Shown: positions 1-64,000, numbered from the stretch's first letter. The stretch: DNA of 64,000 bases from Nitrosomonadaceae bacterium (GCA_014190895.1 BJGV01000001.1:113845-177844); one strand, 5' to 3'. The notes: a model not told the origin generated them from the letters alone. Numbers and translations are program-made.

Positions 1-1767
<1,767 letters not shown>

Positions 1768-1826
1768 TGCATAGAATAAGAACAGAAAGAAGTGGGGAAA
1801 TAAAAATAGGTTGAATTGGTTCTATT

Positions 1827-1864
1827 AAAATAAATGCTTAATTTATCGCCCAAGCATTTATTTT
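1827..1864. terminator. AT-rich perfect inverted repeat downstream of ligA (possible terminator)
   Basis: AAAATAAATGCTT (1827-1839), a 12-nt loop, then AAGCATTTATTTT (1852-1864), about 60 nt after the ligA stop. The stem is AT-rich, so function is uncertain. Confidence 0.4.
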
Positions 1865-1952
1865 AAAAATAAAAAATTCTATTTGTAACTCACTCAAAAA
1901 ATAATAAGAATTCGGTAGCACATTATTTACATTATTTATAGCTCGGAGAAAT

Positions 1953-2699
1953 ATGCTAGCAATAATCGGTGATAAAAGAATAACAAGACTACCTGATTTT
2001 GAGATATCCCATCGGCAGATTATAAGAACACCGTATGGAGAGCCATCTTCTCCTTTAACTTTTGGCAGAATCAATGACCATGAGATCGTATTTTTAGCTC
2101 GTCAGGGCTCGTTTCATAATATCCTACCTCATGCAGTTAATTATTGTGCCAACGTATGGGCGCTGAACTCGTTTAATCCTACACAAGTCATATCAATCTC
2201 ATTAGTAGGGGGTATTCATCCAGATTTACTGCCCGGAATGATTGTTATTCCTGATCAGATTATTGATTATACTCACAGCAGAAAATCTACTTATTTCGAG
2301 AGCACTGAGAAGACAATTGCTTGTACTGATTTTTCAGAGCCATACTGTAGGATAGCGCGTATGGATATTCTGGAGGCTGCAAAGCGAGGGCATGAAAAGA
2401 TAATTAATGGTGGTGTTTACGCGGCAACTCAAGGGCCACGTTTAGAAACCGTTGCCGAGATTAATCGATTAGAGCGTGACGGTGCTGACATAGTAGGTAT
2501 GACTGATATGCCAGAAGCAGTGTTGGCTAAAGAACTGCAGTTATGCTACGCAACCATAGCAGTAGTGAATTATTGTGCCGTTAGAAGGGGGGTAGCTATT
2601 CATGCTATAAAGTCGGCAAGCGCCCATGTTATCTTGGAAGAAGCGGCAACGAAAGTAATAAATATTTTAAAGTCCATAGTAGAGCCTAATGGCAATTAA
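1953..2699 (+). CDS. MTAP/MTIP-family (PNP family 2) nucleoside phosphorylase-like protein with atypical phosphate-site residues
   Basis: Family-typical blocks are present: [62 protein letters not shown]. The N-terminal Gly loop reads AIIGDKR and the ARHGxxH block reads ARQGSFH. Confidence 0.75.
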
Positions 2700-3210
2700 A
2701 TCTATTTTAAAAATGGGTGATCCATTCTTACTAAGCACAGCTAAAAAGGTTAAGAAATTTAACACACCTGAGCTCAATACCTTAATTCAAGATATGCAAG
2801 AAACTATGGAATCGGAAAACGGTGCTGGTTTGGCGGCGCCACAGATTGGCGTTAATTTACAAGTGGTCATATTTGGTTTGGAGTACAATCCGCGTTACCC
2901 TGATGCAGAGAGAGTCCCTTATACTGTATTGATAAATCCTGTGCTTAATCCTCTTACAAAAGAAATAGAAGAGGATTGGGAGGGTTGTTTAAGTGTTCCT
3001 AATATGCGTGGCAGAGTGCCACGTTTTACTAAAATACTTTACTGTGGATTCGATCAATATGGGGAATCTGTGAATCGTAGCGTGGAAGGATTTCATGCCC
3101 GTGTTGTGCAGCATGAATGTGATCATTTGCAAGGTATACTTTATCCAATGCGAATTACTGATCTTAGAATGTTTGGCTTTACTGAGGCACTGCCCGTTAA
3201 TCAGATCTAG
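2689..3210 (+). CDS. def: peptide deformylase
   Basis: All three deformylase motifs are present: [24 protein letters not shown]. It overlaps the upstream gene by 11 nt. Confidence 0.95.
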
Positions 3211-3316
3211 AGTTATTCTAACTTGTTTAAACTGAAAATTTTTTAAATCTGAATGAAATAAAAGTTTCTCATCGATTTCCATTGTGATTTTGAGTCAGAT
3301 TCATAAGAGTAGTTTT

Positions 3317-3727
3317 TTATGGCTTGACTACCACTAATAACACTATTGCAATTAAAATTCCCACTGGAACTTCGTTGAACCAGCGATAATAAACATGTCC
3401 ATGTTGATTTTTATCCTGTTTAAAGTTGGCAAGCAATCGACCACAGTAAAAATGGTAAGCAATTAGCACCGCTACTAATAAAAGCTTAGTATGCATCCAA
3501 TTACCGGAAATGTTATAACCTAACCAGAGCCATACACCGAATATTATAGTTAATGCTGCGCTTGGCATCATGATGCCATAGTAAAGTTTTCGCTCCATCA
3601 CTTTAAATCGTTCGATGCTGATAGAATCATTGCTCAGGGCATGATAAACAAACAGTCTTGGTAAATAAAATAAACCAGCAAACCAAGTTACTAGGAAAAT
3701 AATATGTAACGATTTTACCCAGAGCAT
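3317..3727 (-). CDS. hemJ: HemJ-type protoporphyrinogen IX oxidase / UPF0093 membrane protein
   Basis: 136 aa with 4 predicted TM segments. The N-terminus MLWVKSLHIIFLVTWFAGLFYLPRLFVYH matches the HemJ family signature as I recall it. Confidence 0.75.
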   Translation of the reverse strand: MLWVKSLHIIFLVTWFAGLFYLPRLFVYHALSNDSISIERFKVMERKLYYGIMMPSAALTIIFGVWLWLGYNISGNWMHTKLLLVAVLIAYHFYCGRLLANFKQDKNQHGHVYYRWFNEVPVGILIAIVLLVVVKP

Positions 3728-3844
3728 TTGATCTCTCCCCGCTCATTAAAATGACTCATTGCGTTAGCAGTTAATAAGTAAATAATATTACTGATACAGA
3801 ACTGTCAGTTTATCATCAGTATTACAGAGTACAGAGAAAATTCT

Positions 3845-4969
3845 ATGAAATCGATTAAAACACGTGCAGCTGTTGCTTGGGCTCCCGGATTACCTTTAAG
3901 AGTGGAAGAAATAGATTTAATGATGCCGCAGAAGGGTGAAGTGTTGGTCCGGATTGTAGCTACAGGAGTATGTCATACCGATGCATATACACTTTCTGGA
4001 AGAGATCCGGAGGGTATATTCCCCGTGATCCTTGGTCACGAAGGTGCTGGTATTGTCGAGGCTTTAGGTGAAGAAGTTAGTAGTGTTGCCGTAGGAGACC
4101 ACGTGATAGCACTTTACACACCAGAATGTGGCAAGTGTAAATTTTGTAGATCAGGGAAAACTAATTTGTGTCAGGCTATTAGATTAACTCAAGGCCGTGG
4201 ACTAATGCCTGACGGTACCACGCGTTTTTATAAAGCCGGGAAACCTATTCATCACTATATGGGTACGTCAACTTTTTCTGAATACACGGTAATACCAGAA
4301 ATCTCCTTAGCAAAAATTAGCAAGAAAGCGCCATTAGAGAAAATTTGTTTACTTGGTTGCGGGGTCACAACAGGCCTGGGTGCTGTTGCTAATACTGCGA
4401 AAGTAAAAGCAGGTGATACTTTGGCAGTATTTGGTCTTGGTGGTATCGGTCTTGCTGTAATAATGGGTGCAATCATAGCCAGAGCTTCTCGTATTATAGC
4501 TATTGACATTAACTCTGATAAATTCGAAATTGCACGGCAACTAGGCGCCACTGATGTGATTAATCCAATGGATCATGGTAGACCTATTCAAGATGTGATC
4601 ATCGAGATGACTAATGGTGGGGTAGATTTTTCTTTTGAGTGTATTGGTAATGTCGAAGTAATGCGTTCTGCCTTAGAGTGTTGTCATAAAGGTTGGGGAG
4701 AGTCAGTGATTATTGGTGTTGCTGGTGCCGGCGAGGAGATTCACACTCGCCCATTACAGCTGGTGACGGGGCGCATATGGCGCGGTTCCGCATTCGGTGG
4801 AGTGAAGGGAAGAACTGAACTACCTATCTATGTGCAACGCTATCTTGATGGCGAATTTGAATTAGATATTTTTATTACCCACACTATGGGATTAGATGAT
4901 ATTAATAAAGCATTTGATTTAATCCGCACAAGAAAATCTATTCGTTCGGTCATTCATTACAATAAATGA
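3845..4969 (+). CDS. adhC: S-(hydroxymethyl)glutathione dehydrogenase / class III alcohol dehydrogenase
   Basis: 374 aa Zn-ADH. Motifs: [21 protein letters not shown], the structural Zn cysteines [15 protein letters not shown], and Rossmann GLGGIGLAV. Length and termini fit class III ADH. Confidence 0.9.
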
Positions 4970-4986
4970 CCTCTAGTTCTTCTTAG

Positions 4987-5030
4987 TAACAATAAATTCT
5001 TACTAATTTTTTATTGTTAGATTTTTTTTT
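4987..5030. terminator. bidirectional hairpin between convergent adhC and nnr
   Basis: TAACAATAAA (4987-4996), a 13-nt loop, TTTATTGTTA (5010-5019), then a T9 run (5022-5030). The right arm overlaps the nnr stop codon. Confidence 0.5.
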
Positions 5031-6522
5031 CGTAAGCTAAACAGTTTAATAAATTACGTGCCGAATTGATAACTTCCGATGCAGTCATTCCAATTGGGCC
5101 ACCATGTTCTTTTAGTAACACGTCCGCCGCCGCACCATGCAGATAGACTGCTAGCAATAGTGATCTCTCTGCATCCATTCCTTGTGCTAAAAGAGCACTA
5201 ATAAAGCCAGATAATACATCACCTGTACCCGCGCTACTCAGACCAGGATTTCCGCTAGTATTAATGTAACATTTACCGTTGGGCGAAGCACAGATACTGC
5301 CTATACCTTTTAGAACAACATAACAATTAAAATACTTTGCCAGATTCTTTGTGGCAGCCATACGGTCATTTTGTACTATTTTGGTATCCATATTCAGTAG
5401 ATGAGCTGCTTCTGCAGGATGGGGTGTGAGTATAGAAGGAGCCATTCGCTTCTGTAATTGGTGGGTAAGTTTAGAGTTACTAGCAATAAGATTTAATGCG
5501 TCGGCATCTAGCACCAGGGATAAAGGAGATTGTATTGCATGCTCTAACATGAGACACGCGTCGGCTTCAACTCCAAGTCCGGGTCCAACGACCAAACAAC
5601 TTAAATGATTAAATTTAAGTAATTCATGAGCTGAAGGAAACATTAATTCTGGTTGTGCAGAGTCGACTCTCGGTGCATTATTTGAAACTAGACCGATATA
5701 AACACGCCCTGCACCTAATTTTAAGGCAGCTGTTCCGGTTAAAAGTGCCGCACCCGTCATACCTTCTGATCCACCAATGACGCCAACACTACCAAACAAA
5801 CCTTTGTGACTATTAGCGCGGCGAGGGGAGGGTAATAATTTTTTTGCGTAAATTTGATCCAGTATTTGTAAATGAGGTTTTACTAATGAGAATGGGTCGA
5901 TATCTAAATTACAGAGTAAAATCTCCCCACAATATTCTGGACCATAACAAGTTATAAGACCGGGTTTGAAGCAAATAAAAGTTGTTGTCATAGTGGCATG
6001 GATAGCTGCACCATGTACATTACCAGTACTACTGTTTAAGCCACTAGGCACATCAAGCGAAAGAACTGGCAGATTAAGATTATTGACAGTATTAACAAGC
6101 TCAAGGTATTTACCTTTGAGGTCTGTTGTTAAATTTATACCAAATAATCCATCTATTACTGCATCCCAACTTTTTTTTACTGGAATTTCGGAAAGAATGC
6201 TGCCGCCTATATTTAGCCAAGCCTCTAGTGCATACTTTGCATGACTAGGTAATCTGTCACATTTACCAGTAAATACCAGCGTGACATTAAACCACCATGC
6301 TTGTAAATAACGAGCAACGACAAATGCGTCACCACCGTTATTACCCGGACCTGCCAAAATTAACACTCTACTCTTGCCATTGATTAATAGCCTATTGAGA
6401 GCTACTTTTGCTGCGGCTAGTCCAGCTCTTTCCATTAGAGATGGAGGATTTGGTAGGGCAGCAACAAGTCGCTGAATTTCTTCGATCTCAGCAGCAGAGT
6501 AAAGGGGAGTTAAATTATTCAT
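5017..6522 (-). CDS. nnr: bifunctional NAD(P)H-hydrate repair enzyme (epimerase + ADP-dependent dehydratase, YjeF-type)
   Basis: 501 aa. It has an N-terminal YjeF_N-like part (GPGNNGGDAFVVAR) and a C-terminal carbohydrate-kinase-like part (GSVGVIGGSEGMTGAALL ... GTGDVLSG). Confidence 0.9.
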   Translation of the reverse strand: MNNLTPLYSAAEIEEIQRLVAALPNPPSLMERAGLAAAKVALNRLLINGKSRVLILAGPGNNGGDAFVVARYLQAWWFNVTLVFTGKCDRLPSHAKYALEAWLNIGGSILSEIPVKKSWDAVIDGLFGINLTTDLKGKYLELVNTVNNLNLPVLSLDVPSGLNSSTGNVHGAAIHATMTTTFICFKPGLITCYGPEYCGEILLCNLDIDPFSLVKPHLQILDQIYAKKLLPSPRRANSHKGLFGSVGVIGGSEGMTGAALLTGTAALKLGAGRVYIGLVSNNAPRVDSAQPELMFPSAHELLKFNHLSCLVVGPGLGVEADACLMLEHAIQSPLSLVLDADALNLIASNSKLTHQLQKRMAPSILTPHPAEAAHLLNMDTKIVQNDRMAATKNLAKYFNCYVVLKGIGSICASPNGKCYINTSGNPGLSSAGTGDVLSGFISALLAQGMDAERSLLLAVYLHGAAADVLLKEHGGPIGMTASEVINSARNLLNCLAYEKKI

Positions 6523-6579
6523 CCTGTGGTTTATCTAGTGTAAGATTGTGTTCTACAAATAATTATTTTACTGTAACTG

Positions 6580-9500
6580 ATGCTTCGATTTCGTGGCGGT
6601 ATCGCCCTTTCCCCTTTGCGATTAGAAAGAATAATGGGTGCACTTAGGGTCTCTGTTCCTCAAGTTTCCCATATTTATGCCGAGTATTGGCATTTTTGTA
6701 AAATAAAACGTCCTCTACAACAGAACGAAGTAACTATCATTGATAAGTTACTTACCTATGGTCCGGTACAAAAGACTGAAATTCCCTTGGGCGAATTGTT
6801 GTTAGTGTTGCCTCGTTTTGGCACTATTTCTCCTTGGTCTTCTAAAGCTACCGATATCTCTCATCGTTGTGGGCTAAATGTAATTGAACGTTTAGAGCGT
6901 GGCGTGGCATTTTATGTGCAGTCTCATGGCAATCTCTCTGCTGAAGCTAGAGCTACATGCGCCACTCTAATACATGACCGTATGACTGAATCTGTTTTTA
7001 ATTCGTTTAATGACGCAGAGAAATTATTTCTACATTTTATGCCCACATCATTTGAAACTGTAGATGTATTAGGTGTCGGTATAGAGGCGTTACAACTTGC
7101 TAATATCGGATTAGGATTGGCGTTATCACCCGAAGAAATAGAATATATTGCAATTAATTTTACGCGCATCGGCCGTAATCCAACCGACGTGGAATTAATG
7201 ATGTTTGCTCAAGCTAACTCAGAACACTGTCGGCATAAAATTTTTAACGCCGACTGGATTATAGACGGGCGGGTGCAGACGAAATCTTTATTTTCAATGA
7301 TACGTAATACCCATCAAATGAATCCGCAAGGTACGGTAGTAGCTTACACCGATAATTCTTCTATTATTGAGGGCGCGCAGGTTGCCTGTTTCTATCCAGG
7401 AAGAGATGATAAGTACGATTATGCCGAAGAGCAGATAAATATTTTAATGAAAGTTGAAACTCATAACCATCCCACCGCAATCTCTCCTTATCCCGGAGCC
7501 GCTACTGGTGTGGGTGGGGAAATTCGTGACGAAGGAGCGACTGGTCGAGGCGCTAAACCCAGAGCTGGTTTCACTGGGTTTTCTGTTTCCAATTTAAGTA
7601 TCCCAGATTTTATTCAATCTTGGGAGATATATCAGGAATCTAGAGTAAAGAATGGCTATGGCAAACCTCATCATATTTCATCTGCTTTGCAGATTATGTT
7701 AGAGGCTCCAATTGGCGGAGCAGCATTTAATAACGAATTTGGACGACCTAATTTAGCTGGATACTTTCGCACCTTTGAAGAATTAGTGGCAGGTGAAATG
7801 CGCGGATATCACAAACCTATCATGTTAGCTGGGGGTATGGGTCATATCTTGCAACAGCATTCATTTAAGGAGGAGTTTCCACCTGATGCCTTGCTAATTC
7901 AATTAGGCGGACCTGGAATGTTAATTGGTCTTGGCGGTGGGGCAGCTTCTAGTATGAATACTGGGACAAATAAAGAAATGCTTGATTTTGATTCTGTGCA
8001 GCGTGGTAACGCAGAGATGGAAAGACGGGCTCAAGAGGTGATTAATCGCTGTTGCCAGATGAATGGAAAAGATGCATCCAATCCCATTCTTTCGATTCAT
8101 GATGTTGGCGCAGGCGGTCTATCTAATGCATTGCCAGAACTTTTACACGATTTTAAGCGTGGCGGACATTTTAATTTACGTGATATTCCTTCAGAAGAAT
8201 CAAGCATGTCACCCATGCAAATTTGGAGCAATGAGTCCCAGGAACGCTATGTATTGGCAATTAAATTAGAGTCATTGGAATTATTCAGAGCAATTTGTGA
8301 ACGCGAACGCTGCCCATTTTCTGTAATAGGCGAAGCAACTAAATTAGAGCAACTTGTTGTAAGTGATCTGGTACTCGGAAATAATCCTGTTGATATGGAA
8401 CTTTCAGTTTTATTAGGAAAGTTGCCAAAAATAACACGTGATGTTGTACGCATAGAGAAAAAATTACTTCCTTTTGATATAACAAAGTTAGAATTAAAAG
8501 AAGTCGCTTATCGAGTTCTACGTCTGCCCGCAGTAGCAGATAAAACTTTTCTCATTAGTATTGGTGACCGTACTGTCGGCGGGATGACAGCCCGTGATCA
8601 GATGGTAGGGCCTTGGCAGATACCGGTAGCGGATGCAGCAGTAATGCTTATGGGATATAAAACTTATTTGGGGGAGGCATTTGCTATAGGTGAACGCGCT
8701 CCATTAGCGCTCATCAATCCTGCTGCTGCTGCACGTATGGCGGTGGGTGAGGCCATCACCAATATTGCTGCTGCACTGATTATAGATATTGGAGAGATCA
8801 AGCTTTCCGCCAACTGGATGGCGGCGGCTGGGCATCCAGGTGAGGATGCGGGTTTGTACGATGCGGTCCATGCAGTAGGGATAGAGTTATGTCCGCAACT
8901 GGGGATCAGTATTCCGGTAGGTAAGGACTCCATGTCAATGAAGACGGTATGGACTGAAGAAGAGAATGATCAGAGTACGACTGTCCATAAGGAAGTGACT
9001 GCACCTCTGTCCTTGATCATCTCAGCCTTTGCGCGAGTGATAGACGTGCGTAAGACACTCACGCCTCAATTACGTACCGACTGTGGAGAGACGGAACTGA
9101 TCTTGATTGATCTGGGCGCGGGTAGAAACCGTCTAGGTGGATCGGCGTTAGCGCAAGTTTATAAGCAGGCAGGTGATATAGCCCCGGATCTAGATGATCC
9201 ACAGAAGCTCAAGGGATTATTCGCCGGTCTGCAACGCTTAAATCAAGAAGGTAGGGTACTTGCTTATCATGACCGCTCTGACGGGGGCCTATTTGTGGCA
9301 TTGTGCGAGATGGCCTTTGCCAGTCATTCCGGTATTACAGTCAATCTCGATCAGTTGTGTTTCGACGAGCTCGCTAATGATGTGGATGGTTATGAGCTGA
9401 GACCCGAAATAATGGACGGAAAGGCTCAGGGAAGAATCCTTTCTGTCCTTTTTAATGAGGAGCTTGGTGGGGTGATCCAGATCAGAACAGAGCAGCGTCA

Positions 9501-10605
9501 TGCCGTTCTGGAAGTTTTGGCAGAGGCTGGTTTGCGCGATATGAGTTTTGTCATCGGAAGTCTTAACGATAAGGATCAAGTACGTTTCTTGAGAAACAAT
9601 AAAACGGTATTTTCCGAGCGGCGTTTAGATCTGCAGCGCGCTTGGTCAGAGACCACGCATCAAATGCAAAAGCTGCGGGATAATCCAGAGTGTGCGCAGC
9701 AGGAATATGATCGCATACTCGATATCACCGACCCTGGTCTGAATGTGCAGTTGAGTTTCGATGTGGACGATGATATTGCTGCTCCTTATATCCAGAGTGG
9801 AGCGAGGCCAAGAATTGTTATTCTGAGAGAGCAGGGTGTAAATGGTCATGTCGAGATGGCTGCAGCCTTTGACCGGGCTGGATTCGCTGCGACCGATGTG
9901 CACATGAGTGATATCATCGCTGGACGTGTCTCACTGCAACATTATCAGGGCTTGGCTGCATGCGGTGGGTTCTCCTACGGAGATGTGCTGGGGGCAGGGG
10001 AAGGTTGGGCCAAGTCTATTCTGTTCAATCATCGCGCACGTGATGAATTCAAAATGTTTTTCCAACGGACCGATACCTTCGCCCTAGGGATCTGTAACGG
10101 ATGCCAGATGATGAGCAATCTGCAAGAAATAATTCCCGGTGCGGAGTACTGGCCTCACTTTGTGCGCAACAAGTCAGAGCAGTTTGAAGCCCGCTTCGTT
10201 ATGGCTGAGGTTCAGCAGAGCCCCTCAATGTTTTTTGATGGAATGGTCGGTAGCCGTATGCCTATTGCTGTTGCTCATGGAGAGGGTTATGCGGAATTTG
10301 CCGATGAGAAAGCGCTATTGGCTGCATCATCTCTGATCGCACTACGTTTTATCGACAATTACGGCAAGCCTACTGAGATTTATCCACTTAATCCTAATGG
10401 TTCTCCCCAGGGCATTGCCGGCATGACTACACCAGATGGGCGTTTCAGTATACTTATGCCACACCCGGAACGGGTGTTCCGTGTCGCTCAACATTCATGG
10501 TATCCGACTGCGGAGTCGAGTATTAAGGGCGTGGGTGCGACAGAGTGGCATGAAGACGGGCCATGGATGAGGATGTTTAGGAATGCGAGAAGATGGGTGT
10601 GCTGA
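6580..10605 (+). CDS. purL: phosphoribosylformylglycinamidine (FGAM) synthase, single-chain large form
   Basis: 1341 aa. The N-terminus resembles E. coli PurL. It has an AIRS-like repeat region ([26 protein letters not shown]) and a C-terminal glutaminase (GICNGCQMM ... PHPER). The frame is continuous across the composition change near 8.5 kb. Confidence 0.95.
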
Positions 10606-10632
10606 TATAACTTACGGTAAGGAGTGTCCGGT

Positions 10633-11844
10633 ATGATTATTTCTAAAAGTACGCTATATGTTGGACTTGTTGGCGTCGTTCTGCTTGTAGTTGGGGCAGA
10701 CTTTAATATTGCATCGGCTCAATCGAAGTCCACGAATAAGGAGGGCACGGACTGTGTTCCGGTGGCAAGTTGGGTAGTACCTGCTGGCAATAAGATAGCC
10801 AATAATAGGGTCATTGGGCGTGCGGCAAAACAGTCGGTAGTTTTGCTCGGTGAGATGCACGATAACCCAGAGCATCACCGCTGGCAGTTGCAGATGCTGG
10901 CTGCACTTTATGCCTCTCGTCCAGACATGGTGATAGGTTTCGAGATGTTTCCACGGCGGGTACAAAAAGCACTCGATCGATGGGTGGCTGGAGAGTTCAC
11001 TGAGACTGAATTTCTTGCCGCTACAGACTGGGACTCCGTTTGGAGTACGGACGCGAGTTACTATCTACCACTATTTCATTTCGCGCGTATGAACCGGATA
11101 CCGATGGTGGCACTCAATATTGATACGCGTTTGAGGCGGGAGATCTCCGCGAAGGGTTTCGATGGAGTGCCGGAGAGTGAGCGCGAAGGGGTGACGCGAC
11201 CTGCCAGTCCGAGTGTTGGATACCTTGATAACTTACTGCCTGTATATCAGGAACATGAGCACGAGGGCGAGAAAAAAACCGAGATCGGCCATGACGATCC
11301 AGATTTTAGGCGGTTTGTCGAGAGCCAGCAGCTATGGGATCGAGCGATGGCGCAAGCGATACATCGATCGCTCGAGAGACCAGGACGCCCGCTGGTGGTT
11401 GGGATCATGGGTGCGGGACATATCAAGCATGGCTATGGAGTCCCTCACCAACTGAAAGACCTCAAGATCCTAGATGTTGCCATGCTGCTTCCATGGGATA
11501 GTGGTAAGGCATGTGGTCAGCTCGTTGCAGGAATGGCCGATGCTGTGTTCGGTGTCGCACCATTCGTTTCGTCTGTCCAGCAGCATCAGCGGCTTGGGAT
11601 CCAATTTGAGATTACTTCAGATGGTGCACGAGTGTTGCAGGTTGAGAAAGGCAGTATTGCTGAGATATCGGGTCTGCGTAACGGTGATGTAATGCTGAAG
11701 GTTGCGGGCATGGTGGTTAAGCAGACTGGGGATATCGTCGCAGCGGTCAAGCGTCATGCGCCGGGCACCTGGTTACCGCTCAGGGTAAAACGAGGCAACG
11801 AGACAATCGAGGTCATCGCTAAATTCCCGGCAGAGGAACGGTGA
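10633..11844 (+). CDS. secreted ChaN/Tiki-superfamily (haem-binding-uptake-like) domain protein with C-terminal PDZ domain
   Basis: Signal peptide with ...NIASA/QSK. ChaN-type blocks VVLLGEMHDNPEHHRWQ and GIMGAGHIKHGYGVP. C-terminal PDZ-like GIQFEITSDGARVLQVEKGSIAEISGLRNGDVMLKVAG. I prefer the ATG at 10633, which lies 8-9 nt after TAAGGAG, over the GTG at 10624 that overlaps the SD. Confidence 0.75.
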   Translation: MIISKSTLYVGLVGVVLLVVGADFNIASAQSKSTNKEGTDCVPVASWVVPAGNKIANNRVIGRAAKQSVVLLGEMHDNPEHHRWQLQMLAALYASRPDMVIGFEMFPRRVQKALDRWVAGEFTETEFLAATDWDSVWSTDASYYLPLFHFARMNRIPMVALNIDTRLRREISAKGFDGVPESEREGVTRPASPSVGYLDNLLPVYQEHEHEGEKKTEIGHDDPDFRRFVESQQLWDRAMAQAIHRSLERPGRPLVVGIMGAGHIKHGYGVPHQLKDLKILDVAMLLPWDSGKACGQLVAGMADAVFGVAPFVSSVQQHQRLGIQFEITSDGARVLQVEKGSIAEISGLRNGDVMLKVAGMVVKQTGDIVAAVKRHAPGTWLPLRVKRGNETIEVIAKFPAEER

Positions 11845-13886
11845 CTCTGACCGGAGCAAGATTGCAGATCATCAGGGGTATTACATGCCTCGTTCTCTCT
11901 GGTTTTATTGCAACAACTGCGTCTTCAGCACCAAGTGCAAAGACGGATGTCCGGTACGACATCACTGTGCGCATTGATCCGGCCTCACGCCGGATTGAAG
12001 GGCGCAGCCTTATCACCGTATCAGCAGCCGGTGAGTTGACGCTGGTACTGGGTCGTCGTTTTGAAGTGACGCATGCCCTGGTCGACGGACTGCCTATGGG
12101 GAGATCTATTTCAAGCACTGTTAATACCCAAGCCTGGTGGATTCCACGCCGCCAGCACGGGCAGCGTCGAATTGAGATTCATTGGAGGGGTGAGCTTGCG
12201 CCAATGGACAGTTCACTCGAACATCGACAGACACTCGGCAGGAGTGAGCCGGCGAGCGGATCAGCAGGTACATTCCTTCCTGATTCCAGTGGCTGGTATC
12301 CACACTTAGTAGGAACACTTCCACGATATCGAGTTAGCCTAGAATTGCCGTCAGGCCAGCGCGGTTTGGTTGCGGGACGTTTGATTGATGAGTCTGAAAC
12401 AACCGAGAGCTATCGTGCGAGTTTCGAATTCCCTTTTCCTTCTGAAGGGATCGATCTTATGGCTGGCCCTTATGCGATCGGGACCGACACAATGCGTGGT
12501 GCGGGTGGTAAGCCGATCCAGATTCGTACTTATTTTCATCCGCAAATTAGGGATCTTGCCAAAAAATATCGTGAAGAGGTAAAGGGTTACATTGAATTTT
12601 ACGAGACATGGATTGGCGAGTACCCATTTACTGAGTTCAGTGTGGTGTCGAGTCCGACACCGACCGGTTTCGGCATGCCAACGCTCACGTATCTCGGTAT
12701 CGAGGTGCTGAGGCTGCCATTCATCCGCGCGACCTCGCTTGGGCATGAGGTACTACACAACTGGTGGGGAAATGGTGTTTATCCAGATTATGCCCATGGA
12801 AATTGGTCCGAGGGCCTAACCACCTTCATGGCGGATTATGCTTACAAGGAGCGAGAAGGGTCGGAAGCTGCGAGAGAGATGCGGGTTGGGTGGTTGCGAG
12901 ACTTTTCCGCGCTAGCATCTGGCCAGGACATGCCATTGACGAAGTTTACCTCGCGCACCCATGGGGCCTCTCAGATCGTCGGCTATAACAAGGCGGCGAT
13001 GGTGTTTCTGATGATGCGTGACTTACTCGGACAAGAGACGTTCGACCGTGCGTTGCAGTTGTTCTGGCATGAGCAGCGCTTTCGTGTCGCTTCTTGGACG
13101 GACTTACAGCGTGCATTTGAAACAGTATCGGGGCGAGATCTGAGGATATTTTTTAAACAGTGGCTGACACGTTCGGGTGCACCGGTTGTGCGTATTACAG
13201 AAGCGGTACGTACATATTCCGACTCAAGCCACAGAGTGAGCATCACGCTGGAGCAATCGGAACCTATCTACCAGTTACGTGTGCCGATTGGGCTACGTAC
13301 TGAAGAGGGGGAGGAGGTCCGAATGCTCGATCTGGAGCAAAAGCGTCAGACCTTTACACTGGAAGTTCCGGCACGGCCGATCGAAGTTACGCTCGATCCA
13401 GGGTTGCGTTTATTCCGGCAATTAATGCCCCAAGAGGCCCCCCCTATTTTGCGTCAAGTCATGGTAGACGAGACGGTGGTATCCGTCCTGCTACCAGAGA
13501 CCGGTGAGGCATATGCCGCAGCCGAGTTACTTGCAACAAAACTACAGAACCATTCCCTAAGAATATTTTCAGCGACGAATGCCCTGCCGACTGTGTCGAT
13601 GCTGGTGATAGGTCTGCATGATCAGATCGATGCGTGGCTTGCTCGCCGGCAGTTACCCTTACGCCCAGGGATTGTCCAGGGAAAGGGTTCGGCACAGGCT
13701 TGGACGGTAAGTCGCCCGGGAGGGGCGACAGTCACGCTCGTGTCTGCTCGCGATGTCGCTGCGCTCACCGCTTTGGCGCGTCCGCTGCCGCATTACGGTC
13801 GACAGAGTTATGTTGTCTTCGAGGATGCAAAGATGATTGAGCGTGGCATCTGGCCGATGCGTATGCAAGTAATAAAGATTGACTAA
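11841..13886 (+). CDS. secreted M1-family (gluzincin) zinc metallopeptidase-like protein
   Basis: HEVLHNWWGN followed by NWSEGLTTF gives the HExxH-x18-E zinc site, resembling PepN HEYFHNWTGN...KEGLTVF. The N-terminus has a signal-like segment (CLVLSGFIATTASSA/PSA). The GTG start overlaps the upstream stop (GTGA). Confidence 0.8.
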   Translation: MTLTGARLQIIRGITCLVLSGFIATTASSAPSAKTDVRYDITVRIDPASRRIEGRSLITVSAAGELTLVLGRRFEVTHALVDGLPMGRSISSTVNTQAWWIPRRQHGQRRIEIHWRGELAPMDSSLEHRQTLGRSEPASGSAGTFLPDSSGWYPHLVGTLPRYRVSLELPSGQRGLVAGRLIDESETTESYRASFEFPFPSEGIDLMAGPYAIGTDTMRGAGGKPIQIRTYFHPQIRDLAKKYREEVKGYIEFYETWIGEYPFTEFSVVSSPTPTGFGMPTLTYLGIEVLRLPFIRATSLGHEVLHNWWGNGVYPDYAHGNWSEGLTTFMADYAYKEREGSEAAREMRVGWLRDFSALASGQDMPLTKFTSRTHGASQIVGYNKAAMVFLMMRDLLGQETFDRALQLFWHEQRFRVASWTDLQRAFETVSGRDLRIFFKQWLTRSGAPVVRITEAVRTYSDSSHRVSITLEQSEPIYQLRVPIGLRTEEGEEVRMLDLEQKRQTFTLEVPARPIEVTLDPGLRLFRQLMPQEAPPILRQVMVDETVVSVLLPETGEAYAAAELLATKLQNHSLRIFSATNALPTVSMLVIGLHDQIDAWLARRQLPLRPGIVQGKGSAQAWTVSRPGGATVTLVSARDVAALTALARPLPHYGRQSYVVFEDAKMIERGIWPMRMQVIKID

Positions 13887-14026
13887 GGATGAAATAGAAA
13901 GAGGTAGAAGGGTTCGGATGGTCAAGCCTTCTGCCTGCCAGATTTAGATGAATGGCTTTTTTGCTTTTTCCGTTTCTGGGGTAGTTTTTTTGTTAGAATA
14001 CGCTTTTAATTTAGCGGAGTATCTCG

Positions 14027-14455
14027 ATGGGTGTTGAAAGAACTTTATCTATTATCAAGCCGGATGCAGTTGCAAAGGGTGTGATCGGACAAATTTACTC
14101 TCGTTTTGAGAGTAATGGTCTGAAAATCATTGCCGCTCGTATGCTGCATCTCTCTCAAGCTGAGGCTGAGGGGTTTTACGCGGTACATCGCAGCCGTCCA
14201 TTCTTTAATGATCTTGTGAAGTTCATGATTTCTGGACCGGTAATGGTACAGGCGCTCGAGGGTGAGGATGCGATTAAAAAAAATCGTGATCTGATGGGTG
14301 CAACTGATCCAAAAAAAGCTGAGAAAGGAACCATTCGTTCAGATTTTGCCGATAGCATAGATGCCAATGCTGTACATGGATCCGATGCCCCGGAGGCCGC
14401 GGCGATCGAAATTGCTTACTTCTTCCCCGCGCTGAACATTTATTCCGGCAGATAA
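14027..14455 (+). CDS. ndk: nucleoside-diphosphate kinase
   Basis: 142 aa. [12 protein letters not shown] and NAVHGSD (catalytic His) are present. Confidence 0.95.
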
Positions 14456-14474
14456 TGAGCCGTGTCTCAACACC

Positions 14475-15590
14475 ATGACGGTCAATCTGCTTGATTTTGG
14501 TGCGGGAAGTCTTGCCGATTTCTGTGTAGAAATTGGAGAAAAACCATTTCGCGCTAGGCAGTTGCTACGTTGGATTCATCAGTCTGGTGTGTCAGACGTT
14601 ACGAGTATGAGTGATCTGGCGAAGGCTTTGCGGGAAAAGCTTGCTGCGACTTCGGTGATCGAACCGCCTCGAGTTATTAGTGATCATACCGCCAGCGATC
14701 AGACCCGTAAGTGGTTGTTATCAGTGGGTGCGGGTAATGGCATCGAGATGGTCTTTATCCCTGAAGCCAACCGAGGTACCTTGTGTATTTCTAGCCAGGT
14801 AGGTTGTGCCCTAGAATGTTCTTTCTGTTCCACCGGTAAGCAAGGTTTCAATCGTAATTTAACGGTGGCGGAAATTGTCGGCCAACTATGGTTGGCAAAC
14901 AATGCGGTGAGGGAGAGCTCTTGCAGCCTAGAGGCACAGACGGTTTTAGATGGGAATGAGGTAACTCAATCTAGCACACGCAGTCGCGCCATCAGTAATG
15001 TGGTATTTATGGGTATGGGCGAGCCGCTGGCTAATTTTGAGAATGTAGTTGCGGCCCTTGATCTGATGTTAGACGATAACGCATACGGGCTGTCGCGTAG
15101 ACGTGTAACGGTGAGTACATCTGGTCTGATTCCGGCCATGGATCGATTGCGAGAACGTTGTCCGGTAGCCTTAGCTGTATCGTTGCACGCACCTAATGAT
15201 GCATTACGAGATCAACTGGTACCAATCAACAAAAAATATCCAATTAAGCAACTACTGGCAGCATGTCAACGTTATCTTAAATCCGCACCGAGAGATTTCA
15301 TAACTTTTGAGTATGTTATGTTAGACGGAATAAATGACAGCATAGTCCATGCGCGCGAATTGGTAGAATTGGTACGAGAAACATCTTGTAAATTTAACTT
15401 GATTCCATTTAATTCATTTTCTGGATCAGGTTATAGGCGCTCATCATCTGAGTCAATTCGCTGCTTCCGAGACGTGTTGATGCAAGCAGGTTTGGTAGCG
15501 ACAGTTCGTAAAACCCGTGGAGATGATATTGCAGCCGCTTGTGGACAGCTTGCAGGGAAAGTATTAGACAAGACTAATCGAAAAAAATGA
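14475..15590 (+). CDS. rlmN: 23S rRNA/tRNA adenine-C2 methyltransferase, radical SAM
   Basis: 371 aa with the radical-[11 protein letters not shown] (Cx3Cx2C). It occupies the conserved ndk-rlmN position. Confidence 0.95.
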
Positions 15591-15849
15591 CGCAACGAGG
15601 GTTTGGCATATTGAAATAAGATCTAACATTTTTTGATGATATTTTTTTCTAGTTAGAGCAGAAAATTTTCAAATGAAATCAATATATGATTTATGCAAGT
15701 TCTTTCTGATAATTGTGAACGTTACAAGCGTTCAGTTAGTTTACAATAGCAAGACAGTAAATTTGACACCGCATAAAAATAAATACAGGGGAGTGGGGTG
15801 TTTACCACTCGAATAGATTCTTTACGGCTATAAAGTTTTTATATCTATC

Positions 15850-17100
15850 ATGACTATATCTCAGAATAATAACATTATGAAACGCCGTAACAGTATTGGC
15901 GTTAAAGTTGGCTCGGTCATTGTTGGTGGCGGTGCCCCAGTGGTGGTTCAATCCATGACCAATACTGATACAGAAAATGAAATGGCTACTACAGTGCAAG
16001 TTTCCCAGCTTGCGCGTGCAGGATCGGAGATGGTTCGCATAACAGTCAATACCCCGGCAGCGGCAAAATTAGTCTCATCTATCCGTATGCGCCTCGATGA
16101 CATGGACTGCCACGTTCCACTGGTAGGCGATTTTCATTTTAACGGACATAAATTATTGACCGAATACCCAGATTGTGCAAAAGCTTTAGCTAAGTACCGT
16201 ATCAATCCTGGTAACGTAGGACATGGCAGAAAGCGTGATGAGCAGTTTGCCACCATGATAGAGACGGCTTGTAAATTTGATAAACCAGTACGGATTGGCG
16301 TTAATTGGGGTAGCTTGGATCCAGAACTTTTAGTGCGCATCATGGATAAGAACGCGGCATCCCTTGATCCGAAAGATGCTGGGCATGTGATGCGTGAAGC
16401 TTTGATCACTTCAGCATTGGAAAGCGCTACTAAAGCAGAAGAGATAGGATTAAATCACAATCAGATTATTTTATCTTGTAAGGTAAGTGGGGTACAGGAT
16501 CTAATCGCAGTTTATCGTGATTTGGCGGCATGTTGTGATTATGCGTTGCACTTAGGATTAACCGAAGCTGGCATGGGATCTAAAGGGATTGTTGCTTCTA
16601 CCGCAGCTTTATCAGTGTTATTGCAGGAGGGTATCGGTGACACCATTCGTATATCGCTTACGCCAGAGCCAGGTGGAGACCGTACTAGAGAAGTGGTAGT
16701 AGCCCAAGAAATTTTGCAGACGATGGGATTACGAGCATTTTCGCCGTTAGTAGCAGCTTGTCCAGGTTGTGGCCGTACCACCAGTACTTACTTTCAGGAG
16801 CTTGCAGAGAGTATTCAAAACTATGTGCGTGATCAAATGATAGTGTGGCGCACCCAGTATGATGGCGTCGAAAACATGACGTTGGCAGTGATGGGTTGTG
16901 TGGTGAATGGTCCAGGGGAAAGTAAGCATGCCAATATTGGCATTAGTTTGCCCGGCTCTGGAGAAAGACCGGTGGCACCAGTTTATGTAGATGGACAGAA
17001 ATCTGTAACATTGAAGGGTGATAATATCGCTGGCGAGTTCCGCCAGATTGTTGATGAGTATGTTCAGACAAGATATCCAAAGAAAGTAGTTAATGGCTAA
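15850..17100 (+). CDS. ispG: 4-hydroxy-3-methylbut-2-enyl diphosphate synthase (flavodoxin)
   Basis: [21 protein letters not shown] and GCVVNGPGE are present. The start could instead be the Met 9 codons downstream. Confidence 0.95.
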
Positions 17101-18355
17101 AATTATTCAGGCCATTCGTGGAATGAACGATATTTTGCCCAACCAAACATATCTTTGGGAATTTTTTGAGCAAACTGTGCGTGAATGGATGGCAACCTAC
17201 GGCTATTGTAATATTCGGTTACCTATTATCGAACGAACCGATTTGTTTGTACGCTCTATTGGGGCAGTGACTGATATCGTTGAGAAGGAGATGTATACCT
17301 TTGTCGATCATCTCAATGGTGATAGCTTAACTTTGCGTCCAGAAGGAACCGCTTCTTGTGTACGTGCGGTATTGGAACATAATCTATTGTATACCGGACC
17401 ACAGAAATTGTATTACTCGGGACCAATGTTTCGTCATGAACGTCCGCAAAAGGGACGTTATCGTCAGTTCCACCAAGTAGGTGTAGAGGCATTAGGGTAT
17501 GCTGGACCAGATGTTGATGTTGAGTTGATTGTCATGTGTGCAGAGTTATGGGATAGATTAGGTATTTCCAATGTACATCTCGAAATCGGTACACTCGGTA
17601 GCGTTGAATCCCGTACTTTATATCAATCGAAGTTAATTGGGTATCTAGAGCAACATTTGAGTGAGCTTGATGAGGATGCCCAAAGACGTTTATATCGTAA
17701 TCCACTTAGGATACTTGACAGTAAAAATCCTCAAATGCAACATATCGTTGATGGTGCCCCAAAGTTGCTGGATAATTTAGATGATGATGCATTAAGACAT
17801 TTTGAACAATTGCAGCACATGTTACATAGTGAGGGGATTAATTTTAAAATTAATCCGCGGTTAGTAAGAGGTTTAGATTACTACAATCGTACCGTATTTG
17901 AATGGGTTACTGATGAACTTGGTGCACAAGGTACGATATGTGCCGGTGGACGTTATGATGGATTAATAGAACAGATTGGCGGCAAATCAACACCGGCTTG
18001 TGGTTTTGCTATGGGCGTAGAGCGCCTATTATTATTGGTGCTGGGAAATAATAAGGAAATACCGAATCCAGTTCCCGATGCTTATGTAGTACATCAGGGC
18101 GAGATTGCAAAAAAATTTGCTTGGAAGAGTGCAAGGTATTTGCGTTACCATGGGGTTAAAATTATTCTACATTGTGGCGGTGGTAACTTTAAAGTACAAA
18201 TGAAAAAAGCTGATGCCAGCGGCGCACGTTTTGCTGTGATTATTGGTGATCATGAAGCAGAAACGGAGATAATTAGTATCAAACCATTACGTGAAAAAGC
18301 AGAGCAGGTGAGTGTGGGACTGTTAGAAGCGGTAGTGTTACTTAAAAATATATAA
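17093..18355 (+). CDS. hisS: histidine--tRNA ligase
   Basis: Class II aaRS motifs are present ([24 protein letters not shown]). It overlaps ispG by 8 nt. Confidence 0.95.
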
Positions 18356-18396
18356 ATAAGAGATGCTTTTTTTAATTTACGTTTATTTGGAAAAAA

Positions 18397-19038
18397 ATGG
18401 CAACATATGATTTAGAAGAACAGGAAAAAATAGACGAGCTTAAGTCTTGGTGGGAAGTTTACGGCACGCTGGTCATTGTGATAGCAGCAATCTGTATTGC
18501 TGGTGTATTTGGAACGCAGTTATGGAATCATTATCAGAAGCAGCAGAGCCAACAAGCAGCCGAGTTATTTATCTCCCTTCAACAAATTGAATTAAGTAAA
18601 GATCCAAAAAAAATTGGAGACGCTGCTCGCTTGTTAATGGAAGGTTTTTCTGACAGTGGTTTTGCATCTCGTGCCGCTATGATTGCGGCATATGCGAATG
18701 TTGATATAGATGATACACAAAATACCAGAGGCTTCCTGCAGTGGGTGCTAGATAACTCTAAAGAAAATGAATTGAGAGATCTTGCGCGACTCCGGTTAGT
18801 TAGTTTATTGCTAGATCAAAAAAGACATGATGAAGCATTAAAATTATTAGGGAACGAACATGCCGAGTCTTTTGATGGTCTTTATGAAGATTTGAAAGGT
18901 GATATCTTTACTGCTAAGGGAAATATTCCAGAAGCTCGTGTTGCCTACCAAATAGCGATTAATAAGATAGGTATCAAGAGTGGTTATCGTAATATTATTC
19001 AAATGAAGCTCGATGCTCTAATAGTACTTAAGCAATAA
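18397..19038 (+). CDS. YfgM-like TPR membrane protein (ancillary SecYEG translocon subunit family)
   Basis: 213 aa with one N-terminal TM (LVIVIAAICIAGVF) and a TPR-like remainder. It occupies the conserved hisS-yfgM-bamB position. Confidence 0.7.
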   Translation: MATYDLEEQEKIDELKSWWEVYGTLVIVIAAICIAGVFGTQLWNHYQKQQSQQAAELFISLQQIELSKDPKKIGDAARLLMEGFSDSGFASRAAMIAAYANVDIDDTQNTRGFLQWVLDNSKENELRDLARLRLVSLLLDQKRHDEALKLLGNEHAESFDGLYEDLKGDIFTAKGNIPEARVAYQIAINKIGIKSGYRNIIQMKLDALIVLKQ

Positions 19039-19073
19039 CCATACAGAAATTATATTCAGAATTTCTAGAGATT

Positions 19074-20654
19074 ATGCTGAAATATGTTTTTCTAATACCT
19101 GTGCTACTAGCATCTGTCGGATGTGCCGGCATTGTGAATCCGTTCGCTAACAAAGAAAGCAAGATTAGCGAATCAATGCCCATCAAATCTGAAAACAAGA
19201 ATGCTCAAGTCGATAAGGAAATAGTTGTTAATTCTGGTAACGAGATCCCCGATATTAAGAAAGATAATTTCCCGTTAAAAGTAGTTACGGGTACATCTCT
19301 ATTATGGAAGAACATAATTGGCTCAGAAATAATAGAAAAGTTCTCGACACGCGAAATTGTTGATGACGTACTCGCACTTTCTCTCGCTATAGGTAAGAAT
19401 AAAGATGTGATAACGACGCTCTCACCAGCGTCTAATAAAGGCGAGGTTTATGCTGCTTACACAAATGGGCAGCTTGCTTGTTTCGATTCTGTTACGGGTA
19501 GTCAACTATGGAGTATTAATACTCAGCATAAATTATCTGGCGGCGTAGGTATAAGTGAGGAAATGTTATTAGTTGGTACTTTCAAGGGAGAAATTCTAGC
19601 ATACGATAAGAAAGGAAAATTTTTATGGGAAGCATCAGTACCTAGCGAGGTTCTAAGCCAACCACAAGTAGACCGGAATATAGTAGTGGTGCGTACTACG
19701 GATAATAAGATCTATGCTTTAGATGCTACTAGCGGGAAGCGTATGTGGATTTATCAAGGTCCTAGTCTACCATTAACTGTGCGTAGTTCTGCGGGTGTGT
19801 TGGTTATAGGTGGCGGGGTATTCGCTGGATTTTCTGGAGGTAAACTGGTCGCAATAAATCTATCTAACGGCGGTTTAGTATGGGAGGCATCAGTATCTAA
19901 ACCCCGCGGTGTGACGGAACTGGAGCGCATGGTAGATATAACCAGCTTACCAGTGATTGATAATCGACAGATATGTGCCGTGGCTTACAGAGGCCGCGTT
20001 GCTTGCTTTGATATAGCTAATGGCAATAATATTTGGGGGCGAGATATATCCAGCAGTGCTGGTCTAGCCATGGATAGCAAGCATGTTTATGTGAGCGATG
20101 ATGATGGTTCGGTAGTAGCCTATAATAAAGAAAGTGGAACTAAAATATGGAAAAAAGATATACCCAAAGTAGAGCCGCCTAAAAATTTTGGCATTACTTG
20201 GATAACTACGGGCGGTGATCGTGTTGGCAAAGTAGACCCTTTTGGCGGTAAAGATAAGAAGATGACCTCTAGTTTTTGGAGCTTTTTTACGGGAAATAGT
20301 GATTCAGAGACCGCAGATACAGATAAAAAGAAAGATAAAAAGAAAGATAAAAGTAGAAATACCAGACCAGACCTGCGAGCAGGTAATTCCATAATAGGTG
20401 ATTTTTTTACAACAACTTTAGATTCAAGTAGCAAAAATAGTATTCGTAATAAATTATCCGCACCTCTCGTTCATGATGTTCAGGTAGTGGTTGGTGATTC
20501 TCAGGGAAACGTGACCTTTCTTAAGAATGAAGATGGTACTATTATTTCTCAGTTCGTCACTGACGGAGCCCCCATTCTTGCCCGTCCAGAGTATTTGTCT
20601 AATGGTATCTTAGTGCAAACTATTAAAGGTGGGCTCTACGCATTTGGTATGTGA
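19074..20654 (+). CDS. bamB: outer membrane protein assembly factor BamB (PQQ-like beta-propeller lipoprotein) with large insertion
   Basis: Lipoprotein-like N-terminus (LLASVGC). Repeated propeller blade signatures are present (G.v.a.d...G...W). The C-terminus VVVGDSQGNVTFLKNEDGTIISQ resembles E. coli VVGDSEGYLHWINVEDGRFVAQ. At 526 aa it is longer than the usual length of about 390. Confidence 0.8.
   Translation: MLKYVFLIPVLLASVGCAGIVNPFANKESKISESMPIKSENKNAQVDKEIVVNSGNEIPDIKKDNFPLKVVTGTSLLWKNIIGSEIIEKFSTREIVDDVLALSLAIGKNKDVITTLSPASNKGEVYAAYTNGQLACFDSVTGSQLWSINTQHKLSGGVGISEEMLLVGTFKGEILAYDKKGKFLWEASVPSEVLSQPQVDRNIVVVRTTDNKIYALDATSGKRMWIYQGPSLPLTVRSSAGVLVIGGGVFAGFSGGKLVAINLSNGGLVWEASVSKPRGVTELERMVDITSLPVIDNRQICAVAYRGRVACFDIANGNNIWGRDISSSAGLAMDSKHVYVSDDDGSVVAYNKESGTKIWKKDIPKVEPPKNFGITWITTGGDRVGKVDPFGGKDKKMTSSFWSFFTGNSDSETADTDKKKDKKKDKSRNTRPDLRAGNSIIGDFFTTTLDSSSKNSIRNKLSAPLVHDVQVVVGDSQGNVTFLKNEDGTIISQFVTDGAPILARPEYLSNGILVQTIKGGLYAFGM
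20322..20354 (+). repeat. 12-nt coding tandem repeat (about 2.7 copies) inside the bamB insertion
   Basis: GATAAAAAGAAA, GATAAAAAGAAA, GATAAAAGT encodes DKKKDKKKDKS. Confidence 0.9.
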
Positions 20655-20756
20655 CAGTGATATAACCAGAATAAATCTGCTCACTATAAGAATCCTGATC
20701 CCCTTCGCTGGAAAAAGCGGGTGTATGGATGTTTTGCATAACGAGAATTCTAAATT

Positions 20757-22160
20757 ATGAAACCGATCCTTGTTTTAATTGGACGACCTAATGTTGGTAA
20801 ATCCACCCTCTTTAATCGTCTCACCCGAAGTCGTGATGCGATTGTTGCAGATATTCCAGGTTTGACGAGAGACCGGCATTATGGGCATGGGAGACTAGGT
20901 GGAAAACCACATTTAGTGGTAGATACTGGTGGTTTTGAGCCGGCCGTTAAAGACGGTATTCTCCTTGAGATGGCTAAGCAAACGTTACAAGCGGCAGATG
21001 AGTCTGATGTTATATTATTCATCGTGGATGGTCGACAAGGTCTAACATCGCAAGACAAAATAATCGCTGAACAACTCAGGAAGATCGGACGTAAGATTTT
21101 TCTTGTTGTCAATAAAACTGAAGGCATGGCAACTTCTGTTGTAACCGCTGAGTTTCATGCGTTAGGTCTAGGGGAACCTTGTGCTATTTCTGCTGTTCAT
21201 GGTGATAACATCAATGATTTAATGGAATTAGTATTGTTAAATTTCCCAGAAAAACAAACAGGGGAGAAAGAAGATCAACATCCAAAAATTGCCATTGTAG
21301 GACGACCTAATGTTGGTAAATCGACATTAGTGAATATGCTATTGGGTGAAGAGCGCGTAATTGCATTTAATGAGCCCGGAACTACTCGTGATAGTATTTA
21401 TATCAATTTCGAGCGTCATGATCGGCACTATACTTTAATTGACACTGCTGGTTTACGTCGTCGTGGGAAGGTTCTAGAGGTTATTGAAAAATTCTCAGTA
21501 GTGAGAACACTACAAGCTATTGAAGACGCTAACGTAGTGATATTAGTGCTAGATGCCAGGAATGAAATTTCGGATCAGGATGCACATATTGCTGGATTTA
21601 TTATCGAAACCGGATGCGCATTAGTTCTAGTAGTAAATAAATGGGATGGCTTGGATGATTATCAGCGCGCCACCATTAAGCGTGAAATTTTCAGAAAGCT
21701 TGCTTTTCTTTTGAGTTTTACAAAACTTCATTATATTTCAGCATTACGTGGTAGCGGCATGGAAAGACTGCTCCCGTCAGTTGATGCCGCATATGCCGCT
21801 GCAATGATAAAACTGTCCACACCAAGATTGACTCGTGTTCTTTTGGATGCAGTAGAGAAACAAGCGCCACCACGTGTTGGCATGTCCCATCCAAAATTAC
21901 GTTATGCGCATCAAGGCGGTTCTAATCCACCGCTAATTATCATACATGGTAACGCACTTAATCATGTACCCGAAACTTACCGACGTTACTTAGAGAACAC
22001 GTTTCGTATAATTTTTCAGCTTGAAGGCACTCCGCTGAAAGTTGAGTTTAAAACGAGTCATAATCCATATGCTAATAAGAAACCAGCCCCTCTTAGCGAG
22101 GCTGAGGCAAGACGAGCTCATCGTCGTCGTATGTATGGTAGAAAGAAATATGGTTCATAG
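20757..22160 (+). CDS. der: ribosome biogenesis GTPase Der (EngA)
   Basis: Two tandem GTPase domains, each with GRPNVGKST. It has a KH-like C-terminus and a basic tail. Confidence 0.95.
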
Positions 22161-22640
22161 TAAGTTAGTCGGGTAGAGAATCATTTTAATCACAAGTGTA
22201 TATGGAACTCTTGAAACTATATTTTCAACTTCACCATATAAATAAAGGTGATTCCCCTCTGTTTCGCTCTAATTTGGAGAGGGAGTTTCTTAGCTCATTT
22301 ATATTTAACTAAATTTCAGCGTCAGAATATTTGAGAATGGACAATATCTTGTATCGTATTAGAGATTTAAACGAGTTTTTTGCTTGCTTTGATGTAAAAT
22401 CGCCGGTCTCCTGACTGATGTAACCTCGCTTTGACGACTGAGTCTGATTATCCGTGCTCTTGTTTAGTTAATAAGTCAGTGTCGTCAGTAATCTCGACAA
22501 TACCTGTGTTGGGAGTCTAGCCAGTTAACGTAACCAGGAGAATGATATACAAAGTATCCTTACAATATACTTTTGATGATCAAGATTAAAAGGTAAAGGG
22601 TAAATTAACTCTGCTTGAGACGAAGAAATAGAGTTTCTTT

Positions 22641-23039
22641 CTAATGGAGTATCCTTGGTATGCTTAGAGTAAACTCTGGAATGGTTGTATCAAAACGACA
22701 CCCATCTTCTGCCACCATTTGATAACTTCCCTTCATTGATCCAACTGGAGACGAAATGGCAGTACCGCTGGTGTATTCAAAACTATCGCCCGGTTTTAGT
22801 AAAGGTTGCTCTCCTACTACTCCCAGTCCACGGATCTCTTGCACGTCATTACCGCCATCCAAGATGATCCAGTGGCGACTGATAAGCTGTGCCGCAACCA
22901 TTCCGATATTGGTGATAGTAATTGTATAAGCGAATACGTAACGGTCTGCAGTTTCATCTGATTGATCTGGGAGATAGATAGTGCGCACCGCAATGTTTAT
23001 TTCATATTTTTTATTTTCAGGCATGCCGCTATTCCACAC
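22641..23039 (-). CDS. apaG: ApaG (DUF525) protein
   Basis: RYVFAYTITITNIG, GVVGEQPLLKPGDSFEYTSG and the ending RILH parallel E. coli ApaG. The start is ambiguous between the GTG at 23039 and the ATG at 23024. Confidence 0.85.
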   Translation of the reverse strand: MWNSGMPENKKYEINIAVRTIYLPDQSDETADRYVFAYTITITNIGMVAAQLISRHWIILDGGNDVQEIRGLGVVGEQPLLKPGDSFEYTSGTAISSPVGSMKGSYQMVAEDGCRFDTTIPEFTLSIPRILH

Positions 23040-23180
23040 TATTTTTCGATTCTCGGCAAGAGTAACTTTTATTAAGCTCCTTTTTACGTAGAAACTGAAT
23101 TAATTTTTATATATAAGATAGAGTTATTAGCGCACAGCAACCATTTAAGGTTAAAATACCCATTCTATTTTTTTGAGAAG

Positions 23181-23870
23181 ATGTGTATGCCCAATTATCG
23201 TATCGCACCAAGTATTCTATCTGCAAACTTTGCTAAATTAGGCGAGGAAATAACTGCTGTCGTTGATTCTGGTGCAGACATTATTCATTTTGATGTGATG
23301 GACAATCACTATGTACCTAACCTCACTATTGGCCCTCTAGTATGCGAAGCAATTCGTCCGCTAACTAAAGCAATTATTGACGTGCACTTAATGGTAGAAC
23401 CGGTAGATCGTATCATTCCTGACTTTATTCGAGCCGGGGCTAATATTATTTCTTTCCACCCAGAAGCATCTAGACATATTGATCGCACTATAGGGTTGAT
23501 CCAGGAAATGGGTTGTAAGGCAGGATTAGTGTTTAATCCTGCAACTCCATTGTACTATCTGGACCATGTTCTAGATAAGCTTGATCTAGTACTGATTATG
23601 TCAGTAAATCCCGGTTTCGGTGGACAAAAATTTATTCTTGAGGCCCTGAATAAAATAAGAGCAGTACGTAAACTCATTGACGCTACTGGTAAAGACATCC
23701 TGTTAGAAGTCGATGGCGGTGTAAAGGTGGATAATATTGCGGAGATTGCCCGTGCTGGGGCCGATACTTTCGTTGCCGGCTCCGCTATTTATAGTGCAGG
23801 TAAAGATAATGATCTAAATCGTTATAATACAGTAATAGCTGCATTACGATCAGAGTTAGCAAAGGTCTAG
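23181..23870 (+). CDS. rpe: ribulose-phosphate 3-epimerase
   Basis: [28 protein letters not shown] and [12 protein letters not shown] are present. The start could be the Met at 23187. Confidence 0.95.
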
Positions 23871-24019
23871 CTTAGTATAGGCCTATAAAGAAAAGTACTT
23901 TTTTGTCTTTATAGGATAGATAGAATGGATAACCTGCGTATGATTTTGGAATATGTTTTATGAATGAAAGTTCGCACTCCAGTCCCCTTTTTACTAAAGT
24001 TCGAATACAGTTTCCTCTG

Positions 24020-24688
24020 ATGATCAAGGCCGTAATGGTCGATTTAGACGGCACATTATTGGATACAGCATGTGATCTTGCCGCCGCCGCTAACATGATG
24101 CTCCAGGAATTAGGTAAGACAGAATTGCCTGTCGAAACAATTCAATCTTATATTGGAAAAGGCATACAGCGATTAGTTAAACGAACACTTACTGATAGCT
24201 TGAGTGATGAGCCAGATATCGAGTTATTTACCAAGGCAATGTCGATCTACGAGCGTAATTACACAAAAACTCTAGATATGAACTCACGTCCTTATCCAGG
24301 TGCGGTCAAAGGCCTTAATGCCCTGCAAGCAGAAGGCTTTCAACTAGCTTGTATCACTAACAAAGCTGAAATATTTACCTTGCCATTGCTGCGTGCTACC
24401 AATTTACTAAGTTATTTCGATATTGTCCTCTCTGGCGATAGTTTACCAAAGAAGAAACCTGATCCAATGCCTTTGTTGCATGCTTGTAAATATTTCGGCA
24501 TTGCTCCTTATGAAATGCTCTTAATCGGGGATTCATTTAATGACACCGAAGCAGCACAAGCAGCTGGTTGTCATATTTTTTGTGTGCCTTATGGTTACAA
24601 TGAGGGACGACACGTGAACGAGCTTAATTGCGATGCTATCGTTGAGTCCATTTACGAGGCAAGCAGATTAATTCAAAAATCTTCATGA
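24020..24688 (+). CDS. gph: phosphoglycolate phosphatase (HAD superfamily)
   Basis: HAD motif I VMVDLDGTLLDT lies 6 aa after the Met at 24020. ITNK and GDSFNDTEAA motifs are present. It follows rpe as in many proteobacteria. The 20 extra N-terminal residues from the ORF-track start at 23960 are atypical. Confidence 0.85.
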   Translation: MIKAVMVDLDGTLLDTACDLAAAANMMLQELGKTELPVETIQSYIGKGIQRLVKRTLTDSLSDEPDIELFTKAMSIYERNYTKTLDMNSRPYPGAVKGLNALQAEGFQLACITNKAEIFTLPLLRATNLLSYFDIVLSGDSLPKKKPDPMPLLHACKYFGIAPYEMLLIGDSFNDTEAAQAAGCHIFCVPYGYNEGRHVNELNCDAIVESIYEASRLIQKSS

Positions 24689-24825
24689 TCTTTATAAGTA
24701 TCAGAAGAGGGAGATTTGCTTAGCAGTGTTGGCCCTATAGCTCTAGACTACTCTCATTATTAAAGTTAAACGGTAGTGTATTGTAATTACCATACTTTAT
24801 TTATTGCCATTTATGAAATCAAATC

Positions 24826-26298
24826 ATGACTGAAACCGAATTTAATCATCTTGCAGCTCAAGGCTATAACCGTATTCCTGTGGTACTGGAAACCTTTGCC
24901 GATCTTGATACTCCGTTATCAATTTATCTTAAACTTGCCAACCGATCTTATTCATACTTGTTAGAATCAGTTCAAGGCGGTGAACGTTTCGGGCGCTATT
25001 CTTTCATTGGTCTTCCTGCCGTGATTCGTATTGAGGTACGTGGTAATAGTATTCATTTAATTGATGGTACGGAATCCAAAATAACTGAAATGGATGATCC
25101 GTTAGTCTTTATTGAGTCTTATTTATCACGTTTTAAAGCAGCTCCGTATCCCGGCTTACCGCGTTTCTGCGGTGGCTTGGTTGGCTACTTTGCTTACGAT
25201 GTAGTACGTTACATTGAAAAGAAACTTTCTCACTGTGCTCTTCCTGATGTGCTTGATGTCCCAGATATATTGTTACTATTGTCTGAAGAATTGGCGGTAG
25301 TGGACAATCTTTCCGGAAAACTCTATTTGATAGTTTATGCTGATCCAGGCAGACTAGATGCATATCAAAATGCGCAACATCGTTTAAAAGAATTACTTTC
25401 CTTGTTGCGTCAACCATTACAAATCCCAATCGCAGAACAAGTTCACCCAGGTGCAGTTGTATCTGAATTTAGCAAAGTAAATTTTATTGCAGCAGTCGAG
25501 CGTATTAAGCGTTATATTCTCGATGGCGATATTATGCAGACGGTATTGTCGCAGAGAACTAGTAAACCTTACAATACGTCCCCATTGTCCCTATATCGCG
25601 CATTACGAAATCTAAATCCTTCGCCATACATGTTTTATTATCACTTTGGTGGGTTTTATGTGGTTGGGACCTCGCCGGAGATTTTGGTACGCCTAGAAGG
25701 TGAGACCGTTACGGTGCGACCTATCGCAGGTACTCGTCCACGTGGTGAAACGACACAAGAAGATTTGATATTGGCCGCCGATCTGCTTGCAGATCCTAAG
25801 GAGCGCGCAGAGCATGTGATGTTAATGGATCTAGGACGCAATGATATTGGACGCGTCGCACAAACTGGTACGGTAACAGTTACTGAAAATATGCAGATTG
25901 AGAATTACTCACACGTCATGCATATTGTTTCCAACGTAGACGGTAAACTCAAGCCTGGCTTAAATGCAATGGATGTTTTGCGTGCCACTTTTCCAGCAGG
26001 TACTGTGAGTGGCGCACCTAAAGTACGAGCAATGCAAGTGATTGACGAATTGGAGATCTCCAAACGTGGCATCTATGCTGGTGCAGTAGGTTACCTTGGA
26101 TTCAATGGCGATATGGATTTGGCCATCGCTATTCGTACTGGTATAGTTAAAGATGGCATGCTTCATGTACAAGCTGGCGCTGGTATTGTTGCTGATTCTG
26201 TTCCGGAGAACGAATGGATTGAAACTCAGAATAAAGCCAGAGCTTTGTTACTGGCATCTGAAATTGCTGAAAGTGGATTAGATAGCAAAGTTGAGTGA
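24826..26298 (+). CDS. trpE: anthranilate synthase component I
   Basis: 490 aa. LESVQGGE, LMDLGRNDIGRV and GAVGY are present. Confidence 0.95.
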   Translation: MTETEFNHLAAQGYNRIPVVLETFADLDTPLSIYLKLANRSYSYLLESVQGGERFGRYSFIGLPAVIRIEVRGNSIHLIDGTESKITEMDDPLVFIESYLSRFKAAPYPGLPRFCGGLVGYFAYDVVRYIEKKLSHCALPDVLDVPDILLLLSEELAVVDNLSGKLYLIVYADPGRLDAYQNAQHRLKELLSLLRQPLQIPIAEQVHPGAVVSEFSKVNFIAAVERIKRYILDGDIMQTVLSQRTSKPYNTSPLSLYRALRNLNPSPYMFYYHFGGFYVVGTSPEILVRLEGETVTVRPIAGTRPRGETTQEDLILAADLLADPKERAEHVMLMDLGRNDIGRVAQTGTVTVTENMQIENYSHVMHIVSNVDGKLKPGLNAMDVLRATFPAGTVSGAPKVRAMQVIDELEISKRGIYAGAVGYLGFNGDMDLAIAIRTGIVKDGMLHVQAGAGIVADSVPENEWIETQNKARALLLASEIAESGLDSKVE

Positions 26299-26323
26299 CT
26301 GGTTACTCAGGGTTCTTTCTCAT

Positions 26324-27784
26324 CTACGGTCTTGCATGAACCCATTGTAGTAATGCATCCATTGCAGGTTGAGCCTGTCGAGATTGAGAGTGATTAATAA
26401 TAAAAATTACAATTATACGTCTGTTTAATTTATCCAGAACATAACCAGCTATTGATTTTACATTGTCTAGTAAGCCAGTTTTAATGTGTGCTTGGCCTGT
26501 AATTGGTCTGTCATTGAGGCGTTCCTTCATTGTGCCATCTATTGCCACAATCGGTAAAGATGAAATAAATTCCGGCATCACTGGACTTTGAAATGCATTA
26601 ATTAGGAGCTGACCTAGATGATCTGCGCTAATGCGCTCATTACGTGATAGTCCGGAGCCATTCTCCATTATTAATTCTGGAAAATTTAGTTTCTTGATAG
26701 CAAGCCATTGCCTGATGGATGTGTTTGACTGAGTCAGAGTCATAACCTTGTTATTAACAGCGTCGACCGATCCTAAGGCGAGATAAAGTTGCCGTGCTGC
26801 GATATTATTACTGAATTTATTGATGTCACGAACGATTTCTGCAAGAGGAGGAGATCGATGAGTCTCTAATGGTATTAATCCTTTTGATGTTTGATCAGTC
26901 AACACCCTACCGTGGAATATACCGTTCTGTTCTTCCCATAATTGTCGAAATAGCATCAGAGTGTACGTAGAGCTGTTATGCAGACTAAGATGTAGATTTT
27001 TTTCCCCGCACTTAGTGGCATAACTGCCATTGAGCGCGACTAAAGTGCGGATTTTTTCTGTGGTGGAAGCATGAATATCAATATCTAGTATGTCTCGCCA
27101 ATCGCCACATTCCCCATCAGTAAGTTTAAGATTATTACTTAGAGTAAGTGACTCTGGTAAAGGATCGATAATTACTCGTACAGATTTAATTTTTGGTTGA
27201 GGAGTTAGGTGAAATGATAGCATCCGGTAATTTACTAATAGTGCCTCTGGAGAGACGTTATAAGTACGGTAAAATTTTCCATCGAAAGCAGCTGAGTCCT
27301 CATTGATCACATCAAAATAGCTATTGTCTAATATTAAATTTCCAGTAATTTCTCGTAATCCAGTTTGACGGAGGTGACGAACGAGTAACCAAAAGTTTTC
27401 TAGATTAAGCTTTGGATCACCATAACCTTTTATTACAAGGTCGCCCTGTAGCACTCCATCTTCAATAATTCCATTAGCATACAATTCAGTTTTCCAAGTA
27501 TAAGTCGGTCCCAGTAATTCTAATCCGGCAAAAGTGGTCACAAGTTTCATCACTGATGCTGGATTCATTGCCGCTTTGGCGTTGATAGCAATCAGTGGTT
27601 GAGTTTCACCGATCTCATGGACATAAATAGCAACGGCGGATTCTGGAATACCTGCCTGCTGAAGCGCCTGATTAACAGGATCTGGCATATTCTGCGTTAT
27701 TGCGGTCAGTGGTATGAGAGTAAGTATGAAGAAACAAAGAATAGCGACTAGATGTGTACGAGTAAGTAGAGTGAAATTGAACAT
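26324..27784 (-). CDS. dacB: D-alanyl-D-alanine carboxypeptidase/endopeptidase, PBP4 (S13) family
   Basis: Signal peptide, SxxK (ASVMKL), SxN-like NGSG and KTG (HIKTGLL). The length fits PBP4. Confidence 0.85.
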   Translation of the reverse strand: MFNFTLLTRTHLVAILCFFILTLIPLTAITQNMPDPVNQALQQAGIPESAVAIYVHEIGETQPLIAINAKAAMNPASVMKLVTTFAGLELLGPTYTWKTELYANGIIEDGVLQGDLVIKGYGDPKLNLENFWLLVRHLRQTGLREITGNLILDNSYFDVINEDSAAFDGKFYRTYNVSPEALLVNYRMLSFHLTPQPKIKSVRVIIDPLPESLTLSNNLKLTDGECGDWRDILDIDIHASTTEKIRTLVALNGSYATKCGEKNLHLSLHNSSTYTLMLFRQLWEEQNGIFHGRVLTDQTSKGLIPLETHRSPPLAEIVRDINKFSNNIAARQLYLALGSVDAVNNKVMTLTQSNTSIRQWLAIKKLNFPELIMENGSGLSRNERISADHLGQLLINAFQSPVMPEFISSLPIVAIDGTMKERLNDRPITGQAHIKTGLLDNVKSIAGYVLDKLNRRIIVIFIINHSQSRQAQPAMDALLQWVHARP

Positions 27785-27950
27785 TATTAAATTAGAATAA
27801 GAGGTTATAGAATTTTCTCTCTCGCCCTGTACTTATTTAGAAAATGCAATAATCTGCGAAGAAAAGTATACTGTTGACTTTAGTTGAAGAGTCTACCATA
27901 TTGATTTTATTATATTAATTATATCTGAAAGAATAAACCGTATTATTCTG

Positions 27951-29261
27951 TTAACAGGAGTTTAGGGTTTTTATGGTTCCTTCTATCAAAAAATGCATCT
28001 CCTGATCATTAATTACATAGGGCGGCATAAAATAAACAGTATTCCCTAGTGGACGTAGTAATAACCCTTGTTTCATAGCTGTTTGGAAAAATTTTTCGGC
28101 AAATGCGGGATCTTTGGTCTCTACTTCGAATGCCCATATCATGCCGCAATTACGAAAATTTCGTATTTTAGAATGAGATATGAGTGATTGTGTCAACTGA
28201 TTAAGATAGCGTGCTTTGATACGATTTTTAGCAATGGTTTTATCCCATTCAAAAATATCTAGTGTCGCAAGTGCAGCCCTACAGGCAAGCGCATTACCAG
28301 AGTGAGTGTGCGAATGTAGAAATCCGCGTGTAATTTTGTCATGATAAAATGCCTGATACACATTATCAGTAGTCATAACTACAGATAATGGGAGATAACC
28401 ACCACTTAAACCTTTCGCTAAGCATAAAAAGTCCGGTGTTATATTCGCCTGTTCACAAGCAAATAAGGTTCCGGTTCTACCAAAACCCACTGCGATTTCA
28501 TCAGCAATTAAATGTACTTCGTACTTATCACAAATCCCGCGTACAAGCTTGAGATAGTCAGGATGATACATGCCCATACCAGCCGCACACTGCACTAATG
28601 GTTCAACAATTAGCGCGGCAGTTTTGGCATGACTCTTCTCCAGATAGCGCTCTAATTTATCAGCAACACGTAGTGCATAATCTTGAGGAGATTCCCCTTT
28701 CTCTGCATTTCGCCAGTCTGGAGTATCGATTTGTTTGCTACGATACAGAAGCGGAGTGTAAATTCCTTTGAAAAGTCTTATGTCGGTGATCGATAATGCG
28801 CCCAAAGTTTCGCCATGATAGCTTCTTTGTAGGGTAATAAAACCATTTTTTTTAGGGCGGTCGGTATTGAGCCAGTAATGAAAACTCATTTTTAAAGCAA
28901 TTTCAATGGCCGAGGCGCCATCACTGGCGTAAAAGCAATGACCAAGATTACTGGGCGCAAGTTTACTTAGGCGCTCAGACAATTCTACAACTGGCTCGTG
29001 CGTAAGACCTGCAAGCATGACATGTTCTAGTTTATTTAGCTGGTCATAAATAGCGGCATTAATATGTGGATTAGCATGACCAAAAAGATTGGCCCACCAC
29101 GAGCTAATAGCATCAAGATAACGTTTGTTATCAAAATCATAGAGCCAGACCCCTTCACCTTTAGCAATTGAAATAAGCGGTGATTTTTCATGGTGCTTCA
29201 TCTGAGTACAGGGGTGCCAAACTGCATTCAGACTACGTTTTGATAAATATTTATTAGTCAT
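27951..29261 (-). CDS. bioA: adenosylmethionine-8-amino-7-oxononanoate aminotransferase
   Basis: Class III aminotransferase with a BioA-like N-terminus (VWHPCTQMK). I chose the Met at 29261. The ORF-track start at 29300 would place the groES promoter/CIRCE region inside the coding sequence. Confidence 0.88.
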   Translation of the reverse strand: MTNKYLSKRSLNAVWHPCTQMKHHEKSPLISIAKGEGVWLYDFDNKRYLDAISSWWANLFGHANPHINAAIYDQLNKLEHVMLAGLTHEPVVELSERLSKLAPSNLGHCFYASDGASAIEIALKMSFHYWLNTDRPKKNGFITLQRSYHGETLGALSITDIRLFKGIYTPLLYRSKQIDTPDWRNAEKGESPQDYALRVADKLERYLEKSHAKTAALIVEPLVQCAAGMGMYHPDYLKLVRGICDKYEVHLIADEIAVGFGRTGTLFACEQANITPDFLCLAKGLSGGYLPLSVVMTTDNVYQAFYHDKITRGFLHSHTHSGNALACRAALATLDIFEWDKTIAKNRIKARYLNQLTQSLISHSKIRNFRNCGMIWAFEVETKDPAFAEKFFQTAMKQGLLLRPLGNTVYFMPPYVINDQEMHFLIEGTIKTLNSC

Positions 29262-29264
29262 TGA

Positions 29265-29291
29265 CTTGAAATTCTCAGTAATAGCCCTTAT
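29265..29291 (+). promoter_or_regulatory. sigma-32-like heat-shock promoter candidate for groESL
   Basis: CTTGAA(A) at 29265-29271, 13 nt, then GCCCTTAT at 29284-29291. The consensus is CTTGAA-N13-14-CCCCATNT. It sits immediately upstream of the CIRCE element. Confidence 0.45.
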
Positions 29292-29293
29292 CA

Positions 29294-29320
29294 TTAGCAC
29301 TCTATAGCAAAGAGTGCTTA
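29294..29320 (+). promoter_or_regulatory. CIRCE element (HrcA operator) upstream of groES
   Basis: TTAGCACTC-N9-GAGTGCTTA differs from consensus TTAGCACTC-N9-GAGTGCTAA by one mismatch. It lies 98 nt upstream of the groES ATG. Confidence 0.8.
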
Positions 29321-29417
29321 GCTAGGCTTTATTTTAGAAAATATTGAATGTAAATTTGTAAATTATATATTTTCGTTAGTCATTTCATTATGTTAATTTA
29401 GGAAAGGAGAAATAATT

Positions 29418-29708
29418 ATGAAAATTCGTCCCTTACATGATCGTGTTATTGTCAAGAGATTGGAAGAAGAACGCAAAACTGCATCTGGTATTGTTATTCC
29501 GGACAGCGCGGCAGAGAAACCAGATCAAGGTGAAGTTATTTCTGTTGGCAAGGGGAAAGTTGGAGATGATGGCAAGGTGCGTGCGCTAGATGTAAAAGTT
29601 GGGGACAAGGTGTTGTTCGGTAAATATTCAGGACAGACCGTGAAAGTTTTAGGAGAGGAACTTTTAGTGATGCGTGAAGAAGACATCATGGGTGTAGTTG
29701 AAGGTTGA
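29418..29708 (+). CDS. groES: co-chaperonin GroES
   Basis: 96 aa, [14 protein letters not shown]..., with GGAG-type RBS AGGAGA upstream. Confidence 0.97.
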
Positions 29709-29755
29709 CCATATCAACTTCAATTCAAACACTAACCCAAATAATATTTTTGTAA

Positions 29756-31423
<1,668 letters not shown>

Positions 31424-31456
31424 GGACGTTACATTAGCATTATCTTTACTTGAAGT

Positions 31457-31502
31457 TTGCTGCAATAAAAACCCCAATTCGTTGGGGTTTTTATTGCAGC
31501 AA
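31457..31502. terminator. strong bidirectional intrinsic terminator after groEL
   Basis: Perfect 21-bp stem TTGCTGCAATAAAAACCCCAA, loop TTCG, then TTGGGGTTTTTATTGCAGCAA. The U-tract is embedded in the stem. Confidence 0.8.
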
Positions 31503-31668
31503 ACAGATTAAATTAGAATGAGTTAATATTTTTATTACACTTGCACATTTATCTAAAAATTTTCGTAAATTACACATCGTTAATTAATTTTATAAGAAAA
31601 CCACTGCTTCTGTTAATCTGCTAAACAGTTAATCAACCACAGTCAAATGTCCTCTCAAATAATTTACT

Positions 31669-32514
31669 ATGACCCCAGATCAATATTGTCAGAATAAAGC
31701 CATTCAAAGTGGCTCTAGTTTTTACTACAGTTTCTTGTATTTACCAACGGAGAAGCGTCGTGCTATTACTGCACTTTACGCTTTTTGTCGCGAGGTGGAT
31801 GATGTGGTAGATGAGTGTACGGATACATCAGTAGCACGTATCAAACTTGCATGGTGGCGACAAGAAATATCGTCTGTGTTTAATGCAACACAGGAACATA
31901 GACCTGCTCATCCAGTAGCAAAAGCACTATTGGCGACGATTAAAGAAATAGATCTTACTGCCGAACAACTATATAAAGTTATAGACGGCATGGAAATGGA
32001 TTTGGATTACAATCGTTACACTGATTTCAATACTTTGAAACTTTATTGTCATCATGTAGCAGGTGTAGTAGGAGAATTATCTGCCAAAATTTTTGGCTAT
32101 CGTAATGATAAAACGCTGATATATGCTCATAATCTAGGACTTGCATTTCAACTTACTAATATTATACGTGATATAGGTGAGGATGCCCGTCGGGGCCGTA
32201 TTTACTTACCACAAGATGAACTTGTTCGCTTCGGTGTTTCTGATGATGACATACTCAACTCATGCGAAACTAACGGCTTTAGACAGTTGATGGAATTTCA
32301 GATTGAACGAGCAGAAGAGTATTATGACAAAGCATTTGCAGCACTACCTGCAGAAGATCGTAAAAATCAGCTTCCCGGCTTAATTATGGCGGCAATTTAT
32401 AGAACTCTTTTAGAAGAAATAAAGAATGGTGGTTGCCAAGTTATGAGACAACGCGTGAGTCTTACTCCAATACGCAAACTTTGGATAGGATGGAAAACTT
32501 GGGTTCGGGGGTAA
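31669..32514 (+). CDS. squalene/phytoene synthase family protein (HpnD-like presqualene diphosphate synthase)
   Basis: 281 aa. SGSSFYYSFLYLP, the first Asp-rich motif YAFCREVDDVVDE, and the second motif NIIRDIGEDARRGRIYLP are present. Confidence 0.8.
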   Translation: MTPDQYCQNKAIQSGSSFYYSFLYLPTEKRRAITALYAFCREVDDVVDECTDTSVARIKLAWWRQEISSVFNATQEHRPAHPVAKALLATIKEIDLTAEQLYKVIDGMEMDLDYNRYTDFNTLKLYCHHVAGVVGELSAKIFGYRNDKTLIYAHNLGLAFQLTNIIRDIGEDARRGRIYLPQDELVRFGVSDDDILNSCETNGFRQLMEFQIERAEEYYDKAFAALPAEDRKNQLPGLIMAAIYRTLLEEIKNGGCQVMRQRVSLTPIRKLWIGWKTWVRG

Positions 32515-32604
32515 TTCAAATTTTTTTACTATGGGAACATGTGCGGCGTATTAGGTAAAGACGTGTCTCATAGTTGAGATATCGTATCAACAACCCCTTT
32601 TCAT

Positions 32605-33351
32605 ATGAACAACTTTAAAGATTACCTAGCGCCTAAGAATCTGCTCAAGGATCGCGTGATACTTGTTACCGGCGCAGGTCAAGGTATGGGCCGTGTTGCT
32701 GCGTTGACATATGCTATTCATGGCGCCACAGTGATTTTGCACGGTCGGAAGATCGATAAATTAGAGAGTGTGTATGATGAAATAGAGGCGGTAGGCGGAC
32801 CTCAGGCAACTATTCTCCCATTTGATCTGGAACAGACAGAGAGTAAAGATTTTGAGGTAATTGCTCAAGCTATCAAGCTGCAATTAAAAAGATTGGATGG
32901 TATTTTACATAATGCAGTATTTGCTTCTAATTTAACTCCGTTAGAAAATCAGACACTAGAGTTGTGGTTAAGCACATTACGAGTCAATTTAATTGGACCA
33001 TGTGCACTGACACGTGCTTGTTTGCCGTTATTAAAAGCTTCTCCAGATGCTAGTGTAATTATGACAGCTGATACACACGGTCATCATCCAGCAGCATATT
33101 GGGGGGGGTTTGCCGTAGCTAAGGCTGGGGTAGAAGTGTTGGTAAGAATCCAGGCTCAGGAATGGGAGATTTTGCCAAAATTACGCATCAACGCATTAAT
33201 TCCGGGAGCGGTAAATACACCACAACGTAATAGAACTCACCCTGGAGAGATAAAACATACCTTACCTCAGCCGCAAGATCTGATGCCAACATATTTATAT
33301 TTGATGGGAGAGGCCAGTAAGGGGGTGAGTGGTGAAACAATATTCTGTTAA
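32605..33351 (+). CDS. short-chain dehydrogenase/reductase, YciK-like
   Basis: 248 aa with Rossmann VTGAGQGMG. An SDR core with YxxxK-like AYWGGFAVAK is present. Confidence 0.75.
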   Translation: MNNFKDYLAPKNLLKDRVILVTGAGQGMGRVAALTYAIHGATVILHGRKIDKLESVYDEIEAVGGPQATILPFDLEQTESKDFEVIAQAIKLQLKRLDGILHNAVFASNLTPLENQTLELWLSTLRVNLIGPCALTRACLPLLKASPDASVIMTADTHGHHPAAYWGGFAVAKAGVEVLVRIQAQEWEILPKLRINALIPGAVNTPQRNRTHPGEIKHTLPQPQDLMPTYLYLMGEASKGVSGETIFC

Positions 33352-33442
33352 TATTTTAACTGGTATGACTGTGGCTGGTAATGGAAAAAGGTATAATTCA
33401 AATTCAAAATAAGGGATCAGCGAGGAACGGGATAGACGGTAC

Positions 33443-33527
<85 letters not shown>

Positions 33528-33629
33528 GGTAACTACGAACTGCTAGAGATTTTTCCTGTATTGTTTTGCAATTACTCTGGTTTCAGATTGTTATGACATT
33601 ATGTCAATATTAATAACTAGTTAGGAAAT

Positions 33630-34937
33630 ATGATGCAGTTGAACTTAGAAACTATTAGCCCATTAGAGCGTCGTTTTAATATTTCAGTTTCCCAGGAAAC
33701 TGTGAAGATCGAAGTAGAAAATCGCCTTAAAAAGTTTGCTCGCACAGCAAAAGCCAAGGGCTTTCGATCAGGTAAAGTCCCGCTAAACTTTATTACTAAA
33801 CAACATGGCTTACAGGTACATCAGGAAGTGATGAATGATGTGTTACGGAAGAGTTTTGGTGAAGCTATTCTTGAACTTAAATTAAGAGTTGTCGGTCATC
33901 CATACTTCGAAGCAAAAGAATCAACAGGAGATGCGTCTCAATTTGAATTTAGCGTGACATTCGAAACTTATCCAGACGTGATCTTAGGCGATCTGAGTGC
34001 AGTCAGTATTGAGCAACCTGTTATGCAAATTTCTCCTATCGATGTTGAAAGAACTATAAATATTTTACGCAAACAACGAGCTCAGTATGAGACGGCAGAG
34101 AAATCTGCTGCAGAGGGAGATGAAGTTAGTATTAACTATCATGGAACTATTAATGGCGAGGAGTTTGATGGTTGTAAGGCAGATAATTCTCTCATAATCC
34201 TAGGTGACGGTCGATTTCTTGTAGATTTTGAGAAATCAGTGATTGGTATGAATATAGGAGAGGATAAGATTTTCGAAACAACTTTTCCAGCAGATTACCC
34301 TAGTCAGACTATTGCCGGTAGAGTTGTTACGTTTAAAGTAAAATTGAATGAAGTTAGAGTACCCAAATTCCCAGTGTTAGATTCTGAATTTGCTAAATTA
34401 TTAGGCGTTATTGATGGTGACCTAGAAAAAATGCGTGACGCAGTAAAGGTAAATCTTGAGCGGGAGGTATCTAGACGGGTGAAATCCAAGATCAAGGAAC
34501 AGGTAATGCAAGTGCTGCTTAACACCAGTACAGTTGATACACCAAAAGCATTGTTAACGTTAGAAATAGAACGTCTAACGCAAATTGCACACAGTGATCT
34601 CAAGAAGCGCGGTACAAAAGTTAAGGATATATCGTTACCTAAAGATTTATTTCAAGAGCGGGCACAACATCGTGTCAATCTTGGTTTAATTTTGTCAGAG
34701 TTAGTAAAAACTTACAATTTAAATGCTACCTCTGAACAGGTACGTGAAATAGTAAAAGACTTTGCGCAAAACTATGAAAAACCTGATGAAGTAGTTAAAT
34801 TGTATTACTCCTCACAGGATCGCCTGAATGAAGCCGAGTCAACGGCGTTAGAGAATAATGTGGTGGCTTGGGTGCTGACGAAAGTAGCTGTTGTAAATAA
34901 AGTAGTCACTTACGAAGAGTTAATGGGAATATATTGA
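33630..34937 (+). CDS. tig: trigger factor
   Basis: 435 aa. N-terminal ribosome-binding GFRSGKVP motif and a central FKBP-like domain. It heads the conserved tig-clpP-clpX-lon order. Confidence 0.95.
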
Positions 34938-34938
34938 T

Positions 34939-35592
34939 ATGACACAACAGTTTAATTGGAGACAGTGTAGTTCAGACCCAGAAAATTTAGGCCTAATTCC
35001 CATGGTAATAGAAACCAGTGGGCGAGGCGAACGTGCTTACGATATATATTCTCGATTATTAAAAGAGAGGGTAATATTTTTAGTTGGACCTGTGACTGAG
35101 ACTTCCGCTAATTTGATTGTGGCGCAACTCTTATTTTTAGAATCAGAGAACTCAGAAAAAAATATTCATCTCTATATTAATTCTCCCGGAGGTCTGGTTT
35201 CTGCTGGACTAGCAATTTACGACACTATGCAGTACATTAAGCCTGACGTTAGCACACTTTGCATAGGTCAGGCAGCAAGTATGGGCTCTTTGTTATTGGC
35301 AGCAGGAGCTCCTGGAAAACGTTTTTGTTTGCCAAATTCTCGTATTATGATCCATCAACCGATGGGCGGTTTTGAAGGACAAGCTTCTGATATTGAGATA
35401 CATGCCAAAGAGATACTATTTCTTAAGAGTAAATTGAACAGTATTTTGGCCAAGCATAGCGGCCAAAGCATTCAAAAAATTGAGAAAGATACTGATCGTG
35501 ATAATTTTCTCAGTGCTGAAGATTCGGTAAAGTATGGATTGGTGGATGTAGTTTTGACTAAGAGAAGCGAAGACGTCACCGCAAAAGAATAA
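34939..35592 (+). CDS. clpP: ATP-dependent Clp protease proteolytic subunit
   Basis: GQAASMGS (catalytic Ser) and IMIHQP (His) are present. Confidence 0.97.
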
Positions 35593-35657
35593 TGACTAAA
35601 ACACCCGAAGTTTTTTAAATCAAGACGGCACTGGTTTGGATAAATCGGAGCAATATC

Positions 35658-36941
35658 ATGTTAGATAAAACTGATGGCGAGAAATTACTTTACTGTTCTT
35701 TCTGTGGCAAAAGCCAACATGAGGTAAAGAAACTTATTGCAGGCCCGTCAGTATTTATTTGTGACGAGTGTATAGAGCTCTGTAATGATATTATCCGTGA
35801 AGAAATACAGGGTGCCGAGGCCGCTAAATTAATTAAATCAAGTTTGCCGGTTCCGCGAGAGATTTGTCAAATTCTTGATCAGTATGTAATCGGACAAGAG
35901 CTTGCAAAAAAAATCCTGTCAGTAGCGGTGTACAATCACTATAAACGCCTTAAAAATTTAGCAAGTGCGGGTGATGCTGATGATATTGAATTGGCTAAAA
36001 GTAATATCTTATTAATTGGTCCTACTGGTTCTGGTAAAACACTTTTAGCGCAAACATTAGCGCGATTACTCAACGTACCGTTTGTTATGGCTGACGCTAC
36101 GACTCTTACCGAAGCAGGGTATGTTGGCGAAGATGTAGAAAATATTATTCAAAAACTACTGCAGAAATGTAATTATGATGTGGATCAGGCCCAGCAGGGT
36201 ATTGTCTATATTGATGAGATTGACAAGATATCACGTAAATCGGATAACCCATCAATCACACGTGATGTATCGGGTGAAGGTGTACAGCAAGCCTTATTAA
36301 AATTAATTGAAGGTACTGTTGCTTCAGTACCCCCTCAGGGCGGGAGAAAGCATCCAAATCAGGAGTTTATCCAGGTTGATACCACTAATATTTTGTTTAT
36401 TTGCGGTGGTGCATTTGATGGTCTTGATAAAATAATACGGGCCCGTTCCCATAAGGGTGGAATAGGTTTCGGCGCAGACATGCGAAATAATGATGATAAT
36501 CAAAAAGGTATTGATGGAGTGTTGCGGAAAGTTGAGCCAGAAGACCTGGTAAAGTATGGTCTGATTCCTGAATTTGTAGGGCGTCTACCTGTAGTGGCAA
36601 CTTTAGAAGAATTAGGTGAGTTAGCTCTAATTCAGATCCTAACTGAACCAAAAAATGCACTCATCAAACAGTATCAGAAAATGTTTAACATGGAAGGGGG
36701 CATCGATTTAGAATTCCGTGAACAAGCGCTTAAGGAAATCGCTAAAAAAGCTCTAACACAAAAGACTGGAGCACGCGGTCTTCGTTCAATTTTAGAAAGT
36801 ACTTTATTAGATCTGATGTTTGATCTACCATCATTGGAAAATGTTACCAAAGTGTTAGTTGACCAAGGTTCCGTTGGGGGTAATATTAAACCAATTCTGA
36901 TTTATTCGGATAAATCTAAGGCGGTTAAAAATCTCCAGTAA
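35658..36941 (+). CDS. clpX: ATP-dependent Clp protease ATP-binding subunit ClpX
   Basis: N-terminal zinc finger CSFCGK...CDEC and Walker A GPTGSGKT. Confidence 0.97.
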
Positions 36942-36965
36942 TTGTTCTTTGTAGTTTTCTGCTAT

Positions 36966-36993
36966 CTTGAATTTTTTTACAGTGTCCCCACAT
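36966..36993 (+). promoter_or_regulatory. sigma-32-type heat-shock promoter candidate for lon
   Basis: CTTGAA (36966-36971), 14 nt, then CCCCACAT (36986-36993), against consensus CTTGAA-N13-14-CCCCATNT. It lies 42 nt upstream of the lon start. Confidence 0.55.
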
Positions 36994-37034
36994 AGTAGAT
37001 CTGCCAGACTTTATTTTAAAAATATAGGTGCGCT

Positions 37035-39446
37035 GTGTCTTCTCTAATTATTGACTCTAATCATTTGTTATTACCACTGCTGCCATTACGCGATGTAGTT
37101 GTATTCCCGCATATGGTTATTCCTTTATTTGTTGGGCGACCTAAATCTATCAGGGCGTTAGAAGCAGCTATGGAATCTGGTAAGACTATCTTATTGGTAG
37201 CGCAAAAATCTGCCGCTAAAGATGAACCGGTTTCTGAAGATCTTTACAATGTTTGCAGCGTCGCTAATTTGTTACAAATGCTCAAATTACCTGATGGTAC
37301 TGTCAAGGTATTAGTGGAGGGTAGTCACCGTGCTAGTCTTGTAAAAATTATTGATAATGAAACTTATTTTTCCGGTGAAGCTGTGTTACTTCCACATGAT
37401 GTAATTGACAATAATGAAATGGAAGCGATGCGGCGCACAGTATTGATGCAATTTGATCAATATGTAAAACTTAATAAAAAAATTCCACCAGAAATACATA
37501 CTTCGCTTAATGGCATAGATGAGGTGGGGCGCCTAGCGGATACTATTGCCGCTTATTTACCATTAAAACTTGAACAGAAACAGGAAATTCTTGAAATTTT
37601 CGATGTGTCTAAACGTCTAGATCACTTATTAGGGTTACTAGAAACGGAGCTTGACATACTGCAAGTAGAGAAACGTATTCGTGGTCGGGTTAAGCGTCAG
37701 ATGGAGAAGAGTCAGCGTGATTATTATCTTAATGAGCAAGTAAAGGCTATTCAGAAGGAACTGGGTGAGGGGGAGGATGGTGCAGATTTAGAGGAAGTAG
37801 ATAAAAAGATAAAAGCTGCCAATATGTCTAAAGAGGGACGTACCAAAGCCGAAGCAGAATTAAAGAAATTACGTTTGATGTCACCCATGTCAGCCGAAGC
37901 CACGGTAGTACGTAATTACATCGATGTGTTAGTTGCATTACCGTGGAAAAAGAAAAGTAAAATTAACAGGGATCTCCAGGCTGCTGAGATTATTTTGGAA
38001 AAAGATCATTACGGGTTGGATAAAGTCAAAGAACGTATTGTTGAATATTTGGCGGTACAGCAACGCGTAGAAAAATTAAAAGCACCAATTCTCTGTCTAG
38101 TAGGCCCACCTGGCGTAGGAAAAACTTCACTAGGTCAATCTATTGCTCGCGCAACTAATCGTAAATTTGTTCGTATGTCTTTAGGCGGCGTGCGTGACGA
38201 AGCTGAAATACGCGGGCATCGACGTACTTACATTGGTTCGATGCCAGGTAAGATTTTGCAAAATATGACTAAAGTTGGCGTCAAAAATCCATTATTCTTA
38301 TTAGACGAAGTAGATAAAATGGGGATGGACTTTCGTGGCGATCCATCTTCTGCATTATTAGAGGTTCTTGATCCAGAGCAAAATAATTCATTTGTAGATC
38401 ACTATATTGAGGTTGAGTATGATCTATCTGATGTGATGTTTGTAGCCACCGCCAATACTTTAAACATACCACCGGCGCTGTTGGACCGCATGGAGTTAAT
38501 TCGATTATCTGGTTACACCGAAGATGAGAAACTCAACATTGCTACTCGCTATTTATTACCAAAACAGATGAAGAATAACGGTCTTAAGGATGATGAATTA
38601 GCAGTATCTGAGTCAGCATTGCGAGATATAACTCGTTTTTACACACGAGAAGCTGGTGTGCGTGCTATGGAGCGAGAGATATCAAAGATCTGTCGTAAAG
38701 TAGTTAAATTCTTATTATCTAAAGGTAGTCATAAAAAAATTATTGTTAATGCACGCAATTTGAATAAGTACCTGGGTGTGCGTCGCTACGCTTATGGAAT
38801 AGCCGAGGAGAAAAATCAAATTGGGCAAGTGACCGGATTAGCATGGACCGAAGTTGGTGGCGAGCTTCTGACTATCGAGGCGGTGATGTTACCTGGTAAA
38901 GGCAAGACCATTACCACAGGCAAACTAGGTGAGGTCATGCAAGAATCCATCCAAGCTGCATTATCAGTAGTTCGTAAGCGCTCTAGAGCGCTAGGTATTT
39001 CAGAAGATTTTTACCAGAAAAATGACATTCATATTCATTTACCAGAAGGGGCAACACCTAAAGACGGACCAAGCGCAGGCATTGGTATTTGTGTTGCAAT
39101 GGTGTCAGCCTTGACAGGTATCCCAGTACGCGCAACTGTAGCTATGACAGGGGAGATAACACTACGTGGGGAGGTGTTACCAATCGGCGGACTCAAAGAA
39201 AAACTTTTAGCAGCCCATCGAGGCGGTATAAAAATAGTGCTCATTCCGGAGGATAATGTCAAAGACCTGGCTGAGATTCCAGAAAATATTAAAAGTCGAT
39301 TAGATATTCATCCGGTGAAGTGGATAGATCAAGTTTTAGGATTAGCGTTGGAACGCAAACCAGAGGCTCTTGCTACCATTGATGCGCCCGTAACCACCAC
39401 CTCTAGTCTAATTGAGAGTGTGGCAGCTATTACAATTCAACATTAA
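37035..39446 (+). CDS. lon: Lon protease (LonA)
   Basis: 803 aa. GTG start, Walker [10 protein letters not shown], and protease domain DGPSAGI (catalytic Ser). Confidence 0.97.
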
Positions 39447-39633
39447 CCCACCAAGAGTCTTGATTAATTAGTACTTTAAATTTGTAATCTTATTTTAGTA
39501 CATAATTTGCTAAACGTTGGAGTATCGAGTTACCAGATCTTATTTTGTGAAAAGTCTAAAAATATTTCTGTTATTTTATAAAGAATATTTTGTCTCTAAA
39601 GGGGTCATATAAAAATATATATGCAATGGATAC

Positions 39634-39662
39634 TTGACCAAGTTTGATAGGATTGATATAAC
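39634..39662 (+). promoter_or_regulatory. sigma-70-like promoter candidate for hupB
   Basis: TTGACC (39634-39639), 17 nt, then TATAAC (39657-39662), about 80 nt upstream of the hupB ATG. Confidence 0.4.
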
Positions 39663-39742
39663 TATCCCTGCAAGTTAATACATGTACTGCACTTAGTCCT
39701 AATTTTTTTTACTAACCATAGAAATAAAACAAGGGAGAGCAT

Positions 39743-40015
39743 ATGAACAAGTCTGAATTAATTGAAGCCGTTGCCAAATCCGCCAGTCTTTCTAAAACAG
39801 CTGCAGGTCACGCTCTAGATAGTACGTTATCTGCAATTAAAGGTGCTCTTAAAAAAGGACAGAGTGTTACCTTGGTAGGTTTTGGAACCTTTAAAGTAGG
39901 CAAGCGCGCAGCTCGAGTTGGTCGAAATCCTCGTACCGGTGCAGCCATAAAAATTAAAGCAGCAAAAGTTCCTAAATTTAGTGCCGGGAAAGCGCTTAAG
40001 GATGCCGTAAACTAA
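39743..40015 (+). CDS. hupB: DNA-binding protein HU
   Basis: 90 aa, [11 protein letters not shown]...GFGTFKV..RAAR.GRNPRTG. It sits downstream of lon as in E. coli. Confidence 0.95.
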
Positions 40016-40030
40016 GTCTTCATCGGGACG

Positions 40031-40106
40031 GGGTGCTTAGCTCAGTTGGTAGAGCGTCGCCCTTACAAGGCGAATGTCGGCGGTTCGACCCCGTCAGCAC
40101 CCACCA
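40031..40106 (+). tRNA. tRNA-Val (anticodon UAC)
   Basis: Acceptor GGGTGCT/AGCACCC, D-arm GCTC-AGTTGGTA-GAGC, anticodon loop CTTACAA, T-arm GGCGG-TTCGACC-CCGTC, encoded CCA. Confidence 0.92.
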
Positions 40107-40126
40107 ACCGAATTCTACAGGTTATT

Positions 40127-40203
40127 GGAGTGGTAGTTCAGTTGGTTAGAATACCGGCCTGTCACGCCGGGGGTCGCGGGTTCGAGTCCCGTCCACTCCG
40201 CCA
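40127..40203 (+). tRNA. tRNA-Asp (anticodon GUC)
   Basis: Acceptor GGAGTGG/CCACTCC, anticodon stem-loop CCGGC-CTGTCAC-GCCGG, T-arm GCGGG-TTCGAGT-CCCGT, encoded CCA. Confidence 0.92.
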
Positions 40204-40789
40204 ATAAAATACACATATAAAGTCCTAAAGGGATATTCTTATTTTAGAATATTCAAAGAACTATCCAAAGCTAAACTGCTTGGATGCTTATCTGGAATGA
40301 AACTATACTTTCATTTGTTTCTTTATTGTGACTAACCTTGTCTTCCCACCAGAGCACCAACCTCATCACCTGCATTTATCCGCGTCAAACTATCAGGATC
40401 CTCTTTAGCGAGCATAGGGCGATACGTGCCCAAACAAAGCCTACGTGGGCATTAAAGATTTAATAGTTCAACACCCCACCCACCCGGTACCCCTTATTTT
40501 TTGCTTGATAATACCCAGTCTTCCCATGCAGTCAATTCCGGACGTCCAATGGGGTAATTCTGATTTTAGTAGTGTGTGTAAGAGGTTTACGTAGTAAGGG
40601 TAGTGGATGATTCTGCGTTTCAATACCCACTTTAATCTGCACCCCTCTCATCTGGTCTCATATGGACACATGGTGTTGATGCATAAGATGTCATGGGTGT
40701 TTTATTGATAGGTTATATAAGGTATGATTGATAGACTGTATGCGTTAGTCTAATACAATACGATTTCTAATTTCTATTCAATAAAAATT

Positions 40790-41577
40790 ATGAACATTAA
40801 ATTCATCCCTCTATTTATCTCACTGGCAGTCCTATCTGGCAATGCACTTGCTGATGCACCTGAAGCACGTCATGACTGGACTGGCTTTTATGTGGGGGGA
40901 TTTGTTGGCGGTGCTGCTGGTACTAAAACCAATACAACTGAGCCAGTAGCCAGTGATGGTTTTTGGAACGCCCCCTACTCCTCCGATTCTAACTACCATA
41001 CAAAGGCAAGCGTTATGGGGGGGGTACGGTTGGCTATAACTGGCAGCTAGGGAAATCACCTTATTTGATTGGTTTAGAAGCAGAGTACGGGTACTTGGGA
41101 TCAAAGGGTAGCAAGCAAGATCCTAACGCAGCGCCCCGTGGAGATGCTGGTGACGGTTCGCATAGCACTAAGATTGGTGGTTCATATGGCTATGGTTTGA
41201 TTGGCGGACGTCTAGGGTACGCACATGATCGTAGCCTCTTTTACGTTAAGAGTGGTGCGGTGTTTACTACTACTAAGACTAATTATGACGACTTTAACAA
41301 TAATCCGTCAGTCAGTGGTACTTTGCATACTTCGGGCAAGAGTGACAACGTAGGTTATGCCATCGGCGGTGGTATCGAACAAGCCCTGCCACCAGAGTGG
41401 TTTGAGTCAGCTAAGCATATATCTATCAAAGCTGAATACCTCTACCTTGGTATTGGGAGAACGCAGACGACTTCAGGCGTGGATTCCCCCTGGGGCCATA
41501 CATCCACCACCACCGATCATATCAAAGGCATGCACACGGCTAAGATTGGTATCAACTATCAATTCGAAGGTTTCTAG
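40790..41577 (+). pseudogene. outer-membrane beta-barrel protein (OMP_b-brl / Omp25-Opa-like 'porin family') interrupted by a frameshift at a poly-G tract
   Basis: ORF 40790-41050 encodes the signal peptide (...GNALA/DAPE) and the first strands (WTGFYVGGFVGGA). The +2 frame continues ...GGGTVGYNWQLGKSPYLIGLEAEYGYLG... to a C-terminal INYQFEGF ending in Phe. The frames switch at the G8 run 41017-41024. Confidence 0.8.
41017..41024 (+). repeat. G8 homopolymer at the OMP frameshift point
   Basis: ATGGGGGGGGTAC. G9 (or G6) would fuse the two ORFs in frame to read ...KASVMGGGTVGYNWQ... Confidence 0.95.
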
Positions 41578-41965
41578 TCTTGGTGGGGTAATACCTCTCT
41601 GCTTCGCACCACTTCGCAAAATTATCAGTAATAAAGCGGAAAGAACCGTTTTGCTTACCTCTCTGTAGATATTTTTTTAGATGCTTCATTAAATTTCATC
41701 GCTTACCTAGCCATTAAATCTATAATGCTCCGAATGAGATAGAAAGAGACTGAGTTAAATATATAAATTTAGACTAAGAATTATATTTTCTCATTTGAAT
41801 AATGTGAGTTTTTAAAAAATGACTAAGATAGCAAATAAGACGATCTAATCTCTTGTAGTTTTCTCCATGTAGCGCACTCTTTCTATTATCCGTTCACCTC
41901 ATCAGATTTTGCGTTAAAATAGGACGTGCGTAAACTCGCTTTTTATTTGTTCTTGGATCTTGATA

Positions 41966-43858
41966 ATGTTTGATTTTGTTAACGAAAGGAAACGCATTGT
42001 TCAAGCTATTATGGCTATAGCTACATTACCATTTCTTTTCTGGGGAATTGAGTCGTACCGTAACACTGGTAGTGAAGATTATGTGGCTATTGTGACTGGA
42101 GAAAAAATTCAACGTCAAGAATTTGATCAGGCTCTTCGCAACCAGCAAGAAAATATGCGCAATTCTCCAGGAGAAAAAATTAATGATGCGATGATAGATA
42201 ATCCAGAAATTAGATTAGCCGTAGTAGAAAAATTAATTCTGCAGCGTTTATTTAAGAGCGAGGTAGCGGGTGCTAAATTAACTGTTACAGATTCACAATT
42301 AGTGGAAATTATACAAGGTATTCCCGCATTCCAGCAAGATGGAAAATTTTCTAATTCACGTTATGAAGAGATATTACGTAATCAAGGCATGACCCCAGTA
42401 ATTTTTGAATCACGAGTTCGTCAAGATATGATGCAGCAACAATTGACGGATGCCTTTACCCAATACGGTTTTGTTTCAGATACAGTAGCTCACAAAATAA
42501 TGCGTTTAAGTGAGGAAAAACGTGAGATAAATCAAATTCGCATTCAGCCAGAACAATTCTTATCACAAATCAAACCTAGCGATGCCTCTGTCGAGTCTTA
42601 TTATAAAGATCACCAAAATGAGTTACAGCTCCCAGAACAGGTGCGCGTCGAGTACTTAGTATTATCATTGGATGATTTAATTAAAAAAACGCTAGTCAGT
42701 TCCGATGAGGCAATAAAATATTACGATGAACATAAGAGTGAGTTTGATCAAACAGAAGAGCGTCAAGCCAGTCATATCTTATTTAACGCTCGTGTTACTG
42801 CGTCCGATCAAGATAAAGAGATAGCTCGCTCTAAAGCAAAGAATTTATTAGATCAAATTAAACAATCACCAAAAAGTTTTGCTGATTTTGCAGGGCAACA
42901 TTCTCAAGATCCTGGCACAGCAAATAAAGGCGGAGATCTTGGTTTTTTTGGTCGCGGGATCATGGTGAAATCTTTTGAAGATGAAATTTTCCAGATGAAA
43001 CCAGAGGAAATCCGTGGCCCCATTCAGACAGATTTTGGTTTCCATATAGTGAAACTTACGTCAGTAAGAGCTGGGAAGTCAGTAAATTATGCCGATATAA
43101 AGAATCAGGTTGAACAAGAACTAAAGAAACAAAAAGCTGGGAAGACATTTGGCGAAGTGGCTGAGAGTTTTGGTAATATGGTATATGAGCAAGGAGACAA
43201 CTTGAGGCCTGCCGCAGAGAAGTTCAAGCTGTCCATTCAAGAGAGCGGATGGATCAACAAAAAGGTTGGTGAAGCTCCATACCTTACTGACGAGAAATTA
43301 TTAAACGCAATATTCTCAGAGGATGTAATTAAGAACAAACATAACACTGAGTCGATTGAAGTAAAACCAAATACTTTAATTTCAGCAAGAGTTGTAGGGC
43401 ATAAACCTGTGGCGATACCTTCGATAACGATAGTGAAGGATAAAATTAATGAAATCTTGGTGCGTCACCAGGCGATTGATTATGCGAAGGAAGAAGGTAA
43501 AAAGAGGCTGGCACAATTACAAGCAGGTGAAAAAGATACGTTGACGTGGGGTCCTGTTCAGCAGGTTTCCAGGAGAGAACCGCAAGGATTAGATAATGAA
43601 ACTTTAAGATCAGTTTTCAAGGCTGAGTCAGTTAAGTTGCCTTCTTATGAGGGTCTTGTTGATTCTTTAGGGGGATTTTCTTTGATTCGTATCAGTAAGG
43701 TAATGGAGCCATTACCTGTTGATAAGACCAGAATTAAAGATTTCGGTAAACAGTTACAGCAACTAATCTCTCAAGAAGAACTTTTGTCATATCTCGCCGC
43801 GATCAAACAACGATCTGAAGTAACAATTAGGAAGGAGAATATTGAGAGAAGGCAGTAA
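41966..43858 (+). CDS. ppiD: periplasmic chaperone / peptidyl-prolyl isomerase PpiD
   Basis: About 630 aa. N-terminal TM anchor, SurA-like N domain and a parvulin domain (GGDLGFFGRG...FGFHIVKL). It occupies the conserved hupB-ppiD position. I prefer the ATG at 41966 over the TTG at 41960. Confidence 0.9.
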   Translation: MFDFVNERKRIVQAIMAIATLPFLFWGIESYRNTGSEDYVAIVTGEKIQRQEFDQALRNQQENMRNSPGEKINDAMIDNPEIRLAVVEKLILQRLFKSEVAGAKLTVTDSQLVEIIQGIPAFQQDGKFSNSRYEEILRNQGMTPVIFESRVRQDMMQQQLTDAFTQYGFVSDTVAHKIMRLSEEKREINQIRIQPEQFLSQIKPSDASVESYYKDHQNELQLPEQVRVEYLVLSLDDLIKKTLVSSDEAIKYYDEHKSEFDQTEERQASHILFNARVTASDQDKEIARSKAKNLLDQIKQSPKSFADFAGQHSQDPGTANKGGDLGFFGRGIMVKSFEDEIFQMKPEEIRGPIQTDFGFHIVKLTSVRAGKSVNYADIKNQVEQELKKQKAGKTFGEVAESFGNMVYEQGDNLRPAAEKFKLSIQESGWINKKVGEAPYLTDEKLLNAIFSEDVIKNKHNTESIEVKPNTLISARVVGHKPVAIPSITIVKDKINEILVRHQAIDYAKEEGKKRLAQLQAGEKDTLTWGPVQQVSRREPQGLDNETLRSVFKAESVKLPSYEGLVDSLGGFSLIRISKVMEPLPVDKTRIKDFGKQLQQLISQEELLSYLAAIKQRSEVTIRKENIERRQ

Positions 43859-43869
43859 ATTGTGACATG

Positions 43870-44658
43870 TTACGAGTTGTTAAGATCGAAAGCGACGGTA
43901 TTAAATCCAGCATCGACATAAGTGATCTCTCCAGTGATGCCACTAGCTAAATCGCTACAAAGAAAGGCTGCTACGTTACCCACTTCCTCTATAGATACAT
44001 TGCGCCGTAATGGTGCAATTTTCTCGGTATAACTTAACAATTTACCAAAATTACCTATGCCAGTTGCTGCCAATGTTTTAATTGGTCCAGCGGAGATTGC
44101 GTTAACTCTTATACCTTTAGGACCTAGGCTTGAAGCCATGAAACGTACATTTGCTTCAAGGCTTGCTTTAGCCAATCCCATTACATTGTAATTTGGCATG
44201 ACTCGTAGTGCGCCCAAGTAGGTTAGGGTCAAAAGAGAACCATTTCTATTCTGCATCAGTGGAGCTCCAGCTTTTGCAAGTGCAGCAAAGCTATAAGAAC
44301 TAACATCATGGGCTATACGAAAGGCATCGCGGTTCAGACTCTCTAGGTAATCTCCATTTAATGCCTCACGTGGCGCAAAAGCAATAGAGTGAACGATGCT
44401 ATCGAGAGTATCCCAGTGCATACTGAGATCTTGGAAGCATTGAGTTATTTCATTATCTTTTGTCACATCGCAGGGAAATAGCAAGTCACTATCAAACTCG
44501 GAAGCAAGTTTCTTAACGCGCTCACGCACCTGTTCTCCTTGATATGTGAAGGCGAGTTGAGCGCTCTCGCGCCACATAGCCTTGGCAATACCATAGGCAA
44601 TAGAACGATTACTAAGTAATCCAGTAATAAGGATGCGCTTATTGGCGAGAAGTTCCAT
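43870..44658 (-). CDS. fabI: enoyl-[acyl-carrier-protein] reductase (NADH)
   Basis: 262 aa, [17 protein letters not shown], with the SDR-like FabI Y...K core. Confidence 0.93.
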
Positions 44659-44805
44659 GTCGTGTCCTTGTGAGTATTTTATTCCCAGTTGTAATAGATT
44701 ATAGCCTAGGAGCTCATGACTTTTGAAGGAACATAATAAGATTAGCTGAAGTAAGAATTCTTGAGCCTATTCTATAGCTTCAATTTACGCTAAACTATAA
44801 ATCTA

Positions 44806-47004
44806 ATGAAGGTACCGTATAAATACCTCCCAGTACTCTTTCTAGTCCCGCTCTTTGCATGTAGCGGAGACTCTTGGAACAATCCTTATCCGGCTACCGA
44901 TGCGGATAAGAATATTCTCTATGGTGCCTTTGCTGAGCGTCCCAAACATCTTGATCCGGTGCAATCATATAGTTCAAATGAGATTCTATTCACCGCGCAG
45001 ATTTACGAGCCACCATTACAATACCATTATCTGAAACGTCCTTATACATTAGTTCCATTGTCAATTGAAAAAATACCGATAGCGCAATATTTTGATGAAA
45101 ATGGGAAACAGTTATTAGATGGTAATAGCGATCAAAGAGTCGCTTATACAGTTTACGAGATTGTCATTAAACCGAGTATTAATTACCAACCTCATCCTGC
45201 TTTCGCTAAAAATGATCAAGGTAAATTTCTTTATCACAATCTAACGACTAAGGATTTGGTCGGAATTTTTAAGCCCAATGATTTTTCTTATACTGGTACG
45301 CGTGAGTTAACAGCAGAAGATTATGTTTTTCAGATTAAGCGACTAGCTCACCCTACGCTACACTCCCCAATATTTGGCCTGATGTCGGAGTACATTGTTG
45401 GTCTGAAGGAGTATTCAGCTACCCTCAAAAGAGTGGCAACAGAGCAATCTAAAGAGGAGGGTAAGAATACTTATCTCGACTTAAATAATTATCCATTAGA
45501 GGGTGCGCAGGTAGTGAATGCCCATACCTACCGTATCAAAATTAAGGGAAAGTATCCACAATTTATTTATTGGCTAGCAATGCCTTTCTTTGCTCCAGTT
45601 CCATGGGAAGTAGAGCGTTTCTACACTCAACAAGGATTAATAGAAAAGAACATTACTCTTGATTGGTATCCTGTCGGTACTGGAGCCTATATGCTAACTG
45701 AGAATGATCCGAATCGAGCAATGATATTAGAAAAGAATCCTAACTTTCATGGCGAAGCTTATCCGTCAGAAGGCATGCCAAATGATATAGCGGCAGGTCT
45801 ATTAGCAGACGCAGGCAAATCATTGCCTTTCATTGATAAAGCTGTATTCAGTCGTGATAAAGAAAGTATTTCACGCTGGAATAAATTTTTACAAGGTTAC
45901 TACGATGCTTCAGGTATTGGTTCTGATAGTTTTGATCAAGCAGTACAATTGATGGGGCAAGGAGAAGCAACCGTGACCGAGGAAATGAAAGCTCAGGGCA
46001 TCCGTTTGCAAACATCGGTCCCAACCTCCACCTACTACGTAGGTTTTAATATGTTGGACCCCTTGATAGGTGGTTCTTCTGATTCTGCAAGAAAATTACG
46101 ACAGGCTATTTCTATAGCAGTGGATTATGAGGAGTATGTTTCTATATTTTCTAATGGTCGTGGTATTCCGGCACAAGGACCAATTGCACCTGGTATTGCT
46201 GGTTATCGAGATGGTCAGAAGGGGATCAATTCGGTTGTATATGATTGGGAGAATGAGCAACCAAAAAGAAAATCCATAGAAGCCGCTAAAATTCTATTAG
46301 CTGAGGCGGGTTATCCTAATGGAATGGACGCGAAAACTAACGCTCCATTAGTATTGTATTTTGATGTAACCGCTCATGGCGCTGAAGATAAATCTAATTT
46401 AGATTGGATGCGCAAACAATTTCAAAAATTAAATATTCAATTAGTGGTGAGAAGTACAGATTACAATCGTTTTCAAGACAAGATACGTAAGGGTAATGCG
46501 CAAATATTTGAGTGGGGATGGAATGCTGATTATCCTGATCCAGAAAACTTTTTATTCTTGCTGCATGGACCACAAAGAAAAGTCGGGAATGATGGTGAGA
46601 ACGCCGCTAATTATGATAATCCTGAGTATGATAATTTGTTTGAGAAAATGAAAAATATGGAAAATGGCCCAGAGCGACAAGAAGTTATTGATCGCATGAT
46701 CGTTATTTTACGTCAAGATGCGCCATGGTTATGGGGATATCACCCTAAAGATTTTGTTTTGTATCATGCTTGGTATGAGAATATTAAACCCAACAAACTG
46801 GCTCATAACAATATGAAGTATTTTCGCATAGATGCCAATTTAAGGGAAAAGAAGCGGAAGGAATGGAATGAGCCAGTGTTGTGGCCTATTGCATCCGGTC
46901 TAATTGTATTAATAATAAGTTTGATCCCTGTAATGTTTGTTTATCGACGCAGAGAGCGTGGGGTCGGGATTCCAAATTCAAGAGCCCAAGATAGCAATGT
47001 TTAA
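44806..47004 (+). CDS. ABC transporter substrate-binding protein, family 5 (peptide/Opp-Dpp-Yej type), with lipobox and C-terminal TM segment
   Basis: 732 aa. N-terminal LFLVPLFAC lipobox and an SBP_bac_5-like body. The C-terminus WPIASGLIVLIISLIPVMFVY is followed by RRRER. Confidence 0.8.
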   Translation: MKVPYKYLPVLFLVPLFACSGDSWNNPYPATDADKNILYGAFAERPKHLDPVQSYSSNEILFTAQIYEPPLQYHYLKRPYTLVPLSIEKIPIAQYFDENGKQLLDGNSDQRVAYTVYEIVIKPSINYQPHPAFAKNDQGKFLYHNLTTKDLVGIFKPNDFSYTGTRELTAEDYVFQIKRLAHPTLHSPIFGLMSEYIVGLKEYSATLKRVATEQSKEEGKNTYLDLNNYPLEGAQVVNAHTYRIKIKGKYPQFIYWLAMPFFAPVPWEVERFYTQQGLIEKNITLDWYPVGTGAYMLTENDPNRAMILEKNPNFHGEAYPSEGMPNDIAAGLLADAGKSLPFIDKAVFSRDKESISRWNKFLQGYYDASGIGSDSFDQAVQLMGQGEATVTEEMKAQGIRLQTSVPTSTYYVGFNMLDPLIGGSSDSARKLRQAISIAVDYEEYVSIFSNGRGIPAQGPIAPGIAGYRDGQKGINSVVYDWENEQPKRKSIEAAKILLAEAGYPNGMDAKTNAPLVLYFDVTAHGAEDKSNLDWMRKQFQKLNIQLVVRSTDYNRFQDKIRKGNAQIFEWGWNADYPDPENFLFLLHGPQRKVGNDGENAANYDNPEYDNLFEKMKNMENGPERQEVIDRMIVILRQDAPWLWGYHPKDFVLYHAWYENIKPNKLAHNNMKYFRIDANLREKKRKEWNEPVLWPIASGLIVLIISLIPVMFVYRRRERGVGIPNSRAQDSNV

Positions 47005-47974
47005 TTACATTATACGTCGCATATTTTATGCTGTTCCAATTTTGATCGGCGTAAATTTAGTTACTTTTGCACTATTTTTTGTAGTGAATACTCCCGACGA
47101 TATGGCACGCATGCAACTTGGCATCAAGCGTATTACACCAGAAGCAGTTATCAAATGGAAACAAGAGAGGGGCTATGATAAACCATTAATTTTCAATGCT
47201 GAGGCAGAGGGCGTTACAAAATTAACTCGTACTATTTTCTTTGAAAAATCAGTTTCGATGTTCATCTTTGATTTTGGGCGCGCCGATGATGGGCGCGATA
47301 TTGCTCGTGAAATAACGACACGTATGTTGCCGAGTCTTGGTATTGCATTGCCAGTATTTCTATTAGGCCTTCTGTCTTACGTGACATTCGCGCTTTTAAT
47401 GACATTTTTCCGTGCCACTTATATTGATCTATGGGGCGTTGTGCTATGCGTTGCATTAATGTCCATATCTGGACTTTTTTATATTATTGGCGGCCAATTT
47501 CTTATTGGTAAATTGTGGCACATAGTCCCCATTTCTGGTTATGGTAATGGATTAGATGCTACTAAATTTTTAGTGCTGCCAGTTCTTATCGGCGTGATTA
47601 GTGGAGCCGGTAGTAGTATTCGTTGGTATCGAACCATATTTCTAGAAGAGATAAGCAAGGATTATGTTCGTACTGCTCGTGCCAAAGGTTTGTCGGAGAG
47701 AGTGGTATTGTTTAGACATGTGCTAAAGAACGCTATGATTCCAATACTCACTGGTGCAGTGGTTATTGTGCCGTTACTATTTCTAGGTAGTCTTGTGAGT
47801 GAATCATTCTTCGGCATTCCTGGTCTAGGCAGTTATACTATCGATGCCATTAATTCCCAGGATTTTTCTGTTGTGCGTGCCATGGTTTTTTTGGGATCTT
47901 TGTTTTATATCATCGGATTAGTATTAACTGACATTTCTTATACGCTGGTTGACCCAAGAATAAAATTAGAATAA
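46997..47974 (+). CDS. ABC transporter permease (DppB/OppB/YejB-like)
   Basis: MFNYIIRRIFYAVPILIGV is the typical family N-terminus. The EAA-like region DYVRTARAKGLSERVV is present. The ATG at 46997 overlaps the SBP stop by 8 nt. Confidence 0.88.
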   Translation: MFNYIIRRIFYAVPILIGVNLVTFALFFVVNTPDDMARMQLGIKRITPEAVIKWKQERGYDKPLIFNAEAEGVTKLTRTIFFEKSVSMFIFDFGRADDGRDIAREITTRMLPSLGIALPVFLLGLLSYVTFALLMTFFRATYIDLWGVVLCVALMSISGLFYIIGGQFLIGKLWHIVPISGYGNGLDATKFLVLPVLIGVISGAGSSIRWYRTIFLEEISKDYVRTARAKGLSERVVLFRHVLKNAMIPILTGAVVIVPLLFLGSLVSESFFGIPGLGSYTIDAINSQDFSVVRAMVFLGSLFYIIGLVLTDISYTLVDPRIKLE

Positions 47975-47996
47975 TAATTTTTCAGACGAGATAGTC

Positions 47997-49505
47997 ATGC
48001 CTTTCAAGCCCATTGTTCTCTGGACTGATGCCCTCATTTATCTGCTATTGGTGGTAATAGTTTTTTTCGTTTGGTATGTGCGGAGCAACAAACATCTTTT
48101 GGAGCCATGGCGACGGGTAGGTCACAGCACGAGTGGTATGATGGCTTTGACATTATTGGTATTTTTTATAACGATTGGCTTGCTCGATACTGTACATTTT
48201 CGTTCCGCTGTAGAGAGTAATAGAGACACAGAGTCAGGAACAATTTATAGCGCGGAAGTGCTGAGTTTGCTTGATGTTATTGCGACACCTTTGCGTACGC
48301 GATTAGAAAAAACTTACTCAGCACCTTTTGCCACACATCTTTACACCAAGGAAACGATAGAGTTATCTGACGGAAAACAGGTACGAGAATTTCCTCGCTT
48401 GGTATTTGGAGGGGCAAACTTACAGGATCCCAAAACCCAGTTTACTGCAGACTTTGCTTCGCGAGCATTCATCGGTTTAAGTTTTGGAATTTTTATCTGG
48501 TGTATATGCGCTATTCTTCTAATTACTTTATTAGCGTCTATGGGTGGTCATAAATTCTCCGAAACTCTCTCCATTATTTGGCGAAATGAGACAGAATCTC
48601 CATGGAAATATGTGCTTTTAACGCTTGCTTTGATATTCTCATTAGCAGGTACTGCAATAACTTTATCTGCTCATTACCATATACTTGGTACTGACAAGGT
48701 AGGTCAAGATGTATTTTATCAATCATTAAAAAGCATTCGTACGGGATTGGTAATCGGAACACTTACTACCCTCATAATGCTCCCATTTGCGATACTCTTG
48801 GGGATTATGGCAGGATATTTCAAGGGATGGGTAGATGACGTGATTCAGTACACCTATACTACGTTAAGTTCGATCCCTAGCGTACTGTTAATTGCTGCAG
48901 CTGTTTTGATGATGCAAGTGTATACAGAAACTCACCTCGAGTTATTTGACACCATTGCTGCACGCGCTGATTTACGCCTTCTATTCCTCTGTATCATATT
49001 GGGTGTGACTAGTTGGACTGGTCTGTGCCGTCTTCTGCGTGGAGAGACTTTGAAGTTGCGTGAGATGGAGTATATTCAGGCAGCTCATGCATTTGGTGCA
49101 TCTCATTGGCGTATTATTAGCCGCCATATCCTTCCTAATGTAATGCACATTATTTTAATTACCACAGTTATGGATTTCAGCGGATTGGTTCTAGCCGAAG
49201 CCGTTCTATCTTATGTTGGCGTTGGTGTTGATCCTTCTATGATTAGCTTCGGAACAATGATTAATGCTGCACGCTTAGAGATGGCTCGTGAACCAATGGT
49301 ATGGTGGCCACTGCTCTCAGCTTTTAGTTTTATGTTTGCATTAGTACTTAGTGCCAATCTATTTGCCGATTCAGTACAGGATGCGTTTAATCCAAGAATA
49401 AAAACATCATTGATTAGAATCGGAAAATCTCGTCAAGGTAAACAAGGTAATAAATTAGAAAATAAAGTCGTGGTTTCTATAATTAGAGATTCCACTTCGC
49501 CATGA
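47997..49505 (+). CDS. ABC transporter permease (DppC/OppC/YejE-like) with extended N-terminal membrane region
   Basis: The canonical core starts near LGTDKVGQDVF...IRTGLVIG. It is preceded by about 230 aa containing several hydrophobic segments. EYIQAAHAFGAS is present. Confidence 0.85.
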   Translation: MPFKPIVLWTDALIYLLLVVIVFFVWYVRSNKHLLEPWRRVGHSTSGMMALTLLVFFITIGLLDTVHFRSAVESNRDTESGTIYSAEVLSLLDVIATPLRTRLEKTYSAPFATHLYTKETIELSDGKQVREFPRLVFGGANLQDPKTQFTADFASRAFIGLSFGIFIWCICAILLITLLASMGGHKFSETLSIIWRNETESPWKYVLLTLALIFSLAGTAITLSAHYHILGTDKVGQDVFYQSLKSIRTGLVIGTLTTLIMLPFAILLGIMAGYFKGWVDDVIQYTYTTLSSIPSVLLIAAAVLMMQVYTETHLELFDTIAARADLRLLFLCIILGVTSWTGLCRLLRGETLKLREMEYIQAAHAFGASHWRIISRHILPNVMHIILITTVMDFSGLVLAEAVLSYVGVGVDPSMISFGTMINAARLEMAREPMVWWPLLSAFSFMFALVLSANLFADSVQDAFNPRIKTSLIRIGKSRQGKQGNKLENKVVVSIIRDSTSP

Positions 49506-51583
49506 CCCCATTATTAAAGATTAGTAATCTGGAAACTATTGTCCATAAAGGTTTAAAACCTGTACGAGTAGTTAACGGACTGACCTTACAAATTATGAAA
49601 GGGGAAACCTTTGCCCTATTAGGAGAGTCTGGTTGTGGTAAATCTATGACTGCACTTTCTGTCATGCGATTGCTACCGGAAGCAGGAGAAATCATTTCCG
49701 GTTCTGTTAAAATTGGTGGAGAAGACCTACTTCTTTTACCAGAAAGCGCTATGCGCAATATACGCGGTAGGCGTATCAGCATGATTTTCCAAGAACCGAT
49801 GCTAAGTTTAAATCCTGTTCTAACAGTGGCAGATCAGGTTGGAGAGGTATTACAGCAACATTTTAACTTGCAGGGTATAGCGCTTAAAGAGCGCATTTTA
49901 AAAATATTAAATCAGGTTGGTATACCAGATGTACCAAATCGTATGTTTGAATATCCTTTCCAATTCTCTGGTGGAATGAAGCAACGGGTGATGATTGCAA
50001 TGGCGTTAGCTGGGGAGCCCGAGTTACTTATTGCTGATGAGCCTACTACTGCCTTAGATGTTACCATTCAGGCACAAGTATTAGCCCTTATGAGTAGTTT
50101 GCAGCAATATAATGGCATGGCTATTCTTCTAATTACCCATGACCTCGGTGTAGTGGCAGAAATGGCGCATCAGGTAGCGGTAATGTACGCAGGAGAAATT
50201 GTCGAGACTGCGGCACGCGATCAATTTTTCAGAAATCCAGCGCACCCCTATTCTTTAAAACTTTTCGCTGCGTTACCTGGCAAAAAGAAACGAGAGAAAG
50301 GGTTGGCGACAATTAATGGAACCATGCCACTTTTGTCGCGTGAGTTTATTGGTTGCCGTTTCGCAGACCGTTGCGATCATGCCTGGGATTTATGTCATGT
50401 ATCTGTACCAGAATGGAACGAGGTGACTGCTGGTCATCAGGTAAGGTGCCATCTTTTTAGTAAGAACTCGGAATATAGGGTCGAAAGCCCAGTTAAGAAG
50501 GTAGAAATTAGTTCACAGGCAATGTCTGCTTTCCAGGCACCCACTTCAAATCCACAATTATTACGCGTTACTAATCTTAAAGTTCACTTCCCTATACACA
50601 AGGGATTGATGAAGCGTGTGACAGGACACATCAAAGCAGTAGATGGCGTATCACTTACAATTCCACAAGGAAGAACATTAGCGTTAGTTGGGGAATCGGG
50701 TTGCGGCAAGACAACAGTGGGAAAAGCTATTCTGCAATTAATCCCACCTACAGCCGGCAGCGTGCAATATGACGGATTGGAGTTGGTAGGTCTAGAGCGT
50801 AAAAAATTACGGGAGAAAAGAACTGAATTTCAGATTGTATTTCAAGATCCCTACTCGTCTCTGAATCCTAGGATGCGTATAATCGACATCATAAAAGAGG
50901 GTATAAATTCTTCAGACATTAAATTTAATCGTGGAATGAGTGGTGGGAATCCCCGATCTTTAATTTCAGAAGAAGAGAAAGTGGACACGTTGTTGCAGCG
51001 TGTGGGGTTGCCTCCTGATACAGGGTGGCGTTATCCGCATGAGTTCTCTGGTGGTCAGCGACAACGCATTGCTATTGCTCGAGCTCTAGCAGTCAATCCG
51101 AGACTATTAATTTGCGATGAACCCACAAGCGCCCTGGATGTTTCTGTACAAGCGCAGATTTTGAATCTGCTAGAAGAATTACAAAATTCTTTGGGACTCT
51201 CGTACTTATTTATTACTCATAATATTTCTGTAGTGGAGTATCTTGCTGATGAAATTGCAGTGATGTATTTAGGACGAATTGTAGAACAAGGGACTGTGGA
51301 TGAGGTTTTAGGTAATCCAAGACATCCTTATACTCAGGCATTACTTTCGGCGGTGCCTGTAATTGAATTTGAATCAAAGCGTGAGATTATTCGTTTGCAC
51401 GGAGACTCTCCTTCGCCTGTGAATCCACCATCAGGTTGTCATTTTCACCCCCGTTGTCATCACGCTACATCGATATGTCACACAATTTATCCAGAAGAAA
51501 CTGCATTTAGTCCAACGCATATAACACGGTGTTATCTTTACTCAAAGGAGCGGAATTTGCCGCACCCGCAGATGCAAAAATAA
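49502..51583 (+). CDS. fused double ABC ATPase (YejF/DppD-DppF-like)
   Basis: Two Walker A motifs (GESGCGKS twice), two signatures (FSGGMKQR, FSGGQRQR) and two oligopeptide-type C-terminal Cys/His segments. There is a 4-nt overlap with the permease. Confidence 0.92.
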   Translation: MTPLLKISNLETIVHKGLKPVRVVNGLTLQIMKGETFALLGESGCGKSMTALSVMRLLPEAGEIISGSVKIGGEDLLLLPESAMRNIRGRRISMIFQEPMLSLNPVLTVADQVGEVLQQHFNLQGIALKERILKILNQVGIPDVPNRMFEYPFQFSGGMKQRVMIAMALAGEPELLIADEPTTALDVTIQAQVLALMSSLQQYNGMAILLITHDLGVVAEMAHQVAVMYAGEIVETAARDQFFRNPAHPYSLKLFAALPGKKKREKGLATINGTMPLLSREFIGCRFADRCDHAWDLCHVSVPEWNEVTAGHQVRCHLFSKNSEYRVESPVKKVEISSQAMSAFQAPTSNPQLLRVTNLKVHFPIHKGLMKRVTGHIKAVDGVSLTIPQGRTLALVGESGCGKTTVGKAILQLIPPTAGSVQYDGLELVGLERKKLREKRTEFQIVFQDPYSSLNPRMRIIDIIKEGINSSDIKFNRGMSGGNPRSLISEEEKVDTLLQRVGLPPDTGWRYPHEFSGGQRQRIAIARALAVNPRLLICDEPTSALDVSVQAQILNLLEELQNSLGLSYLFITHNISVVEYLADEIAVMYLGRIVEQGTVDEVLGNPRHPYTQALLSAVPVIEFESKREIIRLHGDSPSPVNPPSGCHFHPRCHHATSICHTIYPEETAFSPTHITRCYLYSKERNLPHPQMQK

Positions 51584-51593
51584 GGAGTCATTA

Positions 51594-53204
51594 GTGACAA
51601 TTAGTCAAGAAACCGCACGACGACGTACTTTCGCTATCATCTCTCATCCCGATGCTGGAAAAACAACGCTTACTGAGAAATTACTATTGTTTGCCGGCGC
51701 GATTCAAATTGCCGGCAGCGTTAAGGCACGCAAGGCTAGTCGACATGCTACCTCTGATTGGATGGAGATTGAGAAGCAAAGAGGTATTTCGGTGGCCAGC
51801 TCAGTAATGCAGATAGAGTACCGTGATTGTATTATCAATTTATTAGACACACCTGGCCACCAAGATTTCTCTGAAGATACTTATCGAGTCCTAACTGCGG
51901 TAGATGCCGCATTAATGGTGATAGATGCAGCTAATGGTGTAGAGGCGCAGACATTACGTTTACTGGAAGTATGCCGTGCTCGTAATACACCTATCCTTAC
52001 TTTCGTGAATAAAATGGATCGTGAAGTGCGTCCACCACTCGATCTTCTTGACGAGATTGAACGAGCATTGCGTATGACAACGATACCATTTACTTGGCCA
52101 ATAGGTATGGGACGTAATTTCCATGGTGTATATGACCTCAGATCTGACAGTATGCGGGTCTTCCATCCTGGTGCGGATAGACTAATTAACAATGATGAAA
52201 TTATTAAGGGTTTAGATAATTCAGAAATTTTATTGCGCTTTGGTGACAGTTATGTCTGCGCGCAGCAGGAGATTGAGTTAATACGTGGGGCTTCTTCGGT
52301 ATTTGATCAAACAGATTTTCTCGCTGGTTTACAAACCCCAGTATTTTTTGGTTCTGCAATTAATAATTTCGGTGTACAAGAAATACTTGATGCATTGGTT
52401 GACCTTGCGCCATCTCCTCAATCACGTAGAGCAATCCAACGTGAGGTAAAGTCAGATGAACAGAAATTTTCTGGTGTGGTATTTAAAATTCAAGCAAATA
52501 TGAATCCATCGCATCGGGATCGCATTGCTTTTGTACGTATCTGTTCGGGTAAATTTGAACGCGGTATGACTCTAAGAGTAGTGCGTAGCAATAAAGATAT
52601 TCGCCCTGGTAGTGTAGTCTCCTTTCTATCTCAACGGCGTGAATTACTGGACGTTGCTCATCCAGGTGATATTATTGGAATTCCTAATCACGGGACATTG
52701 CAGCTGGGAGACACCTTGACAGAGGGTGAGAATCTACAATTTACAGGTTTGCCATTTTTTGCCCCAGAAATTTTTCAGACAGTCGAGTTGATGGATCCAA
52801 TGCGCAGTAAACAGCTTAAGTTGGGACTGCTTCAATTAGGTGAGGAGGGAGCAATTCAAGTATTTCGACCTTATACTGGCGGAGCATTGCTATTGGGCGC
52901 TGTAGGGGCTCTTCAATTTGAGGTAGTCGCTCACCGACTTAAATATGAATATGGCGTAGAGTCACGTCTTGTGTCTGCGAAATATCAAATGGCGCGCTGG
53001 ATTACTGCCGATGATCCGGACGAATTGAAACGGTTTCTCGATAAGAACGCTCATCGCGTGGCATACGACGCGGTAGATGCCCCTACTTTTTTAGCTTCAT
53101 TTCCAGCCGAATTGAGTGTTGCTCAGGAGAATTGGGGATCTATTCGTTTCCATAGATTGCGGGAACACGCCGGTTTAGTTTTTCAGACTCATCTTAATGA
53201 GTGA
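51594..53204 (+). CDS. prfC: peptide chain release factor 3
   Basis: GTG start 7 nt after AAGGAG. RTFAIISHPDAGKTTLTEKLL and DTPGHQDF are present. Confidence 0.95.
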   Translation: MTISQETARRRTFAIISHPDAGKTTLTEKLLLFAGAIQIAGSVKARKASRHATSDWMEIEKQRGISVASSVMQIEYRDCIINLLDTPGHQDFSEDTYRVLTAVDAALMVIDAANGVEAQTLRLLEVCRARNTPILTFVNKMDREVRPPLDLLDEIERALRMTTIPFTWPIGMGRNFHGVYDLRSDSMRVFHPGADRLINNDEIIKGLDNSEILLRFGDSYVCAQQEIELIRGASSVFDQTDFLAGLQTPVFFGSAINNFGVQEILDALVDLAPSPQSRRAIQREVKSDEQKFSGVVFKIQANMNPSHRDRIAFVRICSGKFERGMTLRVVRSNKDIRPGSVVSFLSQRRELLDVAHPGDIIGIPNHGTLQLGDTLTEGENLQFTGLPFFAPEIFQTVELMDPMRSKQLKLGLLQLGEEGAIQVFRPYTGGALLLGAVGALQFEVVAHRLKYEYGVESRLVSAKYQMARWITADDPDELKRFLDKNAHRVAYDAVDAPTFLASFPAELSVAQENWGSIRFHRLREHAGLVFQTHLNE

Positions 53205-53278
53205 CGCAACTACCCAGATGATTAACTCTCAATAAACACAGAAAGAGTGATTAGGTTAAGTCATATTTCTTAAATGCA

Positions 53279-53530
53279 CTAATTCACACATTCAAAGCGG
53301 TAATTATCATTTGTTTTTGTATTAGGGCTATCTATCCTTTTTGCCTGACGTTTTGATTTGGCGCATTGAGCATTAGCTAGATTTTTTGCTTCTTTCTCGC
53401 TCCAACTAGAAGAATCAACAATGACTGACCCTGGATTTATATTAGCTGTCTTGCGGTTTTTATGCTCTGCGCACCCTACTAGTAATGTAAGCATCATCAT
53501 GGCAATTAAGTAAAAAACTTTTTTTTTCAT
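53279..53530 (-). CDS. small hypothetical lipoprotein
   Basis: From the internal Met: MKKKVFYLIAMMMLTLLVGC (lipobox), then an 83-aa basic protein with two further Cys. I recognise no family. The upstream extension in the ORF track to 53611 overlaps yicC and is unlikely. Confidence 0.5.
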   Translation of the reverse strand: MKKKVFYLIAMMMLTLLVGCAEHKNRKTANINPGSVIVDSSSWSEKEAKNLANAQCAKSKRQAKRIDSPNTKTNDNYRFECVN

Positions 53531-53573
53531 TTTTTTTATATGAGTTTTTGGGTTGTTAGAATGATCTATAGAT

Positions 53574-54440
53574 CTATTCAATATTCTGAATTTGTTCCCG
53601 CATTTGCTCAATTAAGATTTTTAATTCCATGGAAATTGAGGAAATTTTTACGTCTGCTGACTTTGATCCAAGAGTATTAGCTTCACGATTAAGTTCTTGC
53701 ATCAAAAAATCTAAACGCTTGCCGATTACGCCACCTGCAATTAAAATTCTTCGTACCTCATCTGAATGAGTCTGTAAGCGTGATAATTCTTCATCCACAT
53801 CAATCTTGCTTGCGAATAACACCAACTCTTGACGAATGCGATCATCATCACAATTGATCATAGCATCTCGCAATCGAGCCGCAAGTTTTTCTTGAAATGC
53901 CCTTAAAAGTACAGGGATATGCGGGACTGCTTCAGATATCAATTGATTTATTTTGTCCAAATGCCCAAAGAGTAGAATTTTTATTTTTTGGCCTTCACGG
54001 TTCCGTGATACCATTAATTCATCTGCGGTAATTTGTAACGCTTCCATGCAGACCCCATATAAGTCATCTGTGGGTAAGACGTCATCACTCAATATCCCTG
54101 GCCAACGAAGAATATCTACTACCCTTAGACTCAATGCATCTGGTAGTGAAACCCTCACAGCGCAATCCAGTGCCGTTAATTTTTGCATTAGATCAACATT
54201 GAGTTGTTGAGGATTCTCGGTACCTGATAATTTTGCAAAGCTTAAGTGACATTCAATCCTCCCTCTATTTAATTTAGTAGCTAGGAGCTCTCTCATTACT
54301 GGCTCAAGCAAACGAAACTCATCCGGTAGACGAAATTGAATGTCAAGATAGCGATGATTAAGAGATCTTAGCTCCATGCTTAGCAAGCTATTTATAGTTT
54401 TTTTAGTGGTTACTGCGTAACCAGTCATGCTATGTATCAT
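53574..54440 (-). CDS. yicC: YicC-family protein (stress-induced / endoribonuclease YicC)
   Basis: 288 aa, MTGYA..., with C-terminal EQMREQIQNIE typical of YicC. It is divergent from rph as in E. coli. Confidence 0.88.
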   Translation of the reverse strand: MIHSMTGYAVTTKKTINSLLSMELRSLNHRYLDIQFRLPDEFRLLEPVMRELLATKLNRGRIECHLSFAKLSGTENPQQLNVDLMQKLTALDCAVRVSLPDALSLRVVDILRWPGILSDDVLPTDDLYGVCMEALQITADELMVSRNREGQKIKILLFGHLDKINQLISEAVPHIPVLLRAFQEKLAARLRDAMINCDDDRIRQELVLFASKIDVDEELSRLQTHSDEVRRILIAGGVIGKRLDFLMQELNREANTLGSKSADVKISSISMELKILIEQMREQIQNIE

Positions 54441-54645
54441 GGGTTAACTTACTCACCAATAAATTCTGAATACGGTAAAATAACAAATTGAATATTTATC
54501 TTAACACTATCATTGATCATATGCATGGGACATCCGTATTAGTTTCTAACAACAAATATCAAAGATGGTCATAAATTATTGTTGCTAGATATCACGATAA
54601 GAATCTCTCTGTGGAATGCATTTAATCATAAGGAATTATACAATT

Positions 54646-55365
54646 ATGCGTTCTGAAAATCGTACCTCAGCTCAACTTCGCCCCATTAATATCACTCGCC
54701 ATTACACTAAATATGCAGAAGGCTCGGTGTTAATCGAATTTGGCGGGACTAAAGTATTATGTACCGCTAGTATAGATGAAAAAATACCTTTTTTCCTGAA
54801 AGGCAAAGGGAGGGGCTGGCTTACTGCAGAATATGGCATGTTACCCCGCTCTACTGATGAACGCATGCAACGTGAAGCAACAAAGGGAAAACAATCTGGA
54901 CGTACCATGGAGATCCAGCGCTTAATTGGACGTGCATTGCGATCCATAGTAGATCTTGAAAAACTTGGCGAACGTACTATTCAAATTGATTGCGATGTGA
55001 TCCAGGCAGATGGAGGCACTCGTACTGCTAGTATTACTGGTGCTTTTGTTGCACTACATGATGCGGTGGAAAAACTATTATGTCGGCAACTGATTAAAAT
55101 TTCACCGATACTTGATCACGTTGCCGCAGTCTCTGTTGGTATCTATAAAGGAATGCCAGTGCTTGATCTAGACTATCTAGAAGATTCTTCTTGTGATACC
55201 GATATGAACGTAGTAATGACTGGTAAATTTGGTTTAGTAGAAGTGCAAGGGACTGCTGAAGGTATTTCATTTAGTCGACAAGAATTAGATACCATGTTGG
55301 ACATGGCTCAGCAAGGAATACAGGAGCTTATTATGATTCAGAAGATCGCTTTGGAAATAATTTAA
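54646..55365 (+). CDS. rph: ribonuclease PH
   Basis: [13 protein letters not shown]..., [14 protein letters not shown]. From the Met at 54646 the product is 239 aa, the typical length. Confidence 0.95.
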
Positions 55366-55379
55366 TCTAACTAACAAAG

Positions 55380-55985
55380 ATGAAAGAGCTTGTCATTGCT
55401 AGTAATAATCTGAATAAGCTTCAAGAGATTATTTATTTTCTTAATCCTCTCGGGATTAATGTATCGCCCCAGTCTGTATTTAATATCACTGAGGCAGACG
55501 AGCCTTACTCTACTTTTATTGAGAATGCTCTTGCTAAGGCACGTCATGCTAGTAAAGGCACCGGACTACCAGCTTTGGCGGATGACTCCGGTATTTGTGT
55601 CAATATTCTGGACGATAAGCCAGGAATTTTTTCAGCACGTTATGCAGGAGAGCCTAAATCAGATGAACGTAATAATTGTAAATTAGTTGAGATGCTAAGA
55701 AATGAACTTGATCGCAGGGCCTATTATTACTGCATCATGGTGTTAGTGCGTTACGCTGAGGATCCTCGGCCGATTATCTCCGAGGGTGTTTGGCATGGAG
55801 AAATTATTCTAGAGCCACGCGGTAAAGGTGGTTTCGGTTATGATCCTTACTTCTATTTATCCGAGATAGGTAAAACTGCAGCGGAACTATCCATGGAGTG
55901 TAAGAATAAAATCAGTCACCGCAGTCAGGCATTAATCAGATTAGTTGACTGTATAAAGAATGATAGATCTAATGGTGTTGGTTAA
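55380..55985 (+). CDS. rdgB: dITP/XTP pyrophosphatase (RdgB/HAM1)
   Basis: LVIASNNLNKLQEI, ADDSG, GFGYDP and SHR are present. Confidence 0.93.
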   Translation: MKELVIASNNLNKLQEIIYFLNPLGINVSPQSVFNITEADEPYSTFIENALAKARHASKGTGLPALADDSGICVNILDDKPGIFSARYAGEPKSDERNNCKLVEMLRNELDRRAYYYCIMVLVRYAEDPRPIISEGVWHGEIILEPRGKGGFGYDPYFYLSEIGKTAAELSMECKNKISHRSQALIRLVDCIKNDRSNGVG

Positions 55986-56036
55986 TCCGTAGAGAGATCA
56001 AATAGGTGTCTTGCAATAATTGGTTATTAATTTGAT

Positions 56037-57266
56037 ATGACAGTCTTAATTGATTCTTCTCATATACTCAACTCTCGATCCATAAAACTAGAATCACTCC
56101 CCCCGCTTGGTCTTTATATCCATATCCCGTGGTGTGTTAGTAAATGTCCTTATTGTGATTTCAATTCACACAAAATTCCCGATAGGAATGATGAGACTCT
56201 GGAAAAAGAATATGTAGAAGCGCTTACACGTGATTTAGAAATGGCTCTACCGCAGATCTGGGGTCGAAGAGTGTCAAGCATTTTTTTTGGCGGCGGCACC
56301 CCTAGTCTTTTCAGTGCCCGTTCTATAGATTCGATCCTCACCACCATTAGAACATTGTTACCGTTAGAATATCTTGTAGAAATAACATTGGAGGCCAATC
56401 CAGGTACATTTGAGGTAAAAAAATTTACTGATTTCAAGGCCGCTGGCATTAATCGTCTGTCAATTGGTATTCAGAGCTTTAATCCTAGGCACCTTCGGGC
56501 CTTAGGCCGCATACACGACGACCGCGAGGCGCATCAAGCAATTAGAATTGCTCAGATAAACTTCAATAATATAAATCTTGATCTGATGTACGCATTACCT
56601 AATCAAACATTAGAAGAAGCTGTTCATGATATTAAGATCGCCAAAAATTTTGGTGTTCAGCATATTTCCGCTTATCACTTGACGATAGAGCCCAATACCT
56701 TATTTAATCGGTATCCGCCATCGTTGCCTAGCGATGACTTATCAGCAGATATGCAATTAATGATCGAACAGATGTTAGGGGTAGAAGACTATATAAATTA
56801 TGAGACTTCAGCATTTGCTCGGTCTGGATATGAATCACGGCATAATTTAAATTACTGGCAATTTGGTGATTATCTGGGTATTGGTGCAGGGGCACATAGT
56901 AAAATTAGCTTTTCGAATAAGATTTTACGGCAGGTGCGTTATAAAGGGCCCAAAGAATATCTTGCTAAGATGATGTTAAGTAAGGCTATTTCAAATGCAC
57001 AGATACAAGAGCAACACGAGGTAAGTCATAATGATCTAGAATTTGAGTTTATGATGAATGCGTTGCGGCTTACTAAGGGATTTACAATAGAAATGTTCCA
57101 GGAACGTACTGGTTTATCAATTACAGCCGTTCAAGAAAAATTAGGTATTGCGGAGCAACGTGGACTCATTGTACGTGACCATAGAAGAATTATACCAACT
57201 CTCCTTGGCAGAAGATTCTTGAATGATTTGTTACAAATTTTTTTACCAATTAAGAAGAATATGTAA
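56037..57266 (+). CDS. hemW: radical SAM family heme chaperone HemW (HemN-like, oxygen-independent coproporphyrinogen oxidase family)
   Basis: Radical-SAM CVSKCPYCDF and the HemN_C-like tail. It follows rph and rdgB in the conserved order. Confidence 0.88.
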   Translation: MTVLIDSSHILNSRSIKLESLPPLGLYIHIPWCVSKCPYCDFNSHKIPDRNDETLEKEYVEALTRDLEMALPQIWGRRVSSIFFGGGTPSLFSARSIDSILTTIRTLLPLEYLVEITLEANPGTFEVKKFTDFKAAGINRLSIGIQSFNPRHLRALGRIHDDREAHQAIRIAQINFNNINLDLMYALPNQTLEEAVHDIKIAKNFGVQHISAYHLTIEPNTLFNRYPPSLPSDDLSADMQLMIEQMLGVEDYINYETSAFARSGYESRHNLNYWQFGDYLGIGAGAHSKISFSNKILRQVRYKGPKEYLAKMMLSKAISNAQIQEQHEVSHNDLEFEFMMNALRLTKGFTIEMFQERTGLSITAVQEKLGIAEQRGLIVRDHRRIIPTLLGRRFLNDLLQIFLPIKKNM

Positions 57267-57353
57267 CTCATATTCTTTATTTTATGGTAATGATCTTAAT
57301 TCAATAGCGACGGCGTTTATTTTCATAGACAGTAGTAGTTTATAAATTAGGCT

Positions 57354-58064
57354 CTAAGTAAGAGTGGCATTGAGGTTATTTTTTTGAAAAATTAAATCTC
57401 GAATGTTATGCCCAAGAAGTAAACCACGTTGTTCAAATTTAGTAAGAGATCTATATTCTGGGCGTAAAGCATAATCTTGGGCAGTATTCACAAGGCATGG
57501 TTCATGGTTCATTATTTCCAAAATTTTTCCGGCGTATTCTTCCCAGTCAGTAGCCACATGGATATACCCCCCTAATTTTAGATATTTACATAAAAGCGAG
57601 ATAAATTCTTGTTGAATTAGTCTACGTTTTCGATGGCGGACTTTGGGCCAAGGGTCAGGGAAAAAGATATGAATTCCATCGAAACATTCTAACGGTAACA
57701 TTTTCTGCAACACTTCTACTGCATCATGTTGAATTATTCGTAAATTTTCCAATCCCAGCTCCTGTATTTTTATTAGAAGACTGCCTACGCCTGGGGTGTG
57801 GACTTCGATAGCTATGTAATCATTTTGCGGACAAGCTTTGGCAATTGCCACAGTAGTTTCCCCCATACCAGAACCAATTTCTAAGAATTTTGGTTGGTTC
57901 TTGTTAAAAATTTCTTCAAGATTGAGTCTGTTCTCTGAAAATGGAATGCCGTAGCTTTCTAGTAAAGTTTCATGGGCGCGGCGTTGGGCGTTTGAAATGT
58001 GTCCTTGGCGAAGCACAAAACTGCGAATAGATCGATGCGTTAATATTTTTTGAGAACGGGTCAT
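57354..58064 (-). CDS. trmB: tRNA (guanine46-N7)-methyltransferase
   Basis: LEIGSGMGE SAM motif and FFPDPWPK. I chose the Met at 58064. The ORF-track start at 58115 would overlap the thiG 3' end. Confidence 0.9.
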   Translation of the reverse strand: MTRSQKILTHRSIRSFVLRQGHISNAQRRAHETLLESYGIPFSENRLNLEEIFNKNQPKFLEIGSGMGETTVAIAKACPQNDYIAIEVHTPGVGSLLIKIQELGLENLRIIQHDAVEVLQKMLPLECFDGIHIFFPDPWPKVRHRKRRLIQQEFISLLCKYLKLGGYIHVATDWEEYAGKILEIMNHEPCLVNTAQDYALRPEYRSLTKFEQRGLLLGHNIRDLIFQKNNLNATLT

Positions 58065-58077
58065 GAGAACGCCAGAA

Positions 58078-58878
58078 TTATGCAGTTTTATTCCCATTAC
58101 TGGCGATGATGCCACTGAGGGGTGAACTGGAGTCTGCGCTATAAAGTTTTTTTGTCATTCGACCAGCTAAAAAAGCCTCACGCCCAGCTTCTACTGCTTT
58201 TTTCATAGCCGAAGCCATTAATACAGGATTTTTTGCAGCAGCAATAGCAGTATTCATTAATACCCCATCACAACCAAGTTCCATAGCGATAGCCGCATCT
58301 GAAGCCGTTCCAACTCCTGCATCTATCAGCACAGGAACTTTAGCGCTATCAATAATAATTTGTAAGTTCCATGGATTGATTATCCCCATTCCAGAACCAA
58401 TTAATGAAGCTAGCGGCATTATTGCAACACAACCAATCTCCTCCAATCGCTTGGCAATGATGGGATCATCTGAGGTATAAACCATTAACTGAAAACCTTC
58501 TCTTATTAGAATCTCGGCAGCCTTAATGGTTTCTATCATATTGGGATAGAGAGTTTTTGTGTCGCCTAGTACTTCTAATTTCATCAAGTTATGGCCATCT
58601 AATAGATCACGAGCAAGACGCAGTGTATGCACTGCAGTCTCTGCCGTATAACAACCAGCAGTATTAGGAAGTAGGGTATATTTTAAGGGAGATATTATAT
58701 CTAATAAGTTCGGTTCATTTGGATCTTGACCAATATTAATACGGCGGATTGCAATGGTGACAATTTGCGCGCCACTGGCATCAATTGCTAAACGAGTTTG
58801 GGTAAAATCTCTGTATTTACCGGTGCCAACCAGAAGTCGTGAGGAATAAACTTTTCCGGCGATAATGAGAGTGTCCAT
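58078..58878 (-). CDS. thiG: thiazole synthase
   Basis: [15 protein letters not shown] and VMPL-type motifs. It is adjacent to thiS. Confidence 0.95.
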
Positions 58879-58932
58879 AAGACCTTATGAATTCTTGATT
58901 GCAGTGGAAGCTAGTGTCTCGCAGGCGTGGAA

Positions 58933-59136
58933 TTAACCTCCGCCAATTGCCGTTACGATTTCGAGACGATCCCCATCTATTAACATCTGTTCGTCAAATT
59001 TGCTACGTGGGACGATCTCCCCATTGCGATCAATAGCGAGACGTTTGCCTTCCAAGGCCATATTTCTGAGCAATTCAGACACGCTTATTGTGGCATCAAG
59101 GTGTTGTGGTTGACCGTTAACCAGAAGTTGTATCAT
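58933..59136 (-). CDS. thiS: sulfur carrier protein ThiS
   Basis: 67 aa with a ubiquitin-like fold signature and a C-terminal GG. Confidence 0.9.
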   Translation of the reverse strand: MIQLLVNGQPQHLDATISVSELLRNMALEGKRLAIDRNGEIVPRSKFDEQMLIDGDRLEIVTAIGGG

Positions 59137-59190
59137 TTTAAAACGTCTATAGAATCAGGTAGAATTGAAAACCAAATTTCATTTTAACAT

Positions 59191-59264
59191 GCGGGCGTAG
59201 CTCAATGGTAGAGCAGAAGCTTCCCAAGCTTACGACGAGGGTTCGATTCCCTTCGCCCGCTCCA
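59191..59264 (+). tRNA. tRNA-Gly (anticodon CCC)
   Basis: Nearly identical in layout to E. coli tRNA-Gly(CCC). Acceptor GCGGGCG/CGCCCGC, anticodon loop TTCCCAA, T-arm GAGGG-TTCGATT-CCCTT, encoded CCA. Confidence 0.92.
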
Positions 59265-59471
59265 TCCATTTTAATTCTAAAGTGATGTGTTTAAAATATA
59301 GATTTCTTAAGCTAACCTTCCTAGAGCTCACCTAGTATTATGTATTATTGAGCTGTCCCTAATTGTAATATTTATATCTTATTAATGTACAGTACCCCTT
59401 AATGGAAAATATTTTTAATATCTTAAATGAAACTATTTACTGTTTCTGAAAGTTTGCGTTAGACTAAAAGT

Positions 59472-60515
59472 ATGTCTGAATTTTCGAGTCATCTGATTGC
59501 TTGGCAAGAAATGTATGGACGGCACAACCTACCTTGGCAGAACACTACTGATCCATATTTAATATATGTGTCAGAGATTATGTTGCAACAATCCCAAGTA
59601 GCAACTGTAATGAGCTACTACGGTAAATTTATAGAACGTTTTCCTGACATTAAAACGTTAGCTAGCGCTACACAAGAAGAAGTATTGAGGTATTGGAGCG
59701 GTTTAGGTTATTACTCGCGAGCACGTAATCTACACCAGTCGGCAGTGATTATTGTGAACACCCACCAAGGTATTTTTCCGCAAGATTTTTCGGCTATGCA
59801 ACTACTGCCAGGTATAGGAAGGTCAACCGCTGCAGCCGTTGCTTCGCTTGCTTTTAATCAAAATCAAACTATATTAGACGGAAATGTGAAGCGCGTGCTT
59901 GCTAGACATTTTTTGATTGAGGGATGGACTGGTTTGTCCAAGGTAGAGAAACAGCTGTGGTTAATAGCCGAAACATTGCTACCCAAAAAGAATATAGCGA
60001 TCTATACGCAGGGGTTAATGGATTTGGGCGCGACTTTATGTACCCGTGCAAAACCAAAGTGCGGTGTGTGCCCTTTGCAAGTAAGTTGCGGAGCCTATCA
60101 ACAAAAACGAGTACATGAATTACCTACACCCAAACCACATAAAATTATTCCCAAGAAACAGACTGCCATGCTGATACTATTACATAATAATAAGGTCATG
60201 CTGGAAAAGCGTCCTCCAACAGGCATCTGGGGAGGGTTATGGTGTTTCCCAGAAATACCAGTTAATGAGAACGCCACTGTATATTGCGCACAACACCTCG
60301 GAATGAAAGTAGAGTCACTTACGAATATGTTGCCATTAGATCACGTGTTCACACATTTTCAATTGAGAATTTATCCAAGACTATTGCAAACATTCACACA
60401 AATCTCAGATTGTGAATCCGAGAGGGTGTGGATTACATTTAATGATGCCTTGATCTCAGCCATTCCAACACCAGTCAGGAAGTTATTAAATTTGTGTCAA
60501 CAACAAAAATATTAA
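59472..60515 (+). CDS. mutY: A/G-specific adenine DNA glycosylase
   Basis: HhH-GPD region (GIGRSTAAAV), the 4Fe-4S motif CTRAKPKCGVCPLQVSC (Cx6Cx2Cx5C) and a NUDIX-like C-terminal domain. Confidence 0.93.
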   Translation: MSEFSSHLIAWQEMYGRHNLPWQNTTDPYLIYVSEIMLQQSQVATVMSYYGKFIERFPDIKTLASATQEEVLRYWSGLGYYSRARNLHQSAVIIVNTHQGIFPQDFSAMQLLPGIGRSTAAAVASLAFNQNQTILDGNVKRVLARHFLIEGWTGLSKVEKQLWLIAETLLPKKNIAIYTQGLMDLGATLCTRAKPKCGVCPLQVSCGAYQQKRVHELPTPKPHKIIPKKQTAMLILLHNNKVMLEKRPPTGIWGGLWCFPEIPVNENATVYCAQHLGMKVESLTNMLPLDHVFTHFQLRIYPRLLQTFTQISDCESERVWITFNDALISAIPTPVRKLLNLCQQQKY

Positions 60516-60523
60516 AATAAAAT

Positions 60524-61150
60524 ATGAGTGAGTGGCAAGAACTAAGAAGTAAGCAACGTATCGAAATGCTGGCATGTAGGGAAGAAATTTCTAAAAATAA
60601 TCGTTATTGCTGGAGTTCAGCCATTACGGCAACATTAAAAAAAGGTTTTCCAGTATTACAAAGAAGTGCGGTAGGATTTTATTGGCCTCGTTGTGGAGAG
60701 TATGATCCCCGCCCTGCAATAAAATTTTTTCAGGAGAAGGGTGCGATTATAGCCTTGCCAGAAATTGAGAATAAAAGAGAACTGTTACGTTTTCGGAAAT
60801 GGTGGCCGACAGCGCCGATGAAAGTAGATATTTATGGTATCCCTGTTCCGGATAAAACTGAATTGATAGCGGTTGATGCAATCATAATACCGATGGTAGG
60901 TTTTGATAAACAGGGCTACAGACTTGGTTATGGAGGTGGTTATTTTGATCGTACTCTGGCTGTGATTAAACCACCCCCATTGACCATTGGTGTGGCATTT
61001 GAGATTTCTCGTCTAAACAGTATTGCCCCGCAATCACATGATATTCGAGTAAGTTTTATTGTTACTGAAATGGGAATTTACCGCGTGCTTATGGGCAGTA
61101 TGACACTCATCTCTAATGAAGAATGCGCGGCAGAGAATCCTTTAAGGTGA
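60524..61150 (+). CDS. 5-formyltetrahydrofolate cyclo-ligase
   Basis: 208 aa with the GYGGGYFDR family motif. Confidence 0.85.
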   Translation: MSEWQELRSKQRIEMLACREEISKNNRYCWSSAITATLKKGFPVLQRSAVGFYWPRCGEYDPRPAIKFFQEKGAIIALPEIENKRELLRFRKWWPTAPMKVDIYGIPVPDKTELIAVDAIIIPMVGFDKQGYRLGYGGGYFDRTLAVIKPPPLTIGVAFEISRLNSIAPQSHDIRVSFIVTEMGIYRVLMGSMTLISNEECAAENPLR

Positions 61151-61169
61151 TGTAATTTTCTCCCCCCTG

Positions 61170-61814
61170 TTAGAAAAGTTCAGTAGGGATTACAGGGTTG
61201 GTAGTTTTCTCGCCCCAGCGTTGCATGAGAGAGTGCTCTATACCAAGATGATCAAGTATTCTTGCTACAACAAAATCTACCATATCTTGTACATTTTTGG
61301 GGTGGTGATAGAAACCTGGGTTAGCAGGTAATATTACTGCACCACTACGTGCCAGCTTCAGCATATTCTCTAGGTGAATTGTGGACAGAGGCATTTCACG
61401 AGGTACTAAAATAAGTTGGCGATTTTCTTTTAGCATGACCCCTGCAGCACGTTCAATGAGTTTCTGATCTAACCCCATAGAAATGGCGGCAAGTGTACCC
61501 ATAGTGCAAGGACACACCACCATCGAATTTGTCGGATTTGAGCCAGATGCCACTGGCGCAAACCATTCCTCCCGCCCAAATACATGTAGCTGTCCTGTAG
61601 CAGCATTAAAACGACGACTAAAGAATTCTTCCGTTTCTTTGGTACGTGAAGATAGCGTTAATCCCATTTCCTGTTGTGCAACGATCTGTGCCGCTTGCGA
61701 GTAGAGCAGATAAACTTGATTACCGGTGGTCAGTAACATTTCAAGTAAACGTATGCCGTAGGGCATACCAGATGCACCGGTCAGAGCAAGCGTAATAACT
61801 CTTGTTTTTTTCAT
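61170..61814 (-). CDS. ubiX: flavin prenyltransferase UbiX
   Basis: LALTGASGMPYGIRLLE and a flavoprotein fold. The length is typical. Confidence 0.9.
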   Translation of the reverse strand: MKKTRVITLALTGASGMPYGIRLLEMLLTTGNQVYLLYSQAAQIVAQQEMGLTLSSRTKETEEFFSRRFNAATGQLHVFGREEWFAPVASGSNPTNSMVVCPCTMGTLAAISMGLDQKLIERAAGVMLKENRQLILVPREMPLSTIHLENMLKLARSGAVILPANPGFYHHPKNVQDMVDFVVARILDHLGIEHSLMQRWGEKTTNPVIPTELF

Positions 61815-61816
61815 TC

Positions 61817-62143
61817 TTAGTCTGATGATGAAATTATCTTAACCTTATCATCCTTATGATAAGCCATTTTCTTTTCTCTGTACCTAATAACTTGTCGATT
61901 TAGTTTGTCAAATAGATTATCTATAGAGGCGTACATATCAGCGCTATCAGCTTCAGCAAAAATGTCTTTGCCAGATATATGTAAATTAGCCTCTGCCTTT
62001 TGCTTTAATTTCTCTATTGACAAAATAACACTGACATCGATTACATGGTCAAAATGACGTGTAATTCTTTTTATTTTAGCGGTAACGTAATCATTCATAG
62101 CGGAAGTGATTTCTACATGATGACCGGTCAGTTTAAGATTCAT
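61817..62143 (-). CDS. hpf: ribosome hibernation promoting factor (short HPF / sigma-54 modulation protein family)
   Basis: 108 aa, MNLKLTGHHVEITSAMNDYV... It lies downstream of lptB in the conserved cluster. AAGGAG RBS is present. Confidence 0.9.
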   Translation of the reverse strand: MNLKLTGHHVEITSAMNDYVTAKIKRITRHFDHVIDVSVILSIEKLKQKAEANLHISGKDIFAEADSADMYASIDNLFDKLNRQVIRYREKKMAYHKDDKVKIISSSD

Positions 62144-62158
62144 TGAGACTCCTTTATT

Positions 62159-62347
62159 TTAGTGAAAATAATTTAACAAAGGTCTATTGTTGATGCCCGT
62201 ACAAATTATGGATAATTCTCGGTAGTTAAGTAAAGAACTTTTGAGCGATATACTTCTTTGGGGCCATAGGCTGCCATAGGCATTAATTAATAGTGGAGAA
62301 GCAGTGTAAAGATAAGAGATTCTTATCTCGGCATATAATTGGCAATC
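62159..62347 (-). pseudogene. possible decayed 3' remnant of rpoN (speculative)
   Basis: 62 sense codons with no stop and no ATG fill the lptB-hpf gap. The frame ends at a TAA 15 nt before the hpf ATG. The peptide ...SLLNYRELSIICTGINNRP... weakly resembles the RpoN C-terminus ...[17 protein letters not shown]. Confidence 0.3.
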
Positions 62348-62353
62348 CTAGAA

Positions 62354-63070
62354 TTAAAAATTCTCTCCCAAATACACTTTTCTTACTAGTTCATTCTTGA
62401 TTATTTCATCCGACTTACCACCGGCTAATACATTGCCTTCACTAATAATGTAAGAATAATCACAAATTTCCAATGTTTCCCTGACGTTATGATCAGTGAT
62501 AATGACACCAATACCACGTTCTTTAAGGAAGTGAATAATTTTCTGTATATCTATCACAGCAATGGGATCTACCCCTGCAAATGGCTCATCTAATAGAATA
62601 AAACGTGGTTTTGTTGCTAGCGCTCGGGCGATCTCTACGCGACGTCTCTCTCCCCCAGATAGACCCATGGCCGGGTTATCTCTTAAATGACCAATGCCCA
62701 AATCATTTAATAAATTGTCAAGATGTTGCTGGATTTCATTTTTATTGTAACGCTGTAATTCTAATACGGCACAGATATTTTCCGCCACAGAGAGACGCCG
62801 GAAGATCGAGGTCTCCTGGGGCAAATAACTCAATCCGAGGAGGGCACGACGGTGGATCGGAATGCGAGTTATATCGAGTTCATCGAGATGTATGCTACCG
62901 CCATTCAGCGGTACTAATCCAACTATCATGTAAAAACAAGTGGTTTTCCCCGCGCCATTTGGACCTAATAAACCGATCACCTGACCACTGGAAACAGAAA
63001 TCGACACTTCTTCAACCACGGTACGTGATTTATAGATTTTTTTTAATTTATTGGCCCTAAGCTCACTCAT
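62354..63070 (-). CDS. lptB: LPS export ABC transporter ATPase LptB
   Basis: 238 aa. [24 protein letters not shown] and the lptC-lptA-lptB order. Confidence 0.95.
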
Positions 63071-63129
63071 TTTCTAGAGTTTAATAGAGAGCAAAAAGAG
63101 CCTGTGGTTTATTAATTCCCCAATGATTT

Positions 63130-63657
63130 TCATTTTTTTGGTTGAATGACTGCCCGTACTCTTTTATTGGATTTAACATTAGCCTCTTCTTTATTGTTTA
63201 CTTGGAAAAATTCAGTATCTGTATTATAAGAAATGTGTTCTCCGTGCACTTGATCTTGAGTACGTTTTAGGTGCGCCTGTTTGAAGAAATCTATCTTGTT
63301 AATCTTGGTGTCATACTCCATGCGCTCACTCCAGCCTTCAATGTACTCATTTAAGCCTTCACGTTTTTGTCGATAACTGGCGAGATTTCCGTAAGCAGTA
63401 GCACTTTGGAGACCACTAGCATTTTCCCTTAAAATCATTTTATCAGAATGAATAATTAAGGTGCCTTGTGTGAATAACACGCTGCCGGTAAATACACTGA
63501 TTCTCTGCACAGCTTCGGTGAGGCTAGCGTTTTCTACAGTGGCGTGATCAGATTCTATATGAATAGGCTTATCTTTATCTGCACGTTCGGCCCAGGCAAA
63601 TTCTGTTAAGAGGGCGCTAGAGAGCAACACGATAAAAAGTTTAACGTATTTTTTCAT
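63130..63657 (-). CDS. lptA: LPS transport periplasmic protein LptA
   Basis: 175 aa with a signal peptide (...EFAWA/ERAD) and an OstA-like fold signature (PIHIESD). Confidence 0.88.
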   Translation of the reverse strand: MKKYVKLFIVLLSSALLTEFAWAERADKDKPIHIESDHATVENASLTEAVQRISVFTGSVLFTQGTLIIHSDKMILRENASGLQSATAYGNLASYRQKREGLNEYIEGWSERMEYDTKINKIDFFKQAHLKRTQDQVHGEHISYNTDTEFFQVNNKEEANVKSNKRVRAVIQPKK

Positions 63658-64000
63658 GAATAACCTTCACCCGCGATAGCAGTGTAGTAATTCGATTGCG
63701 GTCGTCTATTTCTATTCCGGTTGTATTAATAGTAGTGTTTTTCTCGGTGATAGTTACAGGTTTATCCGTCCTAGCAATTTCATCGTTAGGCAGAATGTGT
63801 AGGAAGCTCGTAGTCATAGTCATTTCATTCCCATTCTCATCAGGACGCAGTACCACAACGTTCCCATTAAGTAGTACGTCATTATTATTACCTGACAGCT
63901 TAGCTTGATCCGCCCTTACTCGCATCAGAGATTTTCCAGGCGTGGTATCAATAAGAGAGGCTTGATCAAGGTAGGTAGCGTCATCGCCTGTATATCGCAA
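63641..64000 (-). CDS. lptC: LPS export protein LptC (3' part only; 5' end beyond the window)
   Basis: The frame is open to the window edge. It overlaps the lptA start by 17 nt, and position and size fit LptC. The apparent Met at 64000 is an artefact of the window edge. Confidence 0.8.
   Translation of the reverse strand: MRYTGDDATYLDQASLIDTTPGKSLMRVRADQAKLSGNNNDVLLNGNVVVLRPDENGNEMTMTTSFLHILPNDEIARTDKPVTITEKNTTINTTGIEIDDRNRITTLLSRVKVIHEKIR

Follow-up and report, generated by a model that had tools for sequence, protein, structure and literature searches.

Mosaic core genes that arise through interspecies homologous recombination are familiar from the pbp genes of Streptococcus pneumoniae, from penA in Neisseria, and from the introgression between Campylobacter coli and Campylobacter jejuni. 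Comparative genomics has added the concept of xenologous or orthologous gene displacement in situ (mosaic operons), and metagenomics has resolved recombinant genome types in the Leptospirillum and Ferroplasma populations of acid mine drainage. Interspecies mosaic genes and orthologous displacement are already well known as a process, and the locus described here is a clean new example of it, with the unusual feature of crossing over at about 30% divergence.

The locus lies in a 64,000-nucleotide stretch of Nitrosomonadaceae DNA, the whole of which is referred to here as the window. Like the pbp, penA and Campylobacter mosaics, it shows in-register crossover inside housekeeping genes and hybrid products with discordant nearest relatives, and here too the native allele is kept in sister strains while the mosaic haplotype appears to have spread later within the species. 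Those mosaics usually join sequences about 5-20% apart, whereas the parents here are separated by about 30-34% nucleotide divergence and 10 GC points, no selectable marker of the drug-resistance kind is apparent, and the host is an uncultured streamlined lake nitrifier. As in orthologous displacement, resident genes are replaced in place by distant orthologues with synteny kept. Classical displacement is read from whole-gene phylogenies over deep time, whereas in this case a single species still shows the two parental alleles together with junctions resolved to the base, which lie inside genes, and its flanks are at about 99% ANI. The acid mine drainage populations likewise exchange kilobase blocks with co-occurring populations, seen as sharp identity switches in contigs, but they stand a few percent to about 20% apart, in contrast to clades differing by 10 GC points.

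Host and parental clades

The NspGL1 clade (1.42 Mb, 40.7% GC) was described from the Laurentian Great Lakes, where it co-occurs with NspGL2a, NspGL2b and NspGL3 (50% GC); recombination is unmentioned in the paper describing these clades (PMC9239080). Our window has a GC content of about 0.40, and the closest named homologues of its PurL and RlmN come from Nitrosospira or Nitrosomonadaceae. Judged by GC content, MAG naming style and accession neighbourhood rather than by phylogeny, the window matches NspGL1 in composition, and on the same grounds a Nitrosospira sp. MAG contig used below as a donor-type reference (L004) is putatively assigned to the Great Lakes 50%-GC clades. The recipient would be a low-GC (~40%) streamlined freshwater Nitrosospira-like ammonia oxidiser.

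A higher-GC block bounded by two hybrid genes

GC content measured over 1 kb stays at 0.37-0.44 across nearly the entire window and reaches 0.50-0.535 at 9-14 kb. Over 200 nt, it climbs on the left from 0.34-0.385 at 8300-8599 to 0.50-0.54 at 8500-8899 and falls on the right from 0.51 at 15000-15199 to 0.37 at 15200-15399, so that the block as delimited below (8742-15110, 6369 bp, plus strand) has a GC of 0.50-0.55 against a background of about 0.40. Third codon positions behave in the same way, with GC3 going from 0.15-0.35 to 0.45-0.55 around 8500-8750 in purL and from about 0.5 to 0.23-0.35 around 15150-15250 in rlmN, and the 2 central genes of the block have a GC3 of 0.52-0.53 versus 0.25-0.39 in all 35 remaining ORFs of the window that reach 200 aa or more. 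The jump at purL and rlmN reported in a preliminary description of this DNA is therefore real by both sliding GC and GC3, and the 60-nt values counted there by hand are exact (0.35, 0.33 and 0.27 at 8341-8520, 0.60 at 8581, 0.65 at 8821, 0.60 at 12001, 0.38 at 15301 and 0.27 at 15361). Its figure of 60-65% captures peaks correctly but is not the block mean, as adjacent lines go down to 0.42.

The purL gene (FGAM synthase, 1341 aa; 6580-10605, plus strand) was identified as a hybrid from its ORF, Pfam domains, half-wise identities and a three-way DNA alignment. It is of low-GC type to about codon 720 and of donor type thereafter, with the frame intact. The N-terminal half of the protein is 98.6% identical to the native low-GC sequence P0002 and 71.7% identical to the donor-type P0003, while the C-terminal half is 73.8% identical to the former and 96.2% to the latter. 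The rlmN gene (371 aa; 14475-15590, plus strand), characterized by ORF, domains, alignment and protein matches, is the mirror image, of donor type from codon 1 to about 213 (97-99% protein identity to donors, 66% to native) and of low-GC type in the remainder (82% to donors, 94-95% to native). With such discordant nearest relatives, each gene is a chimera, as had been proposed, and both frames are open throughout, also as claimed.

Diagnostic sites place the switches within a few nucleotides. On the left, the final native-diagnostic site is 8733 and the earliest donor-diagnostic site 8742, leaving a crossover interval at 8734-8741 of 8 nt common to both types, inside the PurM_N-like domain of purL. 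On the right, the final clean donor-diagnostic site is 15110 and the earliest native-diagnostic site 15122, which leaves an interval at 15111-15121 with 8-11 nt in common, inside the radical-SAM domain of rlmN. Native-type sites outnumber donor-type sites 893 to 24 left of 8742 and 1133 to 38 right of the block, versus 63 to 2075 within it (Fisher p ~0 for both switches). The edges first proposed, 8520 and 15200, do fall within purL and rlmN but lie about 220 bp and 80 bp away from the left and right junctions, respectively; the early rise at 8520 comes from the first and second codon positions of a conserved domain, where the DNA is still native type. Since both crossovers lie within coding sequence and keep the register, the hybrid purL and rlmN genes are intact.

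Donor affiliation of the block

Sliding identity between the window and L004 (GC 0.51) is 94-100% over 8800-15000 and 56-78% outside. The block as a whole is 97.5-97.7% identical to 51%-GC Nitrosospira MAG contigs (2.5% divergence from L004, 2.3% from L029); its divergence from the native allele is 34%. Other contigs of the 50%-GC clade are more distant, with identities of about 95% (L018) and 90% (L001), and on these values the block is nested within the diversity of that clade. The exact donor is not among the sampled sequences, the best of which are 2.3-2.5% away.

Between the 2 hybrid genes, the block encodes 3 complete donor-type orthologues, all on the plus strand. A protein with ChaN-like (PF04187) and PDZ domains (10633-11844) has 60% amino acid identity to its native counterpart of 417 aa; its ORF has an alternative GTG start at 10624. 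An M1-family peptidase-like protein of 681 aa (11841-13886) has 59% amino acid identity to a native protein of 690 aa, and ndk (14027-14455) is 99.5% identical to L004 in nucleotides and 84% identical to native in amino acids. Compared with L004, the block genes have dN/dS values of 0-0.38, the upper value belonging to the M1-like peptidase gene, which shows that the imported genes are under purifying selection.

The native allele and conserved gene order

In the far flanks, three sister strains (L017, L023 [GCA_009693205.1] and L028) match the window at 97-100% identity. Across 8742-15110, their divergence from it is 34% and their GC about 0.40, and the GC profile of the locus is flat at 0.40 in L023 and L028. 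The order purL, ChaN-PDZ, M1, ndk, rlmN is identical in native, donor and window sequences, and the ChaN-PDZ and M1-like genes lie between purL and ndk in every fetched Nitrosomonadaceae relative, native type or donor type, whose sequence extends past purL. The statement in the preliminary description that these 2 genes are foreign to the usual purL / ndk-rlmN neighbourhood is thus wrong. Its proposal of homologous import from a higher-GC relative by way of purL and rlmN homology holds, as neither shared nearest relatives for both halves of each gene nor a common GC profile in sister loci was found: the PurL and RlmN halves are discordant and the sisters are flat at 0.40. The accompanying idea of a two-gene cargo does not hold, because both genes are already present at this position in L017, L023 and L028. 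They are syntenic orthologues rather than cargo, and the exchange is a like-for-like orthologous replacement without gene gain.

The same observations bear on the idea of a genomic island or mobile element that carried 2 cargo genes in between purL and ndk. Such an element could account for the central genes having the top GC3 of the window, and part of the population does have an integrase/AlpA island some 7 kb downstream, beyond position 22413 of the window. However, the native allele and the fetched relatives that extend past purL have the 2 genes at this very position, gene number is unchanged, and the replacement extends to ndk as a whole and to one half each of purL and rlmN. No flanking direct repeats were found at the block edges and no tRNA genes either (the nearest tRNA is at 33443), the Pfam domain lists contain no integrase within 8-16 kb, and a 35-mer from the block had no match among viral contigs. 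Conserved synteny refutes the cargo reading, and we regard an island here as scarcely credible.

Vertical inheritance, with GC raised by unusual local selection or biased gene conversion, has nothing in its favour beyond the composition itself. Strains with 99-100% identical flanks carry the 34%-diverged low-GC allele, the block falls inside 50%-GC clade diversity, and its boundaries are sharp to 8-11 nt; the probability left to this explanation is negligible.

Inter-clade homologous (allelic) replacement of 6369 bp in situ is, in our view, very probably the correct reading. The segment 8742-15110 would have been swapped position-for-position for the orthologous one from a co-occurring Nitrosospira clade of about 50% GC, running from mid-purL through the ChaN-PDZ, M1-like peptidase and ndk genes to mid-rlmN, with no gene gained and no mobile element involved.

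Recurrence of the junctions in independent assemblies

The exact hybrid RlmN protein is encoded on 16 contigs from NCBI, ENA, JGI and Logan assemblies. Contigs from ERR14789933, ERZ4222710, JGI 3300027627, DRR583737 and ERZ27300101 cover both junctions at 99.77-99.96% identity, and the 61-mers spanning the junctions are unchanged in them (both in 4 of the 5 contigs, the left one in the JGI contig). Among carriers, SNP density is 2.7 per kb in the block versus 2.0-2.5 in the flanks, and the block is one distinct allele that lies 2.3-5% from every sampled donor-type contig.

A chimeric metagenome assembly or MAG mis-join, in which the contig passes from the low-GC genome into a co-occurring 50%-GC Nitrosospira and back, had been listed among the explanations for this block. 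The 2 genome types do co-occur, and one contig, L022 (ERZ27247838 k141_545803), is donor type to the left of the block and window type to the right of 15110, with window-type and L004-type sites mixed inside the block (119 versus 34). L022 looks like the product of an assembler taking the wrong branch at the left junction, and it serves as a warning that a block shared by 2 genomes in one sample can lead assemblers to make true chimeras. The window itself is a different case. At least 5 independent assemblies besides it (SPAdes, MEGAHIT, JGI, Logan), mutually differing by SNPs, span the same junctions, and the native/donor stretch in common at the joins is just 8-11 nt, far under any assembly k, so that a k-mer assembler could not have created them. 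All carriers also have the single block allele, with equal SNP density in block and flanks. We therefore reject this explanation as highly improbable.

Mechanism of crossing over

The shortness of the shared stretches bears on the mechanism and not on whether replacement occurred. Efficient processing calls for a high-identity seed of about 20-30 nt; the joins offer 8 nt on the left and 8-11 nt on the right, as measured on parents that are proxies for the unsampled true ones, and nowhere in the locus do native and donor match exactly over more than 22 nt (10367-10388). In experimental transformation, efficiency drops log-linearly with divergence up to 15% and a different mode operates beyond (PMC6382021), which makes a double crossover at about 30% divergence mechanistically unusual.

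With the parents only about 70% identical, the original inter-clade crossovers would have relied for their resolution on microhomologies of some 8-11 nt. The likelier mechanisms are then homeologous recombination with a weak barrier to mismatches, or a join of the illegitimate type resolved by microhomology; classical RecA exchange, with its long identical seed, would be less fitting. The locus resembles homology-facilitated illegitimate recombination, or transformation beyond 15% divergence (PMC6382021), in having joints at 8-11 nt of microhomology where divergence exceeds what RecA can exchange efficiently. Homology-facilitated illegitimate recombination, however, works from a single well-matched anchor and tends to give out-of-register joins with indels, whereas both joins here are exactly in register and a high-identity anchor is not evident in the parent proxies.

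Transitional zones and a possible two-step route

The low-GC DNA on either side of the block is unusual as well. A left transitional zone (8100-8741) differs by 3.6-3.7% from both native references, versus 0.8-1.5% further left, and a right zone (15122-15697), which comprises the rlmN 3' end and most of the following spacer, differs by 11.6% from both, versus 0.35-0.7% further right. Donor/outgroup states account for 11 of the 23 differences in the left zone (binomial p = 5e-6) and 35 of the 68 in the right zone (binomial p = 6e-16). From these patterns we infer that both zones may derive from a third, unsampled low-GC lineage, "X". Borders of about 0.6 kb from a third lineage on each side suggest that the import landed elsewhere and then spread within the species. 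Within the allelic replacement explanation, the donor segment would have landed first in a different, unsampled low-GC lineage, and a haplotype of about 7.6 kb (~8100-15700, with ~0.6 kb of lineage-X DNA each side) would then have moved into the present background by ordinary within-species recombination. The threefold difference between the zones (3.6% versus 11.6%) means that one fragment from one lineage X is insufficient by itself. A metagenome scan with an X-type 34-mer returned carrier contigs only, and the closest native match to the C-terminal part of RlmN reaches 94.8% identity; with lineage X not found, it is the divergence patterns that suggest the two-step route.

Alternatively, the block could have been imported in a single step into the present lineage, with borders that reflect later recombination patches, pre-existing local polymorphism or error-prone-repair mutations at the recombination joints. 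Patchy divergence does occur elsewhere in the species (for example, a private patch with a 12-bp insertion in L023, at 20214-20440), and both the unequal divergence of the zones and the failure to recover lineage X, in the metagenome scan or among RlmN matches, fit this route. However, both diverged zones begin right at the block and extend no more than about 0.6 kb from it, which would be a coincidence if they were independent. Half of the zone differences equal the outgroup state, i.e., they are substitutions on the native branch, and new mutations in the carrier therefore cannot produce them. The zones are also common to all carriers, the left one without internal variation (0 SNPs in 642 bp). 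A single-step import is thus fairly unlikely.

Implications for planktonic ammonia oxidisers

The set of alleles that crossed the clade boundary (PurL C-half, periplasmic ChaN-PDZ, M1-like peptidase, Ndk and RlmN N-half) raises the speculative and, on balance, doubtful idea of adaptive introgression, in which these alleles would have crossed the ~30% barrier by microhomology-resolved homeologous recombination, been transferred among low-GC lineages, and reached many lake populations in a gene-specific sweep. If true, this would imply an unusually permissive recombination barrier in streamlined planktonic ammonia oxidisers, e.g., through reduced mismatch-repair anti-recombination, and ecotypes 10 GC points apart that still exchange core genes.

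Because both parental alleles, the recombinant and the junctions are recoverable from public metagenomes, the locus is a natural marker with which gene flow, the spread of haplotypes and any selection could be followed in uncultured nitrifiers. It offers a base-resolution case in which 2 co-occurring clades of lake ammonia oxidisers, treated as separate ecotypes, very probably still swap core housekeeping DNA in place.

Composition and gene content of the block

The GC-rich block reported in the preliminary description is confirmed. GC content is otherwise uniform across the window at about 0.40 (1-kb bins of 0.37 to 0.44), with a plateau of 0.50 to 0.535 at 9-14 kb, and at 200-nt resolution it climbs across 8400-8700 and drops across 15100-15300. 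The hand-counted 60-nt GC values in that description were matched exactly on recomputation, but they represent local peaks, with neighboring lines of the block falling as low as 0.42. Third-position GC (GC3) rises from 0.15-0.35 to 0.45-0.55 within purL and falls from about 0.5 to 0.23-0.35 within rlmN, while the two central genes have values of 0.52-0.53 versus 0.25-0.39 for all 35 other window ORFs of at least 200 aa. Because the shift is visible in GC3, it is not an amino-acid effect.

The region consists of purL (6580-10605), a gene for a ChaN-like (PF04187) plus PDZ protein (10624/10633-11844), a gene for an M1-family peptidase-like protein (11841-13886), ndk (14027-14455), and rlmN (14475-15590), with ispG and hisS downstream of rlmN. 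Both purL and rlmN are hybrids whose frames stay open through the junctions, as had been described. Two minus-strand ORFs, of 103 aa (10654-10965) and 131 aa (12351-12746), lie antisense within imported genes. Their confinement to the high-GC block is what GC-driven depletion of stop codons predicts, and they do not count as evidence of genes, in agreement with the earlier view that they are a by-product of composition.

Donor-type and native relatives

Scanning species-representative genomes with PurL led to metagenome-assembled genome (MAG) contigs of the Nitrosomonadaceae. One of these, the Nitrosospira sp. contig L004 (GC 0.51), is 94-100% identical to the window at 8800-15000 and only 56-78% identical elsewhere. 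Among the relatives retrieved by a protein search with PurL, the N-terminal half was nearest to the native-type protein P0002 (98.6% identity, versus 73.8% for the C-terminal half), and the C-terminal half was nearest to the donor-type protein P0003 (96.2%, versus 71.7% for the N-terminal half). The nearest relatives of the RlmN parts are discordant in the mirror image of this pattern, with a donor-type N-terminal part and a native-type C-terminal part.

Contigs carrying P0002-type PurL (L017, L023 from GCA_009693205.1, and L028) have the same gene order and a GC of about 0.40 throughout. Their far flanks are 97-100% identical to the window, whereas 8742-15110 is 34% diverged; within one species-level population, these contigs hold the native allele that was not replaced. 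Local selection or GC-biased conversion is rejected as the origin of the block because strains so close to the window have such a diverged native allele. Imported and replaced proteins differ strongly, with amino acid identities of 60% for ChaN-PDZ, 59% for the M1 peptidase-like protein, and 84% for Ndk. In comparisons with donor-type orthologues, dN/dS of the imported genes is 0-0.38, which indicates purifying selection.

The preliminary description had proposed import by homologous recombination from a higher-GC relative, bringing in a two-gene cargo alien to the neighborhood. The import is right in substance, given the discordant halves and the native allele, but the cargo is refuted by conserved synteny. 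The ChaN-PDZ and M1 genes occupy the same position between purL and ndk in 4 donor-type contigs (L004, L001, L018, and L029), with partial matches also in a Nitrosomonas MAG (L003), and therefore belong to the normal neighborhood of the family.

Position of the junctions

Diagnostic sites, defined as positions that distinguish native L023 from donor-type L004, place the switch from native-type to donor-type sequence between 8733 and 8742 and the switch back between 15110 and 15122. The contrast across the three regions is overwhelming: 893 native-type and 24 donor-type sites to the left, 63 and 2,075 inside the block, and 1,133 and 38 to the right. The edges first proposed, 8520 and 15200, were correctly assigned to purL and rlmN but were misplaced by about 220 bp on the left and about 80 bp on the right. 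The GC rise at 8520 comes from codon positions 1 and 2 in a conserved PurL domain, and the DNA there is still native-type. At the crossovers, the native and donor types have 8 nt in common on the left and 8-11 nt on the right; the longest identical run between them anywhere in the locus is 22 bases.

Recurrence of the junctions in independent assemblies

A chimeric assembly or MAG join, the second explanation originally offered, is rejected for this locus. In 5 distinct samples, contigs cross both junctions; they are 99.77-99.96% identical to the window and mutually distinct by SNPs. Both junction 61-mers are unchanged in 4 of the 5 samples, and the JGI contig, the fifth, has the left one. The exact hybrid RlmN protein was found on 16 contigs in assemblies from NCBI, ENA, JGI, and Logan; for the hybrid PurL, an exact lookup in the contig index gave no record. 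In all carriers, the block is a single allele that differs from each sampled donor-type contig, by 2.3-2.5% for L004 and L029, about 5% for L018, and about 10% for L001, and SNP density among carriers is equal in block and flanks. The 8-11 nt in common at the joins is too short for any de Bruijn assembler, so the junctions could not have been produced from native and donor reads.

A different configuration occurs in L022 (ENA ERZ27247838, contig k141_545803), which aligns to window positions 5900-27099. Its sequence to the left of the block, the gene upstream of purL included, matches donor-type L004 at 98-100% identity throughout; inside the block it is mixed, with 119 window-type versus 34 L004-type sites; and from 15110 rightwards it is window-type and low-GC. 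The assembler probably changed path at the branch point made by the shared block, or L022 is possibly a second recombinant whose import was longer. The contig shows that both genome types were present in one sample.

Mechanism of replacement

The event is a homologous, position-for-position replacement. There was no gene gain at the locus, a search of the block edges for an integrase, a tRNA, or flanking repeats found none, and viral contigs searched with a block 35-mer for a hint of transduction gave no match. The unusual feature is the divergence of about 30% at the crossovers. In experiments, transformation becomes log-linearly less efficient as divergence increases to 15%, beyond which an illegitimate-type mode takes over (PMC6382021). 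The in-register joins at 8-11 nt of microhomology suggest either homeologous pairing over the whole segment, which would have been resolved at the microhomologies, or a weakened mismatch-repair barrier. A Pfam scan of about 20 further window ORFs, for context and mismatch-repair genes, recovered only ordinary housekeeping genes (ligA, groEL, tig-clpP-clpX-lon, ppiD, fabI, the oligopeptide ABC transporter, prfC, and rph).

Low-GC borders and a possible third lineage

The low-GC sequence adjoining the block is itself atypical. Positions 8100-8741 are 3.6-3.7% diverged from both L023 and L028, versus 0.8-1.5% further left, and positions 15122-15697 are 11.6% diverged from both, versus 0.35-0.7% further right. 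The donor/outgroup clade state is matched by 11 of 23 border differences on the left and 35 of 68 on the right, far more than the chance expectation of about 11%. Because about half of the differences carry the outgroup state, these are substitutions on the native branch and not new mutations in the carriers.

The simplest reading of these alignments is that the borders derive from a third, unsampled low-GC lineage, X. The inter-clade import would have taken place in X, and a haplotype of about 7.6 kb, borders and block together, would then have moved into the present background by ordinary within-species recombination. In a homologue search, no native protein exceeded 94.8% identity in the C-terminal part of RlmN, and when metagenomes were scanned for an X-specific 34-mer, the only matches were 2 carrier contigs. 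Because X was not found in these searches and the borders differ threefold in divergence, we infer this two-step route with modest confidence.

The population contains a further small patch, due to recombination or an indel, in a bamB-like PQQ_2 gene (19074-20654). Native strain L023 alone is diverged at 20214-20440 and has a 12-bp insertion there; all other strains, including native L028, match the window. A bamB length variant was considered for a four-gamete test against the block, but the apparent variant in L026 is a gene-calling difference and the private patch is confined to L023.

Other features of the surrounding region

In the 50%-GC relatives L004, L018, and L029, rlmN and ispG are separated by a rodZ-like gene of about 295 aa (HTH_25 plus RodZ_C). 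Its place is taken by no more than a 260-bp spacer in the window (15591-15849) and in the native low-GC strains, and the final 150 bp or so of the spacer still align with the region downstream of rodZ. From these alignments the absence looks like lineage-specific gene loss, in keeping with genome streamlining.

Two carriers, GCA_037128855.1 and ERZ4222710 (L007/L019 and L009/L021), depart from the window after 22413, between der/engA and a DUF525/apaG gene (locus position about 17940 in these contigs). The insertion contains an integrase (Arm-DNA-bind_3, Phage_integrase), an AlpA-like gene, small ORFs, and an acyltransferase; it is absent from the window and the other carriers, and ARAGORN found no tRNA at the site.

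Downstream of groEL lies a squalene/phytoene synthase family gene (PF00494; 31669-32511, plus strand); crtB for retinal synthesis has been reported in the NspGL1 clade (PMC9239080). The gene is a candidate for either crtB or a member of the hopanoid pathway. An oligopeptide-type ABC transporter operon (44806-51580, plus strand) encodes an SBP_bac_5 binding protein of 732 aa, 2 permeases, and a 693-aa fused double-ATPase with 2 oligo_HPY domains, and could bear on the use of organic nitrogen that has been reported for these nitrifiers.

Lake context and significance

Freshwater Nitrosospira clades of the Great Lakes were described by Podowski et al. (PMC9239080). NspGL1, with a 1.42-Mb genome of 40.7% GC, shares dominance of the upper Great Lakes with NspGL2b, which like NspGL2a and NspGL3 has about 50% GC; Lakes Biwa and Baikal have yielded related MAGs (PMC9239080). 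By composition, the window fits NspGL1, and by name and GC the donor-type contig L004 (MC14_S12_M_CONCOCT_099) fits the 50%-GC clades of that study; both assignments are tentative. Recombination is not mentioned by Podowski et al. (PMC9239080), and no other indexed work uses the NspGL1 clade name.

The locus is a new and very clean example of a known process, described either as an interspecies mosaic or as in situ orthologous displacement. Three things set it apart: the large divergence that was crossed, a visible two-layer haplotype, and its presence in many lake metagenomes.
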